Source: Clostridia bacterium (GTDB lineage: Bacteria; Bacillota; Clostridia; Oscillospirales; CAG-272). Taken from it: a DNA stretch of 64,000 nucleotides. Each line of letters begins with the position of its first letter. Within the stretch, counting starts at the first letter, position 1. Under the pieces are notes generated by a model. That model was not told the DNA's origin. It saw only the letters and a program-made list of their open reading frames with translations, and searched no databases. Positions 1 through 64,000 of the stretch are shown in pieces. The stretch covers positions 7,175-71,174 of the forward strand of contig JAFVSI010000015.1 in NCBI GenBank assembly GCA_017503865.1, given 5' to 3'. Made by a program: the position numbers and the translations under genes.

Positions 1-1443
1 AAATCAAAAATCGAAATGAAGGAAACCGGCACAGTCATTCTTGTCGGTGACGGAATCGCACGCGTTTACGGTCTTCGTGACTGTATGTCGAGCGAGCTTC
101 TTGAGTTTGAAGACGGAAGCTTTGGAATGGCACAAAATCTCGAGACTGAAACTGTTTCTGTTGCCCTTCTTTCAGATACAAATAACATTCGTGAAGGCTC
201 TGTTGTAAAAAGAACGGGAAAAGTTCTTTCCGTGCCAGTTGGAGAAGCTATGCTCGGAAGAGTCGTAAATGCTCTCGGCGAAGCAATTGACGGCAAGGGC
301 TCTATAATAACAACAACTTCCCGTCCTATAGAATCAGAGGCTCCGGGAATCATCGAAAGAAAGAGTGTTTCGGTTCCCTTGCAGACCGGTATAAAAGCTA
401 TTGACAGTATGATACCTATTGGAAGAGGTCAAAGAGAGCTTATTATCGGTGACAGACAAACAGGTAAAACTGAAATAGCGATCGACACAATTATTAACCA
501 AAAGAACACCGGTGTTATTTGTATATACGTAGCGATTGGTCAGAAAAACAGCTCTGTCGTCCAGCTTGCAAACGAGCTTACAAGATCGGGGGCTATGGAA
601 TATACCATCATCGTATCGGCATCGGCATCAGAGTCCGCACCGCTTCAATACATTGCTCCTTATTCCGGTTGTGCAATGGCAGAATACTTTAGAGAACAAG
701 GCAAGGACGTCCTTATCATATACGACGATCTTTCAAAGCACGCGGTCGCATACCGTGCCCTTTCGCTTCTTATCAGGCGTCCCCCTGGACGTGAAGCATA
801 TCCCGGAGACGTGTTTTATTTGCACTCCCGCTTGCTTGAACGTGCAGCTTGCGTTGCTCCCGAGTACGGCGGCGGTTCTATTACCGCTCTTCCGCTTATC
901 GAAACACAAGCCGGCGACGTGTCTGCATATATCCCCACAAACGTAATTTCCATAACAGATGGACAGATATTTCTTGAAACAGAGCTTTTCCACGCAGGAG
1001 TTATGCCTGCTATAAACCCCGGAATTTCGGTCAGCCGAGTCGGTGGTTCTGCTCAGCTTAAGGGAATGAAAAAGGTTGCGGGTGAGTTAAAGCTTCTCTA
1101 CTCTCAGTACAGAGAGCTTCAAGCTTTTGCACAGTTTGGAAGCGATCTTGACGCTGATACTAAGGCACGTCTTGCCCTTGGTGAGAGAATAGTTGAGGTT
1201 CTAAAGCAAGGCAGAAATTCACCTATAAGAGTTGGTTGTCAGGTTGCGATAGTTTATGCGGTAATTAACGGTTATCTCAATGACACACCCGTTTCTAAGG
1301 TCAAGGAATACGAAAGAAAGCTTTATGAATTGCTCGAAAACAAATATTCAGACTTCCTTGAACGCGTTGAGGCAAATTATTGGGATGAGAGTGAAATTGA
1401 AGCTCTCAAATCAGCACTGAACGAGCTTAGCTCGAAGAGGTAA
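1..1443 (+). CDS. atpA: F-type ATP synthase alpha subunit (5' end cut by window edge)
   Basis: Frame of ORF 16..1443 stays open back to nt 1. Walker A GDRQTGKT and alpha signature [24 protein letters not shown]. Followed by gamma, beta, epsilon in canonical order. Confidence 0.97.
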
Positions 1444-1446
1444 GCT

Positions 1447-2256
1447 ATGGCAGCAGATATTAAACAACTGCGGACACGAATTAAAAGTGTCGATTCAACC
1501 TTGCACCTAACAAAAGCAATGGGACTTGTTGCTTCTTCAAAGATCAGAAAAGCAACCGATTCCATGAACAAAGGCAAGCAGTATGCTAATGCTTTCGAGG
1601 AAACTGTTGGACTTCTTGCCTCATACAAGGAATGCCAAAAGAGTCCTTATATGAAACATAGATGTTCCGAGAATGAAAAGCTTTGCCTTGTAGTAATTGC
1701 AGGTGACAGAGGTCTTGCGGGCGGATATAACGCTAACATTTTCAGGTTACTTCGTGAATTTGAAGGTGCAGATATTATCCCGATAGGTAAACGTGCTTGT
1801 GAAAGATTTGGCGATAAGTTTATCGGTGCTGAAGCCTTTAAGTATGCAGACGCAAAAGAAATTGCCGACACGATTTGCAAAGATTTTGTTGATGAAAAAT
1901 TTGACAGGTTCGGGATAGTTTGCACAAAATACAATTCACTTATGTCTCAAGAGGCATATGTAAAATGGGTTCTTCCCCTCGCAAAAGACGAGCAAAGCAA
2001 ATCTGCAAGTGCTATCTTTGAGCCCGATGAGATAACGGTTCTAAATTCAATTATCCCAGACTACGTCGCAGGAATGATAATTTCGGCTGTTAAAGAAAGC
2101 TTTGCTTCCGAAGTAGCGGCAAGACGTGTTGCTATGGATAGTGCCGGAAAGAATGCTCAAGAAATGATAGACCGTCTCGGTCTTGAATACAACCGTGCAC
2201 GACAAGGTTCGATCACTCAGGAGATCACTGAGATCGTCGCGGGCAGCGGAATATAA
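1447..2256 (+). CDS. atpG: ATP synthase gamma subunit
   Basis: 269 aa. N-terminal LRTRIKSVDSTLHLTKAM and C-terminal YNRARQGSITQEITEIVAG helices typical of gamma. Located between alpha and beta. Confidence 0.93.
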   Translation: MAADIKQLRTRIKSVDSTLHLTKAMGLVASSKIRKATDSMNKGKQYANAFEETVGLLASYKECQKSPYMKHRCSENEKLCLVVIAGDRGLAGGYNANIFRLLREFEGADIIPIGKRACERFGDKFIGAEAFKYADAKEIADTICKDFVDEKFDRFGIVCTKYNSLMSQEAYVKWVLPLAKDEQSKSASAIFEPDEITVLNSIIPDYVAGMIISAVKESFASEVAARRVAMDSAGKNAQEMIDRLGLEYNRARQGSITQEITEIVAGSGI

Positions 2257-3935
<1,679 letters not shown>

Positions 3936-3955
3936 ACCATTTTAAAACAAAACAT

Positions 3956-3998
3956 AACGGAAGCACCGAGCTCAAAAATACTTGGGGCTTCCGTTTTA
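3956..3998 (+). terminator. Intrinsic terminator after the atp operon
   Basis: Long hairpin: aacggaagc (3956..3964) pairs with gcttccgtt (3987..3995), with an extended inner stem, followed by a short T run. Confidence 0.6.
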
Positions 3999-4029
3999 GG
4001 TATTTAGCAAATATCCATATATTTGATTG

Positions 4030-4058
4030 TTGACAATGCACTATATATGAAGTATAAT
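4030..4058 (+). promoter_or_regulatory. Sigma-A type promoter of the rnf operon
   Basis: Perfect TTGACA (4030..4035), 17-nt spacer, perfect TATAAT (4053..4058), about 100 nt upstream of rnfC. Confidence 0.75.
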
Positions 4059-4156
4059 ATATGGTGGATTAGTTTAAATCTTTTTTAGATTTTTACTAAA
4101 ATTTTTTCTAATTTTTGAATACAATTCCAAAAATAATTATAGAAAGGTAGAAAATA

Positions 4157-5476
4157 ATGGCTTTTTCTCTCAATGGGGTTCACACACCCCACAGAAAAAA
4201 TACCCAAAACAAGGCGACCATCCGTATGCCTCTTCCTGACTCGGTAACAATTCCGATGTCAATGCATATCGGTGCACCGGCTACCCCCATAGTAAAAATT
4301 GGAGATACTGTTAAAACAGGCACAAAAATTGCTGAGGCGACAGGATACGTATCGGCTCCAATATATTCAAGCATCTCGGGAAAGGTTACGAAAATCAAAG
4401 ATTTTCTTTTAAGCAATGGCTCGACAACACAGGCTATCGTCATTGAGTCGGACGGCGAGGGATCAGTTGATGACTCTATCTTCCCCCCCGTTGTCGATTC
4501 CAAAGAGTCACTTATAGCCGCTATCAAAGAAAGTGGTATCGTAGGCCTTGGCGGTGCAGGATTTCCTACACACGTAAAATTTAACGTTGATCCCGAGAAA
4601 ATAGACTATCTCATCATTAACGGTGCAGAGTGTGAGCCGTATGTAACGAGCGACACTGTTACGATGGTATCACGTACCGAGGATATGAAGATTGCTCTCA
4701 GCATAATTTGCGAGTTTTTTGGCATAAAAAACGTTATCGTAGGTGTTGAAAGTAACAACAAGACAGCGATATCCTCTATGAAGTCTTTTGCACAAGACAT
4801 GTCAGACGTTTGCAAAGTTGACGTTAAGGTTCTCCCTGCTCTTTATCCTCAGGGTGGTGAAAAGGTACTTATATATCACACAACCGGAAGAATAGTTAAA
4901 CTCGGAATGTTACCTATTGACACGGGTTGCATCGTAATAAACTGTACTACTCTCGCAGCTATCGGCAATTATCTTACAACAGGTATGCCTCTTATTGAAA
5001 AGTGCGTTACTGTTGACGGCGGTGCCGTCAGCGAGCCTCAAAACGTTATCGTTCCTATTGGAGCTCCTTTAGCGAACGTGTTTGAATTTTGCGGCGGTCT
5101 CAAAACCGAGCCTGCAAAAATCATATACGGCGGACCTATGATGGGATTAACCGTTCCCAATATGGACCAGCCTATTCTTAAGAACACAAATGCAGTTCTC
5201 GCTCTCACAGAAAAGGAAGCTTGGCTTCCCAAAACTACCGCTTGTATACGTTGCGGAGCTTGTACTAACACTTGTCCCTTCGGTATTGCTCCCGCTTTGA
5301 TAGAGCGAGCATATGACAAGAACGACATAGAAGAGCTTGAAGCACTGAACGTGGATGCTTGTATGGAATGCGGTTGCTGTAGCTTTGTGTGCCCTGCTAA
5401 CAGACCTCTTGTTCAAAAGAACAAGCTTTCAAAAGCAGTTTTAAAAAACGCTAAATCTAAGGGGGAGAAAAAATAA
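4157..5476 (+). CDS. rnfC: Rnf complex subunit C
   Basis: 439 aa. GLGGAGFPT nucleotide/FMN-binding motif. Two ferredoxin motifs, CIRCGACTNTCP and CMECGCCSFVCP. First gene of the C-D-G-E-A-B order. Confidence 0.96.
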   Translation: MAFSLNGVHTPHRKNTQNKATIRMPLPDSVTIPMSMHIGAPATPIVKIGDTVKTGTKIAEATGYVSAPIYSSISGKVTKIKDFLLSNGSTTQAIVIESDGEGSVDDSIFPPVVDSKESLIAAIKESGIVGLGGAGFPTHVKFNVDPEKIDYLIINGAECEPYVTSDTVTMVSRTEDMKIALSIICEFFGIKNVIVGVESNNKTAISSMKSFAQDMSDVCKVDVKVLPALYPQGGEKVLIYHTTGRIVKLGMLPIDTGCIVINCTTLAAIGNYLTTGMPLIEKCVTVDGGAVSEPQNVIVPIGAPLANVFEFCGGLKTEPAKIIYGGPMMGLTVPNMDQPILKNTNAVLALTEKEAWLPKTTACIRCGACTNTCPFGIAPALIERAYDKNDIEELEALNVDACMECGCCSFVCPANRPLVQKNKLSKAVLKNAKSKGEKK

Positions 5477-6405
5477 TGTCGAATAATCTTAAACTTTCAG
5501 TTTCTCCTCATATCCATAGCGGAAACTCAACCTCTACTATTATGCTTGACGTAATAGTCGCTTTGATACCTGCAACGGTTGCAGGATGTATTATATTCGG
5601 ACTTCGCTCTTGCTTAGTTCTTGCCGCTTGTATCGTAAGCTGTGTTTTATTTGAGTTTCTTTATAATTTGATACTTAAAAAGGAACAAACGATTGGTGAC
5701 TTCAGTGCTGTGGTTACAGGCTTATTGCTCGGTCTTAACCTTCCGGCAAATATTCCGATTTGGCAGTGTATCATCGGTTCGTTTATTGCAATTATTATAG
5801 TAAAGTGCCTTTTTGGCGGAATTGGATGTAACATTGTAAATCCTGCTATTACTGCAAGAGTGTTTATGCTCGTTTCCTTTGGAACGATGACTACCGCTGC
5901 TATGCCGACCGTTGTCGACACAGTTGCAGGTGCTACCCCACTTTCTGCCGAAACAATCGAGCAGTCTATTGGTGAGCTCTTTCTTGGACTTAAAGGTGGT
6001 GCTATCGGTGAGACTTGTATATTAGCTTTAGTAGTCGGTCTTGTGTACTTACTTGTGCGTAAGGTGATTAGTTGGCATATACCTCTTACTTTTATAGGTA
6101 CTGTTTACATTTGCTCCTTCTTTATGGAAGGACTTGATCCTATAAAGGCACTCGCTATGATTCTCTCGGGCGGTCTTTTCATCGGTGCAATTTTTATGGC
6201 AACCGACTACGTAACATCTCCTTCAACAGCTTGGGGCAAAGTAGTATTCGGTGTCGGTGCCGGTTTGCTTACCTTCCTCATTAGATACTTCGGTGACTAT
6301 CCCGAAGGCGTTTCCTTTGCTATTCTCTTTTTCAATATTCTTACACCTTATATTGAAAAATGGACTAAGCACAAAGTATTACTTGCAGGGGGTAAAAAAG
6401 CATGA
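5476..6405 (+). CDS. rnfD: Rnf complex subunit D
   Basis: 309 aa polytopic NqrB/RnfD family protein. Flavinylation-type motif DTVAGATPL and conserved FMATDYVTSP. TAATG overlap with rnfC. Confidence 0.95.
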   Translation: MSNNLKLSVSPHIHSGNSTSTIMLDVIVALIPATVAGCIIFGLRSCLVLAACIVSCVLFEFLYNLILKKEQTIGDFSAVVTGLLLGLNLPANIPIWQCIIGSFIAIIIVKCLFGGIGCNIVNPAITARVFMLVSFGTMTTAAMPTVVDTVAGATPLSAETIEQSIGELFLGLKGGAIGETCILALVVGLVYLLVRKVISWHIPLTFIGTVYICSFFMEGLDPIKALAMILSGGLFIGAIFMATDYVTSPSTAWGKVVFGVGAGLLTFLIRYFGDYPEGVSFAILFFNILTPYIEKWTKHKVLLAGGKKA

Positions 6406-7589
6406 AGAGTTTAATCAAAAGTGTTATAACCCTTGTTTGCGTTTGTGCTGTAATGGCATCCTTGCTCGCAGTTGCAAACATCATTACTGCTCCTATTATT
6501 GAAAAAAACAACAATGCCGCAGCAAACGAGGCGTTACTTCAGGTAATGCCTGAGGGCGAAGGTTTTGAAGAGATAGACATATCAAAATTTGAACTTCCTG
6601 CTACAGTTGCCCAAGCATATAAAGAAGCAAACGGCGGTTACGTCTTTAGACTTGTAACCACAGGTTATAAATCAAATTTTATTATAATGTGTGGCATCAA
6701 TGCTGACGGAACAGTTAGCGGTGCTATTTGCTTGAGTTCAAACGAAACACTTGGTAAGGAAAAAACGTTTGGCGAAAACTTTGTTGGCAAGAATAGCGAC
6801 GAAGTAGATACAGTTGATATTATTTCAGGTGCAACTAAAACAACTGAGGCATATCGCAACGCTGTCAAGGATGCACTGAATTCCGCTATAATTCTTGGCG
6901 GTGGCTCTGTTGACATTCGTACAGAAGAGCAAATCCTTGCAGATAATCTTTCTTCGGCTCTTCCTTCGGCAAATGGAAAATTCACAAAACTATTTATCGT
7001 CGAGACCGTCGAAGGCATTGACAAAATTTATGGTGCCACGAATGAAACCGGCTACGTTTGCGTGGTAGGCGAAGAATTTATAGGTGTAGATAACAATGGA
7101 AACGTTATCACCGAAACATCTGCTGAGAATTCACAGAATATCGCCGCACAAATAGCAAAAATCAAGTCGTCTACTATTGAAAAGCTTGATATTTCAGGCT
7201 ATACAAATATTCACAAAAACGTAATTTCTATATCAAAGACTGCTTCCGGAAACTACGTTGTTGAAACTAAGGGGGCAGGATACGGCATAAAAGGTGATGA
7301 TACTTATCATCCCATCTCAGGTGAATATATTGTTGTACGCGTTTCTATGACAAAGGACGGAAAGATTATTGATTGCTTAACCGTTTCTCAAGCAGAAACT
7401 GATGGCATCGGTTCAGCCTGTGCCGATGAAAAGTTCTACGGTCAGTTTGTCGGTAAAAACGAATCAAACTATACCGAAGTAGATGCTATCTCGGGTGCAA
7501 CAATGACCACCGATGGATATAAAAATGCTATAAAATACGCATTTGATGCTGTAAAAATAATTGAAGGGGGTTCGACTGATGCAGAATAA
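6402..7589 (+). CDS. rnfG: Rnf complex subunit G, double-length with two FMN_bind modules
   Basis: 395 aa. N-terminal TM anchor. Two flavinylation motifs: DIISGATKTT (SGAT at 6825..6836) and DAISGATMTT (SGAT at 7491..7502). ATGA overlap with rnfD. Confidence 0.93.
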   Translation: MKSLIKSVITLVCVCAVMASLLAVANIITAPIIEKNNNAAANEALLQVMPEGEGFEEIDISKFELPATVAQAYKEANGGYVFRLVTTGYKSNFIIMCGINADGTVSGAICLSSNETLGKEKTFGENFVGKNSDEVDTVDIISGATKTTEAYRNAVKDALNSAIILGGGSVDIRTEEQILADNLSSALPSANGKFTKLFIVETVEGIDKIYGATNETGYVCVVGEEFIGVDNNGNVITETSAENSQNIAAQIAKIKSSTIEKLDISGYTNIHKNVISISKTASGNYVVETKGAGYGIKGDDTYHPISGEYIVVRVSMTKDGKIIDCLTVSQAETDGIGSACADEKFYGQFVGKNESNYTEVDAISGATMTTDGYKNAIKYAFDAVKIIEGGSTDAE

Positions 7590-8268
7590 AAGTAATATGT
7601 CGGTTTTTCTCAAGGGCATACTAAAGGAAAATCCTGTACTCGTTCTTATACTCGGCACTTGTCCCACTCTCGCTACAACAACAACTGTAACGGGTGCCTT
7701 TGGTATGGGTATCGCAGCCCTTGTAGTTTTAATATGTTCAAACGTTTTTATTTCTTTACTTCGTAAGATAATTCCTGACAACGTAAGAATCCCTTGCTAT
7801 ATAGTTATTATAGCGGGATTTGTAACTATCGTTCAAATGATAGTAAAGGCTTTTTTCCCTGTTATTGACAGCTTGCTTGGTGTTTATCTACCGCTTATCA
7901 CGGTAAACTGTATAATTCTTGGTAGAGCTGAAATGTTCGCAAGTAAAAACAACGTAGTGAAATCTGCACTTGACGGAATGGGTATGGGCATAGGCTTCAC
8001 TCTTGCTCTTTGCGGTATGGCTTTTATTAGAGAGGTGTTCGGAAATGCAACCTTTGCAGGCATTGAAATTCCCTTCCTTGTACCCTACAAGATTGATTTT
8101 CTCGTTAAGTCTCCCGGTGGATTACTCGTCTTTGGTATGCTCATAGCCCTTGTATACGTTCTTACACACGGAAAGGCACCAATCAAACGTGAATTCTCTT
8201 GTGCGGGTTGCCCATCTGCAGGAAGCTGCCATACCGGCAGCTGTCAGTTGAAAGGAGATGAGCAATGA
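7579..8268 (+). CDS. rnfE: Rnf complex subunit E with Cys-rich C-terminal tail
   Basis: NqrD/RnfE family (ILGTCPTLA, PLITVNCIILGRAE). I prefer ATG 7579 (RBS GAAGGGGG at 7563..7570) over the TTG at 7561 in the ORF track. Tail CAGCPSAGSCHTGSC lies within 8188..8265. Confidence 0.93.
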   Translation: MQNKSNMSVFLKGILKENPVLVLILGTCPTLATTTTVTGAFGMGIAALVVLICSNVFISLLRKIIPDNVRIPCYIVIIAGFVTIVQMIVKAFFPVIDSLLGVYLPLITVNCIILGRAEMFASKNNVVKSALDGMGMGIGFTLALCGMAFIREVFGNATFAGIEIPFLVPYKIDFLVKSPGGLLVFGMLIALVYVLTHGKAPIKREFSCAGCPSAGSCHTGSCQLKGDEQ

Positions 8269-8864
8269 TGGATATTAAGAATTTAATTGTAATTTTGCTT
8301 TCATCAGTGCTTGTTAACAACTACGTTCTGACTCGTTTCCTCGGCATTTGTCCCTTCCTCGGTGTATCAAAAAAGATTGACCAAGCAATGGGAATGGGTA
8401 TTTCAGTAACAATTGTAATGCTTCTTGCTACAGCTGTAACTTGGCCTATCCAAAACTTTATTCTCGACGCTTTCGGTCTTGGATACATGCAGACAATTGT
8501 ATTTATACTTGTTATTGCTTCGCTTGTTCAGATGCTCGAGCTTGTCCTCAAGCGTCTTATCCCCTCGCTTTATAAGGGACTTGGAGTCTATCTTCCCCTT
8601 ATTACAACAAACTGTGCTGTTCTCGGTGTAACGATAAACAACATCGAAGACGGATTTACTTTTATTGAATCTATGGTAAGCACACTCGGTTGCGGTCTCG
8701 GATTTTTACTTGCAATGCTTCTCTTCTCCGGTATTCGTTCGAGAATTGACGAAAGAAATATAGCAAAACCTTTTCAGGGAATCGCAATAACCCTTATCGC
8801 AGCATCCTTCCTTTCCCTTGCATTCATGGGATTTGGTGGCATAGTCGAAAACATTTTTGCATAA
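8265..8864 (+). CDS. rnfA: Rnf complex subunit A
   Basis: 199 aa NqrE/RnfA family (LGICPFLGVS, PLITTNCAVLG). Start overlaps the rnfE stop. Confidence 0.95.
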   Translation: MMDIKNLIVILLSSVLVNNYVLTRFLGICPFLGVSKKIDQAMGMGISVTIVMLLATAVTWPIQNFILDAFGLGYMQTIVFILVIASLVQMLELVLKRLIPSLYKGLGVYLPLITTNCAVLGVTINNIEDGFTFIESMVSTLGCGLGFLLAMLLFSGIRSRIDERNIAKPFQGIAITLIAASFLSLAFMGFGGIVENIFA

Positions 8865-8877
8865 GGGGGTAACAGGT

Positions 8878-9708
8878 ATGTATGATATTTTAATTGCTTT
8901 TGCAATTGTCTCTGCTGTTGGTCTTATTGCAGGTATCCTTCTTGCTCTTCTCTCTCATCTTCTACATATCGAAGATGACAAAACCGTTAAAGCAGTGCGA
9001 GAATGCCTACCTGGCATAAATTGCGGTGCTTGCGGATTCAAGGGATGCGATGATTATGCCGCTGCCCTTGCAGAGGGAAAGGCTAAACCAAATCTTTGCG
9101 TTCCTGGAGGTCAAGCGGCGGCTGACGAGATAGGTAATATTCTTGGTATAACAGTTGAACCTCTTAAAGACGTTGTTGCTTTCGTTCACTGCAACGGCAA
9201 CTGTGAAGTAACTACGAAAAAGGCTGTTTACGAGGGTGTTAAGACCTGCCGTGCCGCTTCACAGGTTTATGGCGGCCCAGACACTTGCAGATTCGGTTGT
9301 ATCGGATTTGGTGACTGTGCTATAGCTTGTCCTTCAAATGCTATATGTATGAGAGACGGAATTGCACACGTTGACACAAGTAGATGTCTCGGTTGCGGTC
9401 TCTGCCAAACCATCTGCCCCAAAAAGCTTATTTCGATGGTTCCTCAGGAAACTGCCGCTGTAATTATGTGTAATAACAAGGACAAAGGAGCGGACGCAAG
9501 AAAGGTTTGCAAAAATGCTTGTATCGGCTGCAAAAAATGTGAAAAAACTTGTCCTCAAAATGCTATTACAGTTGTGGATAATTTGGCGAAAATTGATTAT
9601 GATAAGTGTACGGGATGCGGTGCTTGCATGCAAAGCTGTCCTACAGGATGCTTAAAGAAGGTATTTTTCCCGAATCTTGAAGAAGATTTCGGTCCGGAGA
9701 ATCTATAA
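8878..9708 (+). CDS. rnfB: Rnf complex subunit B (polyferredoxin)
   Basis: N-terminal TM helix, CGACGFKGC cluster, and four CxxCxxCxxxCP-type motifs (CIGFGDCAIACP, CLGCGLCQTICP, CIGCKKCEKTCP, CTGCGACMQSCP). ATG 8878 has an AAGGGGG RBS; the ORF-track start at 8857 is a TTG inside the rnfA end. Confidence 0.94.
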   Translation: MYDILIAFAIVSAVGLIAGILLALLSHLLHIEDDKTVKAVRECLPGINCGACGFKGCDDYAAALAEGKAKPNLCVPGGQAAADEIGNILGITVEPLKDVVAFVHCNGNCEVTTKKAVYEGVKTCRAASQVYGGPDTCRFGCIGFGDCAIACPSNAICMRDGIAHVDTSRCLGCGLCQTICPKKLISMVPQETAAVIMCNNKDKGADARKVCKNACIGCKKCEKTCPQNAITVVDNLAKIDYDKCTGCGACMQSCPTGCLKKVFFPNLEEDFGPENL

Positions 9709-9712
9709 AATT

Positions 9713-10132
9713 ATGTTTAATTCAAAAAACAGTATGCCCACTGCCAAAAGCAGTGGGCGTAAATCAAGAAACGATATTATACTTTTAGGGGTGCTAATAT
9801 TCGCTATTTCTATAATAGCCTTGCTTTTATATCTATTCAGTGAAACGTCGAACTCGGTAACGGTAACAATTGACGGCAAGCTATACGGAACATACCCTCT
9901 AAACGAAAATATAACTTTTGATATAAATACAGGTACCGATAATAAAGAGATCAATCGCTTGGTTATTGTGGACGGTAAAGCCTATATATCCTTTGCAACT
10001 TGCCCTGACGGTATTTGTGCAAAGCATCGACCGATTTCACGCACAGGTGAAAGCATTATCTGCTTGCCTCACAAGGTTGTTGTAAAAACCAATTCAAATA
10101 CCGAGAGTATTATTCCTGACATAGTAGCTTGA
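9713..10132 (+). CDS. NusG domain II-containing membrane-anchored protein (DUF1312-like)
   Basis: One N-terminal TM helix, then VTVTIDGKLYGTYPL...CPDGICAKHRPISRTGESIICLPHKVVV, the pattern of the NusG_II family. ATG 9713 lies 4 nt after the rnfB stop; the ORF-track start at 9677 is a TTG inside rnfB. Confidence 0.75.
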   Translation: MFNSKNSMPTAKSSGRKSRNDIILLGVLIFAISIIALLLYLFSETSNSVTVTIDGKLYGTYPLNENITFDINTGTDNKEINRLVIVDGKAYISFATCPDGICAKHRPISRTGESIICLPHKVVVKTNSNTESIIPDIVA

Positions 10133-10145
10133 TGGGAGAATTTTT

Positions 10146-10649
10146 ATGAAACGATCAGCAAATAAAGTTGCTTTGCTTGGCTTATGTACGGCACTCGCTT
10201 TGATACTTGCGTACGTTGAAGTGCTTTTACCACCGGTTTTTGCTGCCGTTCCCGGTATAAAGCTTGGTCTTCCGAATATAGTCATAATTTTTGTTCTTTA
10301 CAAATTCGGCATTTCTTCGGCAGCAACCGTTTCCTTTATCAGACTAATTGCCGTATCAATTCTTTTTGGTAATTTTATGGCCTTTGCATACAGCGTTGCA
10401 GGTGCTTTACTCAGTCTTTTATTTATGTCAATTCTATTTAAGCTTGACTTGTTTTCAACAGTTGCGGTCAGTGTTGTAGGCGGTGTTCTCCACAACGTTG
10501 GACAGGTTCTTATGGCAATAATTTTACTTGACACTGTCGAGATAGGATATTATTTAATTGTACTATCGGTAACAGGAATAATTTCAGGTGCTTTGGTAGG
10601 TCTTTGCGGTGCCCTTGCCATAAATCGACTTGATATAAATAACTCTTGA
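10146..10649 (+). CDS. Gx transporter family protein (heptaprenyl diphosphate synthase component I-like fold)
   Basis: 167 aa, about 5 TM helices. N-terminal ALLGLCTALALILAYVEVLLPP...PGIKLGLPNIV matches my recollection of this family. It usually sits beside NusG_II and ApbE genes. Confidence 0.75.
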   Translation: MKRSANKVALLGLCTALALILAYVEVLLPPVFAAVPGIKLGLPNIVIIFVLYKFGISSAATVSFIRLIAVSILFGNFMAFAYSVAGALLSLLFMSILFKLDLFSTVAVSVVGGVLHNVGQVLMAIILLDTVEIGYYLIVLSVTGIISGALVGLCGALAINRLDINNS

Positions 10650-10674
10650 CTAACATATACAGATATGATATAAT
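10646..10674 (+). promoter_or_regulatory. Internal sigma-A type promoter ahead of the FMN_bind-like lipoprotein
   Basis: TTGACT (10646..10651), 17-nt spacer, TATAAT (10669..10674). GGAGGTG RBS precedes ATG 10704. Confidence 0.6.
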
Positions 10675-10703
10675 CTAAACAATAAAAAAATTGGAGGTGT
10701 TTT

Positions 10704-11684
10704 ATGAAAAAACTACTTTGTATCTTTCTTAGTATTCTTATGATTTTTGCTACACTTACTTTTGTAGGTTGCAAAAAAGATGCCCCCGCTCTCAAAATCG
10801 GTTTGGGAGTTTATACAACTGTTTCGGCAACAAGTGCTGACGGTGAAGTCGATGGTCAAGGCAAAGCCACTGTTACAGTTGCTACTGTTTTAGTTGATGC
10901 AGATGGCAAGGTCGTTTCCTGTCAGCTTGACGTAGCCGACAACACCGTTAAGTATACCTCTGAAGGCAAGCCGATGGTTTACTATGGTTTGAAAACAAAA
11001 TATGAACAAGGTGCCGACTATAATATGAAGGCATACGGTGGTGCTGCTAAGGAATGGTTCGAGCAGGCAGATGCCTTTGAAGGTGTTGTTGCTGGTAAGA
11101 CTCTAAATGAGATCAAGTCACTTGTTGCAGCCGAAAACAAAGGTACCGATGAGGTAATAAATGCTGGCTGTACAATCATGGTCAATGAATTTGTAAATGC
11201 AGTTGAAAAAGCTATTACAAATGCTGTAGATTCTGCTGCAACAGCAGAGTCAGCTCTAAAGCTTGGTGTTTACACCGAGCAAACTTGCAAGGATGCTGAA
11301 GAAGAAAAGGACGGACAGAGCAAGCTCGAAACAACTGTTTTCGCAGCAGCACTTGATGCTGATGGAAAAATAGTTGCCGCATTAAGCGACTGTGTTCAAG
11401 TAACTTTTACTTTTGATATAAAAGGTGCTTCAACGTTTGATTCTACAAAGCCCGTTATAAGCAAGAGAGACGCCAGAGATTCATATGGAATGAAGGCTTA
11501 CGGCGGAGCTGCTAAGGAATGGCACGAGCAAGCTGACACATTCAATACGGCTTGTATTGGAAAAACACCCAAAGAAGTCGCTTCACTTATGGCTAACGAT
11601 AATTACGGTAATGCTGACGTTAAGGCTTCGGGATGTACGATACTTGTAAACGGCTTCGTTAAAGCTGCTGAAAAAATAGGTTAA
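10704..11684 (+). CDS. Lipoprotein with two tandem FMN_bind-like repeats (candidate ApbE substrate)
   Basis: Signal peptide plus lipobox LTFVGC. Two ~150-aa repeats share MKAYGGAAKEW.EQAD and end in DEVINAGCTIMVNEFVNAVEKA and DVKASGCTILVNGFVKAAEKIG. This resembles the D..SGAT...AV..A end of FMN_bind domains, but with GCT. Confidence 0.6.
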   Translation: MKKLLCIFLSILMIFATLTFVGCKKDAPALKIGLGVYTTVSATSADGEVDGQGKATVTVATVLVDADGKVVSCQLDVADNTVKYTSEGKPMVYYGLKTKYEQGADYNMKAYGGAAKEWFEQADAFEGVVAGKTLNEIKSLVAAENKGTDEVINAGCTIMVNEFVNAVEKAITNAVDSAATAESALKLGVYTEQTCKDAEEEKDGQSKLETTVFAAALDADGKIVAALSDCVQVTFTFDIKGASTFDSTKPVISKRDARDSYGMKAYGGAAKEWHEQADTFNTACIGKTPKEVASLMANDNYGNADVKASGCTILVNGFVKAAEKIG

Positions 11685-11687
11685 TAG

Positions 11688-11714
11688 AAACGGGTGGTCA
11701 ACCACCCGTTTTTA
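11688..11714 (+). terminator. Hairpin/terminator between the lipoprotein gene and apbE
   Basis: aaacgggtgg (11688..11697), tcaa loop, ccacccgttt (11702..11711), then T run. Confidence 0.7.
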
Positions 11715-11723
11715 ATAAATATT

Positions 11724-12776
11724 ATGAAAAAGAAATTTATCGTTTTAATACTATTGTTGTCTTTAATTCTTTTGCCTTCCCTGCTTGGCTCGTGTAACAA
11801 AGAAACAACAAAATACACAAGTTACTCGTTTGATTACTTTGATACTGTCACTTCAATAGTTGGATACGCAAAAAGCGAAGAAGAATTCAACGAAATTTCC
11901 GAACGCATTTTAGAGGAGCTTGAAGAGTACCACAAGCTTTTTACAATTTATCATAGATACGAAAATTTTGAAAATCTTTGCACTGTAAACGAATTGGTAA
12001 ACGGCGAGCACCGTACAGTTACCGTTGACAAAAAAATTATTGATTTGCTTGAATATTCAAAAGAAATGTATCAAAAAACAAACGGTAAGGTCAATATCGC
12101 TATGGGTAGTGTCCTTTCAATTTGGCACGATTACAGAGAGAACGGTATTTCAGATCCTGCTAACGCCAAACTCCCACCTATGGAGAAGTTGACAGAAGCA
12201 TCAAAACACACTAACATCGAAAAACTCATTATTGATAAAAACGCAGGCACCGTATTTCTTTCAGATCCTAATATGAAGCTTGACGTGGGAGCAATAGCTA
12301 AGGGCTACGCCGTTGAAATGATTGCAAAAGGTCTTGAAAACGACGGTATCTCGGGATATGTACTCAACGTTGGCGGAAACGTTCGTACCGTTGGAACAAA
12401 GGGAGACGGAGAAAAATGGGTAGTCGGCATAGAAAATCCAGACGAAAACAGCGAAGAGTCATACATTGCCTATCTCGAGCTTTCAGGTGAATCTCTCGTT
12501 ACAAGCGGCTCATATCAAAGATATTATATAGTTGACTCAAAGAGGTACCACCATATAATCGATCCTGAAACTCTGATGCCGTCAGACAAATTTTTGTCGG
12601 TTTCGGTAGTTTGTAAAAACTCAGCTGACGGAGATGCTATTTCAACTGCACTCTTTTGTATGGAGCTTGATGAAGGACTTGAATTTGTAAACTCTCTTTC
12701 TAGTGTCGAAGCTATGTGGGTTGATGTTGACGGCAATATCCACTATTCGAACGGCTTTAAAAACTATATAAAATAA
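11724..12776 (+). CDS. apbE: FAD:protein FMN transferase (ApbE family) lipoprotein
   Basis: Lipobox LLGSC. ApbE motifs VGAIAKGYA, SLVTSGSYQRYY, HHIIDPETL, DGDAISTALF. Start ATG 11724 (MKKKF); the GTG at 11694 lies inside the hairpin. Confidence 0.92.
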   Translation: MKKKFIVLILLLSLILLPSLLGSCNKETTKYTSYSFDYFDTVTSIVGYAKSEEEFNEISERILEELEEYHKLFTIYHRYENFENLCTVNELVNGEHRTVTVDKKIIDLLEYSKEMYQKTNGKVNIAMGSVLSIWHDYRENGISDPANAKLPPMEKLTEASKHTNIEKLIIDKNAGTVFLSDPNMKLDVGAIAKGYAVEMIAKGLENDGISGYVLNVGGNVRTVGTKGDGEKWVVGIENPDENSEESYIAYLELSGESLVTSGSYQRYYIVDSKRYHHIIDPETLMPSDKFLSVSVVCKNSADGDAISTALFCMELDEGLEFVNSLSSVEAMWVDVDGNIHYSNGFKNYIK

Positions 12777-12802
12777 AGGAGAAAGCAAGTGCTTTCTCCT
12801 TT
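12775..12802. terminator. Bidirectional terminator shared by apbE and lplA
   Basis: aaaggagaaagc / gctttctccttt with aagt loop. A/T runs on both sides. Overlaps both stop codons. Confidence 0.75.
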
Positions 12803-13769
12803 ATTTTATAAGTTCAAAAAACTCTTCAAACGTCATTTTATCGACATAAGAAGATACGTTAAAATACGGTAGATTTGACAGAGACTTCCCTATTAAAAAT
12901 CTCTCAAGTTCCTTTATATCCAAGATGCCAAAGAAATCTCCTGAGATTACTATATCTTCAATAATGTCTTTAGTAAGTTTCATTTCAACATCAACAACAC
13001 CAAATGGATATTTTTTTCTTTTGTGAACAGTGTAATTGGTTAAATACTGCTTTGTGGAATAGATCCATTCATCGTCACGATTTCTATTATAAAGCTCTAT
13101 AATACCTTCGTTTTCATCAACCGTGAAAATCTCAGCACCGAATTGCGATAGAACAAAATTTTCAACGTGATTGATAAAATCCTCGGCACTAATTTTTTCG
13201 TTCAATAATTCAACAATATTAATTACACGGCTCTTATGAGACTTAACAGCCTTGTATTCAAGCTTTTCTTTATCTACTTTTAGGACAGATGACATAACGT
13301 CAACATTGGCATTAAAAAGGAGAGTTCCGTGATGCAAAATTCTTCCGTTTGCCGAATACTGTGCGTTACCCGAAATTTTACGTCCCTCGCACTCTATATC
13401 ATTTCTGCCGCTTAGCTCACATTTAAGACCTAAAGCGGCAATAGCATCGATTATTGGCTTTGTAAAAATTTCGTAATTAAGAGCAGTTGCTTTTTCAGTT
13501 GTAGTTATAAATGAATAGTTGATGTTGCCGAGATCGTGATATACAGCACCGCCACCGGTTATTCGTCTTGATATTTTGACATTGTTCCGCTTAGCATATT
13601 CTAAATCAACCTCTGCATAAACGTTTTGATTTTTTCCAACGACAACCGTATTATCATTTTGCCAAAGCATAAAAACATCGTCGTCAGCAGTCTTAAAAAG
13701 ATATTCCTCAACTGCGAGATTGTAATAAGGATCAGTTGTTTTTAATCTTATATATTTCATATCAAACAA
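12801..13769 (-). CDS. lplA: Lipoate-protein ligase A
   Basis: 322 aa. DPYYNLAVEEYLF, RRITGGGAVYHDLGN and GRKISGNAQ motifs. Last gene of the 2-oxoacid dehydrogenase operon. Alternative start at 13760. Confidence 0.92.
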   Translation of the reverse strand: MFDMKYIRLKTTDPYYNLAVEEYLFKTADDDVFMLWQNDNTVVVGKNQNVYAEVDLEYAKRNNVKISRRITGGGAVYHDLGNINYSFITTTEKATALNYEIFTKPIIDAIAALGLKCELSGRNDIECEGRKISGNAQYSANGRILHHGTLLFNANVDVMSSVLKVDKEKLEYKAVKSHKSRVINIVELLNEKISAEDFINHVENFVLSQFGAEIFTVDENEGIIELYNRNRDDEWIYSTKQYLTNYTVHKRKKYPFGVVDVEMKLTKDIIEDIVISGDFFGILDIKELERFLIGKSLSNLPYFNVSSYVDKMTFEEFFELIK

Positions 13770-13814
13770 ATTTCGGGCATATTTCTATGCCCGAAATCTT
13801 TCTATAAATTTTGA

Positions 13815-16298
13815 TTAGATGCCCTTCTTGCTGCGTTCGATTTTCTCGATCTCAGTGAAGTTCTGTTCGGGAACGTATCCGGGAATAGGCATAATCTTCT
13901 CAGCAAGTGCATCGATTATCCAGCTTGCCTGCGGGAAGAAGCTCTTCTCAAGCTCGAAGGAAGGAGTGATCCAGTTGCGAGAACCAACTACTACAGGAGG
14001 TCCATCGAGGTAATCAAATGCAAGCTCTGTGATGTTAGAAGCCATATCACGCATTACAGAACCACGCTCACAAGCGTCACCAACGAGCAATACCTTACCT
14101 GTCTTCTTAACAGACTCAATAACCTTCTCATAGTTGAAAGGAACGATAGAACGTGTATCGATAACTTCTGCAGAAATTCCGTACTTCTCTTCAAGAATCT
14201 TTGCAGCTTCCATAGCACGGTAAAGAACTGCACCAATTGTAACGATAGTAACGTCCTTACCCTCTTTCTTTACATCAGGCTCACCGAAAGGAATTTCAAA
14301 GTGTCCAACGGGAACACCGTCCTTATTGAACTCTTCACCAAAGCCGTAAACTCTCTGCGACTCGAAGAATACAACAGGGTCAGTACCGTTAAGAGCACTT
14401 GTCATAAGTCCCTTAGCATCGGTAGGAGTTGAGGGGAATACAACCTTAAGTCCGGGAATATGCGAACAGATTGCAGTCCAGTCCTGAGAGTGCTGAGCAC
14501 CGTACTTAGAACCAACGGAAACACGAAGAACGATAGGCATCTTGAGGATACCTGCAGACATTGCCTGCCACTTAGCCATCTGGTTGAATATTTCATCACC
14601 TGCGCAACCGATAAAGTCAGCGTACATAAGCTCAACGATTGCACGACCGCCACACATTGCGTAACCAACTGCCGAGCCAACAATAGCAGACTCAGAAATA
14701 GGCGAGTTAAAGAAGCGGTGGTAAGGAATAGCCTCAGTCATCTTCTTATAAACACCGAATGCTCCGCCCCAGTCACGATTATCTTCACCGTAAGCGATAA
14801 GTGTAGGATCTTCGTAGAATTTATCAATAATAGGCTCAAAGAGAGCGTCAGTAACGTTGTACATCTTCATCTTAGAAACGGGCTTGCCATTCTCGTCCTT
14901 AGCTGTACGAACCTTGTTAGCAATCTCCTTAACTCTGGGACACTCTTCCTTAGGCATAAGAACCTCAGGCTCACGAGTTGTATCCATGCTGGGAACGTTC
15001 TGATTAGAGAACATGATAGAAGCAATCGCATCAGGCTCTTTCTTGAGATCCATACGAGGAGAAATCTCATCGTTGATAGCAAGCTTCATGATCTCTGTCA
15101 TACGAGCAGTGATGCTCTCGTGCATTGCAGCAAATTCCTCTTCCTTAGCTACGCCGCCAAGAATGAGCTTGGTCTTGAATGCAACGATAGGATCTGCTGC
15201 CTTCCAAGCCTCGATCTCCTCAGCTGTACGGTAGGTAGAAGAGTCGGAAGGAGAGTGACCGGATACACGGTAAGTAACAACGTCGAGAAGTGCGGGACCC
15301 TTGCCCTCAAGAAGGAGCTGCTTCTTGCGGCTTACAGCATCTATAACTGCGAGAGGATCGTAACCGTTTACACGCTCTGCGTGCATCTGGCTGGGATTAA
15401 AGCCTGCACCGAGACGTGCAACCATATCAAAGCCCATTGTTTCACCGCGAGTCTGTCCACCCATGCCGTAATGGTTATTAAATACGTTAAAGAGGATAGG
15501 CATACCGCCATCGCTAAACTTGCCGTCCATACCCCAAAGCTTTGTGATCTGGTCCATAGAAGCAAAGTTGAGAGACTCAAGCACAGGACCACGGCCGGTA
15601 GCACCGTCACCACAGTTGGAGATTACGATACCGGGCTTGTGGTTAGATCTCTTGTAGAGAGCTGCACCGAGAGCAATAGGAGCAGATGCACCGACAATAG
15701 CATTGTTAGGCATAAGTCCAAAAGGAATGAAGAATGCGTGCATTGATCCGCCAAGACCGCGGTTGAAACCTGTCTTACGAGCGAAGATTTCTGCAAGTGC
15801 ACCGTAAAGAAGGAAGTTGATAGCAAGATCCTTGATATTCTCAGACTTCATATGCTTCTCAACAACAGAAAGAACAGCTCCGCCGAGGAACTCCTTCATT
15901 ATGTCATAAACTTCTTCGTCAGTGAGCTTGTGAATTGAGGAAAGTCCCTTAGCAAGAATCTCTCCGTGGCTACGGTGAGAACCAAAGGAAAGGTCGTTTA
16001 TATCAAGCGAGTAAGCTTCACCAACAGCAGAAGCTTCCTGACCGATAGAAAGGTGAGCAGGACCGGGGTTGTTGTATTCAACGCCGTTGTAGTTGCTCTT
16101 AACCTTAACCTCGTTAAGCATTGTTTCAAATTCACGAATGATTGCCATATCTCTATAGATACGCATCATATCCTCTTTGGTGTAGAGCTTAAGCTCTTCC
16201 TTAAGAGTTTTGTTGTACTGACATACAGGTATGTCCTCAAAATGAATGTAGCCGGCATCAAAAGCTTTACCGGGATCAACATATTGACTCTTAGGCAT
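13815..16298 (-). CDS. 2-oxoacid dehydrogenase E1 component, fused alpha and beta subunits (ThDP-dependent)
   Basis: 827 aa. N-terminal half has the ThDP motif GDGATGRG...NNHYGMGG. C-terminal half has the transketolase-like pyrimidine-binding block FNSPISESAIVGSAVGYAMCGGRAIVELMYADF. No stop between the halves. Confidence 0.9.
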   Translation of the reverse strand: MPKSQYVDPGKAFDAGYIHFEDIPVCQYNKTLKEELKLYTKEDMMRIYRDMAIIREFETMLNEVKVKSNYNGVEYNNPGPAHLSIGQEASAVGEAYSLDINDLSFGSHRSHGEILAKGLSSIHKLTDEEVYDIMKEFLGGAVLSVVEKHMKSENIKDLAINFLLYGALAEIFARKTGFNRGLGGSMHAFFIPFGLMPNNAIVGASAPIALGAALYKRSNHKPGIVISNCGDGATGRGPVLESLNFASMDQITKLWGMDGKFSDGGMPILFNVFNNHYGMGGQTRGETMGFDMVARLGAGFNPSQMHAERVNGYDPLAVIDAVSRKKQLLLEGKGPALLDVVTYRVSGHSPSDSSTYRTAEEIEAWKAADPIVAFKTKLILGGVAKEEEFAAMHESITARMTEIMKLAINDEISPRMDLKKEPDAIASIMFSNQNVPSMDTTREPEVLMPKEECPRVKEIANKVRTAKDENGKPVSKMKMYNVTDALFEPIIDKFYEDPTLIAYGEDNRDWGGAFGVYKKMTEAIPYHRFFNSPISESAIVGSAVGYAMCGGRAIVELMYADFIGCAGDEIFNQMAKWQAMSAGILKMPIVLRVSVGSKYGAQHSQDWTAICSHIPGLKVVFPSTPTDAKGLMTSALNGTDPVVFFESQRVYGFGEEFNKDGVPVGHFEIPFGEPDVKKEGKDVTIVTIGAVLYRAMEAAKILEEKYGISAEVIDTRSIVPFNYEKVIESVKKTGKVLLVGDACERGSVMRDMASNITELAFDYLDGPPVVVGSRNWITPSFELEKSFFPQASWIIDALAEKIMPIPGYVPEQNFTEIEKIERSKKGI

Positions 16299-16321
16299 TT
16301 TTATATCTCCTTTTAAAAATA

Positions 16322-17680
16322 TTACATAAACATAGATTCACGAATAACTTCGCAAACCGTGGGGTGCGGGAATACGATCTTCTGAATATCCTCAACTCTC
16401 ATTTCGGTCTCAACCATCATAGCTGCACCGTAAATGATTTCAGAAGCGTAGCTACCGATCATGTGAAGTCCAACGATATTCTTGTGCTTCTTATCGGTAA
16501 TTACCTTAAGAATTCCGTATCCGTGCTCGTTCTCGGCAATATATCTGCCGCTGTACTTGAGAGTAACAGTCTGAACGTTTACGTCAAGCCCCTTCTCCTT
16601 GGCACTTTCAGTTGTTTCACCAACCGAAGCGACCTCAGGATTTGTATAGATTACTGCAGGAATGGAGTTGTAGTTGACTCTATCCTTCTTGCCAAGAATA
16701 TTGTTTATACAAACTTCGCCTTCTCTGTAAGCAGTATGAGCAAGCATTGACTTACCGTTTACGTCACCTGCTGCCCAAACACCAGGAACGTTTGTCTTAC
16801 CCATCTCGTTAGTAACTATAGCACCACGTTCAAGCTTAAGTCCGATATTTTCGCAACCGATACCTGCGGTTCTTGCACGACGACCGATAGAAACAAGAGC
16901 GTAATCACAAGGAATTTCAGTAACCTTGCCGTCCTTCTCATAGCAAACCTTCTTGTCCTTGATAGAGGTTACTCTTGCACCAAGAATAAACTCAACTCCA
17001 CGAGAAGCATAATCCTTTTGAAGGAGTGTTGAAATTTCTCTATCAACAGGACCTGCGATATGGTCGAGCATCTCAACAACGTAAACCTTGGAGCCTACTG
17101 AATTGAAGTAAGATGCCATCTCAAGACCTATAACACCACCGCCGACAACAACCATTGTCTTAGGAATCTCAGTAAGGTCAAGAACCTCTCTGTTTGTAAG
17201 TGCGAAGCCTGCCTTAAGAGAATCAGCAAGACCGTCAATAGGAGGAAGTGCGGGAGCAGAACCTGTAGCAATAAGAAGCTGTTTACCAACGTAATCCTTG
17301 CCGTCAGCAGTGACAACGAAACCTTCACTGTTTCTCTCCTTGATAACGGCAGAAGCCTTAACGACCTCAACGCCGCTCTTCTTCATCTTTCCGCCTATAC
17401 CGGAAACGAGCTGTTTTACAACACCGTTTTTACGGTTTACCACAAAAGCGTGGTCGATCTCAGCAGAACCAAAGGTTACACCGTAATCCTTGCCGTGCTT
17501 AGCATAATCATAAATCTTTGCGGAATACAAAAGAGTCTTTGTGGGGATACAACCCTCGTTAAGACAAACACCGCCAAGAGCTCTCTCTTCTATAACGAGA
17601 GTCTTGAGACCTGCGTGGCCGGCTCTTTCAGCCGCATTATAACCAGCAGGGCCGCCACCGAGAATAATTAAATCGTACAT
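16322..17680 (-). CDS. lpdA: Dihydrolipoyl dehydrogenase (E3)
   Basis: GGGPAGY FAD fold, redox disulfide GGVCLNEGCIPTK, C-terminal HPTVCEVIRE. Confidence 0.96.
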   Translation of the reverse strand: MYDLIILGGGPAGYNAAERAGHAGLKTLVIEERALGGVCLNEGCIPTKTLLYSAKIYDYAKHGKDYGVTFGSAEIDHAFVVNRKNGVVKQLVSGIGGKMKKSGVEVVKASAVIKERNSEGFVVTADGKDYVGKQLLIATGSAPALPPIDGLADSLKAGFALTNREVLDLTEIPKTMVVVGGGVIGLEMASYFNSVGSKVYVVEMLDHIAGPVDREISTLLQKDYASRGVEFILGARVTSIKDKKVCYEKDGKVTEIPCDYALVSIGRRARTAGIGCENIGLKLERGAIVTNEMGKTNVPGVWAAGDVNGKSMLAHTAYREGEVCINNILGKKDRVNYNSIPAVIYTNPEVASVGETTESAKEKGLDVNVQTVTLKYSGRYIAENEHGYGILKVITDKKHKNIVGLHMIGSYASEIIYGAAMMVETEMRVEDIQKIVFPHPTVCEVIRESMFM

Positions 17681-17696
17681 TTACAAACTTCCCTTC

Positions 17697-19028
17697 TTAC
17701 TTTGTCAAAAGCAAATCAAAATTTTCAAGTGCGAATACAAGCTCCTTGAGGAATCTTGCCGCATCAGCACCGTCAAGCACTCTATGGTCAACAGTAAGAG
17801 AAAGTCCCATTGCAGAATAGGTTACGTCCTCACCGTTAACTTCCTTAATTCTCTTTGTCAAGCCGCAAACACCAAGTATTGCTGTCTGGGGAGGATTGAT
17901 AATGGGAGTAAAGGACTCAATTCCAAGAGAACCGAGATTAGAAATCGTGAAGGTTGCACCCTTGAGATAGTCAGGGTTGATAGTACCGCTCTGAGCAGCA
18001 GCTATAACAGACTTAGCTTCCTTTGAGATCTCGTTAAGAGACATTTTCTCTGCGTGGAATACGGTAGGAACCATAAGTCCTCTTTCGGTATCAACCGCAA
18101 CACCGATGTTAACTGTGTTGAAATATCTCATTGTCTCGTCAAGACAGTGAGCATTGAGTCCCTTGTGGTTAAGAACTACACGGGATACAGCGTAAAGAAT
18201 GATATCATTAAGAGTTATGTTAGCAAGTCCCATCTTCTCAGCACCAGCCTTAAGAGACTTACGAAGAGCAAGAATCTTTGTTGCATCAAAAGAAGTATTG
18301 AGTGTGATCTGTGCCATTGTTGTAAGAGACGCACACATCTGCTTAGAAATGATCTTTCTGATATTTGAAAGCTTAACATCCTCATATTCAGCAACAGTAG
18401 TAGCAACGGGAGCCTCGGTAGCTACTGCTGCGGCGGGAGCATTGAGATCAGCGAGAACAACCTTTCCGTTAATTCCGCTTCCCTCAACTGCTGTTGTGTA
18501 GTTAGCAGAAGCAGCACCGGAAACGGTAAGTCCGCGATCAACAAGACTCTGAACGTCTCTCTCTATAATACGTCCGTTAGGACCTGTAGGTGTCGCCTTA
18601 AGAAGGTCTGCACCTGTCTTTGCTGCAAGAGCCTTAGCTCTCGGAGAAATAGCACCGGTAGCTTCGCTTGAAGTAGCTTGTGCCGCAACCTCAACTGTCG
18701 CTGCAGTCTCAGCAGGTGCTGCCTCAGCCGCCTGAGCCTCTGCTACGGGCTCATCCTCAGATTTAGGAACGAAAGCTGAAAAATCCTCTCCGTCCTGACC
18801 AATAACACATACGTTTTCAAGACAAGGAACGTCATCGCCCTCTTCTCTGAAAATTGCCAAAATTTTTCCACTCTCGGGAGCGGGCTCATCGAAGGAAGAT
18901 TTATCTGTCTCGTACGAGAAAAGAATTTCTCCCTTTTCAACTGTATCGCCAACCTTCTTGTTCCAAGAAGTGATGATACAGGATTCAACGCTCTGTCCCT
19001 GACGTGGCATAATAATCGGTGTTGCCAT
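17697..19028 (-). CDS. Dihydrolipoamide acyltransferase (E2)
   Basis: Lipoyl domain with YETDKSSFD lysine, Ala/Glu-rich linker, E3-binding domain SPRAKALAAKTGADL, catalytic DHRVLDGA. Confidence 0.95.
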   Translation of the reverse strand: MATPIIMPRQGQSVESCIITSWNKKVGDTVEKGEILFSYETDKSSFDEPAPESGKILAIFREEGDDVPCLENVCVIGQDGEDFSAFVPKSEDEPVAEAQAAEAAPAETAATVEVAAQATSSEATGAISPRAKALAAKTGADLLKATPTGPNGRIIERDVQSLVDRGLTVSGAASANYTTAVEGSGINGKVVLADLNAPAAAVATEAPVATTVAEYEDVKLSNIRKIISKQMCASLTTMAQITLNTSFDATKILALRKSLKAGAEKMGLANITLNDIILYAVSRVVLNHKGLNAHCLDETMRYFNTVNIGVAVDTERGLMVPTVFHAEKMSLNEISKEAKSVIAAAQSGTINPDYLKGATFTISNLGSLGIESFTPIINPPQTAILGVCGLTKRIKEVNGEDVTYSAMGLSLTVDHRVLDGADAARFLKELVFALENFDLLLTK

Positions 19029-19078
19029 TATTTTTCATTCCTTTCAGTATGATATTTTTATCTTTTTTACCAAATATC

Positions 19079-19107
19079 ATTGTATCACTTAAAGAAATAA
19101 AAGTCAA
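19079..19107 (-). promoter_or_regulatory. Proximal sigma-A type promoter of the E2-E3-E1-lplA operon
   Basis: Minus strand TTGACT (19102..19107), 17-nt spacer, TACAAT (19079..19084), about 50 nt upstream of the E2 start. Confidence 0.55.
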
Positions 19108-19242
19108 CCTATTTGCCAAAAAAACCTTATAATTCAAAGACTTTTTACGATAATGACAGAATTTTATCAATCAAAATTATCAGTTACTTTTCAAATCCAA
19201 TTAAAAGTCCGCCGTTTTCTGCATAATTTCATTTTATTTGTG

Positions 19243-19272
19243 ATTATACAGTATTTTTTGTTGAGTTGTCAA
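19243..19272 (-). promoter_or_regulatory. Possible distal promoter of the same operon
   Basis: Minus strand TTGACA (19267..19272), 18-nt spacer, TATAAT (19243..19248). AT-rich context, so it could be fortuitous. Confidence 0.4.
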
Positions 19273-19280
19273 CATTTAAT

Positions 19281-19321
19281 AAAAAATTGAACAGATAAAT
19301 GAAAAAACATCTATCTGTTCA
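19281..19321 (-). terminator. Terminator after the M20 peptidase gene
   Basis: Arms 19288..19297 and 19312..19321 (tgaacagata / tatctgttca), followed on the minus strand by a T6 run. Confidence 0.6.
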
Positions 19322-19325
19322 AAAT

Positions 19326-20765
19326 TTAGAACTGTTTAATAAGCCTTATGTAAAATTCAACCGCACGGCAAAGCGTTTCAAGTCGGATTTTCTCATTATT
19401 ACCGTGAATGCTTGCTCTCTCTTCACTCGTGAGATCCATAGCCGAAAAACGGTAAACCTTGTCGGAAATTTTGCCGTAATGACGGCTATCTGAGCACTGA
19501 ACCATAAGGTATGGCGAGACAATCGTTCCTTTCCAAGTGTCAGCAATTGCTTTTGCAACTCTCTCATAACCTTCACAATCGGTTCTTGAAATACGGCTTG
19601 GCTCGTTACCGTGAATCTTAGTTACGCTAACCCTGTCGTTGTCTATAGTTTTTCTAATGTACTCGACAGCACCGTCAATCGAGTCAGCAGGATTAAGACG
19701 AATATTTGAAACCATAGTAGCGGTAGGAGGAATAACGTTTGAAGCATCGCTACCCTTCATTTGTGTAAAGGCAACTGTCGTTCTCATAAGAGCGTTCATT
19801 TCACCACCGCTCTTCTTGGCAATCATATCAAGCACAGGTCTAAAGCACCAAAGATTTGCAAAAATCATTCTATAAACAAAGGTTGAATGTCGGCCGAGAG
19901 TATCGAACATTTGACGAACAGGCTCGGTTATATGACACTTAAAAGGATTTGCTTCAACCTTGCAACAAGCAGCGGAAAGCTCGCCGACAGGAGTATGAGC
20001 TTTAGGAGCAGATGCGTGACCGCCGTTTGACTGTACCTCATATTTCAAATCAAGAAGTCCCTTCTCAGCAATACCGACCATAGCACAAGGAGCTTTGACA
20101 CCCGGAAAAACGTTTTCAACAACGGCACCGCCCTCGTCAACAACCGCACGAAGCACGATTCCTTGCTTTTCAAAATAATCAACTATATGACAAGCACCAA
20201 GTCCGTTTACCTCTTCTCCGCCCGAAAAAGCAAAATAAATGTCATTTTCCGGTACAAAGCCTTCCGCAATAAGATGATTTGAGGCAGAGAGAATTCCGTT
20301 GACTGTTACCTTAGTGTCAAGCGTTCCTCTTCCCCACATAACACCGTCCTCTATTATTGCTTCAAAGGGGGGCTTTGACCACTTTTCTTCAACAACGGGA
20401 ACTACGTCGTAATGTGCCATAAGCACAAGCGGTTCTCCTACAGTTTTTCCCGGCCATCTAAATAAAAGTCCTCTGTCATCAAGCGTTTTTAGCTCACACG
20501 TAGCAAAAACATTCGGGTATAGAGTTGGAAGAAGATTTATAAGCTTTTCAAATTCAGCATCGTCCTCGTCATCACGAGAATATCTCGACACGGTTTTACA
20601 CTTTACAAGCGAAGCCAGTGCCGAAATAGCGGCGTCCTTATCAAAGTTAATTTCCTCGCATTCACTCTCATCTTGCTTTTTTGGAACAAAAAGTGCGGTA
20701 CGTATTAAAACAACAGCTAAAAAAGCTAAGATTAGTGCAGAAAGAATAATTACAAAATACAACAT
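19326..20765 (-). CDS. Membrane-anchored M20 family metallopeptidase
   Basis: 479 aa. N-terminal TM helix followed by R/KK. M20 metal-ligand blocks MAHYDVVP and FSGGEEVNG. Confidence 0.88.
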   Translation of the reverse strand: MLYFVIILSALILAFLAVVLIRTALFVPKKQDESECEEINFDKDAAISALASLVKCKTVSRYSRDDEDDAEFEKLINLLPTLYPNVFATCELKTLDDRGLLFRWPGKTVGEPLVLMAHYDVVPVVEEKWSKPPFEAIIEDGVMWGRGTLDTKVTVNGILSASNHLIAEGFVPENDIYFAFSGGEEVNGLGACHIVDYFEKQGIVLRAVVDEGGAVVENVFPGVKAPCAMVGIAEKGLLDLKYEVQSNGGHASAPKAHTPVGELSAACCKVEANPFKCHITEPVRQMFDTLGRHSTFVYRMIFANLWCFRPVLDMIAKKSGGEMNALMRTTVAFTQMKGSDASNVIPPTATMVSNIRLNPADSIDGAVEYIRKTIDNDRVSVTKIHGNEPSRISRTDCEGYERVAKAIADTWKGTIVSPYLMVQCSDSRHYGKISDKVYRFSAMDLTSEERASIHGNNEKIRLETLCRAVEFYIRLIKQF

Positions 20766-21442
20766 TAAAGAATCCCCTTCTTATACAAGATTCGAGCATA
20801 CGCAAGAGTAAATACAACACCAACGGGAACCATGATTCCTACCGTACCCGCATTAAGAGCAGGGACAAAAATAAATGCGATAAGCATAAGAATAACAGGG
20901 CCGATAGCAAGTTTTACGTTTTTTGATACGAATACGACTCCAAGTGCTCCAAAAAGTGCGGGAAGCATTTGGTCGAAGGCAGGCTTTAACGTTGCAGAAG
21001 ATAAAATAGGCTCAAGAGGGGCTATAAGCAAAACTCCAATTATTATGATAAAGGTAGTTACAATAGAGGAAACGGCTATCGAAATAGTAGATATAAGCTC
21101 GCCCTCTTCGCTTTGAGCTTTAACGTTTGCGTTTTCAAGAGCCCCGAGTGCACAAGGAAGCTTTAAATTAGAAATATTGCCTGTTACAAAGGATAGATAA
21201 GAGCCACCTGCACCAAGCATGGGTATGTAAGTGATAGTCTCAATTATACCGACCGCCCAATACATAGGAGCGGTAGCAAGAAGTCCCTTGCCAACTCCTG
21301 CCCAGTCGGGTATTGCCGAAAAGATAACACCGACAACAACAGGAAACGCCATAAGAAGGACCATCATAGAGAGATTCCAGATGCGACCGTCACGGTGGAC
21401 ACTGTCCATATAAGTAAATTCTTTTCTATTCATTTTCTTCAT
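20765..21442 (-). CDS. Uncharacterised polytopic membrane protein (about 6 TM)
   Basis: 225 aa, hydrophobic. Stop overlaps the M20 start (TAATG). Start overlaps the upstream membrane gene's stop (ATGA). Confidence 0.7.
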   Translation of the reverse strand: MKKMNRKEFTYMDSVHRDGRIWNLSMMVLLMAFPVVVGVIFSAIPDWAGVGKGLLATAPMYWAVGIIETITYIPMLGAGGSYLSFVTGNISNLKLPCALGALENANVKAQSEEGELISTISIAVSSIVTTFIIIIGVLLIAPLEPILSSATLKPAFDQMLPALFGALGVVFVSKNVKLAIGPVILMLIAFIFVPALNAGTVGIMVPVGVVFTLAYARILYKKGIL

Positions 21443-22233
21443 GCTATCACACCTCCAAGCAAAGCAGTTACGGGAATTGCAGATGCCATACCAAGAACCA
21501 AGCTTATCGGCAATGCGTAGTCGTTAAGCCATTTCCATTTGAGCTTTTTCATTAAGAGACCGCACATAGCCATCACAAGTGCCGAAACTACCATTACAAC
21601 AACAGGAACAAGTCCCGAGGTGCTCGTAAACATTTCACCCTTAGAGTTTGTATATACACCGTTTTCAGATAACCACAAGCGAGAAATATCGCAGAAAACA
21701 AATCCTACAAAAGCAGAGATCATACCGATAAAAAGAGCGTTTTGCATAATATCACTCCACTTTTTGTCTTTTTTCTCAAAGCTAACAAGACCGTTCTGAA
21801 TCTTTTTTCCAAGCACAGGAACGAGCCATATACCGACGAGTATAGAAAGTGTCATAACTATTGAAATTGTTAGATACTGAGAGGCATTCATATCACCAGC
21901 AAGCTCTGAAAGATTAAATCCCATACCCGAAGCCGCATTTTGTGCAGCTATTGCCTCATAAGAAAGAGAACCTATAACTGAAAGTCTCAGCCAAGGAAGT
22001 GGAAGACCAAGCGATTGCGAAAGCGATAAAATAGCAATAACAATTGAAACTGCAGGGGCAACTGTAAACACAGCAGATGTCAAGATAGTCTTTTTTACAG
22101 TTTGATTCGACATTCCTATTTTCTTTGCTTGACGCATTGCTTTAAACAAAAAATAAAACGATTGGGCTAACACCGCCACAATTATGATGCCGACAAGCAC
22201 GAAGAGAACAGGATGATTTACACTAAATTCCAT
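21439..22233 (-). CDS. Uncharacterised polytopic membrane protein (possibly DUF5058-like)
   Basis: 264 aa, about 6-7 TM. First gene of a three-gene translationally coupled unit. The family name is from memory only. Confidence 0.65.
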   Translation of the reverse strand: MEFSVNHPVLFVLVGIIIVAVLAQSFYFLFKAMRQAKKIGMSNQTVKKTILTSAVFTVAPAVSIVIAILSLSQSLGLPLPWLRLSVIGSLSYEAIAAQNAASGMGFNLSELAGDMNASQYLTISIVMTLSILVGIWLVPVLGKKIQNGLVSFEKKDKKWSDIMQNALFIGMISAFVGFVFCDISRLWLSENGVYTNSKGEMFTSTSGLVPVVVMVVSALVMAMCGLLMKKLKWKWLNDYALPISLVLGMASAIPVTALLGGVIA

Positions 22234-22266
22234 AATATCTCCTTTAACTCAATAGAATATACATTT

Positions 22267-22295
22267 AGTATAATATTTTATCCTAAAAAAGTCAA
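22267..22295 (-). promoter_or_regulatory. Promoter of the membrane-membrane-M20 operon
   Basis: Minus strand TTGACT (22290..22295), 17-nt spacer, TATACT (22267..22272). AAAGGAGA RBS before the start at 22233. Confidence 0.55.
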
Positions 22296-22298
22296 GCA

Positions 22299-23390
22299 TT
22301 AAAGTTCTTTTTCAATAATATCGACAATTTTCTCAGAGGCATTTCCATCACCAAACGGATTCACCGTCTGCGACATTTGTTTATATACTTCGTTATCGTC
22401 GAGCAAAAGTAAAATATTTTTATAAACCTCGTCCTCGTCCGTGCCGATCAGCCGCAGTCCCCCGCAAGCAAGTCCTTCGGGGCGTTCTGTCTTGTTTCTA
22501 AGCACAAGTACGGGTTTATGAAGTGCCACGCCTTCCTCCTGAACACCACCGCTATCGCTGAGAGCAAAGTAACATCTTGAAAGAATATTATGAAAATCGA
22601 CTACGTCTAAAGGCTCACATGTTTTTACGTTCATACAATTACCAAGACACTCTTTAGCAATACTTCTTATTTTAGGATTTGGATGCAAGGGGAATAAAAA
22701 ACAAATGTCTTCCCTTTCTCCCGCTACTCTTTTTACTGCTGAAAAAACCGACTTCATAGGCTCACCGATATTCTCCCTTCTGTGCATCGTAAAAAGAATT
22801 ACTTTTTTTTGCTCTAATAAGGGTAAAAATGGACTTTCATATGTTTTTGAGAGTGTATATTTAAACGAATCAAGCACGGTATTCCCCGTCAAAAACACAT
22901 TTTCTTTTCCCTCGTTTATAAGAAGCTCTTTCGAAAGCTGCGTAGGTGCGAAATCAAGACTTGACATAAGCGTTATCGCTCTTCTGTTAAACTCCTCGGG
23001 AAAAGGCTCTTCTATATCGCCGCTACGCAATCCCGCCTCAACGTGACCTATTGGAATACCTCTATAAAATGCTGCAAGCGAAGCAGCAAAAGCAGTACTT
23101 GTATCACCGTGAACAAGTACAATGTCGGGGGCACATTTTTCAAGTACAAGGCTTATGCCTTTTAGAACCTTTGATGTAATATCGAAAAGTGTTTGTCCTT
23201 TACTCATAATTTGAAGATCATAATCAGCCTTCACACCAAAAACTGACAAAACTTGGTTTAGCATCTGTTTATGTTGACCGCTAACACATACGCAAACCTC
23301 AAATTTTTCTCTTTTACTTAATTCTAACACAACGGGGCACATCTTTATAGCTTCAGGTCTTGTACCGAACACAACCAAAACTTTTTTCAT
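22299..23390 (-). CDS. wecB: UDP-N-acetylglucosamine 2-epimerase (non-hydrolysing)
   Basis: 363 aa. FGTRPEAIKM, HVEAGLRS and DSGGVQEE motifs. Confidence 0.94.
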   Translation of the reverse strand: MKKVLVVFGTRPEAIKMCPVVLELSKREKFEVCVCVSGQHKQMLNQVLSVFGVKADYDLQIMSKGQTLFDITSKVLKGISLVLEKCAPDIVLVHGDTSTAFAASLAAFYRGIPIGHVEAGLRSGDIEEPFPEEFNRRAITLMSSLDFAPTQLSKELLINEGKENVFLTGNTVLDSFKYTLSKTYESPFLPLLEQKKVILFTMHRRENIGEPMKSVFSAVKRVAGEREDICFLFPLHPNPKIRSIAKECLGNCMNVKTCEPLDVVDFHNILSRCYFALSDSGGVQEEGVALHKPVLVLRNKTERPEGLACGGLRLIGTDEDEVYKNILLLLDDNEVYKQMSQTVNPFGDGNASEKIVDIIEKEL

Positions 23391-23456
23391 AACGTTACCT
23401 GCCTACAATATTTTTATTATTTTTTCCATACAGGTAGGTGTTTATTTAAATGAATG

Positions 23457-23488
23457 AAAAAAAGGCGTCGCATTGCGACGCCTTTTTA
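23457..23488. terminator. Terminator after the PII-like gene
   Basis: ggcgtcgc / gcgacgcc stem with att loop, flanked by an A run and a T run. Confidence 0.75.
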
Positions 23489-23493
23489 AAAAA

Positions 23494-24204
23494 TCATTCT
23501 TCGTTTTCTTCGGTTTGTGCTGCCTTGTTTAGACCGACAACACAGTCAACAGGCAAAGAAAATATTATTCCCCTTCCTTGCGTGTTAATGCCCGAAGCCT
23601 CGGCAATAGCATTCATTACCTTGTTTTTATCCTCACGCTTTACAACGTTGAGTATGATTTCCTTTTCGGGCTGAATTGCAATACCGAGGAATTTCTGTGC
23701 TTCCTCAGCACCCATTCCGAGTGCGTGAATAAGTGTACCGCCTCTTGCACCTGCAGAAATAGCAGCAGTTTTTACGTCTTGAAAATATCCTCTTGTTATT
23801 ATTGTTATAACCAGCTCATACTGATGTTCGCTTGACATATAAAAATCCTTCTCCTTAGTTATTTTAGGTTGAGTCTCGTCATCTTTTTTGACAATTCCCG
23901 ACAAAAAAGATGTGGCACTTGTAAGAGGAACGGTAAACATTATTCCCTTACCGGGCTTTGAAATGTTTATTTTCTCTTCTGCGAGGTCAAAAATATAATT
24001 GGCACGTTCAGAGGAAATAATCGAGATCATTATGCTTTTTTTATTCTCACCAAAGCCAAGATATTCAAACATTGACGAGTCAGCGCATCCAAATCCGTGA
24101 GTCGATACACTGATCGGAGCTTTTGCAGAATTAAATACGTGAGCCAACTCTTCGCTCTTGCTGTAATCAACAATTGAAAACAACGCACAAATTCTATTAC
24201 TCAT
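23494..24204 (-). CDS. Tandem PII-like (GlnB-fold) protein, two fused units
   Basis: 236 aa. The second unit aligns by eye to GlnB (VITIITRGYFQDVKTAAISAGARGGTLIHALGMG...KEIILNVV...GRGIIFSLPVD). The first unit is more divergent. ATGA overlap with the DUF1538 gene. Confidence 0.7.
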   Translation of the reverse strand: MSNRICALFSIVDYSKSEELAHVFNSAKAPISVSTHGFGCADSSMFEYLGFGENKKSIMISIISSERANYIFDLAEEKINISKPGKGIMFTVPLTSATSFLSGIVKKDDETQPKITKEKDFYMSSEHQYELVITIITRGYFQDVKTAAISAGARGGTLIHALGMGAEEAQKFLGIAIQPEKEIILNVVKREDKNKVMNAIAEASGINTQGRGIIFSLPVDCVVGLNKAAQTEENEE

Positions 24205-25784
24205 ATCTCACTCTCCTCTTCATAAATATCAAATTCAACGATTTCATCAGAAAGCGTTGCAATAGAAACAACTGGCTCGACAGCACGTCTCGCAATAGCG
24301 GTTTTTATCTTTGCAACAAGGCCAAGCAACTGGATAGTTACAAGGGGCGTCATAGCAACGAACGCGACAAGACCGTACGCGTCAGTCAAAGGATTACCGT
24401 TAACAGCACTGCAAGCACCGAGTGCGAGCGGTAAAAGGAAGGTCGCCGTCATAGGGCCGGATGCAACTCCACCCGAGTCAAAGGCAATGGCGGTAAATAT
24501 AGGCGGAACTAAAAAGGTCATTACTAATGAGAACAAATATCCCGGAATAAGAATATACCATATAGACATTCCAGTAATAACACGAAGGAGTGCAAGTGCC
24601 ACCGACAGTGCAACTCCAATTGAAAGTGCAAAGCCTACAGACTTTCCTTTTACAGCACCTTCCGTAACGTCTTCAACCTGATGTTTTAAAACGTGAACAG
24701 CTGGCTCAGCAGAAACGATGAACCAACCAATAACAGCTCCGATGGGTAAAAGCAACCAAGGCATATTACTTTCGCCAATAGCTTCTCCGATAAAGCTGCC
24801 CATAGGCATAAATCCAACGTTAACACCCGTCAGGAACAAAACGAGTCCTATGTACGTATAAATGAGTCCAACGAGAATTTGTATTACGTTGACCTTACCA
24901 AGCTTGAGTGAAAATATCTGAAAAATAATAAAGAAAATAAGAATAGGAAGAAGTGCTACGGCGACCTCGACCATATGATCGGGCAATTCCTTTACGTATT
25001 GATAAAACACGGCGGAAATAGAGGTAAGTGCCTCAGCCGATTCTCTTCCTATCTCAACACCCGACACACCGTTTAGCGCACCGAGAATAAGCACTGTAAT
25101 AATAGGTCCTATCGAGCAGAGTGCGACGAGACCAAAGCTGTCTTCTGCTGAATTCTTATCACCTCTAACAGAAGCAAGTCCGACACCGAGTGCCATTATA
25201 AAAGGAACGGTAATGGGTCCTGTTGTTACTCCGCCCGAATCAAATGCAACAGCAACAAAATTGTTTGGAATTAGAGGTGACATAGCCAAAACAAATATAA
25301 GACCGTACATTACGAGTAATATATATGAAAGCTTGACCTGAAGATAAACTCTGAAGAAAGAGACCACCAAGAAAATTCCAACGCCAACAGCTACTGAAAT
25401 TATCATAACCGAAGGGTCGACGACTTTTTCAAGTGAGTCAGCAAGAACACGAAGATCAGGTTCTGCAATCGTTGCTATAACACCAAGAATAAAACAAACG
25501 ACAGTCACAAGAAGAATACTTCTTGACTTAGTGATATGTGAGCCTATTGATTGACCTATTTTCATCATCGATACATCCGCACCAAGTGTAAAAAAGGTCA
25601 TACCAATTATCAAAAGAATTGTAGCAATTATAAAAGATATTATTGAAAAGAATGACGCTTTTGCAACTGTTAGCGACAAGACTAAAACAATTGCCGCGAC
25701 GGGAAAAACTGCAAAAAACGCTTCTTTGAATTTTTCGAATAAATGTTTAATCAATTTTATATACCTCAAGCCTAAACGCAACAT
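24201..25784 (-). CDS. Tandem DUF1538 membrane protein (internal duplication)
   Basis: 527 aa polytopic. Repeated signature AFDSGGVTTGPITVPFIMALGVG / AFDSGGVASGPMTATFLLPLALG. Alternative TTG start at 25754 has a GAGG RBS. Confidence 0.8.
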   Translation of the reverse strand: MLRLGLRYIKLIKHLFEKFKEAFFAVFPVAAIVLVLSLTVAKASFFSIISFIIATILLIIGMTFFTLGADVSMMKIGQSIGSHITKSRSILLVTVVCFILGVIATIAEPDLRVLADSLEKVVDPSVMIISVAVGVGIFLVVSFFRVYLQVKLSYILLVMYGLIFVLAMSPLIPNNFVAVAFDSGGVTTGPITVPFIMALGVGLASVRGDKNSAEDSFGLVALCSIGPIITVLILGALNGVSGVEIGRESAEALTSISAVFYQYVKELPDHMVEVAVALLPILIFFIIFQIFSLKLGKVNVIQILVGLIYTYIGLVLFLTGVNVGFMPMGSFIGEAIGESNMPWLLLPIGAVIGWFIVSAEPAVHVLKHQVEDVTEGAVKGKSVGFALSIGVALSVALALLRVITGMSIWYILIPGYLFSLVMTFLVPPIFTAIAFDSGGVASGPMTATFLLPLALGACSAVNGNPLTDAYGLVAFVAMTPLVTIQLLGLVAKIKTAIARRAVEPVVSIATLSDEIVEFDIYEEESEI

Positions 25785-25925
25785 TCAATATATCATGCTT
25801 ATTATAACACAGTAGAAAACCAATTTCAACTAATAATTGTAATTCTTTTAAATTTGTATTGATTTTTTGCAAATTGTGTGATATAGTATTTAATACTACA
25901 TATAATATTCCGAGGGGGGAATCAA

Positions 25926-26600
25926 ATGACGAGACAAAAATTATCTGAAAGAACTCTTCCAAAGTACACTAAGGGTGAAGAGATATTTAATATGGTTTCA
26001 CATATAGTCGGAGGCGGACTTGGAGTTGTCGCTTTGACATTATGCGTAATATTTGCAGCAATAAACAAAAATGTTTACGGTGTTGTTGGGAGTGCAATAT
26101 ACGGTGCATCTCTTATAATTCTTTATACGATGTCAAGTATCTATCACGGATTGTCGCCGAGACTGATGTCTAAAAAGGTCTTTCAGGTACTCGACCACTG
26201 CTCGATATTCTTTTTAATTGCAGGAACCTACACCCCTATTTCTCTGTCCCCACTTCGTCAGTACAATCCTCTTCTCGGTTGGACAATTTTCTCTGTTGTT
26301 TGGGCGACGGCAATAGTTGGCATAGTTCTTAATTCAATTGACATAAAAAAATACAAGAAGCTTTCGGCAATATGTTATCTTCTGATGGGTTGGTGCATAA
26401 TTTTTGCTTGGAAACCAACTGTTGCCGCCCTTGATAGAAATGCAATCGTTTTGCTTTTGGCGGGAGGAGTATCGTATACAGTAGGTGCTATGATTTATTA
26501 CTTTTTCAAGAAAAAACCTTACTCTCACTCAATATTTCACTTGTTTGTTGTCATGGGCAGCATTTTTCATTTTTTTACTATACTTTTATATTGTCTTTAA
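25926..26600 (+). CDS. Hemolysin III / PAQR family membrane protein
   Basis: 224 aa, 7 TM. Motifs SSIYHGL, LDHCSIFFLIAGTYTP, HSIFHLFVVMGS. GAGGGGGGA RBS. Confidence 0.9.
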   Translation: MTRQKLSERTLPKYTKGEEIFNMVSHIVGGGLGVVALTLCVIFAAINKNVYGVVGSAIYGASLIILYTMSSIYHGLSPRLMSKKVFQVLDHCSIFFLIAGTYTPISLSPLRQYNPLLGWTIFSVVWATAIVGIVLNSIDIKKYKKLSAICYLLMGWCIIFAWKPTVAALDRNAIVLLLAGGVSYTVGAMIYYFFKKKPYSHSIFHLFVVMGSIFHFFTILLYCL

Positions 26601-26612
26601 TTTACAAAACTA

Positions 26613-26641
26613 TTGACAAATTATTAAGAATTATGTATAAT
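26613..26641 (+). promoter_or_regulatory. Consensus sigma-A type promoter upstream of the nhaC-family gene
   Basis: TTGACA (26613..26618), 17-nt spacer, TATAAT (26636..26641). Confidence 0.6.
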
Positions 26642-26684
26642 AATGTCAAAACATACAAGGTAGAATGCCGAATTTGTATTGACA

Positions 26685-26718
26685 AAAGCTCTGCGGCGTT
26701 TTCGCAGAGCTTTTTCCA
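26685..26718 (+). terminator. Terminator-like hairpin in the leader of the nhaC-family gene
   Basis: aaagctctgcg (26685..26695) pairs with cgcagagcttt (26703..26713), followed by ttccatttt. It lies between the promoter and the RBS of the antiporter gene. Confidence 0.6.
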
Positions 26719-26752
26719 TTTTACCGTATGAAAAAAGAAAGGATGTTTTCTT

Positions 26753-28465
26753 ATGAAACGCAAAACTTTATTGAGCATATGCGTTATCGCTGTGCTCGCC
26801 GCTCTTTTTGTGACGTTGTCACTCGTGGTTGACAACGGTGCAGTCGGCAAATTCGTAGACCCCGACGGATTCATTATGTCACAGGAAGACGTAGCACAGT
26901 ACGTTCTTGAAGGTGGAGATCCCGCAGAGCTTTCAACTGTAGATTCCCCATACTATGCAACTTACCTTGCTCTTCTCCCCCCTGTTATAGCAATCGTACT
27001 TGCTCTTATAACAAAAGAGGTTTATTCTTCTTTGTTTGTTGGAATTCTTTCCGGAGCACTTCTTGCAACCAACTTTAATCCCGTTGGTACACTTACTACT
27101 ATTGTAAGCGACGGTTTTATTTCTTCGGTTGCTGATTCTTGGAATGCAGGAATTCTTATGTTCCTCGTTCTTCTTGGAATGATGGTTGCTCTCATAAACA
27201 AGGCTGGTGGCTCGTATGCTTTTGGAAACTGGGCAAAAACTCACGTAAAAACACGCATGGGTGCTCAGTTTGCAACACTTTTACTGGGTTGTCTTATATT
27301 CGTTGACGACTACTTCAACTGTCTCACAGTTGGTAGTATTATGAAGCCTGTAAGTGACAGCAAAAACGTATCCCGTGCAAAGCTCGCATATCTTATCGAT
27401 GCTACTGCTGCTCCCATTTGTATGATAGCTCCTATCTCATCTTGGGCAGCTGCTGTTGCGGGTGTTGTAGTTTCTGTTAACGGTCTTGCTCTATTTATAA
27501 AGGCTATTCCTTACAATTTCTACTCACTTCTCACACTCGTAATGATCATTACTATCACCGTTCTCGGATTTGATTACGGTCCTATGAAGCGTCACGAACT
27601 CAACGCTAAAAACGGCGACCTCTTCTCCGAGGGTGAACGCAACGAGGGTGACGGAACAGTTGTTGACAGCAACGCTAAGGGCGGAGTTATCGACCTCGTT
27701 CTTCCCATTGTTGTTCTTATAGTTTCTTGTATTCTCGGTATGATCTATACCGGTGGATTCTTTGACGGCGAATCCTTTATTGATGCTTTCAGTAACTGCG
27801 ATGCTTCTGCTGGTCTTGCTCTTGGCTCAGCCGTTGCAGTTGTATTGAGCGTTATATATCTTATTTGCCGTAAGGTTATCTCCTTCAAGGATGCTATGAA
27901 TGCACTTCCTAAGGGCTTCTGTGCAATGGTTCCAGCAATTCTTATTCTTTGCTTTGCTTGGACACTTAACGGTATCACAGGCTCACTTGGTGCTGACATT
28001 TACGTTTACGACCTTATGTTCGGTGCCGCTGAGGGACTTAAGATGCTCCTTCCCGCAGTTATCTTCCTTGTTGCAGTTGGTCTTTCCTTCGCAACCGGAA
28101 CTTCGTGGGGTACTTTTGGAATTCTCATTCCTATCGTTACAGCAATCTTCCCGCCCGTTGACGGTGTTATGTCCGAGCTTCTCGTTATCGGCATTTCCGC
28201 TTGTCTCGCAGGTGCAGTTTGCGGTGACCACTGCTCGCCTATTTCCGACACAACAATTATGGCGTCCGCAGGTGCTCAGTGTAACCACGTAAACCACGTT
28301 GCAACTCAGCTTCCTTATGCAGTTACTGTTGCTGCAGTTTCCTTCGTATGCTTCATCATCGCAGGATTCATTCAAAACTGGCTCATCGTTCTTCCCATCG
28401 GTATCGTTCTTATGGTTGGAACAATTTTGGGTATAAAGTTTATAACCGAGGCTAAAAGCAAATAA
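26753..28465 (+). CDS. NhaC-family Na+/H+ antiporter-like transporter
   Basis: 570 aa polytopic. Overall resemblance to NhaC family proteins (for example IFVDDYFNCLTVGS, GDHCSPISDTTIMAS). Confidence 0.85.
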   Translation: MKRKTLLSICVIAVLAALFVTLSLVVDNGAVGKFVDPDGFIMSQEDVAQYVLEGGDPAELSTVDSPYYATYLALLPPVIAIVLALITKEVYSSLFVGILSGALLATNFNPVGTLTTIVSDGFISSVADSWNAGILMFLVLLGMMVALINKAGGSYAFGNWAKTHVKTRMGAQFATLLLGCLIFVDDYFNCLTVGSIMKPVSDSKNVSRAKLAYLIDATAAPICMIAPISSWAAAVAGVVVSVNGLALFIKAIPYNFYSLLTLVMIITITVLGFDYGPMKRHELNAKNGDLFSEGERNEGDGTVVDSNAKGGVIDLVLPIVVLIVSCILGMIYTGGFFDGESFIDAFSNCDASAGLALGSAVAVVLSVIYLICRKVISFKDAMNALPKGFCAMVPAILILCFAWTLNGITGSLGADIYVYDLMFGAAEGLKMLLPAVIFLVAVGLSFATGTSWGTFGILIPIVTAIFPPVDGVMSELLVIGISACLAGAVCGDHCSPISDTTIMASAGAQCNHVNHVATQLPYAVTVAAVSFVCFIIAGFIQNWLIVLPIGIVLMVGTILGIKFITEAKSK

Positions 28466-28478
28466 GCTAACATAAATA

Positions 28479-28519
28479 AAAGATACCCGACAGTGAAATT
28501 CACTGTCGGGTATTTTTTT
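28479..28519. terminator. Bidirectional terminator between the antiporter gene and galM
   Basis: 13-bp stem atacccgacagtg / cactgtcgggtat, aaatt loop, T7 run downstream and an A run upstream. Confidence 0.85.
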
Positions 28520-29573
28520 ATTTTACTGAGAACTTAAAAATCGTTGTGTAATCATAAACCTCACTGGGTTCGAGTATAACGTTTGTAAAATTATCGTGGT
28601 TTATACTGTCGGGCATTTTTTCTGTTTCAAGACAAACAAGAGTTTGTTCCTCTTGAGCAACGCCGCCCTTAAATGGATATTCTTCATTATTTACGTAGTT
28701 TCCTGTGTAAATATGAACAGCCGGCTGATCAGTGAACATTTCCATTACACGACCGCTATTTTTATCATAAAGCTCAGCACGCTTAACTATATTTTCGCTT
28801 TCGCCGAAATAAAAGCAATGGTCATAACCTCTCGCAAATATAAGGTCCTGATTATTACTTAAAATATCGCGACCAATTTCTTTTGAGGTAGTAAAATCAA
28901 ATGGAGTTCCCTTTACACTTTTGATTTCCCCCGTAGGAATAAGTGTATCATCAGTAGGAAGATAATACTCGGCATCAAGGAAAAGCTCGTGCGAATGAAT
29001 ACTTTCACTATCGTAACCACCAAGATTAAAGTACGAGTGATTCGTAAGATTCACAATTGTCTTTTTATCTGTTGAGGCAACGTAGTTTATTGAAAGTGCG
29101 TTATCGGAACTTAATGTATATTTAACACTGACCTTAAGAGTACCGGGGTAGCCTTCTTCTCCGTCTGGTGAGATATAGCTAAAAATAATACTCGGCTCAT
29201 CTTCGCCAACCGTATCCACGTCCCAAACCTTAGAATTGAAGCCAAATTCTCCACCGTGAAGATGATTGGGACCGTTGTTAATAAACAAGCTGTAGTCCTT
29301 GCCATCGAGAGTGAATTTTCCCTTGCAAATTCTGTTACCGACTCGACCTATTACAGCCCCCTGATAACCGTCGGCATTGACGTATGAATCAAGCGAATCA
29401 TAGCCTGCAACAACGTCGGCAAAATTGCCATTCCTATCGGGCACGTGTATTTCTTTAACGGTAGCACCGTAATCAAGCAGCTTTACCTTAACCCCATTTT
29501 TGTTTTCAAGTGTATATTCAGTAACACTTCTGCCATCACTAAGTTTTCCAAAAAAAACTTTTGAAATACCCAT
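28518..29573 (-). CDS. galM: Aldose 1-epimerase (galactose mutarotase)
   Basis: Motifs NHLHGG, NLTNHSYFNL, GYDHCF, CLETE. Start moved to ATG 29573 (MGISKVFFG), 1 nt after the galE stop. The longer ORF-track form overlaps galE. Confidence 0.92.
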   Translation of the reverse strand: MGISKVFFGKLSDGRSVTEYTLENKNGVKVKLLDYGATVKEIHVPDRNGNFADVVAGYDSLDSYVNADGYQGAVIGRVGNRICKGKFTLDGKDYSLFINNGPNHLHGGEFGFNSKVWDVDTVGEDEPSIIFSYISPDGEEGYPGTLKVSVKYTLSSDNALSINYVASTDKKTIVNLTNHSYFNLGGYDSESIHSHELFLDAEYYLPTDDTLIPTGEIKSVKGTPFDFTTSKEIGRDILSNNQDLIFARGYDHCFYFGESENIVKRAELYDKNSGRVMEMFTDQPAVHIYTGNYVNNEEYPFKGGVAQEEQTLVCLETEKMPDSINHDNFTNVILEPSEVYDYTTIFKFSVK

Positions 29574-29574
29574 A

Positions 29575-30588
29575 TTATTCCTCGTAACCGTTAGGATTTT
29601 TAGACTGCCAATTATATGAGTCCTTGCACATATCCTCAAGATTGTACTGTGCCTTCCAACCGAGTATCTTATATGCCTTCTCGGGATTTGCATAACACTC
29701 ATCTATGTCACCGGGACGTCTCGGTCCTATTTTATAGTTGACCTTAGCACCGGTTGCTTCCTCGTAAGCCTTGACAACGTCAAGAACAGAGTAACCCTTA
29801 CCTGTACCAATATTGAAGTATTCAACTCCCGTAATCTTCTCTGCTCTTTCAAGTGCACAAAGATGTGCCTTAGCCAAGTCAACAACGTGAATATAGTCAC
29901 GTACACCTGTGCCGTCGTGAGTATTGTAGTCGTTACCGTGAACAGAAAGGCATTCTCTCTTACCGAGTGCGACCTGTGCAACGTAAGGAAGCAAGTTGTT
30001 GGGAATATCTCTGGGGTCCTCACCAATAAGTCCCGACTTGTGCGCACCGATAGGATTGAAGTAGCGAAGAATAGAAACGCTCCACTCATTATCAGACGCC
30101 CAAAGGTCCTTAAGGATTCGCTCTATCATAAGCTTTGTCTCTCCATAAGGATTTGTTGTAGAAAGCGGAAAATCCTCGGTTATCGGCACACTTGCAGGCT
30201 TGCCGTAAACGGTAGCTGAAGAACTGAAAACAATTCTCTTTGCGTTGTACTTTGAAAGAAGCTTGCAAAGATTAAGAGTTCCCGTTATATTGTTGTGATA
30301 GTACAAAAGGGGCTTTGAACATGATTCACCAACTGCCTTAAGACCTGCAAAATGAATGCAGCTCTCAATGTTGTTCTCAAGAAATACTTTTTCAAGTGCA
30401 TCTATATCAAGAAGGTCAACTTTGTAGAATTTAACCTCTTTACCTGTTATTTGTTTAACTCTTTGAAGAGATGTTTCCTTGCTGTTTGAAAGGTTGTCGA
30501 CACAAACAAGCTCCTTTCCAGCCTCAAGAAATTCAACCATAGCGTGCGAGCCAATATATCCAGCTCCACCGGTAATAAGAATTGCCAT
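29575..30588 (-). CDS. galE: UDP-glucose 4-epimerase
   Basis: 337 aa. GGAGYIGSH Rossmann motif, catalytic YGETK. Confidence 0.96.
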
Positions 30589-30726
30589 AAATATACCTCC
30601 GATATTATTAATATATAGCTTTTGCTAAATCAACTTATTATAACATTATTGTATTAAAAATCTAATATCGTAAAATATTGTTTACACTTTGTTTACATCT
30701 TTACACTTCTAACATATTGAATTTTT

Positions 30727-30755
30727 AGTACTTCTATGATATAATTGTCTCAAAT
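30727..30755 (+). promoter_or_regulatory. Promoter of the Crp-family regulator / ABC operon
   Basis: TTGAAT (30727..30732), 17-nt spacer, TATAAT (30750..30755). Confidence 0.55.
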
Positions 30756-30771
30756 GAGACAAAAGGGGTTT
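30756..30771. promoter_or_regulatory. 16-bp perfect palindrome TGTCTCAAATGAGACA (candidate Crp/Fnr-type operator)
   Basis: Reads as TGTCT-N6-AGACA, immediately after the -10 box and 2 nt before the start codon region of the Crp-family gene. Confidence 0.5.
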
Positions 30772-30773
30772 TT

Positions 30774-31442
30774 ATGAGTATTATAACACTTGTCCCAAGA
30801 TTACTAAAACATCCGATTTTCAAAGGAATAGATGAGTCGGTTATTTCAAAATATTTGTGTGAAGAAAGCTTTACGGTACAAACCTTTGAGCCCTCTTCTG
30901 TAATTATCTCACCCGATGAAATAAATTCACCCATTTCAATCGTTATAAGCGGCACGGTCGAGATACTTTGCAACAATTCAAACCACAAGGTGTTACTTAA
31001 GACCTCGGGAGCTGGAACTGTTTTCGGTGTGGCCAATCTATATGCTGATAATCAAACCTTCCCAAGTATAGTTTCTGCAAAGACCGAAACCAAGGTTTTG
31101 ATGGTAGATAAGAAAATTTTTAAATCTATGCTTGTAGCAGAGCCTGAAATTCTAAATAATTTTCTTGCCTTCTTAAGTAACAAGGTAATATATCTTAACA
31201 AGAAGATAGCCTCGTATACTGCAGGAAATAATGAAAAGAAATTGGCATATTTTCTTTCCGAAAATCAAATTGACGGTATCGTTTCAACCGAAGTGAGCAT
31301 TTCGGATATTGCTGTAATGCTCAACATGGGCAGGGCTTCCCTGTACCGTGCTTTTGATAAGTTTGAAAGCGAAAATATTATTTCGAGAGACGGTAGGACA
31401 ATTCACATAACCAATTTAGAAAAATTAAAAAAATACATATAA
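30774..31442 (+). CDS. Crp/Fnr family transcriptional regulator
   Basis: 222 aa. N-terminal cNMP-binding-like beta-barrel. C-terminal HTH (ISDIAVMLNMGRASLYRAFDKF). Confidence 0.85.
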   Translation: MSIITLVPRLLKHPIFKGIDESVISKYLCEESFTVQTFEPSSVIISPDEINSPISIVISGTVEILCNNSNHKVLLKTSGAGTVFGVANLYADNQTFPSIVSAKTETKVLMVDKKIFKSMLVAEPEILNNFLAFLSNKVIYLNKKIASYTAGNNEKKLAYFLSENQIDGIVSTEVSISDIAVMLNMGRASLYRAFDKFESENIISRDGRTIHITNLEKLKKYI

Positions 31443-31457
31443 AAAAGGAGAACTCTT

Positions 31458-32504
31458 ATGAAAAAAAATCTTACAAAAATCATTTCAGTTGTTTTGGCAG
31501 CACTTATGCTACTTACACTTGTCGCTTGTAACACTACTCCCGACACACCCAATACCCCCGACACCGATGACGTTAACGTTCCTGACAGCTACAACAAAGA
31601 GCTTGAGATAAAGATCAGTCTTCTTAACGGAACAACCGCACTCGGCATGTCAAAAATGATAGCTGATGCTAAGAACAACGCTGACGATATGAACTACAAC
31701 ATTGAAATATTTGCTTCTGCCGATATGATCACAGGCCCTATCGTATCAGGTAACACACATATTGCCGCACTTCCCACAAACGTAGCTGCAAAGCTTTATA
31801 AGGCAAGTGAAGGTAAGCTTCAGCTCCTTGCACTTAATACGCTTGGCGTTCTTTATCTCTTACAGAGTGGAGAAACACCCGTAAGTAGCTTTGAGGATCT
31901 CAAGGGCAAAACAGTGTATCTCCCCGGTGCTGGCTCTAATCCCGAGTATATCACAGCTGCACTTTTTGAGGCAAACGGTCTTGAGGTTGGAAAAGACGTC
32001 ATTCTTGATACTACTACTTATCCTTCCCCCGATGCACTCCAAACCGCACTTGTTAGCGGAGTTGGTGGAGTTGAATTTGCAGTTCTTCCCGAGCCCAAGG
32101 TAACTGTAATTACAATGAAGAACGCAAACGTAAAGGTTGCTATGAACTTCACAGAAAAGTGGGAAGCAATTTACGGAAAGAACACGCTTGCTCAGGGTTG
32201 TCTTGTTGTAAACACCGACTTTGCTAAGGCTCACCCCGCTGAAATTAAGAAGTTCCTTGACGATTACAAGGCTTCTGTTGATTTTGTTGTAGGCGGCACC
32301 GATGAAGCTATTACCGCAATTCTTGACGCAGGTATTCTTCCAAGCGAAGCTATTGCAAAAAAGGCTCTTCCCAACTGCAATATCTGCTTTGTCGCTGGTG
32401 AAGAAATGAAGAGCTCAATCTCGGTTTTCTATGAAAAACTCTTCGAGGCTGACAATAAATCTATCTTGGCAGTTCCCGACGATAATTTCTACTACGTAAA
32501 ATGA
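31458..32504 (+). CDS. ABC transporter substrate-binding lipoprotein (NitT/TauT-like)
   Basis: Lipobox LTLVAC, Pro/Thr/Asp linker. Followed by a cognate permease and ATPase. Confidence 0.75.
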   Translation: MKKNLTKIISVVLAALMLLTLVACNTTPDTPNTPDTDDVNVPDSYNKELEIKISLLNGTTALGMSKMIADAKNNADDMNYNIEIFASADMITGPIVSGNTHIAALPTNVAAKLYKASEGKLQLLALNTLGVLYLLQSGETPVSSFEDLKGKTVYLPGAGSNPEYITAALFEANGLEVGKDVILDTTTYPSPDALQTALVSGVGGVEFAVLPEPKVTVITMKNANVKVAMNFTEKWEAIYGKNTLAQGCLVVNTDFAKAHPAEIKKFLDDYKASVDFVVGGTDEAITAILDAGILPSEAIAKKALPNCNICFVAGEEMKSSISVFYEKLFEADNKSILAVPDDNFYYVK

Positions 32505-33277
32505 ATAAAACACTAAATAAAGCATTTCAAGTAGCCGTATCAATTCTTTTTTGGTTCTTGGTTTGGGTAGTTGCTTCTTATAGAGTTAACAACGCATTCC
32601 TTCTTCCATCACCTGTTAAAACTTTGAGGGCTACTTGGGAATTGCTTAAAACGAGTGACTTTTGGTTGATTGCTTTCAATACGCTTGGCAGAATATTTCT
32701 TGGAATATTCATAGCAACTCTCATTGGAATCGTTGTGGCGATTGCAACGTCGAAAGTTACATTTTTCGACACGCTGTTATCCCCCGCTATGAGTGCGGTT
32801 AAAGCCACTCCCGTTGCTTCTTTTGCCTTTTTAGCTGTACTCTTTATAGGACACGACGTTTTACCAATATTTATCACTGCACTTTTAGTCCTCCCAATTA
32901 TATGGACTAACGTTTCTGCCGGTATAAAGGGAGTTTCAAAGGAACACAAAGAAGTTGCAAAAGTTTATCAATTTTCGAAAACTAAAATGCTGACAAAGCT
33001 TTATGTTCCAAGCGTTCTTCCCTACTTTCTCGCGGCGTGCCGTTCAGCTATAGGTCTTGCTTGGAAAGCCGGTGTTGCAGCAGAGGTTCTATGCCCACCG
33101 CGACGTGCAATCGGTACAGAGTTGTATAACGCAAAAAACTATCTTGATACAGAAAAGCTTTTTGCCGTAACCCTTCTAACTATTATATTCAGCATAATCC
33201 TTGAAAAGCTTTTGATCTATTTGATTTCTAAGCTCCCAATTAAATCTAACGTTTCAAGTACAGAGGTGAGAGCGTGA
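32501..33277 (+). CDS. ABC transporter permease
   Basis: 258 aa, about 6 TM. ATGA overlap with the binding-protein gene. Confidence 0.85.
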   Translation: MNKTLNKAFQVAVSILFWFLVWVVASYRVNNAFLLPSPVKTLRATWELLKTSDFWLIAFNTLGRIFLGIFIATLIGIVVAIATSKVTFFDTLLSPAMSAVKATPVASFAFLAVLFIGHDVLPIFITALLVLPIIWTNVSAGIKGVSKEHKEVAKVYQFSKTKMLTKLYVPSVLPYFLAACRSAIGLAWKAGVAAEVLCPPRRAIGTELYNAKNYLDTEKLFAVTLLTIIFSIILEKLLIYLISKLPIKSNVSSTEVRA

Positions 33278-33888
33278 TAACATTAAAGAATATTTCGGTA
33301 AGCTTTGATAAAAAAGCTGTTATAAAAGACTTAAGCTTCACCTTTGAGAGCGGAAAAAAGTACGCAATTATGGGCGAATCCGGAAGCGGCAAAACAACCG
33401 TACTAAACGTAATTTCTGATTTAATTAAACCCCAAAGCGGCGAAGTACTTAAAAATAACGACTGTAAAATTGCTTACGTTTTTCAAGAACCGCGTCTTTT
33501 TGATTGGATGAGTGTGCTTGAAAACGTCTCTATTGCTAAAACAGATGCCCAGTCGAACAAAGCAATTGCAGAGGAAATACTTATAAATCTCGGTCTTGCG
33601 GAGTCCCTAAATCAATTTCCACCAGAGCTTTCAGGTGGAATGAAGCAAAGAGTTTCGATCGCAAGGGCGATGGCATACGAGCCTGACGTAATCCTGCTTG
33701 ACGAACCGTTTAAAGCTCTTGATGCTCAAACAAAGAAGTACGTTGCCACGTATCTGTTTGACTTCTGTAAAGATAAAACAGTAATTATGGTTACACACGA
33801 TGAATCTGACCTCGAATACGTAGACGAGGTACTGAAAATCGAAAATACACCTGTAACTTCATTGACAATGGTAAAATGTAACAGATAA
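33274..33888 (+). CDS. ABC transporter ATP-binding protein
   Basis: Walker A GESGSGKTT, signature LSGGMKQRV, Walker B ILLDEPF, H-loop VTHD. GTG start overlaps the permease stop. Confidence 0.93.
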   Translation: MITLKNISVSFDKKAVIKDLSFTFESGKKYAIMGESGSGKTTVLNVISDLIKPQSGEVLKNNDCKIAYVFQEPRLFDWMSVLENVSIAKTDAQSNKAIAEEILINLGLAESLNQFPPELSGGMKQRVSIARAMAYEPDVILLDEPFKALDAQTKKYVATYLFDFCKDKTVIMVTHDESDLEYVDEVLKIENTPVTSLTMVKCNR

Positions 33889-33896
33889 CGCTTTTT

Positions 33897-33926
33897 GAAT
33901 AACCAACATCTTCTAAAGGCAATACT
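33897..33926 (+). promoter_or_regulatory. Candidate forespore (sigma-F/sigma-G type) promoter of sigG
   Basis: GAATA (33897..33901), 16-nt spacer, GGCAATACT (33918..33926). Resembles the Bacillus sigma-F consensus GCATA-N15-GGnRAYAMTW as I recall it. Confidence 0.4.
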
Positions 33927-33963
33927 CCCGATATAAGCCAATAATGCTTATATCGGGAGTATT
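33921..33963 (+). terminator. Perfect 18-bp hairpin: terminator of the ABC operon and RBS-sequestering structure for sigG
   Basis: aatactcccgatataagc (33921..33938) pairs with gcttatatcgggagtatt (33946..33963), 7-nt loop. The sigG RBS GGGAG (33955..33959) lies in the 3' arm. ATG at 33966. Confidence 0.7.
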
Positions 33964-33965
33964 TT

Positions 33966-34739
33966 ATGTATTATAACAAAGTTGAAATTTGTGGCGTAAA
34001 TACGTCAAACCTCAAGACTCTTACAGATAAAGAAAAAAACGAATTGCTGAAAAAAGCAAAGAACGGTGACACAATCGCAAGACAGGATTTAATCAACGGA
34101 AATCTAAGACTCGTTTTAAGCATCATACAAAGATTTACAAACCGAAAAGAGAATATGGACGATCTCTTCCAAGTCGGTTGCATCGGTCTTGTAAAGGCAG
34201 TTGACAACTTCAATACCAACTATGACGTTAAATTCTCAACTTATGCAGTTCCAATGATAATTGGTGAGATCAGACGTTATCTTCGCGATAACAACGCTGT
34301 AAGAATAAGCCGTTCAGTTCGAGATCTTGCATACAGAGCTTTGCAGATTCGTGAAGAGCTTGTGAACGAAAAGCAGACCGAGCCTTCAGTCGAAGAAATT
34401 GCAAAAAAGCTTGGTGAACCCCGCGAGGCAGTTGTCAGAGCTATGGAAGCAATAATCGAGCCAATATCTCTCTATGAGCCTGTATACAGCGACAACGGTG
34501 ACTCCATATACTATATGGATCAACTAAGTGACAGCGACAGCTCGGACGAGATATGGCTCGAAAATATTGTGCTGAGGGAAGCTATGAATAAGCTCACACC
34601 ACGCGAAAAAACTATAATAAATTTGCGATACTATAAGAACAAAACGCAAATGGAGATAGCAGAGGAAATTGGAATCTCACAAGCTCAGGTATCACGACTT
34701 GAAAAAGGAGCACTTGAGCATATACGAAGACAAATGTGA
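33966..34739 (+). CDS. sigG: Sporulation sigma factor SigG
   Basis: Near-colinear with B. subtilis SigG: NKVEICGV.TS, NGNLRLVLS.IQRF, DDLFQVGCIGL, FSTYAVPMIIGEIRRYLRDNN, GISQAQVSRLEK. Confidence 0.92.
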   Translation: MYYNKVEICGVNTSNLKTLTDKEKNELLKKAKNGDTIARQDLINGNLRLVLSIIQRFTNRKENMDDLFQVGCIGLVKAVDNFNTNYDVKFSTYAVPMIIGEIRRYLRDNNAVRISRSVRDLAYRALQIREELVNEKQTEPSVEEIAKKLGEPREAVVRAMEAIIEPISLYEPVYSDNGDSIYYMDQLSDSDSSDEIWLENIVLREAMNKLTPREKTIINLRYYKNKTQMEIAEEIGISQAQVSRLEKGALEHIRRQM

Positions 34740-34744
34740 AAATT

Positions 34745-35551
34745 TTATCTCTTTTTTAGTTTGCCGACGACCTTGCCGCAACAAACAACTTCACTGAAGT
34801 TTTTAAGTAGGATGTCCTCAAACTCAGGGTTAAGGGATATGAGACGGTCGCCGCCGTATTGCTTGAAATATCCCTGTCCGTCAAGAACAAAAATTCCAAG
34901 CTCACCGACGTCAAAGATCTCGGAGCGTTCAACAAGAATAATATCGCCGTTATGATATTTAGGCTCCATACTGTTGCCGCTTATGCGGAGTGCAAAATCA
35001 GCACATCTTGTCTTTTCGTTATCGGGAATATTTATTCTCTCTGCACTTTCCTCATCAAGATAAACTCCTGTACCGGCAGACACGGGCATATCGAAAAGTG
35101 CAATAGATCTACGCGCTGCAACCTCACTCATCTTGCGGCGTACGTCAGCGGGATCAAGGACCTTTGCAACGTTTTGAGCCTTCTTGTGCGAAGCAACAAC
35201 GTCCTCTTGAACGGATCTTGCTTCGCTGATACGGGTAAATTCCCTTTCTACAACAAATTTTGCAATATCCTTTCCGCAAGAATCAAGCTCGCGGAATTTT
35301 TTTACAAATGAAATCTCTTCCTCGTCAAGCTTAAAATTGTTGTTATTTTGTGGCGTGCCGTTAACAAGATAGTCGATAGAGCAATCAAGTGCATTTGAAA
35401 TTGCTATAATATTGGCAAGCTTTGGAGAATCGTTCATTCCCGCAAGTATTTTACTAAGAGTTCCAAGCGGAATTCCCGTAATCTCAGCAAGCTTATCGTT
35501 GGTAATTTTCTTTTCACTTTTGAGTTGCTTTATTCTATCAATATAATTCAC
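34745..35551 (-). CDS. XRE-family HTH / S24 (LexA-like) peptidase repressor
   Basis: N-terminal HTH (LAEITGIPLGTLSKIL). C-terminal S24 domain with GNSMEP serine and a distal Lys. Confidence 0.85.
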   Translation of the reverse strand: MNYIDRIKQLKSEKKITNDKLAEITGIPLGTLSKILAGMNDSPKLANIIAISNALDCSIDYLVNGTPQNNNNFKLDEEEISFVKKFRELDSCGKDIAKFVVEREFTRISEARSVQEDVVASHKKAQNVAKVLDPADVRRKMSEVAARRSIALFDMPVSAGTGVYLDEESAERINIPDNEKTRCADFALRISGNSMEPKYHNGDIILVERSEIFDVGELGIFVLDGQGYFKQYGGDRLISLNPEFEDILLKNFSEVVCCGKVVGKLKKR

Positions 35552-35633
35552 AATCGCACCCCCATTTTTCCTTTGTTGGAATTATTATAGCATACTTTTT
35601 GCGATTTGTAAATATATTTTTAAAATATTTTTC

Positions 35634-36827
35634 TTAAAAAGGAATTATTTTTATAATTTCCACTAAATTTCCACCAATCAGCTCTGCTGCAGCTCGTGCT
35701 TCATCAATACTGTTTCCACTTGATCCAATTTTTATAGTCATCGAATACCTTGATAATTCTTGATTAAATGTATATGATGACAATTCGACGGGCATACAAA
35801 GATTTGAATATTTCAAATTTAAAAGTTCGCGAAGCTTCAAAGCAAGCGAAAGATTATCCTGCCAATTTTCATAGCTGTCCCCTGCCCAATCACTGCCAAC
35901 CGTACACGACACCTGTGCGGTTGGCTTATTATTAACAAGAGTAACAGGACGTATTATATCCCCACTTGAGCTTAAAATCGAATCCCTTTGTACGTCTATA
36001 ACCAACTGAATTGTTGGATACCTTTCAAGGTATTCTTTAACTGTTGATTCGCTTCTTGCATACGAGTCCTTGTATCTTATACTGTCATGAAGTGTGGTAC
36101 AGTGCAAAGTAGTAATACCGTTTTCATTTAAAATATTGCTTATAATTTGACCGACAGAAACAACATTCTTATCGCTGTTGTCACTTCTCGCAAAATCTCT
36201 CTGAGGATCGAATTTGTATGAAGATTTACCATCATAAACGTAAGAATCACTTGCGTGTGTATGAAGCAGGAGAACTCTTGGAGCATCCTTATTCGTAAGA
36301 AGCTCGAAATTATTATTTTTAAAATTCTTTTCCAAGAGAATTTCAAGATTTGGGAGGTATCCAGTTGAATTATTAATATAAAAAACACCGTTTTGTTTTT
36401 GTGAAAGATCCATTGGAATTATACCAACCTCGCCTTCAAGAACTTTTGTTTGATCAAACTCATATAACTTGTCTAAGGTCATATTTAAGCTTGGTAATTC
36501 CTCGGTGTCTTCGCTTTCGGTGTCGGAAGGTGCCACAGCTTCGAGATCTGTCTTTCCCGTCTCTTCTGCAATATCACTTTCCGTGCCTGTTTCCTGCTTG
36601 TCCGTTTCATCTTTTCCAACATCTTTCTCAAAATCACAGATTAAAAAAGCTGTAACTATCAAACAAATAACCAATAAAGTTGAAATTGCAGTTATCATAC
36701 TCTTACCGAAAATAGTGAGAGTTTTTGAGCGACTTTTTTTATTGAAAAAATTAAGCTCTTTAATTTTTTCCTGTTCGAGTAATGGTACGTCAGTAGCACT
36801 TTTAAGTCCAAAAATCTTTTTTCTCAT
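35634..36827 (-). CDS. spoIIP: Stage II sporulation protein P
   Basis: N-terminal TM, acidic linker, SpoIIP amidase-like core (VLLLHTHASDSY). Immediately downstream of gpr, as in Bacillus. Confidence 0.85.
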   Translation of the reverse strand: MRKKIFGLKSATDVPLLEQEKIKELNFFNKKSRSKTLTIFGKSMITAISTLLVICLIVTAFLICDFEKDVGKDETDKQETGTESDIAEETGKTDLEAVAPSDTESEDTEELPSLNMTLDKLYEFDQTKVLEGEVGIIPMDLSQKQNGVFYINNSTGYLPNLEILLEKNFKNNNFELLTNKDAPRVLLLHTHASDSYVYDGKSSYKFDPQRDFARSDNSDKNVVSVGQIISNILNENGITTLHCTTLHDSIRYKDSYARSESTVKEYLERYPTIQLVIDVQRDSILSSSGDIIRPVTLVNNKPTAQVSCTVGSDWAGDSYENWQDNLSLALKLRELLNLKYSNLCMPVELSSYTFNQELSRYSMTIKIGSSGNSIDEARAAAELIGGNLVEIIKIIPF

Positions 36828-36884
36828 AAGTTCCCCCTTGTTTTTAATATACCGTTTACTAAAATATATTCAATCAAGATTATT

Positions 36885-37709
36885 TTATGAAATAATTTCT
36901 AAAGCACCGTTTATAGCTCTTGAAATTAGCTTTGCTGATGCTTCTGTAAGCTCATCGCATTCCTTAGGTGTAACAAAAAAAGTCTTGGACTCTCTCAGTA
37001 CAGAAAACAAACTATCGTTTATATCTTGAAAGTTCGCTTTTTCAAGTGTATCAAGCACGAGTGTAGCTGAATCAACGACAGTTGGCACTCCTATTGCAAT
37101 AACCGGAATGCCAACCGTTTCCTCGTTGATTGCACTTCTTGCATTGCGTACACCGCTCCCCGGAGCAATACCATTGCTTGAAATTTGAATTGTTGTACCA
37201 AGACGGTCACAGCTCCTTGCAGAGAGTGAATCTATTGCAATTATTAAATCAGGAGCTATCTTATTTGAAATTGATCGAACAATATCAACCGTCTCAATCC
37301 CGCTTTTTGATAAAACACTCGGTGAAAAAATCGAAATTAACGGCAGAGTATTGTCTGAAGTATTTAAATGTCTTGTTGGCGAAAGCTTTGATACAGTTCT
37401 CGGTCCAATAGAGTCCGCCGTAAAATCAGAATTTCCAAGACCGATTATCAAATATGAAAGCTCTTTTTTGTCTCGACCTTCGAAAATGCTTTCTATTATT
37501 TTCGTTAGCTCTTCACTTATTGTGAGCGAGATTAAATTCAAGCTATATTCATCAAGTATATTTAACTTATCACAAAACACGGTTACACATTGAAATATAT
37601 CATTTTGTCTAATTATTGTGCAATAGCCTAAATCTTCTTCTAAGCAATTATAATTTTCATCAATATTCAAGTTTTCACAAGCCAAATCAGTATTATATAT
37701 AGGTTTCAT
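36885..37709 (-). CDS. gpr: GPR germination protease
   Basis: YNTDLACE N-terminus, IIGLGNSDFTADSIGP, IAIDSLSARS, GIAPGSGV and GVPTVVD blocks of the GPR endopeptidase family. Short form (274 aa). Confidence 0.88.
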   Translation of the reverse strand: MKPIYNTDLACENLNIDENYNCLEEDLGYCTIIRQNDIFQCVTVFCDKLNILDEYSLNLISLTISEELTKIIESIFEGRDKKELSYLIIGLGNSDFTADSIGPRTVSKLSPTRHLNTSDNTLPLISIFSPSVLSKSGIETVDIVRSISNKIAPDLIIAIDSLSARSCDRLGTTIQISSNGIAPGSGVRNARSAINEETVGIPVIAIGVPTVVDSATLVLDTLEKANFQDINDSLFSVLRESKTFFVTPKECDELTEASAKLISRAINGALEIIS

Positions 37710-37825
37710 ACCTTTTCTTCTCCTAACTATATAAAATCAAATTGGTAATATGCACAATATAAAGTTCACACTTTTGTGCATTTAACCAAAACTTGTAACA
37801 AAATCATTATAGTCATTGATTTTGA

Positions 37826-37854
37826 CTTCAAAAAATGATATAATATCGTGAGTA
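37826..37854 (+). promoter_or_regulatory. Promoter of the orphan peptide-binding protein gene
   Basis: TTGATT (37826..37831), 17-nt spacer, TATAAT (37849..37854). AGGAGG RBS before the start at 37908. Confidence 0.5.
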
Positions 37855-37907
37855 AATATTTAATTATATTTATATATGTTTAGTACCAATTAGGAGGATT
37901 CCAACAA

Positions 37908-39719
37908 ATGATGAAACGTATAATTTCGCTTATACTTTGCCTTGTTTTAGTAGGCTCCGTATTTGCAGGTTGTTCGTCAGGTCCCAATGACGAAGACAAG
38001 GGTGCATATATCAATATGTATCTTACCGACATGGTCTACGACCTTGACCCTGCAAATGCTTTTGCAAACGAATCGGCTCTCAAAATAGTAAGCCTTTTGT
38101 TTGAAAATCTTTTCTATATTGACGATGACGGAGATATAAAGAAAGAGCTCGCGGCAAAGTACGTAATTACCGAAGACGAAAAGAACAATGAGTATTATAT
38201 GACAATTACTCTTGGTGAGGGCACTTGGAGTGACGGCATTGCAGTTACTGCTAATGACGTTGTTTACGCTTGGAAGAGAGTACTTGATAACGAAAACTCC
38301 TTCGCTGCTGCTTCTCTCCTTTTTGACATAAAGAACGCACGTGCAGCAAAAGCCGGTGACGCTTCAATCGATGACGTCGGTGTTTATGCTCTCAACGAAA
38401 AAGAAGTAAAAGTTGAATTTGAGGGAAAGATCGACTACGATCAGTTCCTTCTCAATATTTCAAGCTATGCTCTCGTTCCTCTTCGCGAAGAGGTTGTTCT
38501 CAGAAACGGTGCTGACTGGGCTAAGAAGCCCGCTACCATTGTAACAAGCGGTCCCTTCAAGCTTCGTGTTGCAAGATATGACACAACTAAGAAGGACGAC
38601 GGAACTGTTGTTCTCAAAGAGATGGTTCTTGAAAGAAACACCTACTACCACAGAGATCCCCTTGAGGATCCTCACGATAAAGCTGTAAAACCTTACCGTC
38701 TTAATATCAACTACGATATGTCCGACGAAGATATCAAGGCTGCATATGATGCCGGTGAGCTCTTCTACATAGGTAATATTCCCCTTTCCCTTAGAGAATA
38801 TTATAAAGATGATGCCAAGATAACAGATGCCCTCAGCACAAACGCTCTCGTTTTAAATCAGAATGCAGAAATTGCAGGTCAAAAGCTGTTTGCTAAGAAA
38901 GAGGTCAGACAGGCTCTTTCACTTGCTATTGACAGAGAGGCTATAGCAAATGCAGTAGTTTTCGCAAAGGCTGCAACAGGACTTGTTCCTCACGGCGTAT
39001 TCAATGCTGATTCTGACAAGAAAACATTTAGAGAAATCGGTGGCGATATTATTGCAACATCTGAAAACGTTGACAGTGCAAAGTCACTACTCTCTTCTGC
39101 AGGCGTCAAGCCTTCCGATTACAGCTTCTCCATTACAGTAGCAGCTTACGACGACGTTCATAACGCAATAGCAAATATGATCAAGGATGCTTGGACAGCT
39201 CTTGGATTCAAAGTTAACGTCAAGGCAATTGACGTAATCAATAACGATGACTATTATAAGCCTACCGAGTCAACTCCTATCGATATTAAGGATGACCTTT
39301 ATATGGAAGCTTATCAGGGTGGTGATTTCGAGGTAATTCTTGTTGACCTTTGTGCACTTTCCGTTGATGCGTTCTCCGTTCTTGCTCCTTATGCAAAAGC
39401 ATATTCGGGCGAGGGCATGGATATGTCCAACTTCGATTACGTTCTTACACCTCATATAACAGGTTACGATAGCGAAGCTTACAACGAGATAATCGAAAAA
39501 GCTTTCGATGAGAAGAATATTGAAAAGCGTGCTGAAATACTTCACGATGCAGAGAAAATGCTTCTTGACGATATGGTAGTGATCCCCGTTGTATTCAACG
39601 AGAATGCAGTTCTCGTTAGAAAAGACCTTTCTAAGGTTGAGTTTACATACTTCGGCACACCTCGTTTCAAGAAGACTAAGCTCAAAAATTACGAGAAGTA
39701 TCTTCCCGTTGAAGAATAA
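37908..39719 (+). CDS. Family-5 (OppA/DppA-like) peptide ABC substrate-binding lipoprotein, orphan
   Basis: 603 aa. Lipobox VFAGCSS. Size and overall pattern of SBP_bac_5 proteins. No permease or ATPase genes adjacent. Confidence 0.85.
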   Translation: MMKRIISLILCLVLVGSVFAGCSSGPNDEDKGAYINMYLTDMVYDLDPANAFANESALKIVSLLFENLFYIDDDGDIKKELAAKYVITEDEKNNEYYMTITLGEGTWSDGIAVTANDVVYAWKRVLDNENSFAAASLLFDIKNARAAKAGDASIDDVGVYALNEKEVKVEFEGKIDYDQFLLNISSYALVPLREEVVLRNGADWAKKPATIVTSGPFKLRVARYDTTKKDDGTVVLKEMVLERNTYYHRDPLEDPHDKAVKPYRLNINYDMSDEDIKAAYDAGELFYIGNIPLSLREYYKDDAKITDALSTNALVLNQNAEIAGQKLFAKKEVRQALSLAIDREAIANAVVFAKAATGLVPHGVFNADSDKKTFREIGGDIIATSENVDSAKSLLSSAGVKPSDYSFSITVAAYDDVHNAIANMIKDAWTALGFKVNVKAIDVINNDDYYKPTESTPIDIKDDLYMEAYQGGDFEVILVDLCALSVDAFSVLAPYAKAYSGEGMDMSNFDYVLTPHITGYDSEAYNEIIEKAFDEKNIEKRAEILHDAEKMLLDDMVVIPVVFNENAVLVRKDLSKVEFTYFGTPRFKKTKLKNYEKYLPVEE

Positions 39720-39722
39720 TCA

Positions 39723-39762
39723 AAAAAGCATCCGTTAAGCTTGTTTAACGGATGCTTTTTTT
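39723..39762 (+). terminator. Intrinsic terminator
   Basis: 16-bp stem aaaaagcatccgttaa / ttaacggatgcttttt, then T run. Confidence 0.85.
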
Positions 39763-39767
39763 AATAC

Positions 39768-39796
39768 TTGAAAAATCAAAATTTATATGATATAAT
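39768..39796 (+). promoter_or_regulatory. Promoter of the DUF896 gene
   Basis: TTGAAA (39768..39773), 17-nt spacer, TATAAT (39791..39796). Confidence 0.5.
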
Positions 39797-39830
39797 GATC
39801 GAGTAATATATTTTGAATTAGAGGTACTAC

Positions 39831-40037
39831 GTGGAAAAAGAAAAGATATTAAGAATAAACGAGCTGGCAAGAAAGTCAAAGACCGAGGAGGGGCTTACCA
39901 CAGAGGAGCTGGCTGAACAAAAAAAGCTTCGTGAAGAATACATTGCAGAATTTAGACTTTCAATGGGAATGATGCTTGACAACACTGTCATACAGTATCC
40001 TGACGGCTCACGCAAATCTTTAAAGAAAGATAAATAG
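39831..40037 (+). CDS. DUF896 (UPF0291, YnzC-like) small protein
   Basis: 68 aa. ILRINELARKSKTEEGLTTEELAEQKKLREEY is typical of the family. GTG start after a GAGGT RBS. Confidence 0.8.
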   Translation: MEKEKILRINELARKSKTEEGLTTEELAEQKKLREEYIAEFRLSMGMMLDNTVIQYPDGSRKSLKKDK

Positions 40038-40042
40038 AAAAA

Positions 40043-40076
40043 GAAAATCGGTGTCATACGACACCGATTTTCTTTT
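40043..40076. terminator. Bidirectional terminator
   Basis: gaaaatcggtgtc / gacaccgattttc stem with atac loop, T run. Confidence 0.85.
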
Positions 40077-40094
40077 GCCAATTTAAAGATCAAA

Positions 40095-40415
40095 TCAGCC
40101 CTGTGCTTTTTTTCTTTCCTCGAAGCAAGCACTGCAGTATACAGGTCTGTCTTCAGAGGGCTGGAATGTTACTTTTGCAACACCACCGCACTGTGCACAA
40201 ACTGTTTCGAAGTACTCACGGGGAGCTCTGCCGGCATTCTTCTTTGCGTCACGGCAAGCCTTGCAAGCCTTAGGCTTGTTCATAAAGCCTTTTTCTTTGT
40301 AGAATCTCTGCTCGCCGGCTGTAAATACGAACTCGTTGCCACAATCCTTGCAAACAAGAGTCTCATCCACAAATTTCTCTGCTTCAGCTCCTACTTTTAC
40401 TTCTTCTTCGTACAT
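40095..40415 (-). CDS. Zinc-ribbon domain protein (two CxxC...CxxC units)
   Basis: 106 aa. CKDCG...CKACR and CAQCG...CSACF pairs. The first unit resembles the zf-trcl type motif FVFTAGEQRFYKEKGF. Confidence 0.7.
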   Translation of the reverse strand: MYEEEVKVGAEAEKFVDETLVCKDCGNEFVFTAGEQRFYKEKGFMNKPKACKACRDAKKNAGRAPREYFETVCAQCGGVAKVTFQPSEDRPVYCSACFEERKKAQG

Positions 40416-40533
40416 GGTTTTGTTACCTCACTTTGTAGAATGTTCTCCTAAAAACAGTTCCGACAGTTAAAAAAGTGCACGGATTAAAGTGTCTAGGTTA
40501 TATATCGATAGGCAAATTGCCTTATCAACAAAA

Positions 40534-41112
40534 TTATTTTAAAAGGGTCCTGAGTTTTTTTCTTATTCTATATATGGCATTTGCAACAGACTTTTCATTA
40601 GACCTCATCAAAGCTCCAATCTCTTTAGCTGTCCTTCCCATCATATAATGGTGCCATATCGTATTTTCATAATCCGAGAGATTCGATTTAATCACCTTAT
40701 AAATGGTGCTTAAATTCTCTTTAGAAATGATCTCTTTTTCAAGATCCTCAAGCAAATCTTCCTTACGCACGTCTTGCATCGAAAAAGCAGTAGAACATTC
40801 AGCTCTGCGTTTGTTGATGGCTCTTATCTGAGTTACAAGAGCATTCGATACGCAAATTCTTGCATATAAACCAAACTCAACTTCAGTTTGCGTTTGATCA
40901 TAATTCAAAATAGCATTATAAAAAACGACCATTGCTTCTTGAAGCAGATCCTCAAAAAGCGATTTTGTCAAATCATCATTCTCGTATTTAGAAACCAAAG
41001 AAATTAGCATAGGTCTGTACTTTTCAAGTATTTGTGAAAATGCTTGTTGATTACCATTCTTAACCGAACTAATAAGCTCATTTAATTGAACTGCATTGTC
41101 AGCACTATTCAT
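40534..41112 (-). CDS. Sigma-70 family (ECF-like) RNA polymerase sigma factor
   Basis: Region 2-like (FSQILEKYRPMLISLVSKY) and region 4 HTH (RTAKEIGALMRSNEKSVANAIYRIRKKL). Start moved to ATG 41112, behind a GGAG RBS. Confidence 0.8.
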   Translation of the reverse strand: MNSADNAVQLNELISSVKNGNQQAFSQILEKYRPMLISLVSKYENDDLTKSLFEDLLQEAMVVFYNAILNYDQTQTEVEFGLYARICVSNALVTQIRAINKRRAECSTAFSMQDVRKEDLLEDLEKEIISKENLSTIYKVIKSNLSDYENTIWHHYMMGRTAKEIGALMRSNEKSVANAIYRIRKKLRTLLK

Positions 41113-41278
41113 AATCAACTCCAAAAAGATACAAATCACCCAATACGTTGGCTTTACTATTTAATTATACCATCAATTTGTATAATGTCAATAGTTTTTT
41201 ACAAAATAATTTAAATAAATTCAACAAAATATGAAAAAATTCATAAATTTGGTAACAAATATACAACAAAAGGTAACG

Positions 41279-41824
41279 TTAATCGAAAAGATAATTAACG
41301 TTTCCAGCCATCAAACTGATTACACCTCTATAAATATTTTCGGGACGTTCGTAAAAATTATCCTTCATTCTCTTTGCTCTGTCAAAGGTGTCGACGGTAT
41401 ATTTCAGAGAAAATATCGATTTTTTATTCTCAAGAAAATAGCAAGACAATTCGTACTTGTTGTCGTCTATTTTTTCTATTTCGCATTTACACTCAATACC
41501 GCGTTTTTTGAAATCGATATATCTTAGTGCTCTTGACAGGCTTTGGTCAAGTATAGTTGAGAGAATATCTCCGTTAAGTTCCCTCGCAACGCACTTCCCT
41601 TTTTCTGTGATTATATAACAATCCTCGCCCTCAAAATCCACCTTTTCTATAAGCCCCGAATCGAGCATTTGATTAAATCCTTCTGCAAAATCAAGATACA
41701 TTACGTAGTCAGTCTGCATAACAATATCATTGATAGTAACAAAATCAAGAGGGTAGCTTATATTTTCCATCAAGTAAAGAACAAAAATCTTTACGTTTTT
41801 CATACTTCCTATTGGAGATCCCAT
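41279..41824 (-). CDS. DUF4364-like protein
   Basis: 181 aa from ATG 41824 (AAGGTG RBS). N-terminal winged-helix-like segment IFVLYLMENISYPLDF. The family name is from memory. Confidence 0.55.
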   Translation of the reverse strand: MGSPIGSMKNVKIFVLYLMENISYPLDFVTINDIVMQTDYVMYLDFAEGFNQMLDSGLIEKVDFEGEDCYIITEKGKCVARELNGDILSTILDQSLSRALRYIDFKKRGIECKCEIEKIDDNKYELSCYFLENKKSIFSLKYTVDTFDRAKRMKDNFYERPENIYRGVISLMAGNVNYLFD

Positions 41825-41954
41825 ACAAAACACCTTTCGCGTATAAAATTTTCATTAAAATTATACCATACTAAGCATTTTTTTTCAATATATATTTGCA
41901 TTTTGAAGAAAAATGTGGTATCATATATTATATACATACCCTGGAGGTTTAATT

Positions 41955-43142
41955 ATGATAAATATAGCAATCTTAGGATTCGGTGTTGTTGGTAGCGGAA
42001 CTGCCGAGGTCCTTACCGCAAATCAAAAGTTTATTGAAAAAAGATGCGGTTGTGAGTACAATATAAAATATATACTTGACCTCAGAGACTTCCCCGACAG
42101 TCCTTTTGCAGACAAGGTCGTTCACGATTTTAATATTATTCTTAACGATCCCGAAATTACTATCGTCGCTGAAATGATGGGCGGATCACACCCCGCATAT
42201 GACTTCTCTATCGCTTGTCTTCGTGCGGGTAAGCACGTTGTTACTTCTAACAAAGAAGTTGTTTCCACCTTTGGAACAGAGCTTTGCAAGACAGCTGCCG
42301 AAAACGGTGTAAGATATTTATTTGAGGCAAGCGTTGGTGGCGGAATACCGATTATTCGTCCTATTATAAACGATCTTGCATCAAACAATATCAATCAGAT
42401 TTCGGGTATTCTCAACGGAACTACAAACTATATACTTACAAAAATGCGTGATTGTGGCGAAAGCTTTGATACAGCACTTAAGGACGCCCAGAGACTCGGA
42501 TACGCTGAAGCTAATCCTTCTGCTGACGTTGACGGTATAGACGCTGCAAGAAAGATCGTTATCCTTGCCGCACTCGCTTCGGGCAAGCTTATCGATCCCA
42601 AAACCATTCACACTGAAGGAATTACTGCTATTTCCCTTGCAGATACAAAGCTTGCTGCCCTGCTCGGCTTTGCTATAAAGCTTATTGGTTATACGAAGGT
42701 CGAGGATAACAAGCTTATCGCTTACGTTGCTCCTCATATGGTTCCCCTTTCAAATCCCTTGTCAGGCATCAACGATGTTTTCAATGGTGTTCTTGTTAAG
42801 GCTGATATGGTTGGCGAGGTAATGTTCTACGGTCCCGGTGCCGGAAAGTTACCGACAGCAAGTGCCGTTGTTGCTGATATTATTGATATTATGAGCAACA
42901 AAACCGATGACACAAAGACAATTAACTGGACTGATGCTAAAGCTACCGATATTGCAGACTTTAATTCTTATTCTTCGAAGCGAGTATTTGTGTTTAACGG
43001 CAAATCACTTGTTGCAGGCATTAAAACTGTTTCTGACAACGGTTTCAGTGCAACACTTACAGATGAAATGACAGAGAAGGAAGTAAATGACATCAAAGCT
43101 AAGCTTGGCACTTCCCTTCTTGCAGTTTACAGAACTCTTTAA
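41955..43142 (+). CDS. hom: Homoserine dehydrogenase
   Basis: NAD-binding ILGFGVVGSG, catalytic-domain blocks GILNGTTNYILT and LGYAEANPSADVDG, C-terminal ACT-like region. Start at ATG 41955 after GGAGGT. Confidence 0.93.
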   Translation: MINIAILGFGVVGSGTAEVLTANQKFIEKRCGCEYNIKYILDLRDFPDSPFADKVVHDFNIILNDPEITIVAEMMGGSHPAYDFSIACLRAGKHVVTSNKEVVSTFGTELCKTAAENGVRYLFEASVGGGIPIIRPIINDLASNNINQISGILNGTTNYILTKMRDCGESFDTALKDAQRLGYAEANPSADVDGIDAARKIVILAALASGKLIDPKTIHTEGITAISLADTKLAALLGFAIKLIGYTKVEDNKLIAYVAPHMVPLSNPLSGINDVFNGVLVKADMVGEVMFYGPGAGKLPTASAVVADIIDIMSNKTDDTKTINWTDAKATDIADFNSYSSKRVFVFNGKSLVAGIKTVSDNGFSATLTDEMTEKEVNDIKAKLGTSLLAVYRTL

Positions 43143-43149
43143 AAGATCA

Positions 43150-43180
43150 ATAGGTAGGCTTTTAGCCTACCTATTTTTTA
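43150..43180 (+). terminator. Intrinsic terminator after hom
   Basis: ataggtaggct / agcctacctat stem, T6 run. Confidence 0.85.
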
Positions 43181-43259
43181 CACATTTTACTAAAAAGTAT
43201 ATTATTTCTTTATTTTGTCAATAATAAAAATATAAAACTGACGAAGGAAGGTACTTTAA

Positions 43260-44525
<1,266 letters not shown>

Positions 44526-44528
44526 AAA

Positions 44529-44554
44529 AAGGCGATGACATAAGTCATCGCCTT
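44529..44554. terminator. Bidirectional terminator between eno and carB-dapF
   Basis: aaggcgatgac / gtcatcgcctt stem with ataa loop. A run upstream and T run downstream. Confidence 0.85.
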
Positions 44555-44560
44555 AATTTT

Positions 44561-47500
44561 TTATATTTCAAATTCTCCGTTATAGATAAGCTCTGCGTTT
44601 CCTGTGAGAGTTACGCACTCTTCAGTGTAGTTTACTATAAGGTCACCGCCGCGAAGCTTAACGGTAATGTCTTCGCCCATACGGCAGAATCCGTTTTCTA
44701 CAGCCGCAACAACAGCCGCACAAGCACCGGTACCGCAACCGTAGGTCTCACCGTTACCACGCTCCCAAACACGCATTTTTATTGTGTTGTCGTTTACAAC
44801 ACGGATAAACTCGGTGTTAATTCTCTCGGGGAATTCCTTTGCACTCTCAAAGAGAGGTCCAACTCGCTTTACGTAAACACCGTCAACGTAATCCGAGAAT
44901 ACAACACAGTGAGGATTACCCATTGATACACAAGTTATCTTATAATCCTTTCCGCCAACGCTGAAGGGGTAGTTAATAACCTTATCTGCCTTAATGGTTG
45001 TAGGAATATCCTTAGAGAAGATACTTGCCTTACCCATATTTACACTTACAGATGAAACCTTACCGTTTCTCGTGTAGAGCTTGAGCTGCTTAACACCGCT
45101 TCCTGTCTCAACAGTAATATCTTCTTTATCAACTATATGATTATCATAGAGATATTTACCTACGCAACGGATACAGTTACCTGCCATCTTACCTTCACTA
45201 CCGTCAAGGTTGAAAATACGCATCTTTGCATCGGCAACCTCAGACTTTTCAATAAGAACAAGACCGTAAGCACCAACGCCGTAGTGTCTATTGCAAAGAG
45301 TGAGACAAAGCGACTCGGGACAAGTGATTTTACCGTCAAAGTTTTCAATGAAGATATAGTCGTCCCCTGTTCCGTGCATTTTTGCAAACTTAAACTTACG
45401 AGGCTCGCTTCTCATATCGTTGATGTCAACAAGCTCAGTATTCTGCTGATTAAATCTACTTGCGATAACGTCAGCGAGAGCATTTGCAGTATCAAGAGAC
45501 GTGAGACAAGCAACTGAGTGCTGAAGAGCCTTTCTGTGAAGTGCTATATAATCGTCAAGAGTTGTGCTGAAAAGCTCGCCCGTATAAACAATGTAGCTTA
45601 TCTTTCCTTCCTCAATAAGCTCGTAGGCATCCTTACTGTCATTTATGCCTCTGACAGTTCTAACGTCAACGCCAAGTCCTTCAATAGCTCTTGCAGTATC
45701 CTTAGTAGCGTATATCTTCATTCCAAGGTCGTCAAGCTTCTTGGCAAGACTAACGATCTCTTTAAGGTCGTGTTCGTCAACACTGATAAATACACCGACG
45801 TCAGATCCTGAAGAAGGAGCTTTTATCTTAAATCCTGCCGAGGTCATACCTTTGAATATTGCCTCGTTAAGCGTAGCACCAAGACCGAGAACCTCTCCTG
45901 TTGACTTCATCTCAGGACCGAGATAGGAGTTAGCGTCGGTAAGCTTTTCGAACGAAAATACGGGAACCTTGACCGCATAGTAAGGCGGAGTCTTATAAAG
46001 ACCAGTTCCGTAGCCGAGATCCTTAAGCGGCTCACCTATCATTACACGTGTTGCAAGGTCAACCATAGGAACACCCGTAACCTTACTGATGTAAGGAATT
46101 GTTCTTGAAGCACGGGGGTTAACCTCAATTACGTAAAGCTCGTTTCTCCAAATAAGGTACTGAATATTTACAAGTCCCTTTGTACCGAGAGAAAGTGCGA
46201 GCTGTGTTGAAGACTCTATAAGAGTTTCAAGCATCTTATCATTAAGATTGTAAGGGGGATATACAGCAATAGAGTCACCGCTGTGAACTCCTGCACGCTC
46301 GATATGCTGCATAACACCGGGAATAAGAACGTCCTTGCCGTCGGAAATTACGTCAACCTCAAGCTCCATTCCCTTCATATACTTATCAACGAGAACGGGA
46401 TTTTCAATTCCAGTTGAAAGTATTCTCTTCATATATGCTCTGACCTCTGTATCGTTATACACGATAGACATATTCTGTCCACCGATAACGTAAGAGGGAC
46501 GAAGAAGCACGGGGTAACCGATATCATTACCGGCCTTAATGGCTTCCTCAGTAGTCATAACACTTGTACCAACGGGACGCTTGATGGAGAATCTTTCAAG
46601 AAGTGCATCAAACTTTTCTCTATCCTCAGCTGTATCAATTCCCTCAGCAGAAGTACCGAGAATTTTGATTCCGTTGTCATCAAGGAATTTTGTAAGCTTT
46701 ATAGCTGTCTGTCCACCAAAGGCAACAACGACGCCAATAGGCTTCTCAATTTCAATGATGTTCATAACGTCCTCAGACGTAAGAGGCTCGAAATACAAGC
46801 GGTCTGCAGTATCATAGTCGGTAGATACAGTCTCAGGGTTGTTGTTTACGATAACAACATCATAACCGAGACGCTTTAGAGCCCAAACGCAGTGAACAGA
46901 AGAATAGTCAAACTCAATTCCCTGTCCTATACGGATAGGACCTGAACCGAGAACAAGAATAGTAGGCTTACCGCTACGTGCAAACGTGCGGGATTCGCAA
47001 TCCTTGTCGTACGTCGAATAAAAGTAAGGCGTCTTAGCATCAAACTCAGCAGCACAGGTATCAACCATTTTATATGACGCACGGAGCTTAGGAAGCTCAT
47101 CGCAACCGCCCATCTTGATAAGTGCCTTGTCGGGATAACCGAGATTTTTACCCTTCTTATACTCTTCAAGACCGATTCCGTTTTCGACAACGTCACGCTC
47201 GTACTGAACAAGGTTCATAAGCTTATGGAGGAACCAAGGATCTATTCTTGTTATCTCGTGAATGGTCTCAATTTCTACACCGCTTTTAAGTGCCTCAAAA
47301 ACAGTAAAGAGTCTGCGGTCGTCGGAAATCTTAAGACGCTCCATAAGAGGCTTGTCCGAAATAGGAGCAGCATTGAGAGTATCAAGAGAAATTTCAGCTC
47401 CTCGTACCGCCTTCATAATAGCCTGCTCGAAGCTTGTACCGATGGACATTACTTCACCTGTAGCCTTCATCTGCGTACCAAGCATACGGCTCGCACCCGT

Positions 47501-48595
47501 GAACTTTTCAAAAGGCCACTTAGGCATCTTTACTACAACGTAGTCGATAGCAGGCTCAAAGCAAGCACAAGTTTTACCCGTAATATCGTTTGTAATTTCA
47601 TCAAGTGTATAACCAAGAGCGATCTTCGAGGTTATCTTTGCAATAGGATAGCCGGTTGCTTTACTTGCAAGAGCTGACGAACGTGAAACACGAGGGTTAA
47701 CCTCTATAACTGCATACTCAAAGCTATCAGGATTGAGAGCAAACTGACAGTTACATCCACCAACTATCTCAAGTGCACAAATAATCTCGAGAGCCGCTGT
47801 ACGAAGCATCTGGTATTCCTTAGGGGAAAGTGTAAGAGCGGGAGCTACGACTATTGAGTCGCCCGTATGTACTCCAACAGGGTCGAAGTTTTCCATACTA
47901 CAAACCGCGATACAGTTTCCTGCAGAGTCACGCATAGTCTCAAATTCAATTTCTTTCCAGCCGTAAATATATCTCTCAACGAGAATCTGACTGATAGGCG
48001 ATGCATCAAGTCCCGTCTTTGCGACGAGCTTAAGCTCCTCGGGATTGTTAGCAACTCCGCCGCCTGCACCGCCGAGTGTGAAAGCAGGACGAATAATAAC
48101 GGGATAACCAATCTTTCCTGCAATAACGAGAGCTGTGTGAACGTCGTTAGCTATATCAGAAGGAATACAAGGCTGACCTATGGCTTCCATTGTATCCTTG
48201 AACATCTGTCTATCCTCTGCTTTGTCAATCGCACGGGCATCAGTTCCAAGAAGTCTTACGTTATGCGATTCAAGGAAGCCCTCGTGAGAAAGCTGCATGG
48301 CAATTGTAAGACCTGTTTGACCGCCAAGACCAGCAAGAATGCTGTCGGGCTTTTCTTTTTCAATAATTCTCTTAACAGTTTCAACCGTAAGAGGCTCGAG
48401 ATATATCTCATCAGCGAGAGCACTGTCTGTCATAATGGTAGCGGGGTTGGAGTTTACAAGAACAACGTTTACACCGGCATCCTTAAGAACTCTACAAGCC
48501 TGAGCTCCCGCGTAGTCAAACTCTGCCGCCTGACCGATAACGATAGGGCCTGAACCAATTACAAGAACTTTTTTAATATCTTTATTAAGCGGCAT
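44561..48595 (-). CDS. carB: Carbamoyl-phosphate synthase large subunit fused in frame to diaminopimelate epimerase
   Basis: 1344 aa. Residues 1 to about 1066 (45398..48595) are a complete CarB: two ATP-grasp halves, oligomerisation domain and MGS-like domain. The last 278 aa (44564..45397) are a complete DapF (KMHGTGDDY, GNCIRC, SMGNPH, ERGNGETYGCGTGA). No stop or frameshift at the junction. Confidence 0.92.
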   Translation of the reverse strand: MPLNKDIKKVLVIGSGPIVIGQAAEFDYAGAQACRVLKDAGVNVVLVNSNPATIMTDSALADEIYLEPLTVETVKRIIEKEKPDSILAGLGGQTGLTIAMQLSHEGFLESHNVRLLGTDARAIDKAEDRQMFKDTMEAIGQPCIPSDIANDVHTALVIAGKIGYPVIIRPAFTLGGAGGGVANNPEELKLVAKTGLDASPISQILVERYIYGWKEIEFETMRDSAGNCIAVCSMENFDPVGVHTGDSIVVAPALTLSPKEYQMLRTAALEIICALEIVGGCNCQFALNPDSFEYAVIEVNPRVSRSSALASKATGYPIAKITSKIALGYTLDEITNDITGKTCACFEPAIDYVVVKMPKWPFEKFTGASRMLGTQMKATGEVMSIGTSFEQAIMKAVRGAEISLDTLNAAPISDKPLMERLKISDDRRLFTVFEALKSGVEIETIHEITRIDPWFLHKLMNLVQYERDVVENGIGLEEYKKGKNLGYPDKALIKMGGCDELPKLRASYKMVDTCAAEFDAKTPYFYSTYDKDCESRTFARSGKPTILVLGSGPIRIGQGIEFDYSSVHCVWALKRLGYDVVIVNNNPETVSTDYDTADRLYFEPLTSEDVMNIIEIEKPIGVVVAFGGQTAIKLTKFLDDNGIKILGTSAEGIDTAEDREKFDALLERFSIKRPVGTSVMTTEEAIKAGNDIGYPVLLRPSYVIGGQNMSIVYNDTEVRAYMKRILSTGIENPVLVDKYMKGMELEVDVISDGKDVLIPGVMQHIERAGVHSGDSIAVYPPYNLNDKMLETLIESSTQLALSLGTKGLVNIQYLIWRNELYVIEVNPRASRTIPYISKVTGVPMVDLATRVMIGEPLKDLGYGTGLYKTPPYYAVKVPVFSFEKLTDANSYLGPEMKSTGEVLGLGATLNEAIFKGMTSAGFKIKAPSSGSDVGVFISVDEHDLKEIVSLAKKLDDLGMKIYATKDTARAIEGLGVDVRTVRGINDSKDAYELIEEGKISYIVYTGELFSTTLDDYIALHRKALQHSVACLTSLDTANALADVIASRFNQQNTELVDINDMRSEPRKFKFAKMHGTGDDYIFIENFDGKITCPESLCLTLCNRHYGVGAYGLVLIEKSEVADAKMRIFNLDGSEGKMAGNCIRCVGKYLYDNHIVDKEDITVETGSGVKQLKLYTRNGKVSSVSVNMGKASIFSKDIPTTIKADKVINYPFSVGGKDYKITCVSMGNPHCVVFSDYVDGVYVKRVGPLFESAKEFPERINTEFIRVVNDNTIKMRVWERGNGETYGCGTGACAAVVAAVENGFCRMGEDITVKLRGGDLIVNYTEECVTLTGNAELIYNGEFEI

Positions 48596-49653
48596 TAGTT
48601 TTCTCCTTCCATCATTTTGATAAATCTGTCATAGAGGAAAAGTGTTCCTCTCGCACCCTCCCAGTTATCTGGAAGGAACTGAACGGAAAACGCACCAAAC
48701 TCGGGGTAATCTATTCCCTCACAACTCTTATCGTTGACGTTTATAAAGCTTACCACTCCGTGATTTGTGCTGTCAGAAGCAACAGCAAATCCGTGATTTT
48801 GTGCTGTTATAAACGTTCTTGTTCCATCTGTTTCACGTACAGGCTGATTTGAGCCTCTGTGACCGTATTTGAGCTTATATGTCATACCTCCGTCAGCAAG
48901 AGCCAAAAGCTCGTGACCGAGACCAATTGCAAATATAGGCTTCTTACCGAGAAGTGCCTTTACCTCTTCAATATAGAAAACGTTTTCAGAGGGATCTCCG
49001 GGTCCGTTTGAAAGAAGAATTCCATCGGGCTCGGTTGCAAGAATTTCATCAGCGGTAAAAGTTGCAGGAACTACTGTAACTGCACAGCCCTTAGCCTGAA
49101 GCGACTTAATAGCATCGCTTACAGAGCCATAGTTTACAACTGTAACGTTCAGCTTTTCGTCTCCTTCAGCAAACTTCTGAGTTTGGGCACTTGTTACCGA
49201 TGCAACTGCATCAACGATTTTAAAATTCTTGATTTCCTCAAAATCCTTAGGGATCTCACTGCAGATACAAGCATTCATAGTTCCGTTTTCACGGAGTATC
49301 TTTGTTATTTGTCTTGTATCAACTCCGCAAATTCCGGGAATGTTGTTGTTTTTAAGGAAGGTGTCAAGATCGTACTGACTTCTGAAATTTGAAGGCTTTT
49401 CACAGTATTCACGCACCACATATCCGCCAAGTGCACACTTTCCAACGAAATCCTCTTCAATAACTCCGTAATTTCCTATCATAGGAAACGTCTGCATAAC
49501 TATTTGTCCGTAGTATGCGGGGTCTGTAAGAGTTTCAATGTAACCAACTGCCTGTGTGTTAAAAACGAGCTCGCCGATTCCCTTGCACTCTGCACCAAAG
49601 GAATAACCTTCAAATACGTGTCCGTCTTCAAGTATTAAATAAGCTTTTTTCAT
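48595..49653 (-). CDS. carA: Carbamoyl-phosphate synthase small subunit with a degenerate glutaminase active site
   Basis: 352 aa. Conserved CarA blocks present (LLSNGPGDP, ITAQNHGFAV). The nucleophile motif reads AIGLGHE instead of GICLGHQ. The HPE motif reads FLPD. TAATG overlap with carB. Confidence 0.9.
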   Translation of the reverse strand: MKKAYLILEDGHVFEGYSFGAECKGIGELVFNTQAVGYIETLTDPAYYGQIVMQTFPMIGNYGVIEEDFVGKCALGGYVVREYCEKPSNFRSQYDLDTFLKNNNIPGICGVDTRQITKILRENGTMNACICSEIPKDFEEIKNFKIVDAVASVTSAQTQKFAEGDEKLNVTVVNYGSVSDAIKSLQAKGCAVTVVPATFTADEILATEPDGILLSNGPGDPSENVFYIEEVKALLGKKPIFAIGLGHELLALADGGMTYKLKYGHRGSNQPVRETDGTRTFITAQNHGFAVASDSTNHGVVSFINVNDKSCEGIDYPEFGAFSVQFLPDNWEGARGTLFLYDRFIKMMEGEN

Positions 49654-49672
49654 ATTAACTCTTTCACCTCAC

Positions 49673-50575
49673 TTATGCAAGACATTTAACAAGTACAGCC
49701 TTTTGAGCGTGGAGACGGTTTTCCGCCTCGTCAAAGATTTCTGCAGCGTGCTCTTCGAACACCTCAGCAGTTATCTCCTCTTCTCTATGTGCGGGCAAGC
49801 AGTGGAGCACCATAGCATCCTTTGCCGCAACGTTCATAACGTCACGGTTTATCTGATAGCCCTTGAATATTTCACGACGCATAGCAGCCTCATCCTCTTG
49901 TCCCATAGACGCCCATACGTCCGTGTAAAGAACGTCTGCATCCTTTGCAGCCTCAAGAACGTTATCGGTACAAGTAAATCTACCGGTTGCCTCTGCCCAT
50001 TTCATTATTTCAGCATCGGGAGCATAGTCCTTAGGACAAGCCACCGAAACTGTCATTCCCATCTTTATTCCGCCAACTATAAGCGAGTTTGTCATATTAT
50101 TACCATCGCCAATATAGCAAAGCTTCTTTCCGCTTATCTCTCCCTTATACTCTCTGATAGTCATAAGGTCAGCAAGTACCTGACAAGGGTGACAGTAATC
50201 TGTCAAACCGTTGATAACGGGTATCTGTCCGCAAGAAGCAAGGGACTCGACCTCTTCCTGAGCAAAAGTTCTTATCATAATACCGTCAAGGTAACGGGAA
50301 AGAACTCTCGCGGTATCCTGCACGGGCTCACCTCTACCTATCTGAAGGTCTCTTGAACTAAGAAAGAGTGCCGCTCCACCAAGGTCGTACATTCCGACTT
50401 CAAAGGATACACGCGTTCTTGTCGAGGATTTTTCAAATATCATTCCAAGCGTCTTACCCTTAAGAATGTGGTGCGTTATACCGTTTTTCTTCTCATATTT
50501 GAGCTTATCTGCGGTATCAAGTATCTCATCGATCTCCTCTTTGGAAAGATCCATAAGCTTTAACAAATGCTTCAT
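49673..50575 (-). CDS. argF: Ornithine carbamoyltransferase
   Basis: STRTRVSFE, HPCQVLAD, DVWASMG and HCLPA motifs. Confidence 0.95.
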   Translation of the reverse strand: MKHLLKLMDLSKEEIDEILDTADKLKYEKKNGITHHILKGKTLGMIFEKSSTRTRVSFEVGMYDLGGAALFLSSRDLQIGRGEPVQDTARVLSRYLDGIMIRTFAQEEVESLASCGQIPVINGLTDYCHPCQVLADLMTIREYKGEISGKKLCYIGDGNNMTNSLIVGGIKMGMTVSVACPKDYAPDAEIMKWAEATGRFTCTDNVLEAAKDADVLYTDVWASMGQEDEAAMRREIFKGYQINRDVMNVAAKDAMVLHCLPAHREEEITAEVFEEHAAEIFDEAENRLHAQKAVLVKCLA

Positions 50576-50605
50576 TTCGCAAGTATCTCCTTCAATATTT
50601 TCTAT

Positions 50606-51979
50606 TCAATTTAATTCGTTTCTTATGTAAGCAACCTGTGCCTCAACCGATTCTACCGAAGTACCCCCCTCGGAAATTCTCTTTGAAACACACGTTTCGA
50701 GAGAGATCTCACCGTAAAGATCTTCCTCAAAGAGTTCACTGTGCTCTCTATATTTGTCAAGTGAAAGCTCGTCAAGAACACAGTTCTCTGAAATACACTG
50801 TGCAACTATCTGTCCGACTATCTTATACGCGCTTCTGAAGGGCATTCCCTTCTTTGCAAGATAATCCGCAAGGTCGGTAGCATTTATAAATCCGCCCTGA
50901 GCGGCACGGTACATATTGTCAGCCTTGACCTTCATGGTCCTTACCATAGGACAAAATACCTTGAGGCACATAATAACAGTATCGACCGAGTCGAATATTG
51001 CCTCTTTATCTTCTTGCATATCCTTGTTGTAGGCAAGGGGTAAACCCTTAAGTGCGACAAGAAGTGCTATAAGATCACCGTATACTCTTCCCGTTTTGCC
51101 TCGCACAAGCTCTGCCATATCCGAATTCTTCTTTTGAGGCATTATAGAAGAACCTGTTGTATATGAATCATCAAGCTCTACAAACTTGAATTCCCAGCTT
51201 GACCAAAGGATTATTTCCTCGGAAAACCTTGAAAGATGCATCATAAGGATTGAAAATGCACTCATAAGCTCAAGACAAAAATCCCTGTCAGAAACTCCGT
51301 CAATGCTATTCATACAAATTCCGTCAAAGGAAAGCTTTTCGGCAACCATTCTTCTGTCGGTATTATAAGTTGTACCCGCAAGTGCACAAGAGCCGAGAGG
51401 TGAGTAATTCATACGTGCAACCGCGTCCTTGATTCTCGAGACGTCACGCGAAAGCATCATAGCATAAGCCATAAGCTGATGACCGAAGGTGATAGGTTGT
51501 GCCCTTTGAAGATGCGTATATCCGGGCATGATGACCGTCTTGTTCTCTTCAGCTTTATCAGCCACTGTAAGAGCGAGCTCCTTTATAAGCTCAACTATTT
51601 CCTCGCATTTGTCTCTAAGATAAAGTCTTATGTCGAGGGCAACCTGGTCGTTTCTGCTGCGAGCTGTATGGAGCTTTTTACCTGTGTCTCCAATACGTTT
51701 TGTAAGCTCGCTTTCAACGAACATATGAATATCCTCAGCAGCCATATCTATTTCAAGTTTTCCACTGTTGATATCGTCAAGTATGGACGTAAGTCCGTCA
51801 ATTATTTCGGCAAGATCGCTTTCTGTAATGATACCCTGTTTTGCAAGCATCGAAGCGTGTGCAATAGAGCCTTTTATGTCCTGAGCATACATTCTGCTGT
51901 CAAAATGTATCGACGAATTGAAATCGTCAGCAAAGCTGTCAAGCTCTTTTAGAAACCTTCCCGACCACATTTTTTCCAT
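50606..51979 (-). CDS. argH: Argininosuccinate lyase
   Basis: 457 aa. Fumarate-lyase signature GSSIMPQKKN. MWSGRF N-terminus. Confidence 0.96.
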   Translation of the reverse strand: MEKMWSGRFLKELDSFADDFNSSIHFDSRMYAQDIKGSIAHASMLAKQGIITESDLAEIIDGLTSILDDINSGKLEIDMAAEDIHMFVESELTKRIGDTGKKLHTARSRNDQVALDIRLYLRDKCEEIVELIKELALTVADKAEENKTVIMPGYTHLQRAQPITFGHQLMAYAMMLSRDVSRIKDAVARMNYSPLGSCALAGTTYNTDRRMVAEKLSFDGICMNSIDGVSDRDFCLELMSAFSILMMHLSRFSEEIILWSSWEFKFVELDDSYTTGSSIMPQKKNSDMAELVRGKTGRVYGDLIALLVALKGLPLAYNKDMQEDKEAIFDSVDTVIMCLKVFCPMVRTMKVKADNMYRAAQGGFINATDLADYLAKKGMPFRSAYKIVGQIVAQCISENCVLDELSLDKYREHSELFEEDLYGEISLETCVSKRISEGGTSVESVEAQVAYIRNELN

Positions 51980-52042
51980 AGTTATTTATACACAGTTTGC
52001 CCACCACAAATATTGCGGTAGGCAAACTTCTCCTTATAGGGA

Positions 52043-53278
52043 TTACTTTTGTTTATTTTTATTAGCCTGATTTACCTGAGCCTGAACCTTTATAGGAAGT
52101 CCAAACAAATTGATAAATCCTGTTGCATCAGCTTGGTTGTAAACGTGATCCTCACCGAAGGTAGCTATCTCTTCGGAATAAAGTGAGTAATCACTCCAAG
52201 CACCTGCCTTGATCATATTACCCTTGTAAAGCTTAATACGAACCTTACCGGTAACGTTCTCCTGAGTCTTTTCAACAAATGCCGAAAGAGCCTCACGAAG
52301 AGGTGTGAACCACTGACCGTTATAAACGAGGTCAGCAAATGTTACGCTAAGCTCGTCCTTCTTGTGAGCTGTATACTTATCAAGACAAAGAGTCTCAAGA
52401 TAGTTATGTGCGAAGTAAAGTATAGCTCCGCCGGGAGTCTCGTAAACTCCGCGACACTTCATACCGACAAGACGGTTCTCAACTATATCAAGAAGTCCTA
52501 TACCGTTTGCTCCACCGACCTTGTTAAGCTCAAGAATAATGTCCTTTGCACTCATCTTCTGATCGTTAAACGCAACGGGACGTCCTTTTTCAAACTCAAG
52601 GGTTATATAGGTGGGAACGTCGGGAGCATCAATAGGAGAAACACCCATCTCAAGAAAACCGGGCTTTTCGTAAAGAGGCTCGTTTCCTGCATCCTCAAGA
52701 TCAAGTCCCTCGTGACTGAGATGCCACATATTTTTATCCTTTGAGTAGTTAGTCTCACGGTTTATCTTAAGAGGAACGTTGTGTGCCTCAGCATATTCGA
52801 TCTCTTCCTCACGGGATTTGATATCCCACTCACGCCAAGGAGCGATAATAGGCATATCGGGAGCAAATGCCTTAATAGTAAGCTCGAAACGAACTTGGTC
52901 GTTACCCTTACCTGTACAACCGTGACAAATTGCGTCAGCACCCTCAGCCTCAGCAATCTCAACGATACGCTTTGCGATTACAGGACGTGCAAAGGAAGTA
53001 CCGAGAAGATACTCCTCGTATTTAGCACCTGCCATTACGGTAGGAATAATATAATCGTCAACGAACTCGTTAGTAAGGTCCTCTATGTAACACTTTGAAG
53101 CACCGGTCTTGATAGCCTTCTCTTCAAGTCCCTCAAGCTCGTCGCTCTGACCAACGTTACCGCTTACAGCGATAACCTCACAATTGTTGTAATTCTCCTT
53201 GAGCCACGGAATAATAATGGACGTATCAAGTCCGCCCGAGTACGCAAGAACAACTTTTTTGATATCTTTCTTTTCCAT
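52043..53278 (-). CDS. argG: Argininosuccinate synthase
   Basis: [12 protein letters not shown]-binding motif. Start moved to ATG 53278 (MEKKDIKK), behind a GAGAGGTG RBS. The ORF-track start at 53308 lies inside the operator. Confidence 0.95.
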
Positions 53279-53293
53279 TTTTAACACCTCTCG

Positions 53294-53328
53294 TGAATAT
53301 ATATTCAAATTACGTGAATATTATACAT
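53294..53328. promoter_or_regulatory. Tandem ARG boxes (ArgR/AhrC operator)
   Basis: Perfect palindrome TGAATATATATTCA (53294..53307) and a second, weaker box TGAATATTATACAT (53315..53328), 21 bp apart. Matches the TGAAT-W4-ATTCA core. Confidence 0.7.
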
Positions 53329-53348
53329 CTTATACATTGATTTGTCAA
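53320..53348 (-). promoter_or_regulatory. Consensus promoter of the arg operon
   Basis: Minus strand TTGACA (53343..53348), 17-nt spacer, TATAAT (53320..53325). The -10 box is overlapped by ARG box 2. Confidence 0.7.
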
Positions 53349-53645
53349 TGCTTTAAACAACAAAAATATTATAAATATTTAACGTTTTAATGTCACAATT
53401 GCACAAAGCACCAATGGGTTTCAACTTCACTAAAGAGATTATGCAAAAAACCGCGAATAAATATTTATAAATATTCATAATTTTGGACAAAACAAAGACT
53501 CTATCAACGCCCATAAATCCAAAATATATTATACTTCTTTTTTACTAAAATTGCAATAGTATTGTGATATTTTTTTACGATTATTATATTGAAAATCTAT
53601 TTTTTTCCTTTACGTATTTTAAAATTTATATTTTTGATAAAAATA

Positions 53646-53674
53646 GTGACACAAGTATTATTTTGTGGTATAAT
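53646..53674 (+). promoter_or_regulatory. Promoter of ribF
   Basis: GTGACA (53646..53651), 17-nt spacer, TATAAT (53669..53674) with upstream TGTGG. Confidence 0.5.
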
Positions 53675-53702
53675 ATACAAAAACTTTGAAAGGAGAACGG
53701 AA

Positions 53703-54638
53703 GTGATCGTATCAACCGAACTGAACTACACACAAAGAGAACCTTGCGTTGTTGCTCTTGGTTGCTTTGACGGTGTGCATTTAGGACACACCGCTGTTAT
53801 AAATCAAGCAAAAGAAAAGGCTGATTCGCTTAACGTTCCCCTCTGTATTTGGAGCTTTGCAGAGCCCCCAAAGCGTTTTTATGCAAAAGAAACCGTCCAT
53901 CTTCTTTCAAGTGCAAAGTCAAAGGCAGAAATTATCGAAATGCTCGGTGCTGACGTTTATATATCTGTAAAATTCAATGCGAATATTGCCGCTGTCACAG
54001 CAGAAGATTTTTTTAATAATATTTTAATTAAAAACCTGAATTGTGTGGCTGTTGTGTGCGGATATAATTTCACCTTTGGAAAGGGCGGTTGCGGCAACGC
54101 AGAGCTTCTATCCTTCCTTTGCAAGAGCTATGGTATTGATTTCATTCCCGTACAGTCTGTAAACGTTGACGGTGAAGCTGTCAGCTCCTCAAGAATCAGG
54201 GGTTATATTCTTAACGCAGAAATTGAAAGAGCCAACAAGCTTTTAGGCAGACCGTATTCAATCGTGGCAGAGATCATAGACGGGAAACATCTTGGACGCA
54301 ATCTCGGCTTCCCCACCATCAATCAAAGAATTGACGAGAACCTTTGTAAGCCCGCAAACGGAGTTTATCTTACGAGAGTAACCTTAGATGACGCTTGCTA
54401 CTTCGGTATAACAAACGTAGGCACTCAACCAACGGTGTGCGGTCGTGACATTGTAGTTGAAACTAATATTTTTGATATTTCTGCCAACCTTTACGGCAAG
54501 GAAGCTACCGTTGAATTTCTGAAATTCATTCGTCCCGAGCGAAAATTCAACACTATTGATGAATTAAAGACACAAGTAAATAGGGATATAGCAACAGCAA
54601 AAGCTATGGCTGCTGAATATAAAAAGAGCACAGAATAA
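53703..54638 (+). CDS. ribF: Bifunctional riboflavin kinase / FMN adenylyltransferase
   Basis: ALGCFDGVHLGH nucleotidyltransferase motif. C-terminal kinase domain (GFPTIN, GVYLT, E.NIFD). GTG 53703 follows an AAAGGAGAA RBS. The upstream part of the ORF is AT-rich nonsense. Confidence 0.93.
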   Translation: MIVSTELNYTQREPCVVALGCFDGVHLGHTAVINQAKEKADSLNVPLCIWSFAEPPKRFYAKETVHLLSSAKSKAEIIEMLGADVYISVKFNANIAAVTAEDFFNNILIKNLNCVAVVCGYNFTFGKGGCGNAELLSFLCKSYGIDFIPVQSVNVDGEAVSSSRIRGYILNAEIERANKLLGRPYSIVAEIIDGKHLGRNLGFPTINQRIDENLCKPANGVYLTRVTLDDACYFGITNVGTQPTVCGRDIVVETNIFDISANLYGKEATVEFLKFIRPERKFNTIDELKTQVNRDIATAKAMAAEYKKSTE

Positions 54639-54656
54639 ATCTCTGTGCTCTTTTTT
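54621..54656. terminator. Terminator overlapping the ribF stop
   Basis: aaaaagagcacag / ctgtgctcttttt stem. Confidence 0.8.
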
Positions 54657-54658
54657 GA

Positions 54659-54961
54659 TTATGCAAGTGCGTGCTCAAGCCAAACGACACCAATGCTGAA
54701 AGCATCGTAAAGACCTTCCTTAGCTCCCTGCTTTATGATCTTGTTAGGATCTTTAGAATCAATGACCTGAACGAATATCTTGTCAGGTACCTGATTACCG
54801 CCTTCTTCCTTATACGACATTATCTCGAGAATGAGAATACATTTTTCCGTCTTATCTCCATAGCAAATGGTATTTCCCTCACGCACAAGCGGTCTGTCCT
54901 TGTACATAAGATATTTGCCTTCAACCAAATTAGTTATATCTGCCACAACTCGTACCTCCAT
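54659..54961 (-). CDS. Hypothetical small protein (95-100 aa)
   Basis: Protein-like composition, unlike its plus-strand mirror ORF. GGAGGT sits at codons 1-3, so GTG 54946 is an alternative start. No family recognised. Confidence 0.5.
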   Translation of the reverse strand: MEVRVVADITNLVEGKYLMYKDRPLVREGNTICYGDKTEKCILILEIMSYKEEGGNQVPDKIFVQVIDSKDPNKIIKQGAKEGLYDAFSIGVVWLEHALA

Positions 54962-55015
54962 ATATTTTCATAAGTATTATAAAACAAAAACAGTAAATTG
55001 TCAAGAACTTCAAGC

Positions 55016-56824
55016 TCAGGAAAGATATTTTCTAAGTGCTTCAATAAGCTTGTCATTGTCTTCGGTATTTCTAATTGCAATTCGCATAAATTCTTTACCG
55101 CTACCGCCAAGCTTTTGAGTAAGATCCTTGACAAGAATATCATCGTTAATGAGAAGATTTTTTGTTAACTCCTCAGCACTTATTCCGCAAAGCTCTATAA
55201 GAAGATAGTTAGCTTCGGACGGAAAAACGCGTATTGATTTAAACGATGACAAAAGTTCTACGAAGCGACGTCGCTCTTCCTTAAATTTCTTTAGAGCCAA
55301 GACGTAGTCGCTCTTATATTTTTCAGCAATCTGCATATAGAATTCACCGAAGGAATTTATATTCCAAATTGCAACGTCACGCTTAATGTCAGCAATCAGC
55401 TTTGCATCACCCGATGCAAGAACACCGAGACGAAGTCCCGGAACTCCGTATGACTTCGAGATGCTCTTAACAACAACAAGGTGAGGATTTTTCGCAAGTA
55501 TATTGCTATCAATAAGAGTAGAATTTTCTTCGGAAAAATCAACGAAGGACTCGTCGATAATGAGCTTGATTCCCATTTCTGCAGCCCAATCGATAAGTCG
55601 AAGAACATCAGCTCTCGGTATGTAGTTGCCCGTAGGATTGTCGGGATTTACAATTACAAGATTTGATACGTCCTTGTCACAAAAATAGGAAATAACGTCA
55701 TCAGCGTTATAGCGGAATCCATCTGTTTCGGGCATCATAACAACGCTTTCTTCCTTCAAAAAGCGGTTAGGATACTCCTCAAAGGTCGGACGGATAAAGC
55801 CTGTCTTGCCCACAAGCGACTCCATCATTGCTTTTATAAGCTCAGCCGCACCGTTGCCAACGACAATCTCCTCAGGCTGAACGCCAAAATTCTTAGCCGC
55901 AAGCAAGGAATTGACTCTCATCCCCGAAGGATATTCACAAAGAAGAGTCTCAAAGCTGTTCTTTATCTCCCCTATCATTCTCTTAGGCGGATAATAGGGA
56001 TTTACAAGATAGCAAAAATCGATAAGCTTGGGGTAACGCCAATAACCGCCAAAACGTGACTGAAGAAGCTTCACCTTCTCGTGAGGGTCTGTCGTAAACA
56101 TTGAGGACGCAATATCAAGGTCCTGAACGTCATCTATCTCATACCACTTGTGAGAGGAAAGTCGCTTTGCACGTATCTCGGTTTCGTCAAGCATAGTGAT
56201 AACACGAAGCACCTGCTCATAATACTCGTTATTGCCAAGTGCACTCGAATATGCCTTAAGGAAGGGCACGTAGCAATTCTTCGAGAAATTTTTGCTGAAC
56301 TTATATATGTTTACAGTCTTATAGTACTCGTCAACCTCGTCATAATCGAGTTTTTTGCCCGATATAAAGGCATCTATAGTATCGTCAGCTGAAATTTTTA
56401 CGCAAGTACCGTCCATCCAAGCCTCATACTTGTCAACAAGGGCGAGAGTGGGGCGAGGATCTGAAACAAGCTCTTCAATTACTCCGTCCTCAAAGATAAG
56501 GTCGGACTCAAAGAGAAGAGTGTCGTCCTCGCAAAGATAATCACTTGCAAGATAAAGCGAGTATATATTATTGGTCTTATCGTAAATGGGATTTTCAACG
56601 TAAACGATAGGAGTTTTAACGTCAAGCGTTGAAATATAATCAATAAGGTGCTGGGAACGGTATCCGACAACAATTACGATTTTGTCAAGATTTTGCTTGT
56701 CAAGCTGAGAGAGCATACGCTCGATAAGCGTAACCCCGTTGACTTTGACCATACATTTAGTATTGTCTCGGGTAAACTCTTTAAGACGCTTACCCATCCC
56801 CGCTGCCAAAATAATTGCGTTCAT
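55016..56824 (-). CDS. Fusion of LicC-like nucleotidyl(cytidylyl)transferase and class I/II PLP aminotransferase/decarboxylase (HisC/CobD-like)
   Basis: N-terminal 235 aa: AIILAAGMGKRL, NNIYSLYLA, WYEIDDVQDL (compare pneumococcal LicC). C-terminal 360 aa: DFCYLVNPYYPP, VNPDNPTGNY, SISKSYGVPGLRLG (PLP lysine). Confidence 0.85.
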   Translation of the reverse strand: MNAIILAAGMGKRLKEFTRDNTKCMVKVNGVTLIERMLSQLDKQNLDKIVIVVGYRSQHLIDYISTLDVKTPIVYVENPIYDKTNNIYSLYLASDYLCEDDTLLFESDLIFEDGVIEELVSDPRPTLALVDKYEAWMDGTCVKISADDTIDAFISGKKLDYDEVDEYYKTVNIYKFSKNFSKNCYVPFLKAYSSALGNNEYYEQVLRVITMLDETEIRAKRLSSHKWYEIDDVQDLDIASSMFTTDPHEKVKLLQSRFGGYWRYPKLIDFCYLVNPYYPPKRMIGEIKNSFETLLCEYPSGMRVNSLLAAKNFGVQPEEIVVGNGAAELIKAMMESLVGKTGFIRPTFEEYPNRFLKEESVVMMPETDGFRYNADDVISYFCDKDVSNLVIVNPDNPTGNYIPRADVLRLIDWAAEMGIKLIIDESFVDFSEENSTLIDSNILAKNPHLVVVKSISKSYGVPGLRLGVLASGDAKLIADIKRDVAIWNINSFGEFYMQIAEKYKSDYVLALKKFKEERRRFVELLSSFKSIRVFPSEANYLLIELCGISAEELTKNLLINDDILVKDLTQKLGGSGKEFMRIAIRNTEDNDKLIEALRKYLS

Positions 56825-56880
56825 TTATCAATTTCCTTGTCTTTTAATAAAATTTCGTTTAGACATAGTTATACTTTTAA

Positions 56881-56909
56881 AGTATAGCACAATATTTAGC
56901 ATTTGTCAA
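56881..56909 (-). promoter_or_regulatory. Promoter of the LicC-aminotransferase fusion gene
   Basis: Minus strand TTGACA (56904..56909), 17-nt spacer, TATACT (56881..56886). A 7-1-7 palindrome ATACTTT-T-AAAGTAT (56871..56885) overlaps the -10. Confidence 0.55.
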
Positions 56910-56910
56910 T

Positions 56911-56944
56911 AAAAAAGGAGACGTTCAAAATCGTCTCCTTTTTT
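56911..56944 (-). terminator. Terminator after ddh
   Basis: aaaaaaggagacg / cgtctcctttttt stem. Confidence 0.85.
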
Positions 56945-56945
56945 A

Positions 56946-57926
56946 TCAAAGCAATTTCTTGCGAAGCTCTTCACCACTCATCTGTGAGAGATATGCGGGA
57001 GCTACGTCAAGGACAGTCTTGCAGCCCTTTTGACCTTCCTTGTTCATTCTATATGCCGCACGTGCATATGCAACGAGGACGGACGAGGTAAACTCGGGGT
57101 TAGAGTCAAGCTTCAAGCTGTACTCGATAACGTGTTTATGCTCTTTGTTAAAGCCCGTCACACCGCTTCTTATCACAACGCCGCCGTGAGGAATGCCCGA
57201 ATGGTCACGGCGAAGCTCATCAAGAGAAATGAAATGAACAGTAGTATCGTAATCGGCAAAGTAGTTAGGCATCGTCTTTATCTCGTTCTCAATTCTTGCA
57301 AGATCTGCACCCTCTTCTGCAACAACGAAACACTCTCTTGTATGTTTCTCTCTTGCACTAAGCGTAGGAGCGTCACCGCTTCTAACTGCCTCAAGTGCCT
57401 TTTCTACGGGAATGGTATATTGTCTTGCATCAACAACGCCCTCTATTCTTCTGATAGCGTCGGAATGTCCCTGACTTACACCCTTACCCCAAAAAGTATA
57501 GTCGTTTCCTTCGGGGAGAATTGCTCCCGCGTACATTCTGTTAAGTGAGAACATACCGGGGTCCCAACCAACAGAAATAATAGCTACCTTTCCGCTCTCA
57601 CCTGCCGCCTTGTCAACGTTTGCAAAATGCTCGGGTATTCTTGCGTGGGTATCAAAGCTATCAATTACGTTAAAATATTTTACGTACTCGGGCGTCTGAA
57701 CAGGCAGGTCGGTCGCACTGCCACCGCAAATAATAAGAACGTCTATCATATCGGTAAGATTTTTAATATCGTCAATATGGTAAACACCAACGCCCTCGGT
57801 GGCGATCTTCAAGCTTTCGGGAGGTCTTCTTGTAACAACTGCAACAAGCTCCATGTCGCTGTTTTGTCTTATAGCAGCCTCAACGCCACGTCCGAGATTT
57901 CCATAACCTAAAATTCCTACTCGCAT
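56946..57926 (-). CDS. ddh: meso-Diaminopimelate D-dehydrogenase
   Basis: 326 aa, colinear with Corynebacterium Ddh: GYGNLGR, GWDPGMFS, WG.G.SQGHSDA.RR, MPNYF, PHGG. Confidence 0.92.
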   Translation of the reverse strand: MRVGILGYGNLGRGVEAAIRQNSDMELVAVVTRRPPESLKIATEGVGVYHIDDIKNLTDMIDVLIICGGSATDLPVQTPEYVKYFNVIDSFDTHARIPEHFANVDKAAGESGKVAIISVGWDPGMFSLNRMYAGAILPEGNDYTFWGKGVSQGHSDAIRRIEGVVDARQYTIPVEKALEAVRSGDAPTLSAREKHTRECFVVAEEGADLARIENEIKTMPNYFADYDTTVHFISLDELRRDHSGIPHGGVVIRSGVTGFNKEHKHVIEYSLKLDSNPEFTSSVLVAYARAAYRMNKEGQKGCKTVLDVAPAYLSQMSGEELRKKLL

Positions 57927-58162
57927 ACAAAATTCTCCTTGTTAGAACACTAAAACTAATAGAATAATTATATTACAAATCTTTTTCAATGTCAACCGAT
58001 TCAAGCCTATAAATATATAAAAACAAAGATTTTTTCCAATTTCATTCGGTATATTTTGTTTTTCTCGATTTAAAATAATTACATATGTTAAGAAACGTTA
58101 ATAATTTTCTCAGCAAAATATTAAGATTTTGGTTATATTATTTTTTTACTTAGGGGGAGCTT

Positions 58163-59296
58163 ATGAAAGAGAGATCAAAAAAACTTATTGATATTATTTT
58201 TTGCATTATATTGTTGATCTTTTCACTGTCGCTAATGTTTTCTTTGTTATTTTCAAAAGAAAAGAGCTTTTCAGAAAAGGAAAACCGAGTATTAAAAACA
58301 AGACCAAGCGTTAAGATAGATAGAATTTTAGACGGACGGTTTTTTAGTGAATTCTCAAAATACTGTGCCGATCAGTTCCCCCTCAGAGAATTTTTCACAG
58401 GCATTTCAAGCTTTATCGACCTCTCTCTCGGCAGAATAGAAGCAAACGGAATAATTGTCATTAACAACAAAGTGCTAATCCCACGCAACGACTATAGCAA
58501 TAACCAAATTCTTCACGACAATTTAAAGGCAATAGCAACTTTCATAGAGAGCAACAAATCAAACGGTCTTCCCTCGTATATTGTCGTTGCTCCTCGCAGC
58601 CTTGACGTTAACAAAGAAAAGCTACCAATCTGTTTTTCAAACGATTATGGCACAGCCGAATATGATGCATTATACAATACAATTAAAAAACAAAATCTTA
58701 TTGACACACTACCTTGTCTGACAAAAAATGTAAAAGAAAAAAACTTCTATAACACCGATCATCACTGGACTACACACGGTGCGTATATTGCATATCTTGA
58801 AATTACAAATAGGCTTGGTATAGAGCCATATCCAATCGATTTTTTCAATGTTGATATTGTTAGCACCGACTTTCTCGGCACGTCATTTTCAAGATCGGGA
58901 TTGTACTCTTTTGATGATAAGGATACTATTGTGCTATACCGATATAAGAATGACGATAAAATAATTATAACAAGAAACGGCAAAGAAAGACCGCTATACG
59001 ATTTTTCTGCACTCGAACACAGTGATAAATATAGAATCTTTCTCGGCGGAAACACCGATATTTTAGAAATTCGCAATCAAGAAGCGAAGCCTAAGCTACT
59101 CATCATAAAGGATAGCTTTGCAAACTCTGTCATTCCGTTTCTTACCCTGCATTTTGATATTGATGTAATAGATTTGAGATATTATAAAAATTCGCTCTCA
59201 AGTTATATTTCAAGTAATGACTTTGAAGCTGTTTTGCTTTTGTTCGGGATTGATACCCTCGCAACCGAGACTTCCTGCATCAACATAAGAAAATAA
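58163..59296 (+). CDS. DHHW family protein (AlgX/AlgJ-like SGNH O-acyltransferase fold), membrane anchored
   Basis: N-terminal TM helix. Eponymous motif NTDHHWTTHGAY. Confidence 0.85.
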   Translation: MKERSKKLIDIIFCIILLIFSLSLMFSLLFSKEKSFSEKENRVLKTRPSVKIDRILDGRFFSEFSKYCADQFPLREFFTGISSFIDLSLGRIEANGIIVINNKVLIPRNDYSNNQILHDNLKAIATFIESNKSNGLPSYIVVAPRSLDVNKEKLPICFSNDYGTAEYDALYNTIKKQNLIDTLPCLTKNVKEKNFYNTDHHWTTHGAYIAYLEITNRLGIEPYPIDFFNVDIVSTDFLGTSFSRSGLYSFDDKDTIVLYRYKNDDKIIITRNGKERPLYDFSALEHSDKYRIFLGGNTDILEIRNQEAKPKLLIIKDSFANSVIPFLTLHFDIDVIDLRYYKNSLSSYISSNDFEAVLLLFGIDTLATETSCINIRK

Positions 59297-59367
59297 ATGT
59301 AAATTTACTTGTAAATATAAAGATTTCGTGATATACTATAAGCAATATTTTTTGTGTGGATATTTTT

Positions 59368-59994
59368 ATGATTAAAGTTGTATTTGAAAATTCAAATTTT
59401 ATAGTTTGCGAAAAAGAGGCGGGGCTTATCAGTGAATTTTCCCCTACCTCTCCAATTTCATTGCCTTCCTTACTTTGCAAGCAGCTGTCCTTGGGTGAGC
59501 TTTTTACAGTTCACAGGCTTGACAAAGAGGTTTCGGGGCTGATTGTTTACGCCAAAAACGCACAAACGGCAGCAGCAATTTCACGACAGATAAGCGAGGG
59601 GCTTTTTCAGAAAGAATACCTCGCAATAGTTTCGGGAAAACTAAGCTCAACCTCCGGCAAGCTTTGCGACCTATTATATCACGACAAGCAAAAAAACAAG
59701 ACCTACGTTGTAAAAAAGAAAAGAGCCGGTGTTAAAGAAGCCGTCCTTGAATACAGTGTAGTCGATTACGATGCGGTAAACGATACGTCAAAGCTAAAGA
59801 TAAAGTTGCTGACAGGTAGAACTCATCAAATACGCGTTCAATTTGCCTCACGGGGACACTCGATTTTAGGCGACCGCAAATACGGTTCTCCGCTAAACGT
59901 TAAGCCTATCCGTCTTCATTCGCACTCAATTTCGTTTTTCGATTCGGACAATAAAGAAAACGTCTCCTTCACTTCTCTGCCAAGCTGGTTTTAA
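59368..59994 (+). CDS. RluA-family pseudouridine synthase (no S4 domain)
   Basis: Catalytic HRLDKEVSGLIVYAKN and GRTHQIRVQ motifs. ATG 59368 preferred; GTG 59356 possible. Confidence 0.88.
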   Translation: MIKVVFENSNFIVCEKEAGLISEFSPTSPISLPSLLCKQLSLGELFTVHRLDKEVSGLIVYAKNAQTAAAISRQISEGLFQKEYLAIVSGKLSSTSGKLCDLLYHDKQKNKTYVVKKKRAGVKEAVLEYSVVDYDAVNDTSKLKIKLLTGRTHQIRVQFASRGHSILGDRKYGSPLNVKPIRLHSHSISFFDSDNKENVSFTSLPSWF

Positions 59995-60064
59995 TGCTTT
60001 AGTTGACTTTTACGGCAATTCATGATAGAATATTCAATACGTTTTATCTATTACTGAGGTACAT

Positions 60065-61303
60065 ATGAAAAAAAGCAAGTATATGCAAAACAATGCAATA
60101 AACGTTTTTTTCTGGGCAACGCTTGGCGGTGCTTTTATTGCTATGCTTTGTATACTTGCTCTTTATTTTTTTGACAGCCGTTTTTTTGACGGACAGCTTG
60201 CCGTTTTCTCAGATTTTGTCGAAATAATGAACGTTTCAATTGAAGATAGCCCGTATCTTTTAGAAGGCTCGTCTTACCCACCGTTTGCAATAATTATACT
60301 ATACCCCTTCGCTCTCATTTGCAAAAACGTTTTCTCTTCTTTAGCAGGACAAACTCTTAGCGTAAACGAGCTTACTTTAAAGCTTTTAGACACGTATCAG
60401 TTTTGGATATCGATTTGCCTGTTCTTCATCATTTGTACGACTATAATCATTTGCTTGGTGTCAAAAAAATATGAGCTTAGAGGCTCAAATCTTTTTAAGG
60501 TTTCATCAATAATCGTGCTGTCTGCTCCCTTTATTTATACGGTAGCACGTGGAAATTCCATTTTAATTGCACTCATATTCGTAATGCTGTTCTTGCTTTT
60601 TAAGGACAACAAAAAACCTATTTTGCGTGAACTATCCTATGTTTGCCTTGCCATCTCAGGCTGCCTTAAGATTTATCCCCTTTTCTTTGGAGTTTTTCTC
60701 TTAAAGGATAAAAAAGTTTTAGCTTCACTTAGAGTTGCGGCATACTTCTTCATAATTTTCTTTGCCTCATTCTTCTTCTTTGCGGGAGATCTTAACGATT
60801 GGACGGAATTTACTGAGAATCTCGGTGGATTTATGTCAAACGAGACACGTCTTACAGGCTTCAATAATCTCTCAATAAGTGCCTTGATTTTTAAAGTAAT
60901 TCACGTCTTTGCACCAAATTTAACAGCCGAAAGTACTGTGTTTTCAGTTTTGAATATCATCATTATTGCTCTTATCTTCCTTTTGAGTACAGTTGCGGCA
61001 GTGGCAACAAAAAATGATTTTTCAAGATTACTTATTTGCTCAGCAATCGTTGTCCTGATACCGTCAATATCTTATTTCTACGTTATAATATTTACCCTTT
61101 TGCCCTTCCTTGAGCTACTAATAAAAGGTAACAAAGAAAAAAAGTATTACTATTCTTTTCTCTTTCTCTATATAAGCTTATTTGTAATACCAATCTTTTT
61201 CATTCCTCATTCAATTATAATCATAGCACTTTTGATTTTTGAAGTTCTCAAAGTATTAAAAAACGAAGTTTTTATTAAAGGCAAAAATACGGCTAAGTTA
61301 TGA
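60065..61303 (+). CDS. Polytopic GT-C-like membrane protein (DUF2029 / GT87-like)
   Basis: 412 aa, more than 10 TM. First loop has acidic residues and a SSYPPFA motif reminiscent of DUF2029 glycosyltransferases. Confidence 0.5.
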   Translation: MKKSKYMQNNAINVFFWATLGGAFIAMLCILALYFFDSRFFDGQLAVFSDFVEIMNVSIEDSPYLLEGSSYPPFAIIILYPFALICKNVFSSLAGQTLSVNELTLKLLDTYQFWISICLFFIICTTIIICLVSKKYELRGSNLFKVSSIIVLSAPFIYTVARGNSILIALIFVMLFLLFKDNKKPILRELSYVCLAISGCLKIYPLFFGVFLLKDKKVLASLRVAAYFFIIFFASFFFFAGDLNDWTEFTENLGGFMSNETRLTGFNNLSISALIFKVIHVFAPNLTAESTVFSVLNIIIIALIFLLSTVAAVATKNDFSRLLICSAIVVLIPSISYFYVIIFTLLPFLELLIKGNKEKKYYYSFLFLYISLFVIPIFFIPHSIIIIALLIFEVLKVLKNEVFIKGKNTAKL

Positions 61304-62184
61304 AAAAACATATAAGTAAGATTTTATTTATTTCATCAATGGCAATATTCGGTACCATTGCCATATTCGTAAAAAACATCCCTATTCCATCGGGAGAAAT
61401 AGCCCTATATAGAGCTATACTTGCTTCAATTCTTATTACAGTCTTTCTCTTAATCAGAAAAAAGCCTATTCATTTAAGGGAATTTAAAAAATCTGTGCCG
61501 ATCCTCTTGGTTTCTGGTGCGGCAATGGGTTTCAATTGGATATTTTTATTTGAAGCATATAATTATACAAGTGTTTCCACAGCTACATTAAGCTATTATT
61601 TTGCCCCAATTCTCGTAACTGTTGTCTCACCTATTCTTTTTAAAGAAAGGCTCACTATAAAGCAGATAATTTGCTTTATAATGTCAACACTCGGTATAGT
61701 TCTTATCACCGACCTTGCCGACTTACATTCAGAGTCAACCAGCCTTTTGGGAATAGGTCTTGGACTTACGGCTGCCGTCTTATATGCAACTGTCATAGTA
61801 CTAAACAAATTTCTCAAAGAAATTGACGGCATCACAAGAACACTGCTCCAGTTTTTGTCCGCAATATGTGTTCTTATCCCTTACGTGCTTTTAACAGGCG
61901 GTCTAAATCTTAATCTGCTTACTCCAATTAGCATTGGAGCACTTATTACGGTAGGACTTATTCACACAGGCATTACTTACTGTATCTATTTTTCAACAAT
62001 GAAGGACCTTGACGGACAATCAGTGGCAATTTTAAGCTACATAGACCCATTGGTTGCGATATTTGTTTCAGTGTTTGTTCTCGGCGAAACAATGAGCATA
62101 TTGCAAATTGCGGGTGCCGTTTTAATACTCGGCTTTACCTTGCTAAATGAAATTCCCATTTCATTGCCACAAAAGAATAAATAA
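61300..62184 (+). CDS. DMT superfamily (EamA) transporter
   Basis: 294 aa, 10 TM in two 5-TM halves. ATGA overlap with the upstream gene. Confidence 0.85.
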   Translation: MKKHISKILFISSMAIFGTIAIFVKNIPIPSGEIALYRAILASILITVFLLIRKKPIHLREFKKSVPILLVSGAAMGFNWIFLFEAYNYTSVSTATLSYYFAPILVTVVSPILFKERLTIKQIICFIMSTLGIVLITDLADLHSESTSLLGIGLGLTAAVLYATVIVLNKFLKEIDGITRTLLQFLSAICVLIPYVLLTGGLNLNLLTPISIGALITVGLIHTGITYCIYFSTMKDLDGQSVAILSYIDPLVAIFVSVFVLGETMSILQIAGAVLILGFTLLNEIPISLPQKNK

Positions 62185-62217
62185 AAAGAAGCGGTACAAA
62201 AAGTACCGCTTCTTTTT
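62183..62217. terminator. Bidirectional terminator between the EamA gene and nrdR
   Basis: 15-bp stem aaaaagaagcggtac / gtaccgcttcttttt. Confidence 0.85.
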
Positions 62218-62662
62218 ATTTATCGGATTGTAATCTTTTAAGCTCTGCAAGGAAAGTTTCGAGGTCTTTGAACTCTCTGTATACAGACGCAAATCTAACG
62301 TAGGCAACCTCGTCAAGCTTTTTAAGCTTTTCCATAACAAGCTCACCAATCTCTTTTGTTGTGATCTCGTTGGAAAGCGAATTCTGAAGCTCGTTTTCGA
62401 TCTCGTTTACGATCATCTCAGCATTGACAGGTCTTTTTTGACAAGCCTTAAGAAGACCTACAAGAAGCTTGTTTCTGTCAAAAAGCTCTTTACTTCCGTC
62501 TTTTTTAATTACAAAAATTTGAACTGCCTCAAGCATTTCAAAGGTTGTAAAACGCTTCTGGCAAGAAAGGCACTCTCTACGCCTCTTTATACTGTTACCC
62601 TCGTTAGCAGGGCGTGAATCAATAACTTTACTATCGTGGAAACCGCAAATGGGACATTTCAT
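62216..62662 (-). CDS. nrdR: Transcriptional repressor NrdR
   Basis: [18 protein letters not shown] zinc ribbon, [19 protein letters not shown]-cone. The true start is ATG 62662; the ORF-track extension to 62854 is AT-rich. Confidence 0.95.
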
Positions 62663-62695
62663 AATTAAAAAGAGTCCTTTCGAAAAATTTTCTTT

Positions 62696-62724
62696 ATTAT
62701 AGCATAAAATTACGGAAATGTAAA
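62696..62724 (-). promoter_or_regulatory. Promoter of nrdR
   Basis: Minus strand TTTACA (62719..62724), 17-nt spacer, TATAAT (62696..62701). Confidence 0.5.
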
Positions 62725-62868
62725 GAAAAAAATCTAAATAATGTAATATTTTTTGTATTTTAACACAATTTATTGATTTTTTAACAAAAATTACACTATC
62801 TATTATACTTGAAGAACGAAAAAGTTTATGATAAAATATTTTCAGAATATACAAAAGGAGATAACTTA

Positions 62869-63117
62869 ATGAAAAATATTATATTAAACATCTCCGTTAC
62901 GTCATCAAGAATACTGCTTGTCGGCTTCCCCGTTATGTTTTTATGCTTTCTTTATCTTATATTATCATTTACAACGCAAGACTCCGTCTCAAACACTGTA
63001 CTTTTACATACATACACACCTCAACTTGAGCATTTTATGATGAGTCTTACTATTATAATTACTGGAGCCTTGTTATTTGACATAACCGAAAAGGAATATA
63101 AACTAATTAAAAAATAA
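62869..63117 (+). CDS. Small two-TM membrane protein, hypothetical
   Basis: 82 aa from ATG 62869, with an AAAGGAGA RBS 7 nt upstream. Two hydrophobic helices. Followed directly by a terminator. Confidence 0.55.
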
Positions 63118-63143
63118 AGGGTTGCATTTGCAACCCTTTATTC
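63116..63143. terminator. Bidirectional terminator
   Basis: aaagggttgca / tgcaacccttt stem, ttt loop. Confidence 0.85.
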
Positions 63144-64000
63144 TTAGAGCTTCTCGGGATATTTTCCTTCATCATGCATTTTCTTAAGCTCACCTGCAAC
63201 GAGAGCCTTATCCTCTTTGTATGTTACTCCAAACCAAACGGAATCGGTCGAAAGGACTGAAACCTCAAGCTCTCCTGCTTGAATAAGAGTATCAACCATA
63301 GTAGGAAGTGCACACTCCTTCTTGAGCTCACCTTCAGGAAGCTCCTTGAGGAAGCTTTCAAAATAATCCTTAGCAAAATCAAAGAACTCGGGAAGGAAGC
63401 CCCAAAGGTTCATAGAAACGAGTGAATCGGATGCAAGAACACCCTCAACCTTATCGCTAATTACGTCATTTTCGTCAATGGTAATATCGTAATGCTCCTT
63501 AACGGTAGAAAGCTTACCGTCAGACACCTTACAAACTCCACGCGATACCGAGCCATTACGGCTAACCGTATTCTTAAGCTTATATGCAACCATAGTTGCT
63601 TCACCCGACTTAAGAGCGTTGAGCTTATGATAAAGCTCATCAAACGCCTCAGAACCGTAGTAATCGTCAGCGTTTATAACTGCAAAAGGCCCGTCAACAA
63701 CGTCCTTTGCACAAAGAACTGCGTGAGTCGTGCCAAAAGGTTTCGTTCTCTCTGCTGGAATCTTATAAAACGCAGGAACAGATGAATAATCCTGATATGC
63801 GAAAGCTATCTCAGCTCCCTTAATATTCTTGCAGAAATTCTCGATAACAGGACGGTGCTCAGGCTTGATGATAAATACAACTTTATCAAATCCAGCACGA
63901 ATAGCATCGTAGATAGAGTACTGCATAAGTATCTCTCCGTTAGGACCAATGCCGTCAACCTGTTTGTTTCCACCGTATCTCGAACCGAGACCTGCTGCCA
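63144..64000 (-). CDS. Sugar-phosphate nucleotidyltransferase family protein (5' end beyond window)
   Basis: The frame stays open upstream of Met 63926. The region 63927..64000 encodes AAGLGSRYGGNKQVDGIGPNGEIL, the G-rich NTP-binding loop, so the gene starts outside the window. Confidence 0.8.
   Translation of the reverse strand, partial: AAGLGSRYGGNKQVDGIGPNGEILMQYSIYDAIRAGFDKVVFIIKPEHRPVIENFCKNIKGAEIAFAYQDYSSVPAFYKIPAERTKPFGTTHAVLCAKDVVDGPFAVINADDYYGSEAFDELYHKLNALKSGEATMVAYKLKNTVSRNGSVSRGVCKVSDGKLSTVKEHYDITIDENDVISDKVEGVLASDSLVSMNLWGFLPEFFDFAKDYFESFLKELPEGELKKECALPTMVDTLIQAGELEVSVLSTDSVWFGVTYKEDKALVAGELKKMHDEGKYPEKL

Follow-up and report, generated by a model that had tools for sequence, protein, structure and literature searches.

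Flavin-based extracellular electron transfer (EET) in Listeria monocytogenes is encoded by a locus that comprises dmkA, eetB, eetA, ndh2, pplA, dmkB, fmnB and fmnA, and a Listeria eetA deletion mutant shows no EET phenotype. ApbE enzymes transfer FMN from FAD to the Thr of a flavinylation motif, and the modules shared by ECF transporters are normally encoded elsewhere in the genome. EetB, operationally defined by the family PF07456, was shown in 2023 to be an ECF-S subunit that exports FAD for ApbE: the Listeria protein binds FAD, flavinylation of PplA requires it, and external FAD partly rescues its loss (Rivera-Lugo et al. 2023, mBio, PMC9973259). In the same study, where PF07009 is labelled EetA (Data Set S1), eetB was found to lie near eetA in 3,328 genomes, near apbE in 2,169 and, in Clostridia, near rnf in 572, and the role proposed for the clusters with rnf is FAD export for Rnf flavinylation. 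Extracytosolic, ApbE-associated proteins of the FMN-bind2 class contain an even number (2, 4 or 6) of domains of ~160 aa, which are joined in twos through extended beta-strands (beta1-beta3), so that each pair forms a pseudo-symmetric unit with two flavins (Huang et al. 2024, mSystems, PMC11334425; Meheust et al. 2021, eLife, PMC8238504). It has also been proposed that multi-flavinylated RnfG opens a second outward electron path (PMC8238504).

The stretch of Clostridia DNA analysed here, of 64 kb and referred to as the window, encodes a complete Rnf complex of six subunits (C, D, G, E, A, B). The genes rnfCDGEAB (4157-9708, + strand) were recognized by Pfam and NCBIfam matches as rnfC (4157-5476), rnfD (5476-6405), rnfG (6402-7589; 395 aa, with two FMN_bind domains), rnfE (7561-8268), rnfA (8265-8864) and rnfB (8857-9708, stop codon at 9706-9708). 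Four ORFs follow on the same strand, where the initial annotation had placed them, and encode in this order a NusG_II protein, a Gx/PF07456 protein, a 326-aa lipoprotein (LP) and a lipoprotein ApbE; only 4 nt (AATT) separate the rnfB stop from the first ATG (9713). Canonical flavinylation motifs are present once in RnfD (DTVAGAT, T154, nt 5935-5937) and twice in RnfG (DIISGAT, T145, nt 6834-6836; DAISGAT, T367, nt 7500-7502). We read the region, with a probability of about 0.55, as an extracytoplasmic flavin-supply and flavinylation cassette set on Rnf, plus a PplA-like relay that possibly takes electrons from Rnf, and the earlier suggestion that an extracytoplasmic flavin module is linked to Rnf is borne out. 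An EetA/EetB FAD-export pair and ApbE next to rnf is exactly the association described for Clostridia (PMC9973259). Since this cassette has already been reported in hundreds of genomes, what is new here is limited to LP and to a link that it may have with Rnf. In its treatment of these clusters, that paper describes no separate two-domain lipoprotein between eetB and apbE, and LP would appear unannotated in its tables because it has no Pfam domain.

The locus shares with that of Listeria the pair of EetA (PF07009) and EetB (PF07456), an ApbE-type lipoprotein flavin transferase (FmnB there), a surface lipoprotein with two flavin-carrying domains (PplA there, predicted for LP) and the loading, likewise predicted, of all cofactors outside the cell. 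However, the membrane partner here is Rnf instead of Ndh2/quinone, and the window has no FmnA-type ECF-T. Pfam searches among its large ORFs found no Ndh2, DmkA/DmkB (demethylmenaquinone) or quinone-biosynthesis families, in accordance with what had been stated for Ndh2 and quinone genes. LP resembles PplA in kind, as suggested before, but whereas PplA has Pfam FMN_bind domains with SGAT, LP has the motif A-G-C-T in domains that are longer and of FMN-bind2 type.

The first of the four genes (9713-10132, +) encodes a 139-aa protein matching PF07009 (NusG_II/DUF1312, E 1.2e-25), with an N-terminal TM anchor and an extracytoplasmic domain. Its N-terminus is rich in K/R and precedes a single TM helix (hydrophobic residues 23-43), which argues for an N-in topology, and the motif CPDGIC..H..GESI.CLP is at least 90% conserved among 75 sequences; PDB 4ESN (E 1.6e-18) and Lin0431 were also matched. 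The next gene (10146-10649, +), 13 nt downstream, encodes a polytopic 167-aa protein matching PF07456 (Hpre_diP_synt_I, E 2e-35; 122 bits against a cut-off of 30, profile positions 2-144 of 147), a predicted ECF-S-type FAD export subunit, with apbE one gene downstream. The NusG_II and Gx family assignments of the initial annotation are thus correct, but its statement that no EetA/B was visible is wrong, since these two families are the operational definition of EetA and EetB (PMC9973259) and the genes are therefore eetA and eetB homologues. Its view that the Gx family has no demonstrated function is out of date, given the FAD binding by Listeria EetB and its requirement for PplA flavinylation, and its suggestion that a Gx protein supplies FAD to ApbE proved right in substance (PMC9973259).

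The 64-kb window contains no CbiQ/ECF-T or ECF-type ABC_tran (ECF-A) genes, and the EetB homologue would use an ECF-T/A/A' module encoded elsewhere. In a distant locus (L083) the EetB homologue is followed by one 149-aa ORF and then by ABC_tran and CbiQ genes (ECF-A, ECF-T). The layout of eetB with adjoining eetA and nearby apbE is the same in 69-74 of 80 related loci; eetB is missing from six related loci, and local FAD export would therefore be dispensable there.

The last gene, apbE (11724-12776, +), encodes a predicted lipoprotein FAD:protein FMN transferase that covers the full PF02424 profile (E 2.2e-71, positions 1-266 of 266), which confirms the ApbE family call. Its likely start is the ATG at 11724 (MKKKF..LLGSC lipobox), an alternative GTG at 11694 being inside a hairpin, and the signal peptide MKKKFIVLILLLSLILLPSLLGS, ending before the Cys of the lipobox LLGSC, indicates an extracytoplasmic lipoprotein. 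The score against the NCBIfam equivalog NF007774 (E 2e-36, 125.6 bits) is below the 498-bit cut-off; thus this ApbE is not the enterobacterial ortholog.

LP (10704-11684, +; 326 aa) has a strong SD (GGAGGTG) before its start, a lipobox (TFVGC) whose Cys23 is invariant in 35 homologues, and two FMN-bind2-like repeats of ~150 aa. Its Sec/lipoprotein signal has no twin-Arg, so that any cofactor would be loaded outside the cell. In the AF2 model (pLDDT 92.8, pTM 0.87) each repeat consists of three strands of 13-15 residues followed by helices, and the pTM value indicates a fixed pairing of the two repeats. Relatives of LP have 2, 4 or 6 repeats, and the family forms 1,308 clusters at 50% identity; a look-up of clusters gave only records named 'hypothetical protein'. 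Compared by description with the published class, of which NTW96865.1 and WP_312031774.1 are exemplars, LP fits FMN-bind2 in domain size, strands, even copy number and ApbE association. The predicted flavinylation sites are T157 (nt 11172-11174; INAGCT, in V-I-N-A-G-C-T) and T312 (nt 11637-11639; KASGCT, in V-K-A-S-G-C-T), which depart from the ApbE consensus D-x-x-[ST]-G-A-[ST]: the Gly and the terminal Thr are kept, but Cys replaces Ala at -1 and there is no Asp at -6. The initial annotation had predicted at least five flavinylation sites; the three in RnfD and RnfG stand as canonical, whereas the two of LP are non-canonical. What the FMN-bind2 papers say of the motif includes no remark on the prevalence of Cys at -1 (PMC11334425, PMC8238504).

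The same annotation described LP as a lipoprotein with two FMN_bind-like repeats. The lipobox and the repeats stand, but LP fails as FMN_bind in Pfam, hhalign and Foldseek. No Pfam family matched it at E up to 0.01, FMN_bind PF04205 included, and PF04205 gave weak matches in only 6 of 113 family members (best E 1.6e-4). A comparison with RnfG by hhalign reached only 5.9% probability, with the motif and the following helix aligned. When the whole LP model or a single repeat was compared with the PDB by Foldseek, no FMN_bind structure, whether NqrC, RnfG or 3O6U, was among the 50 best matches listed and nothing matched at E <= 0.001, the best being IscU (TM 0.31-0.38, E 6e-3). Among solved structures, only 2KZX, an uncharacterised Clostridium thermocellum protein determined by NMR, resembles LP in sequence: the LP family profile matches it over the C-terminal 66 residues (E 1.1e-8), with SGAT in 2KZX where LP has GCT, and the 2KZX fragment itself reaches 26.1 bits against PF04205 (cut-off 22). 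Unlike LP, 2KZX is a single small domain, and Foldseek retrieved it with neither LP model. The proposed relation of LP to FMN_bind is thus only transitive, by way of 2KZX and gene context.

These failures, together with a motif that has Cys and no Asp, count against our reading, and might mean that LP is no flavoprotein, the resemblance to FMN_bind being too remote for function and the Cys motif having other chemistry, for instance that of a thiol-based redox site, or binding a ligand. Of 113 relatives, 94 and 91 have Cys at -1, and the LP subfamily lacks the canonical Asp, both of which are consistent with this. However, we consider it improbable. The best-conserved residue of the motif is not the Cys but the Thr, kept in 109 of 113 diverse relatives and replaced by Ser in three; C, V and A interchange freely at position -1, as would suit a steric and not a chemical role, and some relatives have SGAT or AGAT at the same position. 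ApbE motifs changed from A to V at -1, or from D to A, are still flavinylated in vitro (PMC12052999). Moreover, one relative (P0223) is a fusion of a canonical FMN_bind domain to LP-type repeats, and adjacency to ApbE is near-universal: LP relatives adjoin ApbE in the 80 close contexts and in five of six distant ones, with nothing between them in L082-L085 and a single gene between them in L086, the exception (L081) being an orphan with no flavin genes nearby. We count the 2KZX link, the fusion, the conserved Thr, the tolerated motif variants, the Sec signal and this adjacency in favour of LP as an ApbE substrate.

The statement that the rnf operon continues into these genes stands as regards strand and position directly behind rnf, but not as regards transcription. 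A promoter-like site (TTGACA-17-TATAAT, 12/12 match) lies at 4030-4058 (+), and 40 of 57 related loci have such a site no more than 120 nt upstream of rnfC. The TTGACT-17-TATAAT promoter that had been assigned to LP is indeed present (10646-10674, +; 11/12 match, TG-extended -10), overlapping the eetB stop codon, and TTGACA-17-TAnnnT is found upstream of LP in 65 of 79 species as opposed to 0-2 for every other internal gene. Between LP and apbE lies an intrinsic-terminator hairpin (11685-11714, +; 13-bp stem with A-tract and U-tract, -19.6 kcal/mol, z -5.7). Hairpins of -12 kcal/mol or stronger follow LP in 78 of 80 species, with differing sequences, and their median is -18.7 against -7 to -16 after other genes. 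With promoters only before rnfC and LP and with this conserved terminator, LP is a separate transcription unit, so that the four genes are no simple continuation of one operon and co-regulation of LP with rnf is not required. Neither of these signals is mentioned where the FMN-bind2 proteins are described (PMC11334425, PMC8238504). As apbE has no obvious SD and no promoter of its own (a promoter-like site precedes it in 1 of 77 species only), it is probably expressed by read-through; a bidirectional terminator hairpin shared with the convergent lplA (12774-12803, listed on the - strand; -18.7 kcal/mol, z -6.0) closes the block.

The ten-gene block rnfCDGEAB-eetA-eetB-LP-apbE is found in essentially all of ~80 species-level genomes, with protein identities of only 41-74%, so that the neighbourhood is conserved beyond this genome, as had been asked of it. 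All 80 close loci belong to MAGs of related Oscillospirales from gut and rumen, and the adjacency could in principle be the inherited synteny of one narrow lineage, with no functional meaning. The present data contradict this, and we give it hardly any credence: the flanks are unrelated, with no flanking gene family common to more than 6 of the 80 loci, and the arrangement is therefore far beyond chance. Besides, the same gene set recurs reordered in one Sphaerochaetaceae genome and in other Clostridia, and genome-wide statistics show the same association (PMC9973259).

A weightier alternative, although in our view still rather unlikely, is that EetA/EetB and ApbE are there only for the flavinylation of RnfD and RnfG, and that LP receives its FMN from this ApbE too but has a function unconnected with Rnf. 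LP would then adjoin apbE only as a substrate, and might draw its electrons from a different donor in the membrane, or bind or scavenge flavins at the surface. The association of eetB, apbE and rnf in 572 Clostridia genomes was published with no reference, in the account given of it, to such a lipoprotein (PMC9973259); LP is transcriptionally separate, the LP-apbE pair is found on either side of rnf, having moved upstream of rnfC in five loci, and in L084 and L085 it occurs with no rnf gene at all. Nevertheless, LP stays inside or beside the rnf block in ~80 species while the flanks turn over completely, and all those species have the two-domain RnfG. LP relatives are again joined to Rnf subunits across phyla in L082 and L083, the former with the order EetA-EetB-4xLP-ApbE-RnfC-RnfD-RnfG and no RnfE, A or B. 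The L082 layout, a relative accompanied by two FMN_bind+FAD_binding_2 reductases (L086) and the second path earlier proposed for RnfG (PMC8238504) count for LP as a relay. On the other side we count the separate promoter and terminator of LP, the absence from the window of any visible acceptor or terminal reductase and of ECF-T/ECF-A genes, the eetB-less loci, the L081 orphan and the lack of an EET phenotype in the Listeria eetA deletion.

According to the reading that we prefer, a flavin-supply cassette with a relay, the EetB homologue would act as an ECF-type substrate subunit that carries cytoplasmic FAD across the membrane to the outer face, by analogy with its Listeria counterpart. The EetA homologue, membrane-anchored, presumably outward-facing and with a conserved motif of three Cys and one His, would be its conserved partner; that it hands FAD over to ApbE is a guess. 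ApbE would then place FMN on RnfD T154 and on RnfG T145 and T367, and most likely also on LP T157 and T312. Judging from context, LP, transcribed from a strong promoter of its own, may be an abundant lipoprotein of the cell surface whose FMN-bind2-type structure is pseudo-symmetric and carries two flavins, and the terminator behind the LP gene could keep apbE expression low relative to that of the ApbE substrate. Electrons may pass from the extra C-terminal FMN domain of RnfG to LP, and from there to extracytoplasmic acceptors or reductases. If so, LP would be part of a Rnf-fed, quinone-independent counterpart of Listeria PplA.

More tentatively, and with greater doubt than confidence, we propose that in gut and rumen Oscillospirales Rnf is a three-way junction and not a closed ferredoxin:NAD+ loop, with the extra FMN domain of RnfG leading to an abundant two-flavin A-G-C-T lipoprotein. 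Reducing equivalents could then be vented or taken up at the surface with neither quinones nor cytochromes, and the combination of RnfC-RnfD-RnfG alone with EetA-EetB-LP-ApbE, as in L082, would serve as a dedicated wire from NADH to the outside. Flavin-thiol chemistry might be added by the Cys, almost invariant, that adjoins the flavinylated Thr. At this position of the motif, where LP has Cys, Ala is called strictly conserved.

In many anaerobic Firmicutes of the gut, energy coupling takes place mainly at the Rnf complex, which needs covalent flavins attached outside the cell. In the window, atpA, atpG, atpD and atpC precede a complete rnfCDGEAB operon (4157-9708, + strand; Pfam and NCBIfam profiles), and a perfect TTGACA-17-TATAAT promoter-like sequence lies upstream of rnfC (4030-4058, +). 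ORF and profile searches found all four genes placed behind this operon by the initial annotation, on the + strand. The first, with an ATG at 9713, 4 nt past the rnfB stop, encodes a 139-aa EetA homologue (PF07009, NusG_II, E = 1.2e-25) in which a K/R-rich N-terminus is followed by a single hydrophobic helix and the NusG_II domain. After 13 nt comes eetB (10146-10649), encoding a 167-aa polytopic protein (PF07456, E = 2e-35), then the gene of a 326-aa protein with a lipoprotein signal and two repeats of ~150 aa (10704-11684), here called LP, and apbE (11724-12776), whose product is a lipoprotein matching the full PF02424 profile (E = 2.2e-71). Canonical flavinylation motifs are found at RnfD T154 and at RnfG T145 and T367, in both FMN_bind domains of this 395-aa protein; these account for three of the five sites predicted previously, and the two sites in LP are non-canonical. 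A perfect 9-bp GC-rich hairpin, GCCCACTGC-CAAAA-GCAGTGGGC (9736-9758), without a U-tract on the + strand, occupies the first eetA codons just past the rnfB stop, and hairpins of -12 kcal/mol or lower occur within 110 nt 3' of rnfB in 43 of 73 related loci (best 80 of 546 relatives). This hairpin might serve for processing or attenuation at the junction of rnf and eetAB, and eetA could in fact begin at the ATG at 9734.

The initial annotation saw no EetA or EetB in the window, which is incorrect, as the NusG_II protein (PF07009) is an EetA homologue and the Gx protein (PF07456) an EetB homologue. According to Rivera-Lugo et al. (2023; PMC9973259), in which eetB homologues are defined as PF07456 and Data Set S1 names PF07009 proteins EetA, Listeria EetB is needed for EET and for flavinylation of the surface lipoprotein PplA, and FAD addition partly bypasses its loss. 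The protein pulls down FAD, its model resembles an ECF-S subunit, and its partners are FmnA (ECF-T) and EcfA/A'. The same paper reports that eetB adjoins eetA in 3,328 genomes, apbE in 2,169 and rnf in 572 Clostridia genomes. A Listeria eetA deletion is without phenotype. The gene lmo2639 of the Listeria EET locus has been described separately as encoding a DUF1312 protein. Thus, the idea that Gx supplies FAD for ApbE corresponds to a function already established for the EetB family in that work, and the earlier view that both proteins lack a known function holds for EetA and no longer for Gx. At the family level, two functions are established: export of FAD by EetB-type proteins and transfer of FMN by ApbE to Thr residues of RnfD and RnfG. 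Both very probably operate at this locus, a clear and strongly conserved case of the published supply line. EetA carries a CPDGIC..H..GESI.CLP motif, with conservation of 90% or more across 75 sequences from the window's lineage, and has relatives of unknown function among structural-genomics entries (4ESN, Lin0431). A Pfam scan of the window ORFs detected no ECF-T or ECF-A gene, and Rfam detected no FMN riboswitch or other RNA family in the window. The bifunctional riboflavin kinase/FAD synthetase gene ribF (53589-54638, +), ~41 kb from the flavin module, is probably housekeeping.

The neighbourhood proved to be conserved well beyond this genome. A search that took one genome from each species yielded 546 relatives, of which the best 80 loci were retained, all from gut or rumen Oscillospirales-type MAGs. 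Among these best 80 of 546, the order rnfC-D-G-E-A-B-eetA-eetB-LP-apbE is found wherever the contig permits, so that it recurs in about 80 species; the block proteins are 41-74% identical to those of the window, and RnfG is always the two-domain form of ~390 aa. The LP-apbE pair lies upstream of rnfC in five loci, with eetA-eetB still after rnfB. Six loci (L012, L015, L016, L020, L021 and L032) lack eetB and keep rnfB-eetA-LP-apbE with an eetA-LP gap of only ~170 nt, indicating that EetA can be retained without its presumed transporter partner. In the same 80 loci, any flanking gene family is common to at most six, and none of the window's own flanks (atp, lplA and 2-oxoacid dehydrogenase genes) recurs. 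Such a conserved order among unrelated flanks indicates that the block is maintained as a unit. The lplA gene and the 2-oxoacid dehydrogenase set, comprising a fused E1 alpha-beta (827 aa), E3 and E2, are convergent with apbE (12801-19028, -).

LP itself belongs to a large family, with 2,047 matches at 90% clustering and 1,308 clusters at 50% identity (E up to 1e-3), whose members have two, four or six repeats. No Pfam or NCBIfam family covers LP, and when 113 family members were compared with Pfam, most of the matches (SPRY, Mfa2 and the like) were noise. Direct tests connect LP only weakly to FMN_bind. With hhalign, the LP family and RnfG gave a non-significant match (5.9% probability), in which the GK(T)...motif...helix is nonetheless aligned correctly. 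Foldseek searches of the PDB with the confident AF2 models of whole LP (pLDDT 92.8, pTM 0.87) and of a single repeat (pLDDT 92.8) returned no significant match and, among the 50 top-ranked matches, no FMN_bind structure. The best Foldseek matches were IscU scaffolds (probability above 0.9, TM 0.31-0.38, rmsd ~7 Å). An Fe-S scaffold was rejected, since each repeat has only one or two Cys, the beta3 Cys is poorly kept (78 of 113 relatives in repeat 1, 30 of 113 in repeat 2), and a protein folded around its cofactor could not be exported with a Sec/lipoprotein signal. Support for a link to FMN_bind comes from an indirect path and from context. The profile of the LP family matches PDB 2KZX, a Clostridium thermocellum NMR structure (E = 1.1e-8), aligning its SGAT to the LP GCT, and the 2KZX fragment exceeds the PF04205 gathering score; moreover, one LP-family protein (P0223) carries a canonical FMN_bind domain fused to LP-type repeats. 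Huang et al. (2024; PMC11334425) describe FMN-bind2 domains of ~160 aa, detected by BLAST and not by Pfam, in two, four or six copies, with extended beta-sheets that pair into a pseudo-symmetric two-flavin unit. The LP models appear to fit this class, as judged by its published description.

The LP motif G-C-T is invariant in both repeats of 35 close homologues. Across 113 diverse members with two repeats, each repeat has Thr at position 0 in 109 and Ser in 3, so that the best-conserved motif position is that of the residue predicted to be modified. At position -1, Cys occurs in 94 members for repeat 1 and 91 for repeat 2; in the same order, Val occurs in 13 and 16 members and Ala in 5 and 4. 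Gly takes position -2 in 87 and 76 members, and position -6 is Val or Asp. Because position -1 varies among Cys, Val and Ala, the motif would seem to require a small side chain there and not thiol chemistry. Disulfide bonding of the beta3 Cys with the motif Cys, either structural or redox, was rejected, as the two positions do not co-vary in relatives. In the ApbE motif an A-to-V change at -1 keeps ~50% flavinylation and D-to-A has a minor effect (PMC12052999), and thus the deviation of the LP motif does not exclude modification. The LP signal is of the Sec/lipoprotein type and lacks a twin-Arg; a cofactor, if there is one, must therefore be added on the outside, as is done by ApbE. From these sequence data we estimate a probability of about 0.6-0.65 that LP is flavinylated, and there is moderate support for T157 and T312 as the modified residues. 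Such a motif escapes motif-based and Pfam-based counts of flavinylated proteins. The LP family, large, uncurated and of flavin type, is genetically tied to ApbE and, in the window's lineage, also to Rnf.

The rnf operon does not simply continue through these genes, as had been proposed. Among the best 80 of 546 loci, the 120 nt upstream of LP contain TTGAC(A/T)-17-TAnnnT in 65 of 79 species and those upstream of rnfC in 40 of 57, as opposed to 0-2 loci for each of the other eight genes (for apbE, 1 of 77 species). In 78 of these 80 species, LP is followed by a hairpin of -12 kcal/mol or lower that has A and U tracts and a stem whose sequence differs between species; in the window it lies at 11685-11714 (+; -19.6 kcal/mol, z -5.7). 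The control is imperfect, as hairpins of -12 kcal/mol or lower also occur in coding sequence after other genes, in a share of loci that ranges from gene to gene between ~10 and 70%, and the case for a terminator rests on the 78 of 80 loci, the A/U tracts and the lower median energy (-18.7 kcal/mol versus -7 to -16 after other genes). With its own promoter and terminator, LP is predicted to form a cistron of its own with strong expression. No obvious SD precedes apbE in the window; this gene is most likely expressed by read-through of the LP terminator, and the enzyme would then stay far below its substrate.

As for the function of LP, the additional RnfG domain could give electrons to LP, which would pass them outward. 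This route, suggested by gene context, remains tentative; Meheust et al. (2021; PMC8238504) already hypothesized that multi-flavinylated RnfG proteins open a second path. If LP does draw on Rnf, this would explain how gut anaerobes without quinones and cytochromes reach extracellular acceptors. The chief alternative would be a cassette that only matures Rnf, with LP working independently of it. Among the contexts of six family members at 30-37% identity (L081-L086), ApbE is adjacent or one gene off in five, two contain Rnf subunits and one contains fumarate-reductase-like flavoenzymes. The metagenomic locus L082 (7063-14260) has EetA-EetB, a four-repeat LP (with an SGAT site), ApbE, RnfC, RnfD, RnfG (177 aa) and a 143-aa membrane protein; RnfE, RnfA and RnfB are absent from its 18 kb, and it resembles an NADH-side half-Rnf that would serve only to feed extracytoplasmic flavins. 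The Sphaerochaetaceae locus L083 (9001-20952) has a six-repeat LP, ApbE, RnfC-D-G-E-A, EetA-EetB, a 149-aa ORF, ECF-A and ECF-T; its RnfG has 649 aa and non-canonical motifs, and no RnfB was detected in the locus. A four-repeat LP precedes ApbE in L084, followed by a flavodiiron protein and rubredoxin, and also in L085. L086 (387-10998) has EetA-EetB, two FMN_bind+FAD_binding_2 (fumarate-reductase-like) proteins, a four-repeat LP with ASVT-type motifs, a RibU-like ECF-S and ApbE, and L081 is an orphan with no flavin genes nearby. By analogy with PplA in Listeria, this pattern would be expected of an ApbE substrate relaying electrons from a membrane donor to extracytoplasmic enzymes.

Three of the four genes and their rnf association have been published, and LP fits a published, uncurated domain class. 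Relative to the accessible parts of those accounts, what appears to be new is the A-G-C-T motif dominating the LP family, the position of LP, as a transcription unit of its own, between eetB and apbE inside the rnf block of about 80 species (best 80 of 546), the mobile LP-apbE pair and the RnfCDG-only cluster. Elsewhere in the window, a 1,344-aa ORF (44561-48595, -) is an unusual fusion of carbamoyl-phosphate synthase large chain (CarB) domains with a C-terminal diaminopimelate epimerase (DapF) domain (residues ~1222-1335).

Follow-up and report, generated by a model that had tools for sequence, protein, structure and literature searches.

A fused DUF1538 transporter paired with a tandem PII-like protein in Clostridia and other bacteria

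The window analyzed here, a stretch of 64,000 nucleotides from a Clostridia bacterium, contains on its minus strand (23494..25784) a self-contained operon of two genes, one for a membrane protein with two DUF1538 domains (2xDUF1538) and one for a 236-aa tandem PII-like protein. In the best reading, this pair is a variant of the known PII-transporter regulatory logic that is common in genomes and unstudied. On balance, and with moderate confidence, the bicistronic operon is taken to encode a transporter with inverted-repeat halves, which likely catalyzes a cation/H+ reaction and which would be gated by a dedicated PII-like subunit. PII proteins are very widespread signal transducers, and only two of their partnerships with transporters, those for ammonium and for bicarbonate, are understood mechanistically. 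No mention of a DUF1538-PII pairing was found in the literature searched.

Gene organization and operon signals

The features of the operon, from promoter to terminator, are as follows:

25801..25829, minus strand: promoter-like site with a -35 TTGAAA, a 17-nt spacer and a TG-extended -10 TATAAT (11/12 consensus matches)
25754..25770, minus strand: probable translation start of the transporter, a GAGG Shine-Dalgarno sequence with TTG at 25754 9 nt further on
24201..25784, minus strand: gene for the fused 2xDUF1538 (UmpAB-family) transporter; maximal ORF 527 aa, likely product 517 aa from 25754
25050..25754, minus strand: DUF1538 half 1, A-type; N-terminus predicted cytoplasmic; AEPD and AFDSGGVTTGP helix-breaking motifs, conserved carboxylates
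24204..25019, minus strand: DUF1538 half 2, B-type; opposite K/R bias, predicted inverted; AEPA and AFDSGGVASGP motifs
24201..24204, minus strand: ATGA stop/start overlap between the transporter and PII genes, with GAGGAGAG just upstream
23494..24204, minus strand: gene for the tandem PII-like protein, 236 aa (ORF, domain and model evidence)
23869..24204, minus strand: N-half of the PII-like protein, residues 1-112; degenerate; invariant motif THGxGxADS...LGFGENKK; without the G24/G27/T29 scaffold
23497..23832, minus strand: C-half of the PII-like protein, residues 125-236; signature AGARGGT...GIAIQPEKE...QGRGIIF
23457..23487, minus strand: intrinsic terminator 7 nt past the stop codon, a GC-rich hairpin AAAAAGGCGUCGC-AAU-GCGACGCCUUUUU with a U-run behind it

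Both open reading frames described in the earlier, sequence-only reading are present (24201..25784, minus strand, 527 aa; 23494..24204, minus strand, 236 aa), and the ATGA overlap at 24201-24204 can be read in the sequence as ...GAG ATA TGA / ATG AGT..., which supports the translational coupling that it had proposed. The transporter most likely initiates at TTG 25754 (517 aa) rather than at ATG 25784, since GAGG stands 9 nt upstream of the former, homologues are ~515 aa long and other gene callers choose the same start; ATG 25784, which lacks a Shine-Dalgarno sequence, is separated from the predicted transcription start by only ~10 nt. A promoter at 25801-25829 and a start at 25754 leave a leader of only ~40 nt. 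At the other end, the terminator scan missed the hairpin at 23457..23487, which was confirmed through folding (dG -24.7 kcal/mol, z = -6.5).

A regulatory RNA upstream of the operon, which had been thought worth seeking, was not found: Rfam gave no match at gathering thresholds in the whole 64-kb window, and in a permissive scan of 25700-25960 the sole match was a chance one to a viral CRE (E 0.67). One palindrome was found (25881-25901), which sits inside the divergent trhA promoter. The neighboring genes are wecB, trhA, the gene for an NhaC-type Na+/H+ antiporter, 1 kb from the operon, and a DUF5058/M20 cluster. In a look for transcript evidence the only run found, of unknown type, yielded fragmentary, low-depth contigs from related strains.

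The transporter and the PII-like protein

The membrane protein is indeed a tandem of DUF1538 domains, as had been claimed: Pfam PF07556 matches it twice (E 1.5e-137) over two full-length stretches, with 456 bits at a gathering cut-off of 22.6. Both motifs quoted for it, AFDSGGVTTGPITVPFIMALGVG and AFDSGGVASGPMTATFLLPLALG, are located in the translation, and the proposed internal duplication is borne out by halves that are 33% identical across 193 aa (E 1e-28). In comparison with split DUF1538 systems, half 1 matches their A-type subunit and half 2 their B-type subunit; half 2 also carries a conserved acidic motif, LSDEIxEFD, in its cytoplasmic C-tail. In 40/40 fused proteins the positive-inside bias is opposite between the halves, and the split subunits show the same opposite K/R bias (6/6 A and 6/6 B), which suggests that the pseudo-dimer is probably antiparallel in the membrane, as an inverted repeat. 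With antiparallel halves the cytoplasmic face would be asymmetric rather than a two-fold-symmetric platform. A Foldseek search of the PDB for structural relatives of the transporter yielded no credible match (best E 0.02, TM at most 0.2), and consequently no mechanism class, be it elevator, rocker-switch or other, can be assigned. Solved structural relatives from within the same subfamily or fold are lacking for both the transporter and the PII-like protein.

It had been stated that the substrate of DUF1538 proteins is not established. This has to be corrected, since a 2017 paper reports Na+(Li+,K+)/H+ antiport by UmpAB of Halomonas zhaodongensis, for which a single laboratory provided the evidence, through complementation of E. 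coli KNabc and assays on everted vesicles (PMC5484666). Seven transmembrane segments are predicted in each of UmpA and UmpB, and UmpAB is functional in E. coli in the absence of a PII protein; the paper says nothing of a PII partner, and the fragment that was cloned stopped after umpB (PMC5484666). The transporter has in common with UmpAB the PF07556 domain and two homologous 7-TM modules acting together, and both its halves align over the full length of the models for UmpA and UmpB. It differs in being a single fused chain of 517/527 aa, whereas UmpAB consists of two separate subunits (heterodimer). This does not mean that the two are orthologues. The transporter scores 177/131 bits against the NCBIfam equivalogs UmpA/UmpB (NF041627/NF041628) and the PII-linked split DUF1538 pairs examined score 78-140 bits, far under the cut-offs of 490/500, so that neither can be regarded as orthologous to UmpAB and only a family-level functional hint carries over.

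The claim that the soluble protein is a tandem of two PII units stands with a qualification. Its C-half, which is equivalent to the lone PII protein found with split transporters, passes Pfam P-II (PF00543, residues 131-223, 42.5 bits at a gathering score of 25, E 8.6e-11). The N-half has no Pfam match; that it is a diverged copy is supported by a profile-profile comparison with the C-half (hhalign, 95.8%, E 8e-9) and by the AlphaFold model, in which both halves show the beta-alpha-beta-beta-alpha-beta pattern of the PII fold. The model is of moderate quality, with a pLDDT of 66 and, in the C-half T-loop, of <50. Foldseek relates it with a probability of 1.00 to structures of GlnK, GlnB and CutA (per-domain TM on target 0.6-0.71). 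Whole-chain matches to two-domain templates (designed cages, BMC-T shell proteins, sulfur oxygenase reductase), with a TM on query of ~0.25 and an rmsd of >=14 A, were judged to be spurious double-ferredoxin matches.

The comparison with GlnB made in the sequence-only reading holds for the fold and the scaffold glycines and fails for the canonical ligand-binding residues, which are absent. At the positions of R38/Q39, K58, K90, R101 and R103 of E. coli GlnB the C-half has A, E, E, I, G and N, in an alignment whose K90/R101/R103 positions were cross-checked on HMMER alignments to 4ozj and 2o66. The T-loop had been described as short and different between the units: both T-loops are 6 residues shorter than that of E. 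coli GlnB, hence moderately short, and the halves do differ in sequence; the GlnB Y51 modification site falls within the 6-residue deletion of the C-half. Conservation of the PII-like protein peaks in the T-loop region, where residues 147-181 include 22 positions that are invariant, and the G24/G27/T29/G35/G37/G87/G89/F92 scaffold is kept in the C-type domain across phyla, whereas the canonical ATP/2-OG residues are missing in every DUF1538-linked PII examined. The PII partner belongs to a distinct subfamily without the canonical ATP/2-oxoglutarate site; it may not bind nucleotides at all, because K58, K90, R101, R103 and Q39 are missing.

Cyclic di-AMP was considered as a ligand. The c-di-AMP receptors PstA/DarA combine a very short T-loop with a long B-loop, whereas the B-loop of the PII-like protein has the same length as that of GlnB, with no insertion (GRGIIF vs GDGKIF), and its T-loop is shorter by no more than 6 residues. 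DUF1538-PII systems occur in Alphaproteobacteria and Gammaproteobacteria, which are generally not known to have diadenylate cyclases, and c-di-AMP is therefore unlikely as a universal ligand.

Pairing across genomes and comparison with known PII systems

In ~77 of 80 species-level genomes with a tandem PII, either DUF1538 is directly adjacent or the contig ends beside the PII gene, and in ~70 of those ~77 the fused DUF1538 form lies immediately upstream. One genome (L071) has the two PII genes with no DUF1538 nearby. Adjacency was found in all 8 split or fused systems checked from Proteobacteria, Chloroflexi and Firmicutes. Split DUF1538 A and B genes followed by a P-II gene of 109-122 aa are present in Syntrophorhabdaceae, Steroidobacteraceae, Methylocystis, Chelativorans and one metagenome, and fused DUF1538 with tandem PII in Paraclostridium and Vescimonas. 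The junctions between the DUF1538 and PII genes are tight in 61 of 71 loci and overlapping in 45, and at three loci a PII domain is fused onto the C-terminus of DUF1538 (L088, with Pfam P-II at E 3.8e-5, L078 and L079). Adjacency across phyla, tight junctions and natural DUF1538::PII fusions are strong comparative evidence for the logic of carrier plus PII sensor that the sequence-only reading had put forward. No conserved third partner gene was found in the 80 loci; the recurrence of DUF1015, a GlcNAc-2-epimerase-like gene and SecA, in no more than 18 of them, reflects lineage synteny. Genes for Usp, a K+-channel and a P-type cation ATPase stand beside some split systems.

A fixed pseudo-dimer stoichiometry, which had been deduced from a parallel fusion of both partners, is not supported, since there are mixed architectures in which the fusions are not strictly parallel. 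Fused transporters occur with two separate PII genes (L063, L065, L075, L076), a split transporter with a tandem PII (L067), and split transporters with one single PII (L080, L085-L087, L089, L090). At L078 and L079 a tandem PII is joined by the third PII domain on the transporter, and the three PII domains of each of these systems hint at a trimer-like assembly.

The DUF1538-PII pair resembles AmtB-GlnK in that the genes for a transporter and a PII-superfamily protein share one operon and in that contact is likely to be made through the conserved T-loop. In AmtB-GlnK a parallel AmtB homotrimer pairs with a PII homotrimer, whereas DUF1538 forms an A/B pseudo-heterodimer that is probably antiparallel; the transporter folds are unrelated, and the PII partner is here a tandem of unlike domains without ATP/2-OG residues or the Y51 uridylylation site. 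SbtA-SbtB is similar in having a non-canonical PII-like regulator dedicated to one secondary transporter in a predicted operon, the transporter being an internal repeat. However, the DUF1538 protein has no homology to SbtA (PF05982), the taxonomic range is different, nucleotide-binding residues are not conserved in the DUF1538-linked PII, and the C-terminus of the PII-like protein (...NKAAQTEENEE) contains no Cys motif and hence no redox R-loop. A further parallel, in particular to the fusions at L078, L079 and L088, is provided by membrane proteins of the YitT family that end in a PII-like DUF2179 domain, such as Borrelia BB0017, in which by the paper's description an uncharacterized integral membrane module is joined to a PII-like domain with truncated loops and without known ligand residues (PMC6516651); their membrane domain is DUF161, however, and the PII-like family is another one. 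The top PDB profile match of the DUF1538-linked PII subfamily is chain H of 9p1x (E 1.7e-8, 37 bits only), a "P-II family nitrogen regulatory protein" of 105 aa with a similarly short T-loop. This chain may be a NifI1-type short-loop PII; its genomic context is unlike the DUF1538-PII operon.

Proposed function, alternatives and significance

In the mechanism proposed here, gene 1 would encode a secondary transporter of the DUF1538/UmpAB family in which ancestral A and B subunits have been joined in one chain, the two halves being inserted in opposite orientations and the carboxylates of the AEPD/AEPA and FDSGG helix-breaking motifs forming the probable route of the ion or substrate. Gene 2 would provide, by translational coupling, a dedicated cytoplasmic PII-like subunit composed of a ligand-competent C-type and a degenerate N-type domain, which would dock, via its near-invariant beta2/T-loop/beta3 segments, on the transporter's asymmetric cytoplasmic side. 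A bound small molecule would then make this subunit open or block transport, in the way that GlnK acts on AmtB and SbtB on SbtA. The gene structure, the operon signals, the domain homologies, the conserved pairing, the natural fusions, the opposite K/R bias and the lack of canonical PII ligand residues are observed, whereas physical binding, gating, substrate and ligand are what we infer. The most likely exchange would be that of a monovalent cation (Na+/K+/Li+) against H+, which is suggested by the antiport reported for UmpAB, by the listing of PF07556, with Mrp/Kdp/Trk, among the genes predictive of growth-pH adaptation (PMC13255231) and by the cation-related neighbors of some split systems.

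It is rather unlikely, but should be borne in mind, that the same transporter with its PII-like gate has another substrate, be it bicarbonate, ammonium, a different inorganic ion or some small metabolite, and that the alkali-cation/proton exchange of UmpAB is a side activity or a clade-specific one. Both characterized PII-transporter pairs, AmtB-GlnK and SbtA-SbtB, serve carbon or nitrogen assimilation (bioRxiv 10.1101/2023.08.10.552651), the DUF1538-PII clade is distant from the UmpA/UmpB equivalogs, the organism already has the nearby NhaC-type antiporter, and the transporter fold has no solved relative from which a substrate could be deduced. Cation/proton antiport is, however, the only experimental datum for the family (PMC5484666); the conserved membrane-embedded carboxylates suit the binding of cations or protons, the correlation with pH adaptation (PMC13255231) and the cation-related neighbors in some phyla point in the same direction, and carbon- or nitrogen-assimilation genes are not linked.

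A constitutive role of the PII-like protein in the structure or assembly of the transporter, as a soluble cap or scaffold that has kept the ferredoxin-like fold and lost sensing, appears improbable. The universal loss of canonical ATP/2-OG ligating residues from the DUF1538-linked PII proteins examined would fit such a role, as would the further degeneration of the N-half and the simple fusion of the domain to the transporter in some lineages. Yet the C-type domain keeps, across phyla, the scaffold that frames the inter-subunit ligand cleft, which would be hard to explain without a ligand, and the activity of UmpAB without a co-expressed PII (PMC5484666), although from another clade, tells against a structural role being obligatory. 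The RefSeq name "P-II family nitrogen regulator", the PF00543 match and the best PDB sequence and fold matches (GlnK/GlnB) might suggest that the protein is a nitrogen regulator of the ordinary GlnB/GlnK kind whose adjacency to DUF1538 is meaningless; this reading is effectively refuted by the comparative data, namely the two-domain tandem, the missing K58, K90, R101, R103, Q39 and Y51, the T-loop shorter by 6 residues, the lack of a match to any NCBIfam GlnB/GlnK model, the absence of linkage to amtB, glnA or nif, and a DUF1538 adjacency kept across phyla up to domain fusions.

For the transporter gated by a PII-like subunit, a wider reading is possible, if held tentatively: DUF1538-PII would be a third, pan-phylum class of PII-gated transporters after AmtB-GlnK and SbtA-SbtB, with a transporter fold of unsolved structure, an antiparallel A/B architecture and a ligand new to PII signaling, since the subfamily has discarded the canonical ATP/2-oxoglutarate site. 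If this is true, the tandem, split and fused variants would show a three-fold-symmetric sensor adapting to an asymmetric two-module target. The gene pair is present in gut and rumen Clostridia, in Chloroflexi and in Proteobacteria; the fused transporter comprises >8000 clusters at 90% identity and the tandem PII 492 clusters at 50% identity, annotated at present only as "DUF1538 domain-containing protein" and "P-II family nitrogen regulator". Cultured, tractable hosts are available in Paraclostridium bifermentans, Vescimonas fastidiosa and Methylocystis rosea. Work on the pair could also uncover a novel fold among transporters and a novel way in which PII proteins recognize their targets, with a tandem sensor acting on an asymmetric target, and identification of the ligand and the substrate would give a function to thousands of genes and correct the misleading label "nitrogen regulator".

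A two-gene operon

The transporter under study is a fused 2xDUF1538 membrane protein with an A-type first half and a B-type second half, and its partner is a tandem PII-like protein with an N-half (residues 1–112) and a C-half (residues 125–236). Their genes form a self-contained two-gene operon:

24201..25784, minus strand: DUF1538 transporter gene (open reading frame of 527 aa)
23494..24204, minus strand: tandem PII-like gene (open reading frame of 236 aa)
25829–25801, minus strand: predicted promoter, TTGAAA / 17 nt / TG-extended TATAAT (11/12 consensus matches)

Translation and sequence bear out both open reading frames, their coordinates, the quoted motif and the ATGA overlap of the sequence-only reading. 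The overlap (24201–24204) joins the stop of the transporter gene to the start of the PII-like gene, with GAGGAGAG just before it. The family assignments also hold in HMM searches: PF07556 (DUF1538) matches the transporter in two full-length stretches (456 bits, E 1.5e-137 in Pfam), and the C-half of the PII-like protein scores above the Pfam P-II gathering score (42.5 vs 25 bits). The two transporter halves share 33% identity over 193 residues (E 1e-28) and the motif AFDSGGV(T/A)(T/S)GP.

The ATG at 25784 lacks a Shine-Dalgarno sequence and is only some 10 nt away from where transcription should begin, whereas GAGG stands 9 nt ahead of the TTG at 25754. Since, in addition, homologues are about 515 aa long and other gene callers report a 517-aa product on sibling contigs, the product most likely has 517 aa and starts at this TTG. 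A strong intrinsic terminator follows 7 nt past the PII stop (−24.7 kcal/mol, z = −6.5 in RNA folding). A regulatory RNA upstream of the transporter, which had been considered from the sequence, finds no backing: Rfam gave zero RNA families across the window, the upstream region included, and the leader is only about 40 nt long, which leaves no space for a riboswitch.

The divergent intergenic region contains an AT-rich palindrome, ATATAGTATT/AATACTACAT (25881–25901, arms of 10 nt, gap of 1 nt). It overlaps a trhA promoter-like site, and could be explained as an operator or as chance in AT-rich DNA. Elsewhere in the window (19326–22233, minus strand) is a block of three genes for DUF5058 (264 aa), a membrane protein (225 aa, zero Pfam or NCBIfam matches) and an M20/M28 peptidase (479 aa). 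Their stops and starts overlap or abut (21439–21442; 20765), the block is kept on four sibling contigs (L081–L084), and together the genes may encode an uncharacterised peptidase system associated with the membrane.

Conservation of the DUF1538-PII pairing

The tandem PII family, labelled 'P-II family nitrogen regulator' in RefSeq, has 401 relatives in a word-indexed search and 492 clusters at 50% identity in an exhaustive search (E <= 1e-30). A scan of species-representative genomes yielded 80 loci with a tandem PII, nearly all from Clostridia, which were annotated with custom HMMs, one per half of each protein. At about 70 of the 80 a fused 2xDUF1538 gene directly precedes the tandem PII gene; the two genes overlap at 45 of 71 scorable loci and are 0–20 nt apart at 16 others. 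A conserved third gene was not found around the 80 loci.

Fusion of both partners in parallel, as noticed in the window, prevails at these loci but is not the only architecture. Four loci (L063, L065, L075, L076) have a fused transporter and two PII genes in the order N-type, C-type, and another (L067) combines a tandem PII with a split transporter, i.e., separate A and B genes. A dehalococcoidial locus (L080) has a split transporter with one single C-type PII. In two Clostridiaceae MAGs (L078, 5980–8510; L079, 5977–8519) the tandem PII gene precedes the transporter gene instead of following it, and the 2xDUF1538 protein (~620 aa) carries an extra PII-like domain at its C-terminus, which makes three PII domains per system. 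The sole orphan of the 80 loci is in Clostridium minihomine (L071, 5541–6387): N-type and C-type PII-like proteins are encoded separately between genes for an SBP_bac_5 solute-binding protein and a cupin, and no DUF1538 gene lies within 6 kb.

To reach beyond Clostridia, a split DUF1538 subunit was used as query and the neighbourhoods of its matches were inspected; the linkage was found in 8/8 independent checks. DUF1538-DUF1538-P-II triads (P-II of 109–122 aa) occur in Syntrophorhabdaceae, Steroidobacteraceae, a metagenome, Methylocystis rosea and Chelativorans, and at one locus (L088) the two are fused as DUF1538::P-II (Pfam P-II E 3.8e-5). Paraclostridium bifermentans and Vescimonas fastidiosa, a cultured member of Oscillospiraceae, each have a fused transporter paired with a tandem PII. 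Given the cross-phylum adjacency, the tight coupling and these Rosetta-stone fusions, the sole economical reading is that DUF1538 and PII proteins are physical and functional partners that presumably bind each other, which supports the partnership of carrier and PII proposed from the sequence.

The transporter: probable antiparallel modules and probable substrate

The AlphaFold model of the 517-aa transporter is confident (pLDDT 81, pTM 0.80). A Foldseek search of solved structures gave no credible neighbour (best E 0.02, TM <= 0.2), and sequence comparison found no relative in the PDB; the fold is without an experimental representative. In a positive-inside analysis, half 1 has on average 9.3 K+R in loops a, c, e and g vs 1.7 in b, d, f and h, and half 2 the reverse (1.55 vs 9.05). 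This opposite bias is seen in 40/40 fused sequences, and split subunits behave alike, the A-type as half 1 (6/6) and the B-type as half 2 (6/6). Together with seven predicted transmembrane segments per module and a linker of about 17 residues without an additional helix, this indicates that A and B modules are probably antiparallel: an inverted repeat when fused and an antiparallel heterodimer when split. Such modules would give an asymmetric cytoplasmic face, to which half 1 is predicted to contribute its N-terminus and loops c and g, and half 2 its loops b and d together with the C-tail. The C-tail (24204–24310, minus strand; residues ~482–517 of the 517-aa form) is disordered in the model (pLDDT < 50) and has an acidic motif, LSDEIxEFD, conserved throughout the fused family. 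At this same site an entire PII domain is fused in L078, L079 and L088, and the PII partner may use the tail as a docking peptide.

Within the family, the nearest member of known function is UmpAB from Halomonas zhaodongensis, the subject of the only functional report on DUF1538. This heterodimer of two 7-TM paralogues gave E. coli KNabc tolerance to Na+/Li+ and alkali, and everted vesicles exhibited Na+(Li+,K+)/H+ antiport; the paper does not mention PII (PMC5484666). The window transporter scores 177/131 bits with the NCBIfam UmpA/UmpB equivalogs, below the cut-offs of 490/500, and PII-linked split DUF1538 pairs score 78–140 bits. By these scores, transporter and UmpAB are members of the same family but not orthologues, so that the substrate of UmpAB carries over as a hint only. 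In a machine-learning study, PF07556 is among the genes predicting growth-pH adaptation, beside components of Mrp, Kdp and Trk (PMC13255231). Two split systems outside Firmicutes (L085, 1239–2499; L087, 5778–8696) have as neighbours Usp, a small Ion_trans_2 K+-channel-like protein and a P-type cation ATPase, which fits ion homeostasis in a sample too small for an association. The listing and these neighbours lend weak independent support to a cation/proton substrate. Each half has invariant carboxylates in two conserved helix-breaking motifs, AEPD/AEPA and FDSGG, which are typical of ion-coupled carriers and may be linked to ion binding.

It should be noted that an NhaC-type Na_H_antiporter family protein (26753–28465, plus strand; 570 aa, including a membrane extension of ~220 aa at the N-terminus) is encoded 1 kb from the pair, past the TrhA/hemolysin-III gene (25926–26600); its best NCBIfam match is Tet(35)-like (209 bits vs a cut-off of 750).

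The PII-like partner and its proposed role

The N-half has no Pfam match. That it is a diverged PII copy is supported by its hhalign match to the profile of the C-half (95.8%, E 8e-9), by the beta-alpha-beta-beta-alpha-beta order that both halves share in the AlphaFold model (pLDDT 66, pTM 0.66), and by the weak P-II match of its separate N-type orthologue in L063 (E 0.062). Foldseek matches GlnK/GlnB/CutA structures to either domain (probability 1.00, TM on target 0.6–0.71), in agreement with the tandem PII-like fold recognised from the sequence.

Both halves, the single partners and the fused domains were aligned with E. coli GlnB, and key positions were cross-checked against HMMER alignments to 4ozj and 2o66. 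C-half, single partners and fused domains appear in this alignment as one coherent subfamily with the signature AGAxGGT ... G(I/V)xI(E/Q)PEKE ... PGxG(I/L)xF. The scaffold residues G24, G27, T29, G35, G37, G87, G89 and F92 are kept; R38/Q39, K58 (E, with K at +1), K90 (I/L/V), R101 (G), R103 and Y51 are lost. The T-loop, which the sequence-only reading called short, is 6 residues shorter than that of GlnB. The N-half is further degenerate, without G24/G27/T29 and with an invariant motif of its own, THGxGxADS...LGFGENKK. The most conserved stretch of the tandem protein is beta2/T-loop/beta3 of the C-half (22 invariant positions in residues 147–181, in sequences down to 52% identity), as would be expected for a contact surface. 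Of the solved sequences, a short-loop P-II (entry 9p1x) comes nearest to the subfamily profile, with just 37 bits.

A canonical nitrogen regulator is rejected for the tandem PII: the ligating residues are lost and the NCBIfam GlnB/GlnK models do not match it. The ligand of the subfamily is, judged by these residues, not inferable from GlnB. Alphaproteobacteria and Gammaproteobacteria are not generally known to have diadenylate cyclases, and since the system is present in both, c-di-AMP is unlikely as a family-wide ligand.

We propose that the antiparallel A and B modules form a secondary transporter, most likely for monovalent cation/H+; that the dedicated PII-like subunit would bind its cytoplasmic face via the conserved T-loops; and that a bound small molecule would decide whether this subunit opens or blocks the pathway. 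Single PII partners are presumably trimers. A fixed pseudo-dimer, which the sequence-only reading took to be implied, is one possibility but does not follow from the data: the tandem provides two PII domains per transporter, but L078 and L079 have exactly three, a hint that a single transporter may bear a trimer-like assembly. What that reading observed is confirmed, and its interpretation is supported in part.

The regulatory logic is like that of AmtB-GlnK and SbtA-SbtB, although the DUF1538-PII pair belongs to neither, and a conserved 'valve plug' role has been proposed for PII on transporters (bioRxiv 10.1101/2023.08.10.552651). A parallel case is found in the YitT family, where proteins that carry a fused DUF2179 combine a membrane module with this loop-truncated, PII-like domain (PMC6516651). 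A full-text literature search (DUF1538, PF07556, UmpAB, PII-like with antiporter/transporter) found no paper joining DUF1538 to PII. The kind of system is known, and the window holds a typical example of a gene pair that is very common and unstudied. The pair is abundant, spread over several phyla, mislabelled in databases and structurally unrepresented, and cultured hosts exist for it.

Follow-up and report, generated by a model that had tools for sequence, protein, structure and literature searches.

Organization of the carB locus

The window, that is, the whole 64,000-nt stretch of Clostridia DNA analysed here, carries an argG-argH-argF-carA-carB operon whose last cistron encodes, in a single frame with no stop at the junction, the large subunit of carbamoyl phosphate synthetase (CPS) followed by a domain resembling diaminopimelate epimerase (DapF). 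The features of the operon are given below in window positions.

44529..44554, no strand assigned: bidirectional intrinsic terminator, common to the convergent eno gene; end of the operon
44561..48595, minus strand: carB::dapF-like fusion ORF with 1344 aa and a stop codon; gene calls in independent ENA assemblies give this 1344-aa gene as well
44564..45391, minus strand: DapF-fold domain ("A-type"), aa 1069-1344, without the first catalytic cysteine (TIGR00652)
45392..45454, minus strand: junction/linker of about 20 aa, aa 1048-1068, ...FNQQNTELVDINDMRSEPRKF
45455..48595, minus strand: complete CarB part, aa 1-1047 (PRK05294, TIGR01369, Pfam)
45500..45760, minus strand: MGS-like allosteric domain (Pfam), aa 946-1032
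48595..49653, minus strand: carA, for the small subunit of CPS; stop codon overlapping the start of carB (translationally coupled)
49673..50575, minus strand: argF, ornithine carbamoyltransferase
50606..51979, minus strand: argH
52043..53278, minus strand: argG; true ATG start at 53278, with a 411-aa call in L084
53294..53307, no strand assigned: perfect palindromic ARG box TGAATATATATTCA, the only zero-mismatch match within the window
about 53317..53345: TTGACA-17-TATAAT promoter, before the ARG box
53454..53477: two imperfect ARG boxes

A previous sequence-only reading of this DNA had described the gene as an in-frame fusion of a full CarB with a full-length DapF unit, and this description has held. 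PRK05294 spans aa 1-1047 with 1444 bits against a cut-off of 599 (TIGR01369, 1410 against 1027), covering two ATP-grasp synthetase halves, an oligomerisation domain and the MGS-like allosteric domain (D1/D2 twice, D3 and MGS in Pfam), while the equivalog TIGR00652 spans aa 1069-1342 with 274 bits against 114.65 and PF01678 is matched twice. Neither a Shine-Dalgarno-like nor a promoter-like site was found upstream of the internal Met codons, in agreement with the earlier remark that no Shine-Dalgarno sequence precedes the internal Met.

Control of the operon by ArgR, also proposed before, is supported by the position of the fusion as last cistron and by the perfect ARG box, which lies between the consensus promoter and the ribosome-binding site of argG. 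The listed TTG start of the argG ORF, at 53308, overlaps this operator. In Bacillus, the gene for the arginine-specific CPS is located in the arg operon under an ARG box, and the carB of the window is alike in both respects. Both this Bacillus CarB and that of E. coli (PDB 1JDB/1BXR) match aa 1-1047 over the full length and have carA adjacent, but the protein of the window differs from them in about 300 additional C-terminal residues with a DapF fold. The order argF-carA-carB recurs in most related loci having enough upstream sequence, and carA adjoins carB in related loci too.

Distribution and phylogeny of the fusion

At least 80 related species share the conserved CarB-DapF fusion. An ENA scaffold that is 100% identical to the window across 17 kb carries the same 1344-aa gene call, the junction is likewise uninterrupted in a related species with 83% nucleotide identity, and the 80 loci that a scan of GTDB species genomes returned, out of 450 tblastn-confirmed hits, all extend across the junction. 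Metagenomic protein fragments carry the fusion in large numbers too, each of the 120 best matches included. Carriers include gut and rumen Oscillospiraceae, Ruminococcus-like and Oscillibacter-like organisms, and Anaerovoracaceae; Mobilibacterium timonense and Baileyella intestinalis, both isolates, belong to them. A literature search for a CarB-DapF architecture gave no publication, in line with the earlier impression that it had not been described.

Two classes of fusion can be distinguished. The A-type clade, to which the window belongs, is monophyletic in 95-98 of 100 neighbor-joining (NJ) bootstraps, and its neighbours in the NJ tree are cysteine-containing, or C-type, fusions (P0123-P0126), this link having a weak bootstrap of 25-30/100 in the tree of the DapF domain. 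The junction peptide NTELVDINxMR is common to both classes (NTEL[IV]DINxMR in the comparison with P0123, MGI6497870.1 of an Oscillospiraceae MAG), as are the domain order and about 52% identity across the last 415 aa. In contrast to the window, the C-type fusions retain MCGN[AG]xRC, with both cysteines, and the canonical TSxKGR...IRRKA allosteric motif; the one C-type protein aligned at the allosteric site (P0124) keeps both lysines. The one C-type context examined, that of P0123 (loci L082/L083), is carA-carB alone, outside any arg operon. C-type fusions are plausibly true bifunctional enzymes.

Fold, selection, and active-site residues of the DapF-like domain

The domain is 41-43% identical to the DapFs (EC 5.1.1.7) of B. 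anthracis (2OTN) and of a cyanobacterium (9MRO), and the DapFs of H. influenzae (1BWZ/2GKE) and C. glutamicum (5M47) are likewise among its nearest known counterparts. An AlphaFold2 model of the two-domain fragment reached a pLDDT of 89.2 and a pTM of 0.82, and in the DapF-like domain most residues exceed a pLDDT of 90; its two-lobed fold finds its best Foldseek match in DapF 9mro (TM 0.91, rmsd 1.9 Å), and trans-3-hydroxy-L-proline dehydratases are among the remote relatives. The dN/dS of the domain is 0.06-0.24 (0.02-0.17 in the CarB core), indicating that it is kept by selection. The residues on which its catalytic status depends are the following, in H. influenzae numbering unless noted.

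44735..44737, minus strand: Cys1287, codon TGC, the kept second catalytic cysteine (Cys217 equivalent; alignment)
45182..45184, minus strand: Ala1138, codon GCA, at the position of catalytic Cys73 (alignments to 2otn, 9mro, 3ejx and 5ha4)
45362..45364, minus strand: Asp1078, codon GAC, at the position of substrate-binding Asn11 of the HGxGNDF motif (C. glutamicum Asn15; alignment)

The sequence-only reading had counted both catalytic cysteines as present, and only one of them stands. The second, in YGCGTGA, is there, as are the SMGNPH and ERGNGET motifs that it had listed, but HMMER alignments to the four solved DapFs place Ala1138 opposite the catalytic cysteine of xCGNGxRC. The cysteine that had been counted in AGNCIRC is Cys1141, three residues further on, at a position occupied by S, C, A, N, G, V, P or L in homologues. 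No position of the codon GCA agrees with TGY, so that Ala1138 is no base-calling slip. Of 120 fused homologues, none has Cys at the Cys73 position, and 114 match the motif, 112 of them with Ala or Gly (A103/G9/S1/R1). Among the GTDB loci, 78 are readable and 76 of these have Ala or Gly, with one Cys (A70/G6/Y/T/S/C among 80 loci), whereas Cys is found in 113 of 123 motif-matching representatives at 50% identity, mostly stand-alone DapFs.

The remainder of the cleft has largely been preserved. The second catalytic cysteine is kept in all 117 homologues matching the second motif and in 100% of the A-type alignment, and the 11 ligand and catalytic columns have a mean conservation of 0.988, against 0.72 for the domain overall, Cys217 and the DAP-contacting residues being about 99% conserved in the clade. 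The window retains Cys217, Gly74-Asn75, Asn64, Asn157, Asn190, Glu208-Arg209 and Thr219, and it has seven of the eight residues of the C. glutamicum DAP-binding set (N15, N74, N85, N159, N194, E212, R213, T223); the exception is the N15 equivalent, where 61% of the clade has D and 39% has N. Some lineages that retain the full-length domain (L060, L063, L065, L068, L069, L072) show further decay of binding residues, with N157, N190 and R209 also lost.

In C. glutamicum DapF the single mutants C83A, C221A and N15A are each almost without activity (PMC5296763), and E. coli DapF C73A/C217A is inactive (PMC6061791). By analogy with these mutants, the DapF-like domain is predicted to lack LL-DAP to meso-DAP epimerase activity, and the previous description of an apparently active DapF is not supported. 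With one of two catalytic cysteines lost, the domain is probably a retained "dead-enzyme" module; as far as alignments tell, an essential catalytic residue has gone clade-wide from a domain that stays full-length and under purifying selection, which is the mark of a pseudoenzyme.

Effector site of CPS and supply of meso-DAP

The roles of the residues at the UMP/IMP effector site of enteric CarB were reportedly worked out by Thoden et al. in 1999. At the six positions K954, T974, T977, K993, N1015 and T1017 of E. coli CarB the window has L, T, T, G, Y and G, so that the phosphate- and ribose-binding residues K954, K993, N1015 and T1017 are replaced in the alignment, and the six positions vary across the A-type clade. 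As judged from these alignments, the clade has lost the UMP/IMP-binding lysines of the allosteric domain; the effector site is a mark of a regulated CPS subtype and not of the CarB family.

A gene for another route to meso-DAP is located further along the window.

56946..57926, minus strand: ddh, meso-diaminopimelate D-dehydrogenase (TIGR01921 at 446 bits, cut-off 180.6; PF16654)

The Ddh variant of the pathway needs no DapF (PMC9026213), and since Ddh yields meso-DAP without this step, DapF would be dispensable in the genome of the window. A second, sister species carries ddh and the fusion on one contig. A genome with dapL and no other epimerase would require the DapF-like domain to work.

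A scenario for the fused domain, and its alternatives

With moderate confidence, we favor a scenario in which the domain is a DapF-derived module, epimerase-dead and predicted still to bind a ligand, on an ArgR-controlled CPS dedicated to arginine. An ancestral bifunctional CarB-DapF would have arisen when the stop codon separating two neighbouring genes was lost; in one lineage CPS would then have joined the arg operon, epimerase chemistry would have become dispensable and Cys73 would have been lost, the domain being retained in spite of this. Its cleft may still bind a DAP-like diamino-dicarboxylate, and the domain, attached to the allosteric domain, could serve the regulation or assembly of CPS as a module without catalysis, to which DapF-type dimerisation would probably contribute. 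Regulatory coupling of the domain to CPS is at this point purely our inference. A non-catalytic, protein-regulating role has a precedent in E. coli DapF, which activates RppH (PMC6061791), although here the partner would be covalently fused. The evidence agrees more closely with the fallback of the sequence-only reading, namely a regulatory role or a new substrate, than with its headline of an active epimerase.

Near-perfect retention of Cys217 and the whole cleft exceeds the needs of a scaffold, and residual or new one-base chemistry would also fit. There is a small chance that the domain is a neofunctionalised enzyme in which Cys1287 serves another reaction, with a DAP-like compound as substrate, for example abstraction of the alpha-proton followed by beta-elimination. 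Single-cysteine mutants of H. influenzae DapF are said, in work by Koo et al. from 2000, still to catalyse HF elimination from 3-fluoro-DAP, and relatives of proline racemase that lack one Cys became 3-hydroxyproline dehydratases, the very enzymes met among the remote structural relatives. As in the window, one catalytic cysteine is gone from trans-3-hydroxy-L-proline dehydratase and the fold is kept, but in the clade of the window the replacement is Ala/Gly and not Thr. Against such an enzyme, the operon holds only arg and car genes, with no candidate substrate or pathway partner, several lineages with a degraded cleft retain the domain, and nothing links this chemistry to CPS.

Persistence of the full-length domain in those degraded lineages agrees with a domain that binds nothing and on which CPS has come to depend, by entrenchment after fusion, for folding or for dimer/tetramer assembly. 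The domain follows the allosteric domain, whose counterpart in E. coli CPS contributes to tetramer contacts, and the pTM of the modelled two-domain fragment suggests a defined packing. DapF, moreover, is an obligate dimer (PMC6061791). We consider such a pure scaffold unlikely, for it leaves unexplained why the 11 cleft residues are conserved far above the domain average in most of the clade.

The bifunctional enzyme of the sequence-only reading, with an active C-terminal epimerase whose dosage would be tied to arginine repression, is distinctly unlikely. It draws on the equivalog score far over the cut-off, on the DapF fold with Cys217 and almost all DAP-binding residues, on purifying selection and on the sister fusions with both cysteines, for which an active reading is probably right. 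Yet the cysteine loss is clade-wide and offers no conserved replacement base, the residue at +3 being variable and Asn11 being D or N; the near-inactivity of the C. glutamicum mutants, the lineages lacking N157, N190 and R209, and the Ddh of the same genome all argue against it. Growth complementation of an E. coli dapF mutant would be uninformative, as null mutants show normal growth; the usable read-out is their secretion of DAP (bioRxiv 10.1101/2024.10.14.618325).

An artefact, whether an error of sequencing or assembly that joined two genes or the tail of a decaying pseudogene, can be rejected as having a negligible probability, given uninterrupted junctions in about 80 species and independent assemblies, dN/dS far below 1 and a conserved junction peptide. 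An in-frame TAG does occur in one related MAG (L001), but inside carB and not at the junction.

Implications

The CarB-DapF fusion looks like an unreported yet very common form of CPS, a central enzyme. Its members, set out from an intact-site fusion through loss of one catalytic Cys with a frozen cleft to further cleft decay, make a series that is useful material on how pseudoenzyme domains originate and are retained. Full-length fusions are named "carbamoyl-phosphate synthase large subunit" at NCBI, and fragments at contig ends "diaminopimelate epimerase, partial"; as TIGR00652 is also easily passed, automated reconstructions of lysine and peptidoglycan pathways from gut MAGs may include a DapF that is probably non-functional.

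It is possible, though doubtful, that the dead domain, covalently bound to CPS under an arginine-repressed promoter unlike a free-standing DapF, is a sensor of DAP isomers which replaces the lost UMP/IMP site in the allosteric control of the arginine-dedicated CPS. Were this true, a new allosteric input would have been made from a dead enzyme, the synthesis of carbamoyl phosphate and arginine would follow the state of the DAP/lysine branch, and a new cross-talk would connect cell-wall and lysine metabolism with that of arginine.

An In-Frame CarB-DapF Fusion and Its Distribution

The minus-strand ORF at 44561..48595 comprises 1344 codons with no internal stop. Residues 1-1047 form a complete CarB, matched by Pfam and NCBIfam models (PRK05294, 1444 bits; TIGR01369, 1410 bits) that include both preATP-grasp/ATP-grasp units and the oligomerisation domain, with the MGS-like allosteric domain at aa 946-1032, and aa 1069-1342 form a complete DapF-family domain (TIGR00652, 274 bits against a cut-off of 114.65) that PF01678 matches twice. 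The junction lies in a single frame (...FNQQNTELVDINDMRSEPRKFKFAKMHGTGDDY) without a stop, as an earlier sequence-only reading of this DNA had proposed. That reading had also noted the missing Shine-Dalgarno sequence before the internal Met; inspection found no Shine-Dalgarno-like or promoter-like element upstream of either internal Met near the junction, and separate internal expression of the DapF-like domain was rejected on this ground. A bidirectional terminator shared with the convergent eno gene (44529..44554) directly follows the fusion stop codon.

The fusion is real and widespread, and not an artefact. When the last 415 aa (MGS plus DapF) were used as a protein query, the best 120 matches showed 58-84% identity and nearly all carried PF02142 plus PF01678; protein searching, also in a second run started from an Anaerotruncus-like fusion, listed only fragments of less than 740 aa, although the collection contains full-length fusions. 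Querying a single genome of each GTDB species with the junction alignment gave more than 599 pattern matches, and 450 relatives were confirmed by tblastn. Among the best 80 of these 450 the junction is spanned in every locus, and the ORF is uninterrupted at 1325-1427 aa where the contig allows (L019 reads 1512 aa, owing to an upstream extension). Continuity is likewise seen in ENA scaffold ERZ28653715, an independent assembly with 100% identity to 46946..64000 of the window, whose 1344-aa gene call was located via the neighbouring ddh gene, an exact protein look-up having given no match, and in a related species (83% nucleotide identity; 95.6% amino acid identity over 1187 aa) with the same stop-free junction. 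Almost all carriers are gut or rumen MAGs, labeled Oscillospiraceae, Clostridia, Eubacteriales, Ruminococcus sp., Oscillibacter sp., Anaerotruncus sp., and Christensenellaceae; the fusion also occurs in isolates, among them Mobilibacterium timonense Marseille-P3194T, whose 90% protein cluster also contains a Baileyella intestinalis protein.

Recurrent matches of 449, 501, and 636 aa might be read as a naturally split CarB, an option rejected because these lengths stem from gene-caller starts at conserved Met residues in truncated contigs. In one locus (L001; GCA_054290425.1, JAZPGL010000014.1:7900-8060) an in-frame TAG lies inside carB, turning a Lys of the conserved YYAVKVPVF into a stop, and the gene is called as 878 + 449 aa; a nonsense mutation, an error of sequencing or pseudogene status of that MAG's copy might each explain it. 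In this locus the fusion is followed by a Mur-ligase gene. An ENA protein of 722 aa (P0052, 10 member sequences) begins with ~230 aa from the CarA N-terminus and passes directly into the final ~500 aa of a CarB::DapF-like protein; it represents a large in-frame deletion or else an assembly chimera.

Loss of a Catalytic Cysteine in the DapF-Fold Domain

The active site was mapped by HMMER alignments to four solved DapFs, namely B. anthracis 2OTN, cyanobacterial 9MRO, Arabidopsis 3EJX, and Acinetobacter 5HA4, in which ...GKMAGNCIRC... of the window pairs with ...GKSCGNGLRC..., ...EMCGNGIRC..., ...EMCGNGVRC..., and ...EQCGNGVRC..., respectively. Because AGNCIRC is thus paired with CGNGxRC, the catalytic Cys (Cys73 in H. 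influenzae, whose numbering is used below; Cys83 in C. glutamicum) is replaced by Ala1138, with the codon GCA differing from TGY at all three positions. The claim that both catalytic cysteines are present does not hold, since the cysteine counted in the sequence-only reading lies at the variable position +3 from the Cys73 column (S49, C26, A18, N12, G3, V3, P2, L1 in homologues). The Cys73 column itself reads A103, G9, S1, R1, and no Cys among 120 fused homologues (114 of which matched the motif), and A70, G6, Y1, T1, S1, C1 in the best 80 of the 450 genome loci. In a set of 150 representatives clustered at 50% identity, mostly stand-alone DapFs (41-51% identity), 123 matched the motif and 113 of these have Cys there.

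At the Asn11 position (Asn15 in C. glutamicum) the window carries Asp, as does 61% of its fusion clade, termed A-type for its lack of the first catalytic Cys. Asn64, Gly74-Asn75, Asn157/His159 (GNPH), Asn190 (NTEF), Glu208-Arg209 (ERG), and Cys217-Gly-Thr are retained, and the mean top-residue frequency is 0.988 at 11 ligand/catalytic columns vs. 0.72 over the whole domain. By these alignments, the domain lacks one of two essential catalytic bases and keeps the ligand cleft. A compensating base was sought in the clade alignment, where no conserved residue able to replace the missing one was found across the A-type clade; the Cys/Ser at +3 and the Asp at the Asn11 position were rejected as general replacements because both vary within the clade.

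The domain is clearly under purifying selection: in 14 close fusion-gene pairs, dN/dS (Nei-Gojobori) ranges over 0.06-0.24 in the DapF-like domain and 0.02-0.17 in the CarB core, the former evolving about two to three times faster in most pairs. AlphaFold2 folded the last 415 aa with 62 homologues at pLDDT 89.2 and pTM 0.82, and the best Foldseek matches were DapF structures (9MRO, TM 0.91, rmsd 1.9 A). Some members have eroded further. M. timonense reads Y-D-N where C-G-N is usual and CGSA where CGTG is, while Asn190 and Arg209 are gone from L063, L065, L068, L069, and L072, along with Asn157 in most of these and Glu208 in L068 and L072; the changes in the eroded loci, which also include L060, are N190F/Y and R209K, with N157I/K and E208G/D in some. 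Despite these eroded DAP-binding residues, the domain is still full-length in M. timonense and in all the loci named. The first helix of the domain (aa 1092-1101, within window 45080-45310) bears a clade-specific I-T-C-P-E-S-L-C-x-x-L-C with three cysteines, of which C1092 and C1101 are 92% and 85% conserved among A-type proteins but not in ordinary DapFs; the motif might form an interface or act as a redox or metal site.

Relationship to Fusions With Both Cysteines

Fusions with both cysteines (C-type) are represented by P0123 (1349 aa, an Oscillospiraceae MAG), P0124, P0125, and P0126 in the representative library, and by locus L080. The junction peptide NTEL[IV]DINxMR is common to them and the A-type fusions, as are many clade-specific residues. 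Neighbor-joining of the DapF domain recovers a monophyletic A-type clade in 95-98 of 100 bootstraps, and the C-type proteins are its nearest neighbors in the best tree, with 25-30 of 100 for the union. A 579-aa fragment (P0129) has the allosteric motif of the C-type but an Ala in the Cys73 column, and branches elsewhere in the tree, probably as a second, independent loss of Cys73.

The two types also differ in their allosteric domains, which were aligned to E. coli CarB, P0124 being the sole alignable C-type representative. K954, K993, N1015, and T1017 of the E. coli protein are nucleotide-effector residues, as seen in its IMP complex. P0124 keeps both Lys954 and Lys993, and a TSxKGR...IRRKA motif is common to the C-type proteins, whereas the four positions are Leu, Gly, Tyr, and Gly in the window and vary across the A-type clade. 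Most A-type genes come after argF-carA, and argG-argH is often present too, upstream or downstream; P0123, the sole C-type context examined (assemblies L082 and L083), is encoded in a lone carA-carB pair.

The Arginine Operon and Meso-DAP Synthesis

The gene order in the window is argG (52043..53278), argH, argF, carA, carB::dapF-like. The following features bear on its control and on the meso-DAP supply:

53454-53477, two overlapping imperfect ARG boxes, ~150 bp upstream of the perfect box
53317..53345, TTGACA-17-TATAAT promoter (consensus sigma-A-type), followed by the perfect ARG box
53294..53307, perfect palindromic ARG box TGAATATATATTCA, directly before the argG ribosome-binding site
56946..57926, minus strand, ddh, meso-diaminopimelate D-dehydrogenase (TIGR01921, 446 bits against a cut-off of 180.6; PF16654 match)

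The box at 53294..53307 is the sole zero-mismatch match in 64 kb, and since the promoter and then this box precede the argG ribosome-binding site, the suggested ArgR-controlled operon finds support in the sequence. The TTG at 53308, given as the argG start, extends the gene too far; translation likely begins at the ATG at 53278. The fusion belongs to an arginine-operon CPS with a degenerated nucleotide-effector site.

Ddh converts tetrahydrodipicolinate directly to meso-DAP, and its gene lies 8.4 kb from the fusion. This variant of the lysine and peptidoglycan precursor pathway has no DapF step (PMC9026213), and the window's genome should be able to make meso-DAP without DapF, which would render a loss of epimerase activity tolerable. 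A second species (L091/L092) carries ddh and argG-argH-argF-carA-carB::dapF on one contig; synteny breaks down beyond the window's genus, so that co-occurrence is documented for two species only. No second DapF was found in the window or within +-10 kb of the fusion in the 80 best loci; the nearest stand-alone DapF clusters are, by name, from Erysipelotrichales and Lachnospiraceae. In R. bromii L2-63 and A. colihominis dapF adjoins dapL (curated gene tables, Ashniev et al., 2022). Since E. coli lacking dapF shows normal growth and there is a non-homologous PLP-dependent DapF2 (bioRxiv 10.1101/2024.10.14.618325; PMC9026213), DapF is replaceable in several ways.

Adjoining ddh, also in related contigs (L084, L087, L091), is a 602-aa fusion of a sugar-phosphate nucleotidyltransferase domain (PF00483) with a CobD/HisC-like class I/II aminotransferase (55016-56824, minus strand). 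Elsewhere on the minus strand are a 2-oxoacid dehydrogenase complex cluster (12801-19028) with a single 827-aa E1 (alpha and beta fused), E3, E2, and lipoate-protein ligase, and an uncharacterised pair (23494-25784) of a DUF1538 membrane protein (527 aa) and a 236-aa protein with a C-terminal P-II-like domain.

A Possible Scenario and Its Implications

Loss of a stop codon probably gave rise to an ancestral bifunctional CarB-DapF, and the conserved Met of INxMR may be the old DapF start. Epimerase chemistry would then have disappeared along the window's lineage, with the domain surviving as a non-catalytic module. If genomes of this clade also contained a C-type paralogue, the history would be one of duplication followed by degeneration. 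We give about an even chance to a DapF-derived module that binds a ligand and regulates CPS or controls its assembly, acting through the adjacent allosteric domain and DapF-type dimerisation. A non-catalytic, protein-activating role has a precedent in the action of E. coli DapF on RppH (PMC6061791). A pure scaffold seems improbable, because the cleft is so well conserved that a ligand-binding role is favored. New one-base chemistry using Cys1287, which the retained cleft would also fit, is similarly improbable. That the domain is a still-working epimerase, as its retained active-site residues might suggest, is unlikely given Ala1138: in C. glutamicum DapF, C83A, C221A, N15A, N74A, N85A, N159A, N194A, E212A, R213A, and T223A each leave the enzyme almost inactive (PMC5296763), the E. 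coli C73A/C217A double mutant is inactive, and Y268A is monomeric and inactive (PMC6061791).

No paper on a CPS-DapF fusion was found in the open-access literature searched. NCBI names full-length fusions "carbamoyl-phosphate synthase large subunit" (e.g., WP_077391742.1, WP_320593197.1) and pieces at contig ends "diaminopimelate epimerase, partial". Because the domain scores above the TIGR00652 equivalog threshold, assessments of lysine and meso-DAP pathway completeness in these MAGs can be misled. We read the fusion as a probable CPS with a pseudo-DapF appendage, conceivably a DAP sensor.

Follow-up and report, generated by a model that had tools for sequence, protein, structure and literature searches.

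The small subunit CarA encoded in the arginine operon of the window (the whole stretch of DNA analysed, 64 kb long) has replaced all three residues of the Cys-His-Glu triad that defines glutamine-hydrolysing carbamoyl phosphate synthetase (CPS, EC 6.3.5.5), reading G/L/D instead, and is kept by purifying selection across species. CPS is a textbook glutamine amidotransferase with an ammonia tunnel. We consider it probable that the CarA described here is a pseudo-glutaminase which, in habitats rich in ammonia, serves an ammonia-dependent CPS as its structural partner, a bacterial analogue of vertebrate CPS I, and the comparison with the vertebrate enzyme, already drawn in an earlier reading made without database searches (hereafter the sequence-only reading), is apt.

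By its domains and profile scores the protein is a member of the CarA family (Table 1). Both domains are present, with 164.5 bits for CPSase_sm_chain (PF00988, cutoff 27) and 111.9 bits for GATase (PF00117), the equivalog cutoffs of NCBIfam PRK12838 (383 bits, cutoff 221) and TIGR01368 (378 bits, cutoff 307) are exceeded, and carB is adjacent and co-expressed through the TAATG overlap. As these cutoffs are passed, annotation pipelines will label the protein “glutamine-hydrolyzing”. Identity to E. coli CarA is 37%, and the N-terminal domain is the main CarB-docking domain. The AF2 model (pLDDT 91.8) superposes on E. coli CarA (1jdb) with a TM of 0.94 and on the N-terminal moiety of human CPS1 with a TM of 0.88. 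The amidotransferase-like domain retains its fold and scaffold motifs, among them unbroken LLSNGPGDP and ITAQNHGFAV blocks, while the catalytic triad is gone. Intact neighbouring motifs and N-terminal domain, a full-length ORF and a stop overlapping the carB start had all been described in the sequence-only reading and were found again here.

Table 1. Features of the arginine operon and its carA gene (positions within the window)
Feature	Position	Strand	Basis or remark
carA, CPSase small subunit, 352 aa, glutaminase site predicted dead	48595..49653	-	ORF translation, phmmer, Pfam, NCBIfam
RBS GAGGTGA upstream of carA		-	
carA stop / carB start overlap TAATG		-	codons read directly
N-terminal CPSase small-chain domain, aa 6-130	49264..49638	-	PF00988 profile match
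Class-I amidotransferase-like domain, aa 175-347	48613..49131	-	PF00117 profile match
GGT, Gly244, nucleophile column (E. coli Cys269)	48922..48924	-	
CTT, Leu327, His353 column	48673..48675	-	
GAT, Asp329, Glu355 column	48667..48669	-	
Remodelled loop L-P-D-N-W-E-G-A-R-G-T	48643..48675	-	E. coli 353-363
carB::dapF, CPSase large subunit (aa 1-1047) fused in frame to diaminopimelate epimerase (aa 1069-1342)	44561..48595	-	
argF, ornithine carbamoyltransferase	49673..50575	-	TIGR00658 426 bits, cutoff 281
argH, argininosuccinate lyase	50606..51979	-	
argG, argininosuccinate synthase, TTG start	52043..53308	-	
Sigma-70-type promoter match TTGACA-17-TATAAT, 12/12 consensus, upstream of argG	53320..53348	-	pattern match only
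Bidirectional intrinsic-terminator-like hairpin, 11 bp stem, between carB::dapF and convergent enolase gene	44529..44554	.	pattern match only

The three substitutions named in the sequence-only reading proved correct at every coordinate, codons included. A phmmer alignment to E. coli CarA taken from the PDB (E about 1e-69) paired ‘ifaiGlghe’ with ‘vfgiClghq’ and ‘fsvqfLpD’ with ‘fsfqgHpE’, with high posterior at the motifs, and MAFFT alignments of 122 and 264 CarA sequences returned identical columns, so that the column assignment that had been proposed for checking agrees between methods. Since C/H/E is invariant at these columns in 204 triad-intact relatives, the substitutions are not due to chance. 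Judging from the behaviour of E. coli C269 and H353 mutants, the protein would be without glutaminase activity; its site has neither the nucleophile (now Gly) nor the general base (now Leu), and Asp in place of Glu. E. coli CarAB has the same two-domain small subunit, and the CarA of the window amounts to a naturally occurring C269G/H353L/E355D triple mutant of it. Structures of the E. coli C269S and G359F mutants are in the PDB (1c30, 1m6v). However, C269S/G, H353N, G359F and the perforated-tunnel variants are laboratory mutants of an enzyme that depends on glutamine, whereas the state found here is natural, ancient and selected.

Thirteen contigs, drawn from at least six independent ENA/Logan samples, encode an identical protein, so the substitutions cannot be an artefact of assembly or sequencing. 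Relatives at 70-89% identity form a clade of 47 full-length sequences (49 with fragments), and a metagenome scan yielded only two more members. The ORF is full length in every member. Sharing of G/L/D among relatives, raised in the sequence-only reading, holds in part: the His column is L, I or N in all members (47 to 49) and the Glu355 column is invariantly Asp, but the nucleophile column has drifted and may hold G, S, C or A (8 Fitch parsimony steps, rank 22 of 352), its Ser codons being both AGC and TCN. In the 47-member clade, NG86 dN/dS was 0.05-0.18 for the GATase-like domain and 0.02-0.10 for the N-terminal domain, at dS of at least 0.8, and 80 of the 140 N-terminal columns are invariant. 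At a CarB identity of 0.95-0.96, triad-less pairs share only 0.78-0.84 identity in the GATase-like domain, compared with a mean of 0.953 (minimum 0.896) in triad-intact pairs; the domain evolves about 2-3 times faster in the clade than in triad-intact relatives. Thus, the whole protein is under purifying selection with relaxed constraint on the amidotransferase-like domain, and with its catalytic residues lost and selection acting across species it is a pseudoenzyme. The loss of all three residues and the accelerated domain might also be expected of a decaying pseudogene or of sequencing or assembly errors. This explanation is extremely improbable given the full-length ORFs, the low dN/dS at such synonymous divergence and the confidently predicted fold, and it is refuted by the recurrence of the identical protein across samples together with the dN/dS values. 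The earlier judgement that the gene is maintained, and its substitutions no sequencing noise, is borne out.

The changes extend beyond the triad. The segment H-P-E-A-C-S-G-P-[KH]-D-T of triad-intact relatives is replaced in the clade by a conserved loop with the consensus LPD[ND]W[A]G[QE]RGT, in which D355 and G362 occur in all 47 members and W357 and R361 in 45 of 47. Besides the triad, about 15 further clade-specific replacements affect otherwise near-invariant CarA residues; positions 35, 71, 198, 202, 205, 273, 353, 355, 356, 360 and 362, near-invariant in the 204 intact relatives, are jointly replaced. These include a Gly-to-Gln change at position 35 (Q35 in 45/49 members; Gln34 in the numbering of the window protein) and Q273E (33/49), the latter a change that also belongs to the specificity substitutions of frog CPS I. 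Positions 35, 293, 309 and 358-361 line or wall the ammonia tunnel of E. coli CPS. On the other hand, the scaffold residues G241, G243, L270, H272, N311, H312, G313, Q351 and P354 are kept, and the pocket residues among them (G241, G243, L270, N311, H312, G313) could mean that ligand binding persists, which counts against our main reading. The domain might then have acquired a new function, either as a sensor of glutamine or another ligand that tunes CarB allosterically or as a port for ammonia entry or binding formed by the loop (LPD[ND]WxG[QE]RGT) and Gln35. The conservation of the replacements, the retained pocket and the position of residues 35 and 358-361 at the tunnel agree with such a role, as does the tunnel re-routing in CPS1 (De Cima et al.). 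We regard it as improbable, however, because the 104 triad-less representatives of the wider family described below, with 17 different residues at the His column, have no replacement motif in common, which argues for loss and not for a shared gain.

The large subunit shows few signs of change. CarB retains I18, I20, A23, E217, the gate C232/A251/A314 (as defined in PMC8674909), R265, M378 and the ATP-site residues; indeed, every catalytic, gate and tunnel residue checked is in place, and at the C-terminus lies an MGS-like allosteric domain of the ordinary kind. A clade-specific scan found only 9 changes, all conservative and none at known functional sites, and the idea of a CarB visibly adapted to ammonia was dropped. 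The dapF part of the fusion is a full-length diaminopimelate epimerase. The window also contains ddh alongside this dapF domain; the ddh and dapL/dapF routes have been linked to ammonium supply (PMC8121099). As for the operon boundaries, the TTGACA-17-TATAAT match is likely the promoter and the hairpin likely the end, while the TTG start of argG is probably overcalled, given the 411-aa product called on related contigs. Rfam and tRNA scans of the 64-kb window gave no matches. The argF product is the consumer of the carbamoyl phosphate made by the operon.

Glutamine dependence might nevertheless persist in vivo if this CarB receives its ammonia from a CarA paralogue with an intact triad, or from some other amidotransferase, whose gene lies elsewhere, with the triad-less CarA acting as a regulatory or assembly subunit or serving one of two CPS isoforms. 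Many Bacillota have two CPSs, which serve arginine and pyrimidine synthesis respectively (PMC8121099), and an intact second carA may lie outside the 64-kb window, within which neither a second carA nor a pyr gene was found. Several observations make this unlikely. The argF-carA-carB::dapF synteny is common to triad-less and triad-intact relatives, and the triad-less gene sits where sister species have an intact carA, of which it is the positional orthologue. Further, it is translationally coupled to carB, all relatives share the pairing of carA with carB, and its best conserved part is the domain that docks to CarB. Finally, a dead subunit can accompany the large subunit of a core pathway, since in Sporosarcina such a subunit is encoded in the pyr operon adjoining pyrAB.

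Triad loss is not confined to this clade, and it is the scope that the sequence-only reading underestimated: the CarA of the window belongs to a class that is large and recurrent, and is not a single oddity. Among the 150 nearest 50%-identity representatives, 141 are full length, and 104 of these lack an intact triad. In a neighbour-joining tree the representatives form a poorly resolved comb with triad-less and intact sequences interleaved, from which we take only that there was more than one loss. A profile built from 45 diverse triad-less representatives retrieved, from a set of 5.8 billion proteins, matches that mostly also match Peptidase_C26 (PF07722), as triad-intact relatives do likewise, and yielded no taxonomy for the triad-less forms. 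An independent case is found in Sporosarcina/Filibacter, whose PyrAA triads read GHE (33), GYE (46), GHD (1) and GLD (1), while sister genera have CHE. Like the CarA of the window, these are bacterial CPS small subunits without an intact triad; however, they belong to the pyrimidine and not the arginine operon (the triad-less gene of S. ureilytica lies next to pyrAB) and represent an earlier stage of degeneration, with the PEASPGPED loop intact and His and Glu kept in many members. They carry the ordinary small-subunit annotation, and our literature search found no paper on their missing triad. Sporosarcina is a ureolytic genus with an ammonia-rich lifestyle and cultured strains; S. pasteurii reportedly has neither GS nor GOGAT activity and requires ammonia (PMC7775470). 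We see slightly better than even chances that bacterial CPSs have switched repeatedly and independently from glutamine to ammonia in ammonia-rich niches, with the CarA glutaminase killed but kept, in herbivore-gut Clostridia (arginine operon) and in ureolytic Sporosarcina (pyrimidine operon).

Under the reading we favour, an ammonia-dependent CPS, the small subunit would have kept the CarA fold and the CarB-docking N-terminal domain, lost glutamine hydrolysis, and been retained because a CarB that is itself fully competent cannot do without it as a structural partner. The argG-argH-argF-carA-carB::dapF operon would then most likely make carbamoyl phosphate from free NH3, bicarbonate and 2 ATP, and from the sequences we infer that this CarA-CarB pair uses free ammonia in vivo. 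Ammonia might enter by the alternative path discussed for CPS1 and E. coli CPS, or at the remodelled loop (353-363) and the altered tunnel-lining position 35 (Gly to Gln); the conserved new loop and Gln35 of the clade may be a dedicated entry route. E. coli CPS has a poor affinity for ammonia, and CarB here is almost without clade-specific adaptation, which counts against this reading, as an adequate flux at physiological NH3 would have to be explained. On the supporting side, E. coli CPS with a blocked or perforated glutamine tunnel loses glutamine use while external ammonia still supports activity (PMC4655335), and CarB alone is an NH4+-dependent CPS (PMC8121099, citing Trotta 1971). An ammonia-dependent enzyme fits an ammonia-rich herbivore gut, a habitat suggested only by the names of related MAGs and of samples.

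The closest parallel is vertebrate CPS1 (EC 6.3.4.16). There too a glutaminase-like domain has been kept although the loss of the triad Cys (Ser294 in human) has made it catalytically inactive, and the enzyme works with free ammonia (PMC4655335). However, human CPS1 lost only the Cys and is a single 1500-residue polypeptide activated by N-acetylglutamate (PMC4655335), whereas the bacterial protein has replaced all three residues, is encoded separately from its partner (Table 1), and has as large subunit an ordinary bacterial CarB fused to DapF; its origin is independent of CPS1. Within prokaryotes, fitness data have led to the proposal that the orphan CarB2 of Bacteroides thetaiotaomicron (BT3866) turns ammonium directly into carbamoyl phosphate when it is plentiful (PMC8121099). 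Here too, the host would be a gut bacterium with an ammonium-dependent CPS, as proposed in both cases, but CarB2 lacks a small subunit altogether and occurs in addition to a canonical CarAB, whereas the triad-less CarA is kept and co-translated with CarB. Pyrococcus furiosus and Methanobrevibacter smithii also make carbamoyl phosphate directly from ammonia (cited in PMC8121099). These archaeal enzymes share prokaryotic ammonia use with the pair proposed here, but are small or carbamate-kinase-like and without a CarA-like subunit.

Every CPS type except vertebrate CPS1 is held to use glutamine (PMC4655335), and all bacterial CPSs found so far have been glutamine-dependent (PMC8121099). If bacteria have switched repeatedly in the way outlined above, this generalisation for them would be overturned, and a class so far overlooked, and at present annotated throughout as “glutamine-hydrolyzing”, would come to light; it is large, as the 150 nearest representatives alone contribute at least 104 clusters at 50% identity. 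Where many bacterial lineages maintain a triad-less CarA by selection, they would have their own equivalent of CPS I, and it would offer natural experiments on the non-catalytic role of the small subunit for CarB. The finding also exposes a systematic annotation error, triad-less CarA passing the cutoffs for a “glutamine-hydrolyzing” enzyme, which affects metabolic models of gut and rumen microbiomes. The cultured Sporosarcina strains with complete genomes make the ammonia question directly testable. More broadly, such enzymes would show how nitrogen metabolism is rewired where ammonia is abundant, for instance in the rumen, in the hindgut and in ureolytic niches.

The window's small-subunit gene of carbamoyl phosphate synthetase (CPS), carA*, encodes a 352-aa protein (CarA*) in which aa 6-130 form a CPSase small-chain domain and aa 175-347 a class-I amidotransferase domain. 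In phmmer alignments with E. coli CarA PDB chains (E ~1e-69), A-I-G-L-G-H-E pairs with G-I-C-L-G-H-Q and V-Q-F-L-P-D with F-Q-G-H-P-E, which makes Gly244, Leu327 and Asp329 the equivalents of the triad residues Cys269, His353 and Glu355. The column assignment was the same in multiple alignments that included 120 relatives and, later, 262, and all three columns are invariant in 204 triad-intact relatives. The sequence-only reading had claimed these three substitutions, and its codons at the triad positions as well as the TAATG overlap of the carA* stop and the carB start were exactly right. It had also held the substitutions unlikely to be noise; 13 contigs, drawn from six or more independent samples, encode the identical protein, which excludes an assembly error.

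Triad loss is a property of a clade and not of one sequence. Among the 120 best homologues, all those at 70-89% identity lack the His (Leu, Ile or Asn) and carry Asp for Glu, and most at 59-67% identity are C-H-E (triplets denote the E. coli columns 269/353/355). In a neighbour-joining tree computed without the triad columns, the 47 full-length triad-less sequences (49 with fragments) form a single core clade with three more triad-less MAG sequences at its base (G-Y-E, G-V-E, G-E-gap); further ones lie near it (G-N-E, G-Y-D, A-Y-D, S-H-E) or far from it (G-Y-T, C-Y-E). The MAG names of triad-less relatives refer to yak, Tibetan sheep and cattle, and sheep colon and rectum. Of the G/L/D residues whose presence in related Clostridia was to be checked, Asp and the absence of His hold throughout the core clade, and the nucleophile column is G in 25, S in 12, C in 9 and A in one. 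This column is among the most variable (rank 22 of 352, with 8 parsimony steps), and its Ser is encoded by AGC in part of the members and by TCN in the rest, so that Cys was lost several times, after His, as would be expected of a catalytic residue grown irrelevant.

carA* is a maintained gene: it had been read as not decaying, and low pairwise Nei-Gojobori dN/dS across nine clade members bears this out (N-terminal domain 0.02-0.10, amidotransferase-like domain 0.05-0.18; dS 0.8 up to saturation). Despite this maintenance, constraint on the amidotransferase-like domain is relaxed. At 95-96% CarB identity it is 78-84% identical in clade pairs versus a mean of 95.3% (minimum 89.6%) in triad-intact pairs, and at 91% CarB identity 72-77% versus 86%; the same comparison reveals little or no acceleration of the N-terminal domain in the clade. 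The AlphaFold2 model of CarA* (mean pLDDT 91.8) matches the E. coli small subunit with a TM of 0.94 and the N-terminal moiety of human CPS1 with 0.88. The core clade has jointly replaced about 15 residues with 90-100% conservation among the 204 intact relatives, among them (E. coli numbering) Gly/Ser35 by Gln, Met36 by Ala, Glu71 by Val/Ala, Asp198 by Asn, Lys202 by Val/Ala, Asn204 by Asp/Glu, Ile205 by Ser/Ala, Gln273 by Glu (33/49), His353, Glu355, Ala356 by Asn/Asp, 357 by Trp, Pro360 by Glu/Gln and Asp362 by Gly, and the loop behind the old His-Glu now reads LPD[ND]W[A]G[QE]RGT, a motif that is both new and conserved. The pocket scaffold is kept (Gly241, Gly243, Leu270, His272, Asn311, His312, Gly313, Gln351, Pro354). 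CarB, 91-98% identical inside the clade, has only nine clade-specific changes, all conservative, and retains all catalytic, gate and tunnel residues checked, including the gate Cys232/Ala251/Ala314 (PMC8674909).

carA* is part of an argG-argH-argF-carA-carB unit, and the argF-carA-carB order is common to triad-less and triad-intact relatives, which makes it the positional orthologue of ordinary carA instead of an extra paralogue. Within the 64 kb window there is no further carA, pyr gene or glutaminase. Pattern matches place a perfect consensus promoter upstream of argG, and a terminator-like hairpin that carB::dapF and the convergently transcribed enolase gene share. Neither a T-box nor any other riboswitch turned up ahead of the arginine operon, no Rfam family reached the gathering threshold in the 64 kb, and tRNA genes were absent from positions 1..64000. 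carB itself continues in frame into a complete diaminopimelate epimerase (DapF) with both catalytic Cys motifs. This fusion recurs, whatever the triad state, in 99 of the 101 complete CarB ORFs at related Clostridia loci, and we found no paper on it. Eight kb from carB::dapF lies ddh (meso-diaminopimelate dehydrogenase), the ammonium-consuming route to meso-DAP; that one genome has both Ddh and a DapF domain is reminiscent of Bacteroides thetaiotaomicron, for which a ddh/dapLF switch that depends on ammonium has been described (PMC8121099). Elsewhere in the window, a protein that ends in a P-II nitrogen-regulatory domain and a DUF1538 membrane protein may form a P-II-controlled transporter pair. 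The rnfCDGEAB genes are followed by those for a NusG_II-domain protein, a heptaprenyl diphosphate synthase component I-like protein, a 326-aa ORF and ApbE, and the host, a spore-forming anaerobe, also carries a 2-oxoacid dehydrogenase complex. For three ORFs, Pfam gave no match with an E of 0.01 or below.

Coordinates of the features discussed (window unless a locus is named)
Feature	Position	Strand	Remarks
rnfCDGEAB cluster	4157..12776	+	RnfG unusually long (395 aa, two FMN_bind stretches)
326-aa ORF	10704..11684	+	no Pfam match
2-oxoacid dehydrogenase complex	12801..19028	-	fused E1 alpha/beta (827 aa), E3, E2, lipoate-protein ligase
225-aa ORF	20765..21442	-	no Pfam match; flanked by DUF5058 protein and M20 peptidase
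P-II-domain/DUF1538 pair	23494..25784	-	236 and 527 aa, 4-base overlap
Hairpin	44529..44554		bidirectional, 11-bp stem
carB::dapF	44561..48595	-	DapF aa 1069-1342, TIGR00652 274 bits
carA*	48595..49653	-	
argG TTG start	53308		likely an overcall of 10 codons
Promoter	53320..53348	-	TTGACA-17-TATAAT, 12/12
100-aa ORF	54659..54961	-	no Pfam match
ddh	56946..57926	-	TIGR01921 446 bits
pyrAA, S. ureilytica CP017560.1	L171 10001..11104		
pyrAA, Sporosarcina sp. CAU 1771	L172 10001..11101		

CarA* has very probably lost its glutaminase activity, because Gly is no nucleophile and Leu no general base. E. coli C269G/S and H353N mutants reportedly lose glutamine-dependent synthesis and keep the ammonia-dependent reaction. 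The favoured reading is that CarA* is a pseudo-glutaminase kept as the structural partner of CarB, in a holoenzyme that takes free ammonia as substrate; the use of ammonia in vivo is likely, if less firmly so than the loss of glutaminase activity. Consistent with this reading, E. coli CPS with a blocked or perforated tunnel is 'normally active with external ammonia' (PMC4655335), and CarB alone has ammonium-dependent CPS activity (PMC8121099). De Cima et al. proposed for CPS1, and possibly for the E. coli enzyme too, a path bypassing the old glutaminase site (PMC4655335). In clade members the old tunnel might be plugged by the Gln at its position 35 and the remodelled 353-363 loop, or these might open a port. 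A remaining difficulty for ammonia use is that a seemingly unmodified CarB would have to attain a useful ammonia affinity. The earlier comparison with vertebrate CPS I seems apt for the mode of working, but CarA*-CarB is no member of that family: its subunits are unfused, its large subunit is of bacterial type, and it arose independently. Unlike CarA*-CarB, the orphan CarB2 proposed in B. thetaiotaomicron has no small subunit.

The triad-less CarA class is clearly large and diverse. Among the 150 best phmmer matches in 1.84 billion 50%-identity representatives (39-59% identical to the CarA* query), 141 were full-length, 37 of them C-H-E and 104 not, a ratio that is no frequency in nature since such clusters over-represent fast-evolving proteins and the query is itself triad-less. 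The 104 have Gly at the nucleophile column in 84 cases, 17 different residues at the His column and Glu kept in 40. In a neighbour-joining tree of the representatives, which resolves little, triad-less and intact sequences are intermingled. As CarA* scores above the NCBIfam equivalog cutoffs of CPS small-subunit models, the 'glutamine-hydrolyzing' TIGR01368 among them, standard pipelines will annotate it, and with it the entire class, as EC 6.3.5.5. Full-text searches of incomplete coverage returned no description of a triad-less bacterial CarA, and an earlier one may exist.

A search with P0197, a distant triad-less representative, reached the small subunits of Sporosarcina and Filibacter (S. 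ureilytica, S. limicola, S. cyprini and several unnamed strains), which show an independent, stepwise triad loss in a cultured ureolytic genus. Cys is replaced by Gly in all 81 sequences seen and His by Tyr in many (33 G-H-E, 46 G-Y-E, one G-H-D and one G-L-D, the triplet of CarA*), and the sister genera Viridibacillus, Lysinibacillus, Psychrobacillus, Ureibacillus and Paenisporosarcina have C-H-E. Both the complete S. ureilytica genome and Sporosarcina sp. CAU 1771 carry the triad-less gene as the pyrAA of pyrR-pyrP-pyrB-pyrC-pyrAA-pyrAB-pyrK-pyrD-pyrF-pyrE. Sporosarcina is strongly ureolytic, and S. pasteurii is reported to require ammonia and to be without glutamine synthetase and glutamate synthase activity (PMC6979283, PMC7775470). 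A pyrimidine-operon CPS with a dead glutaminase can hardly be squared with anything other than ammonia use.
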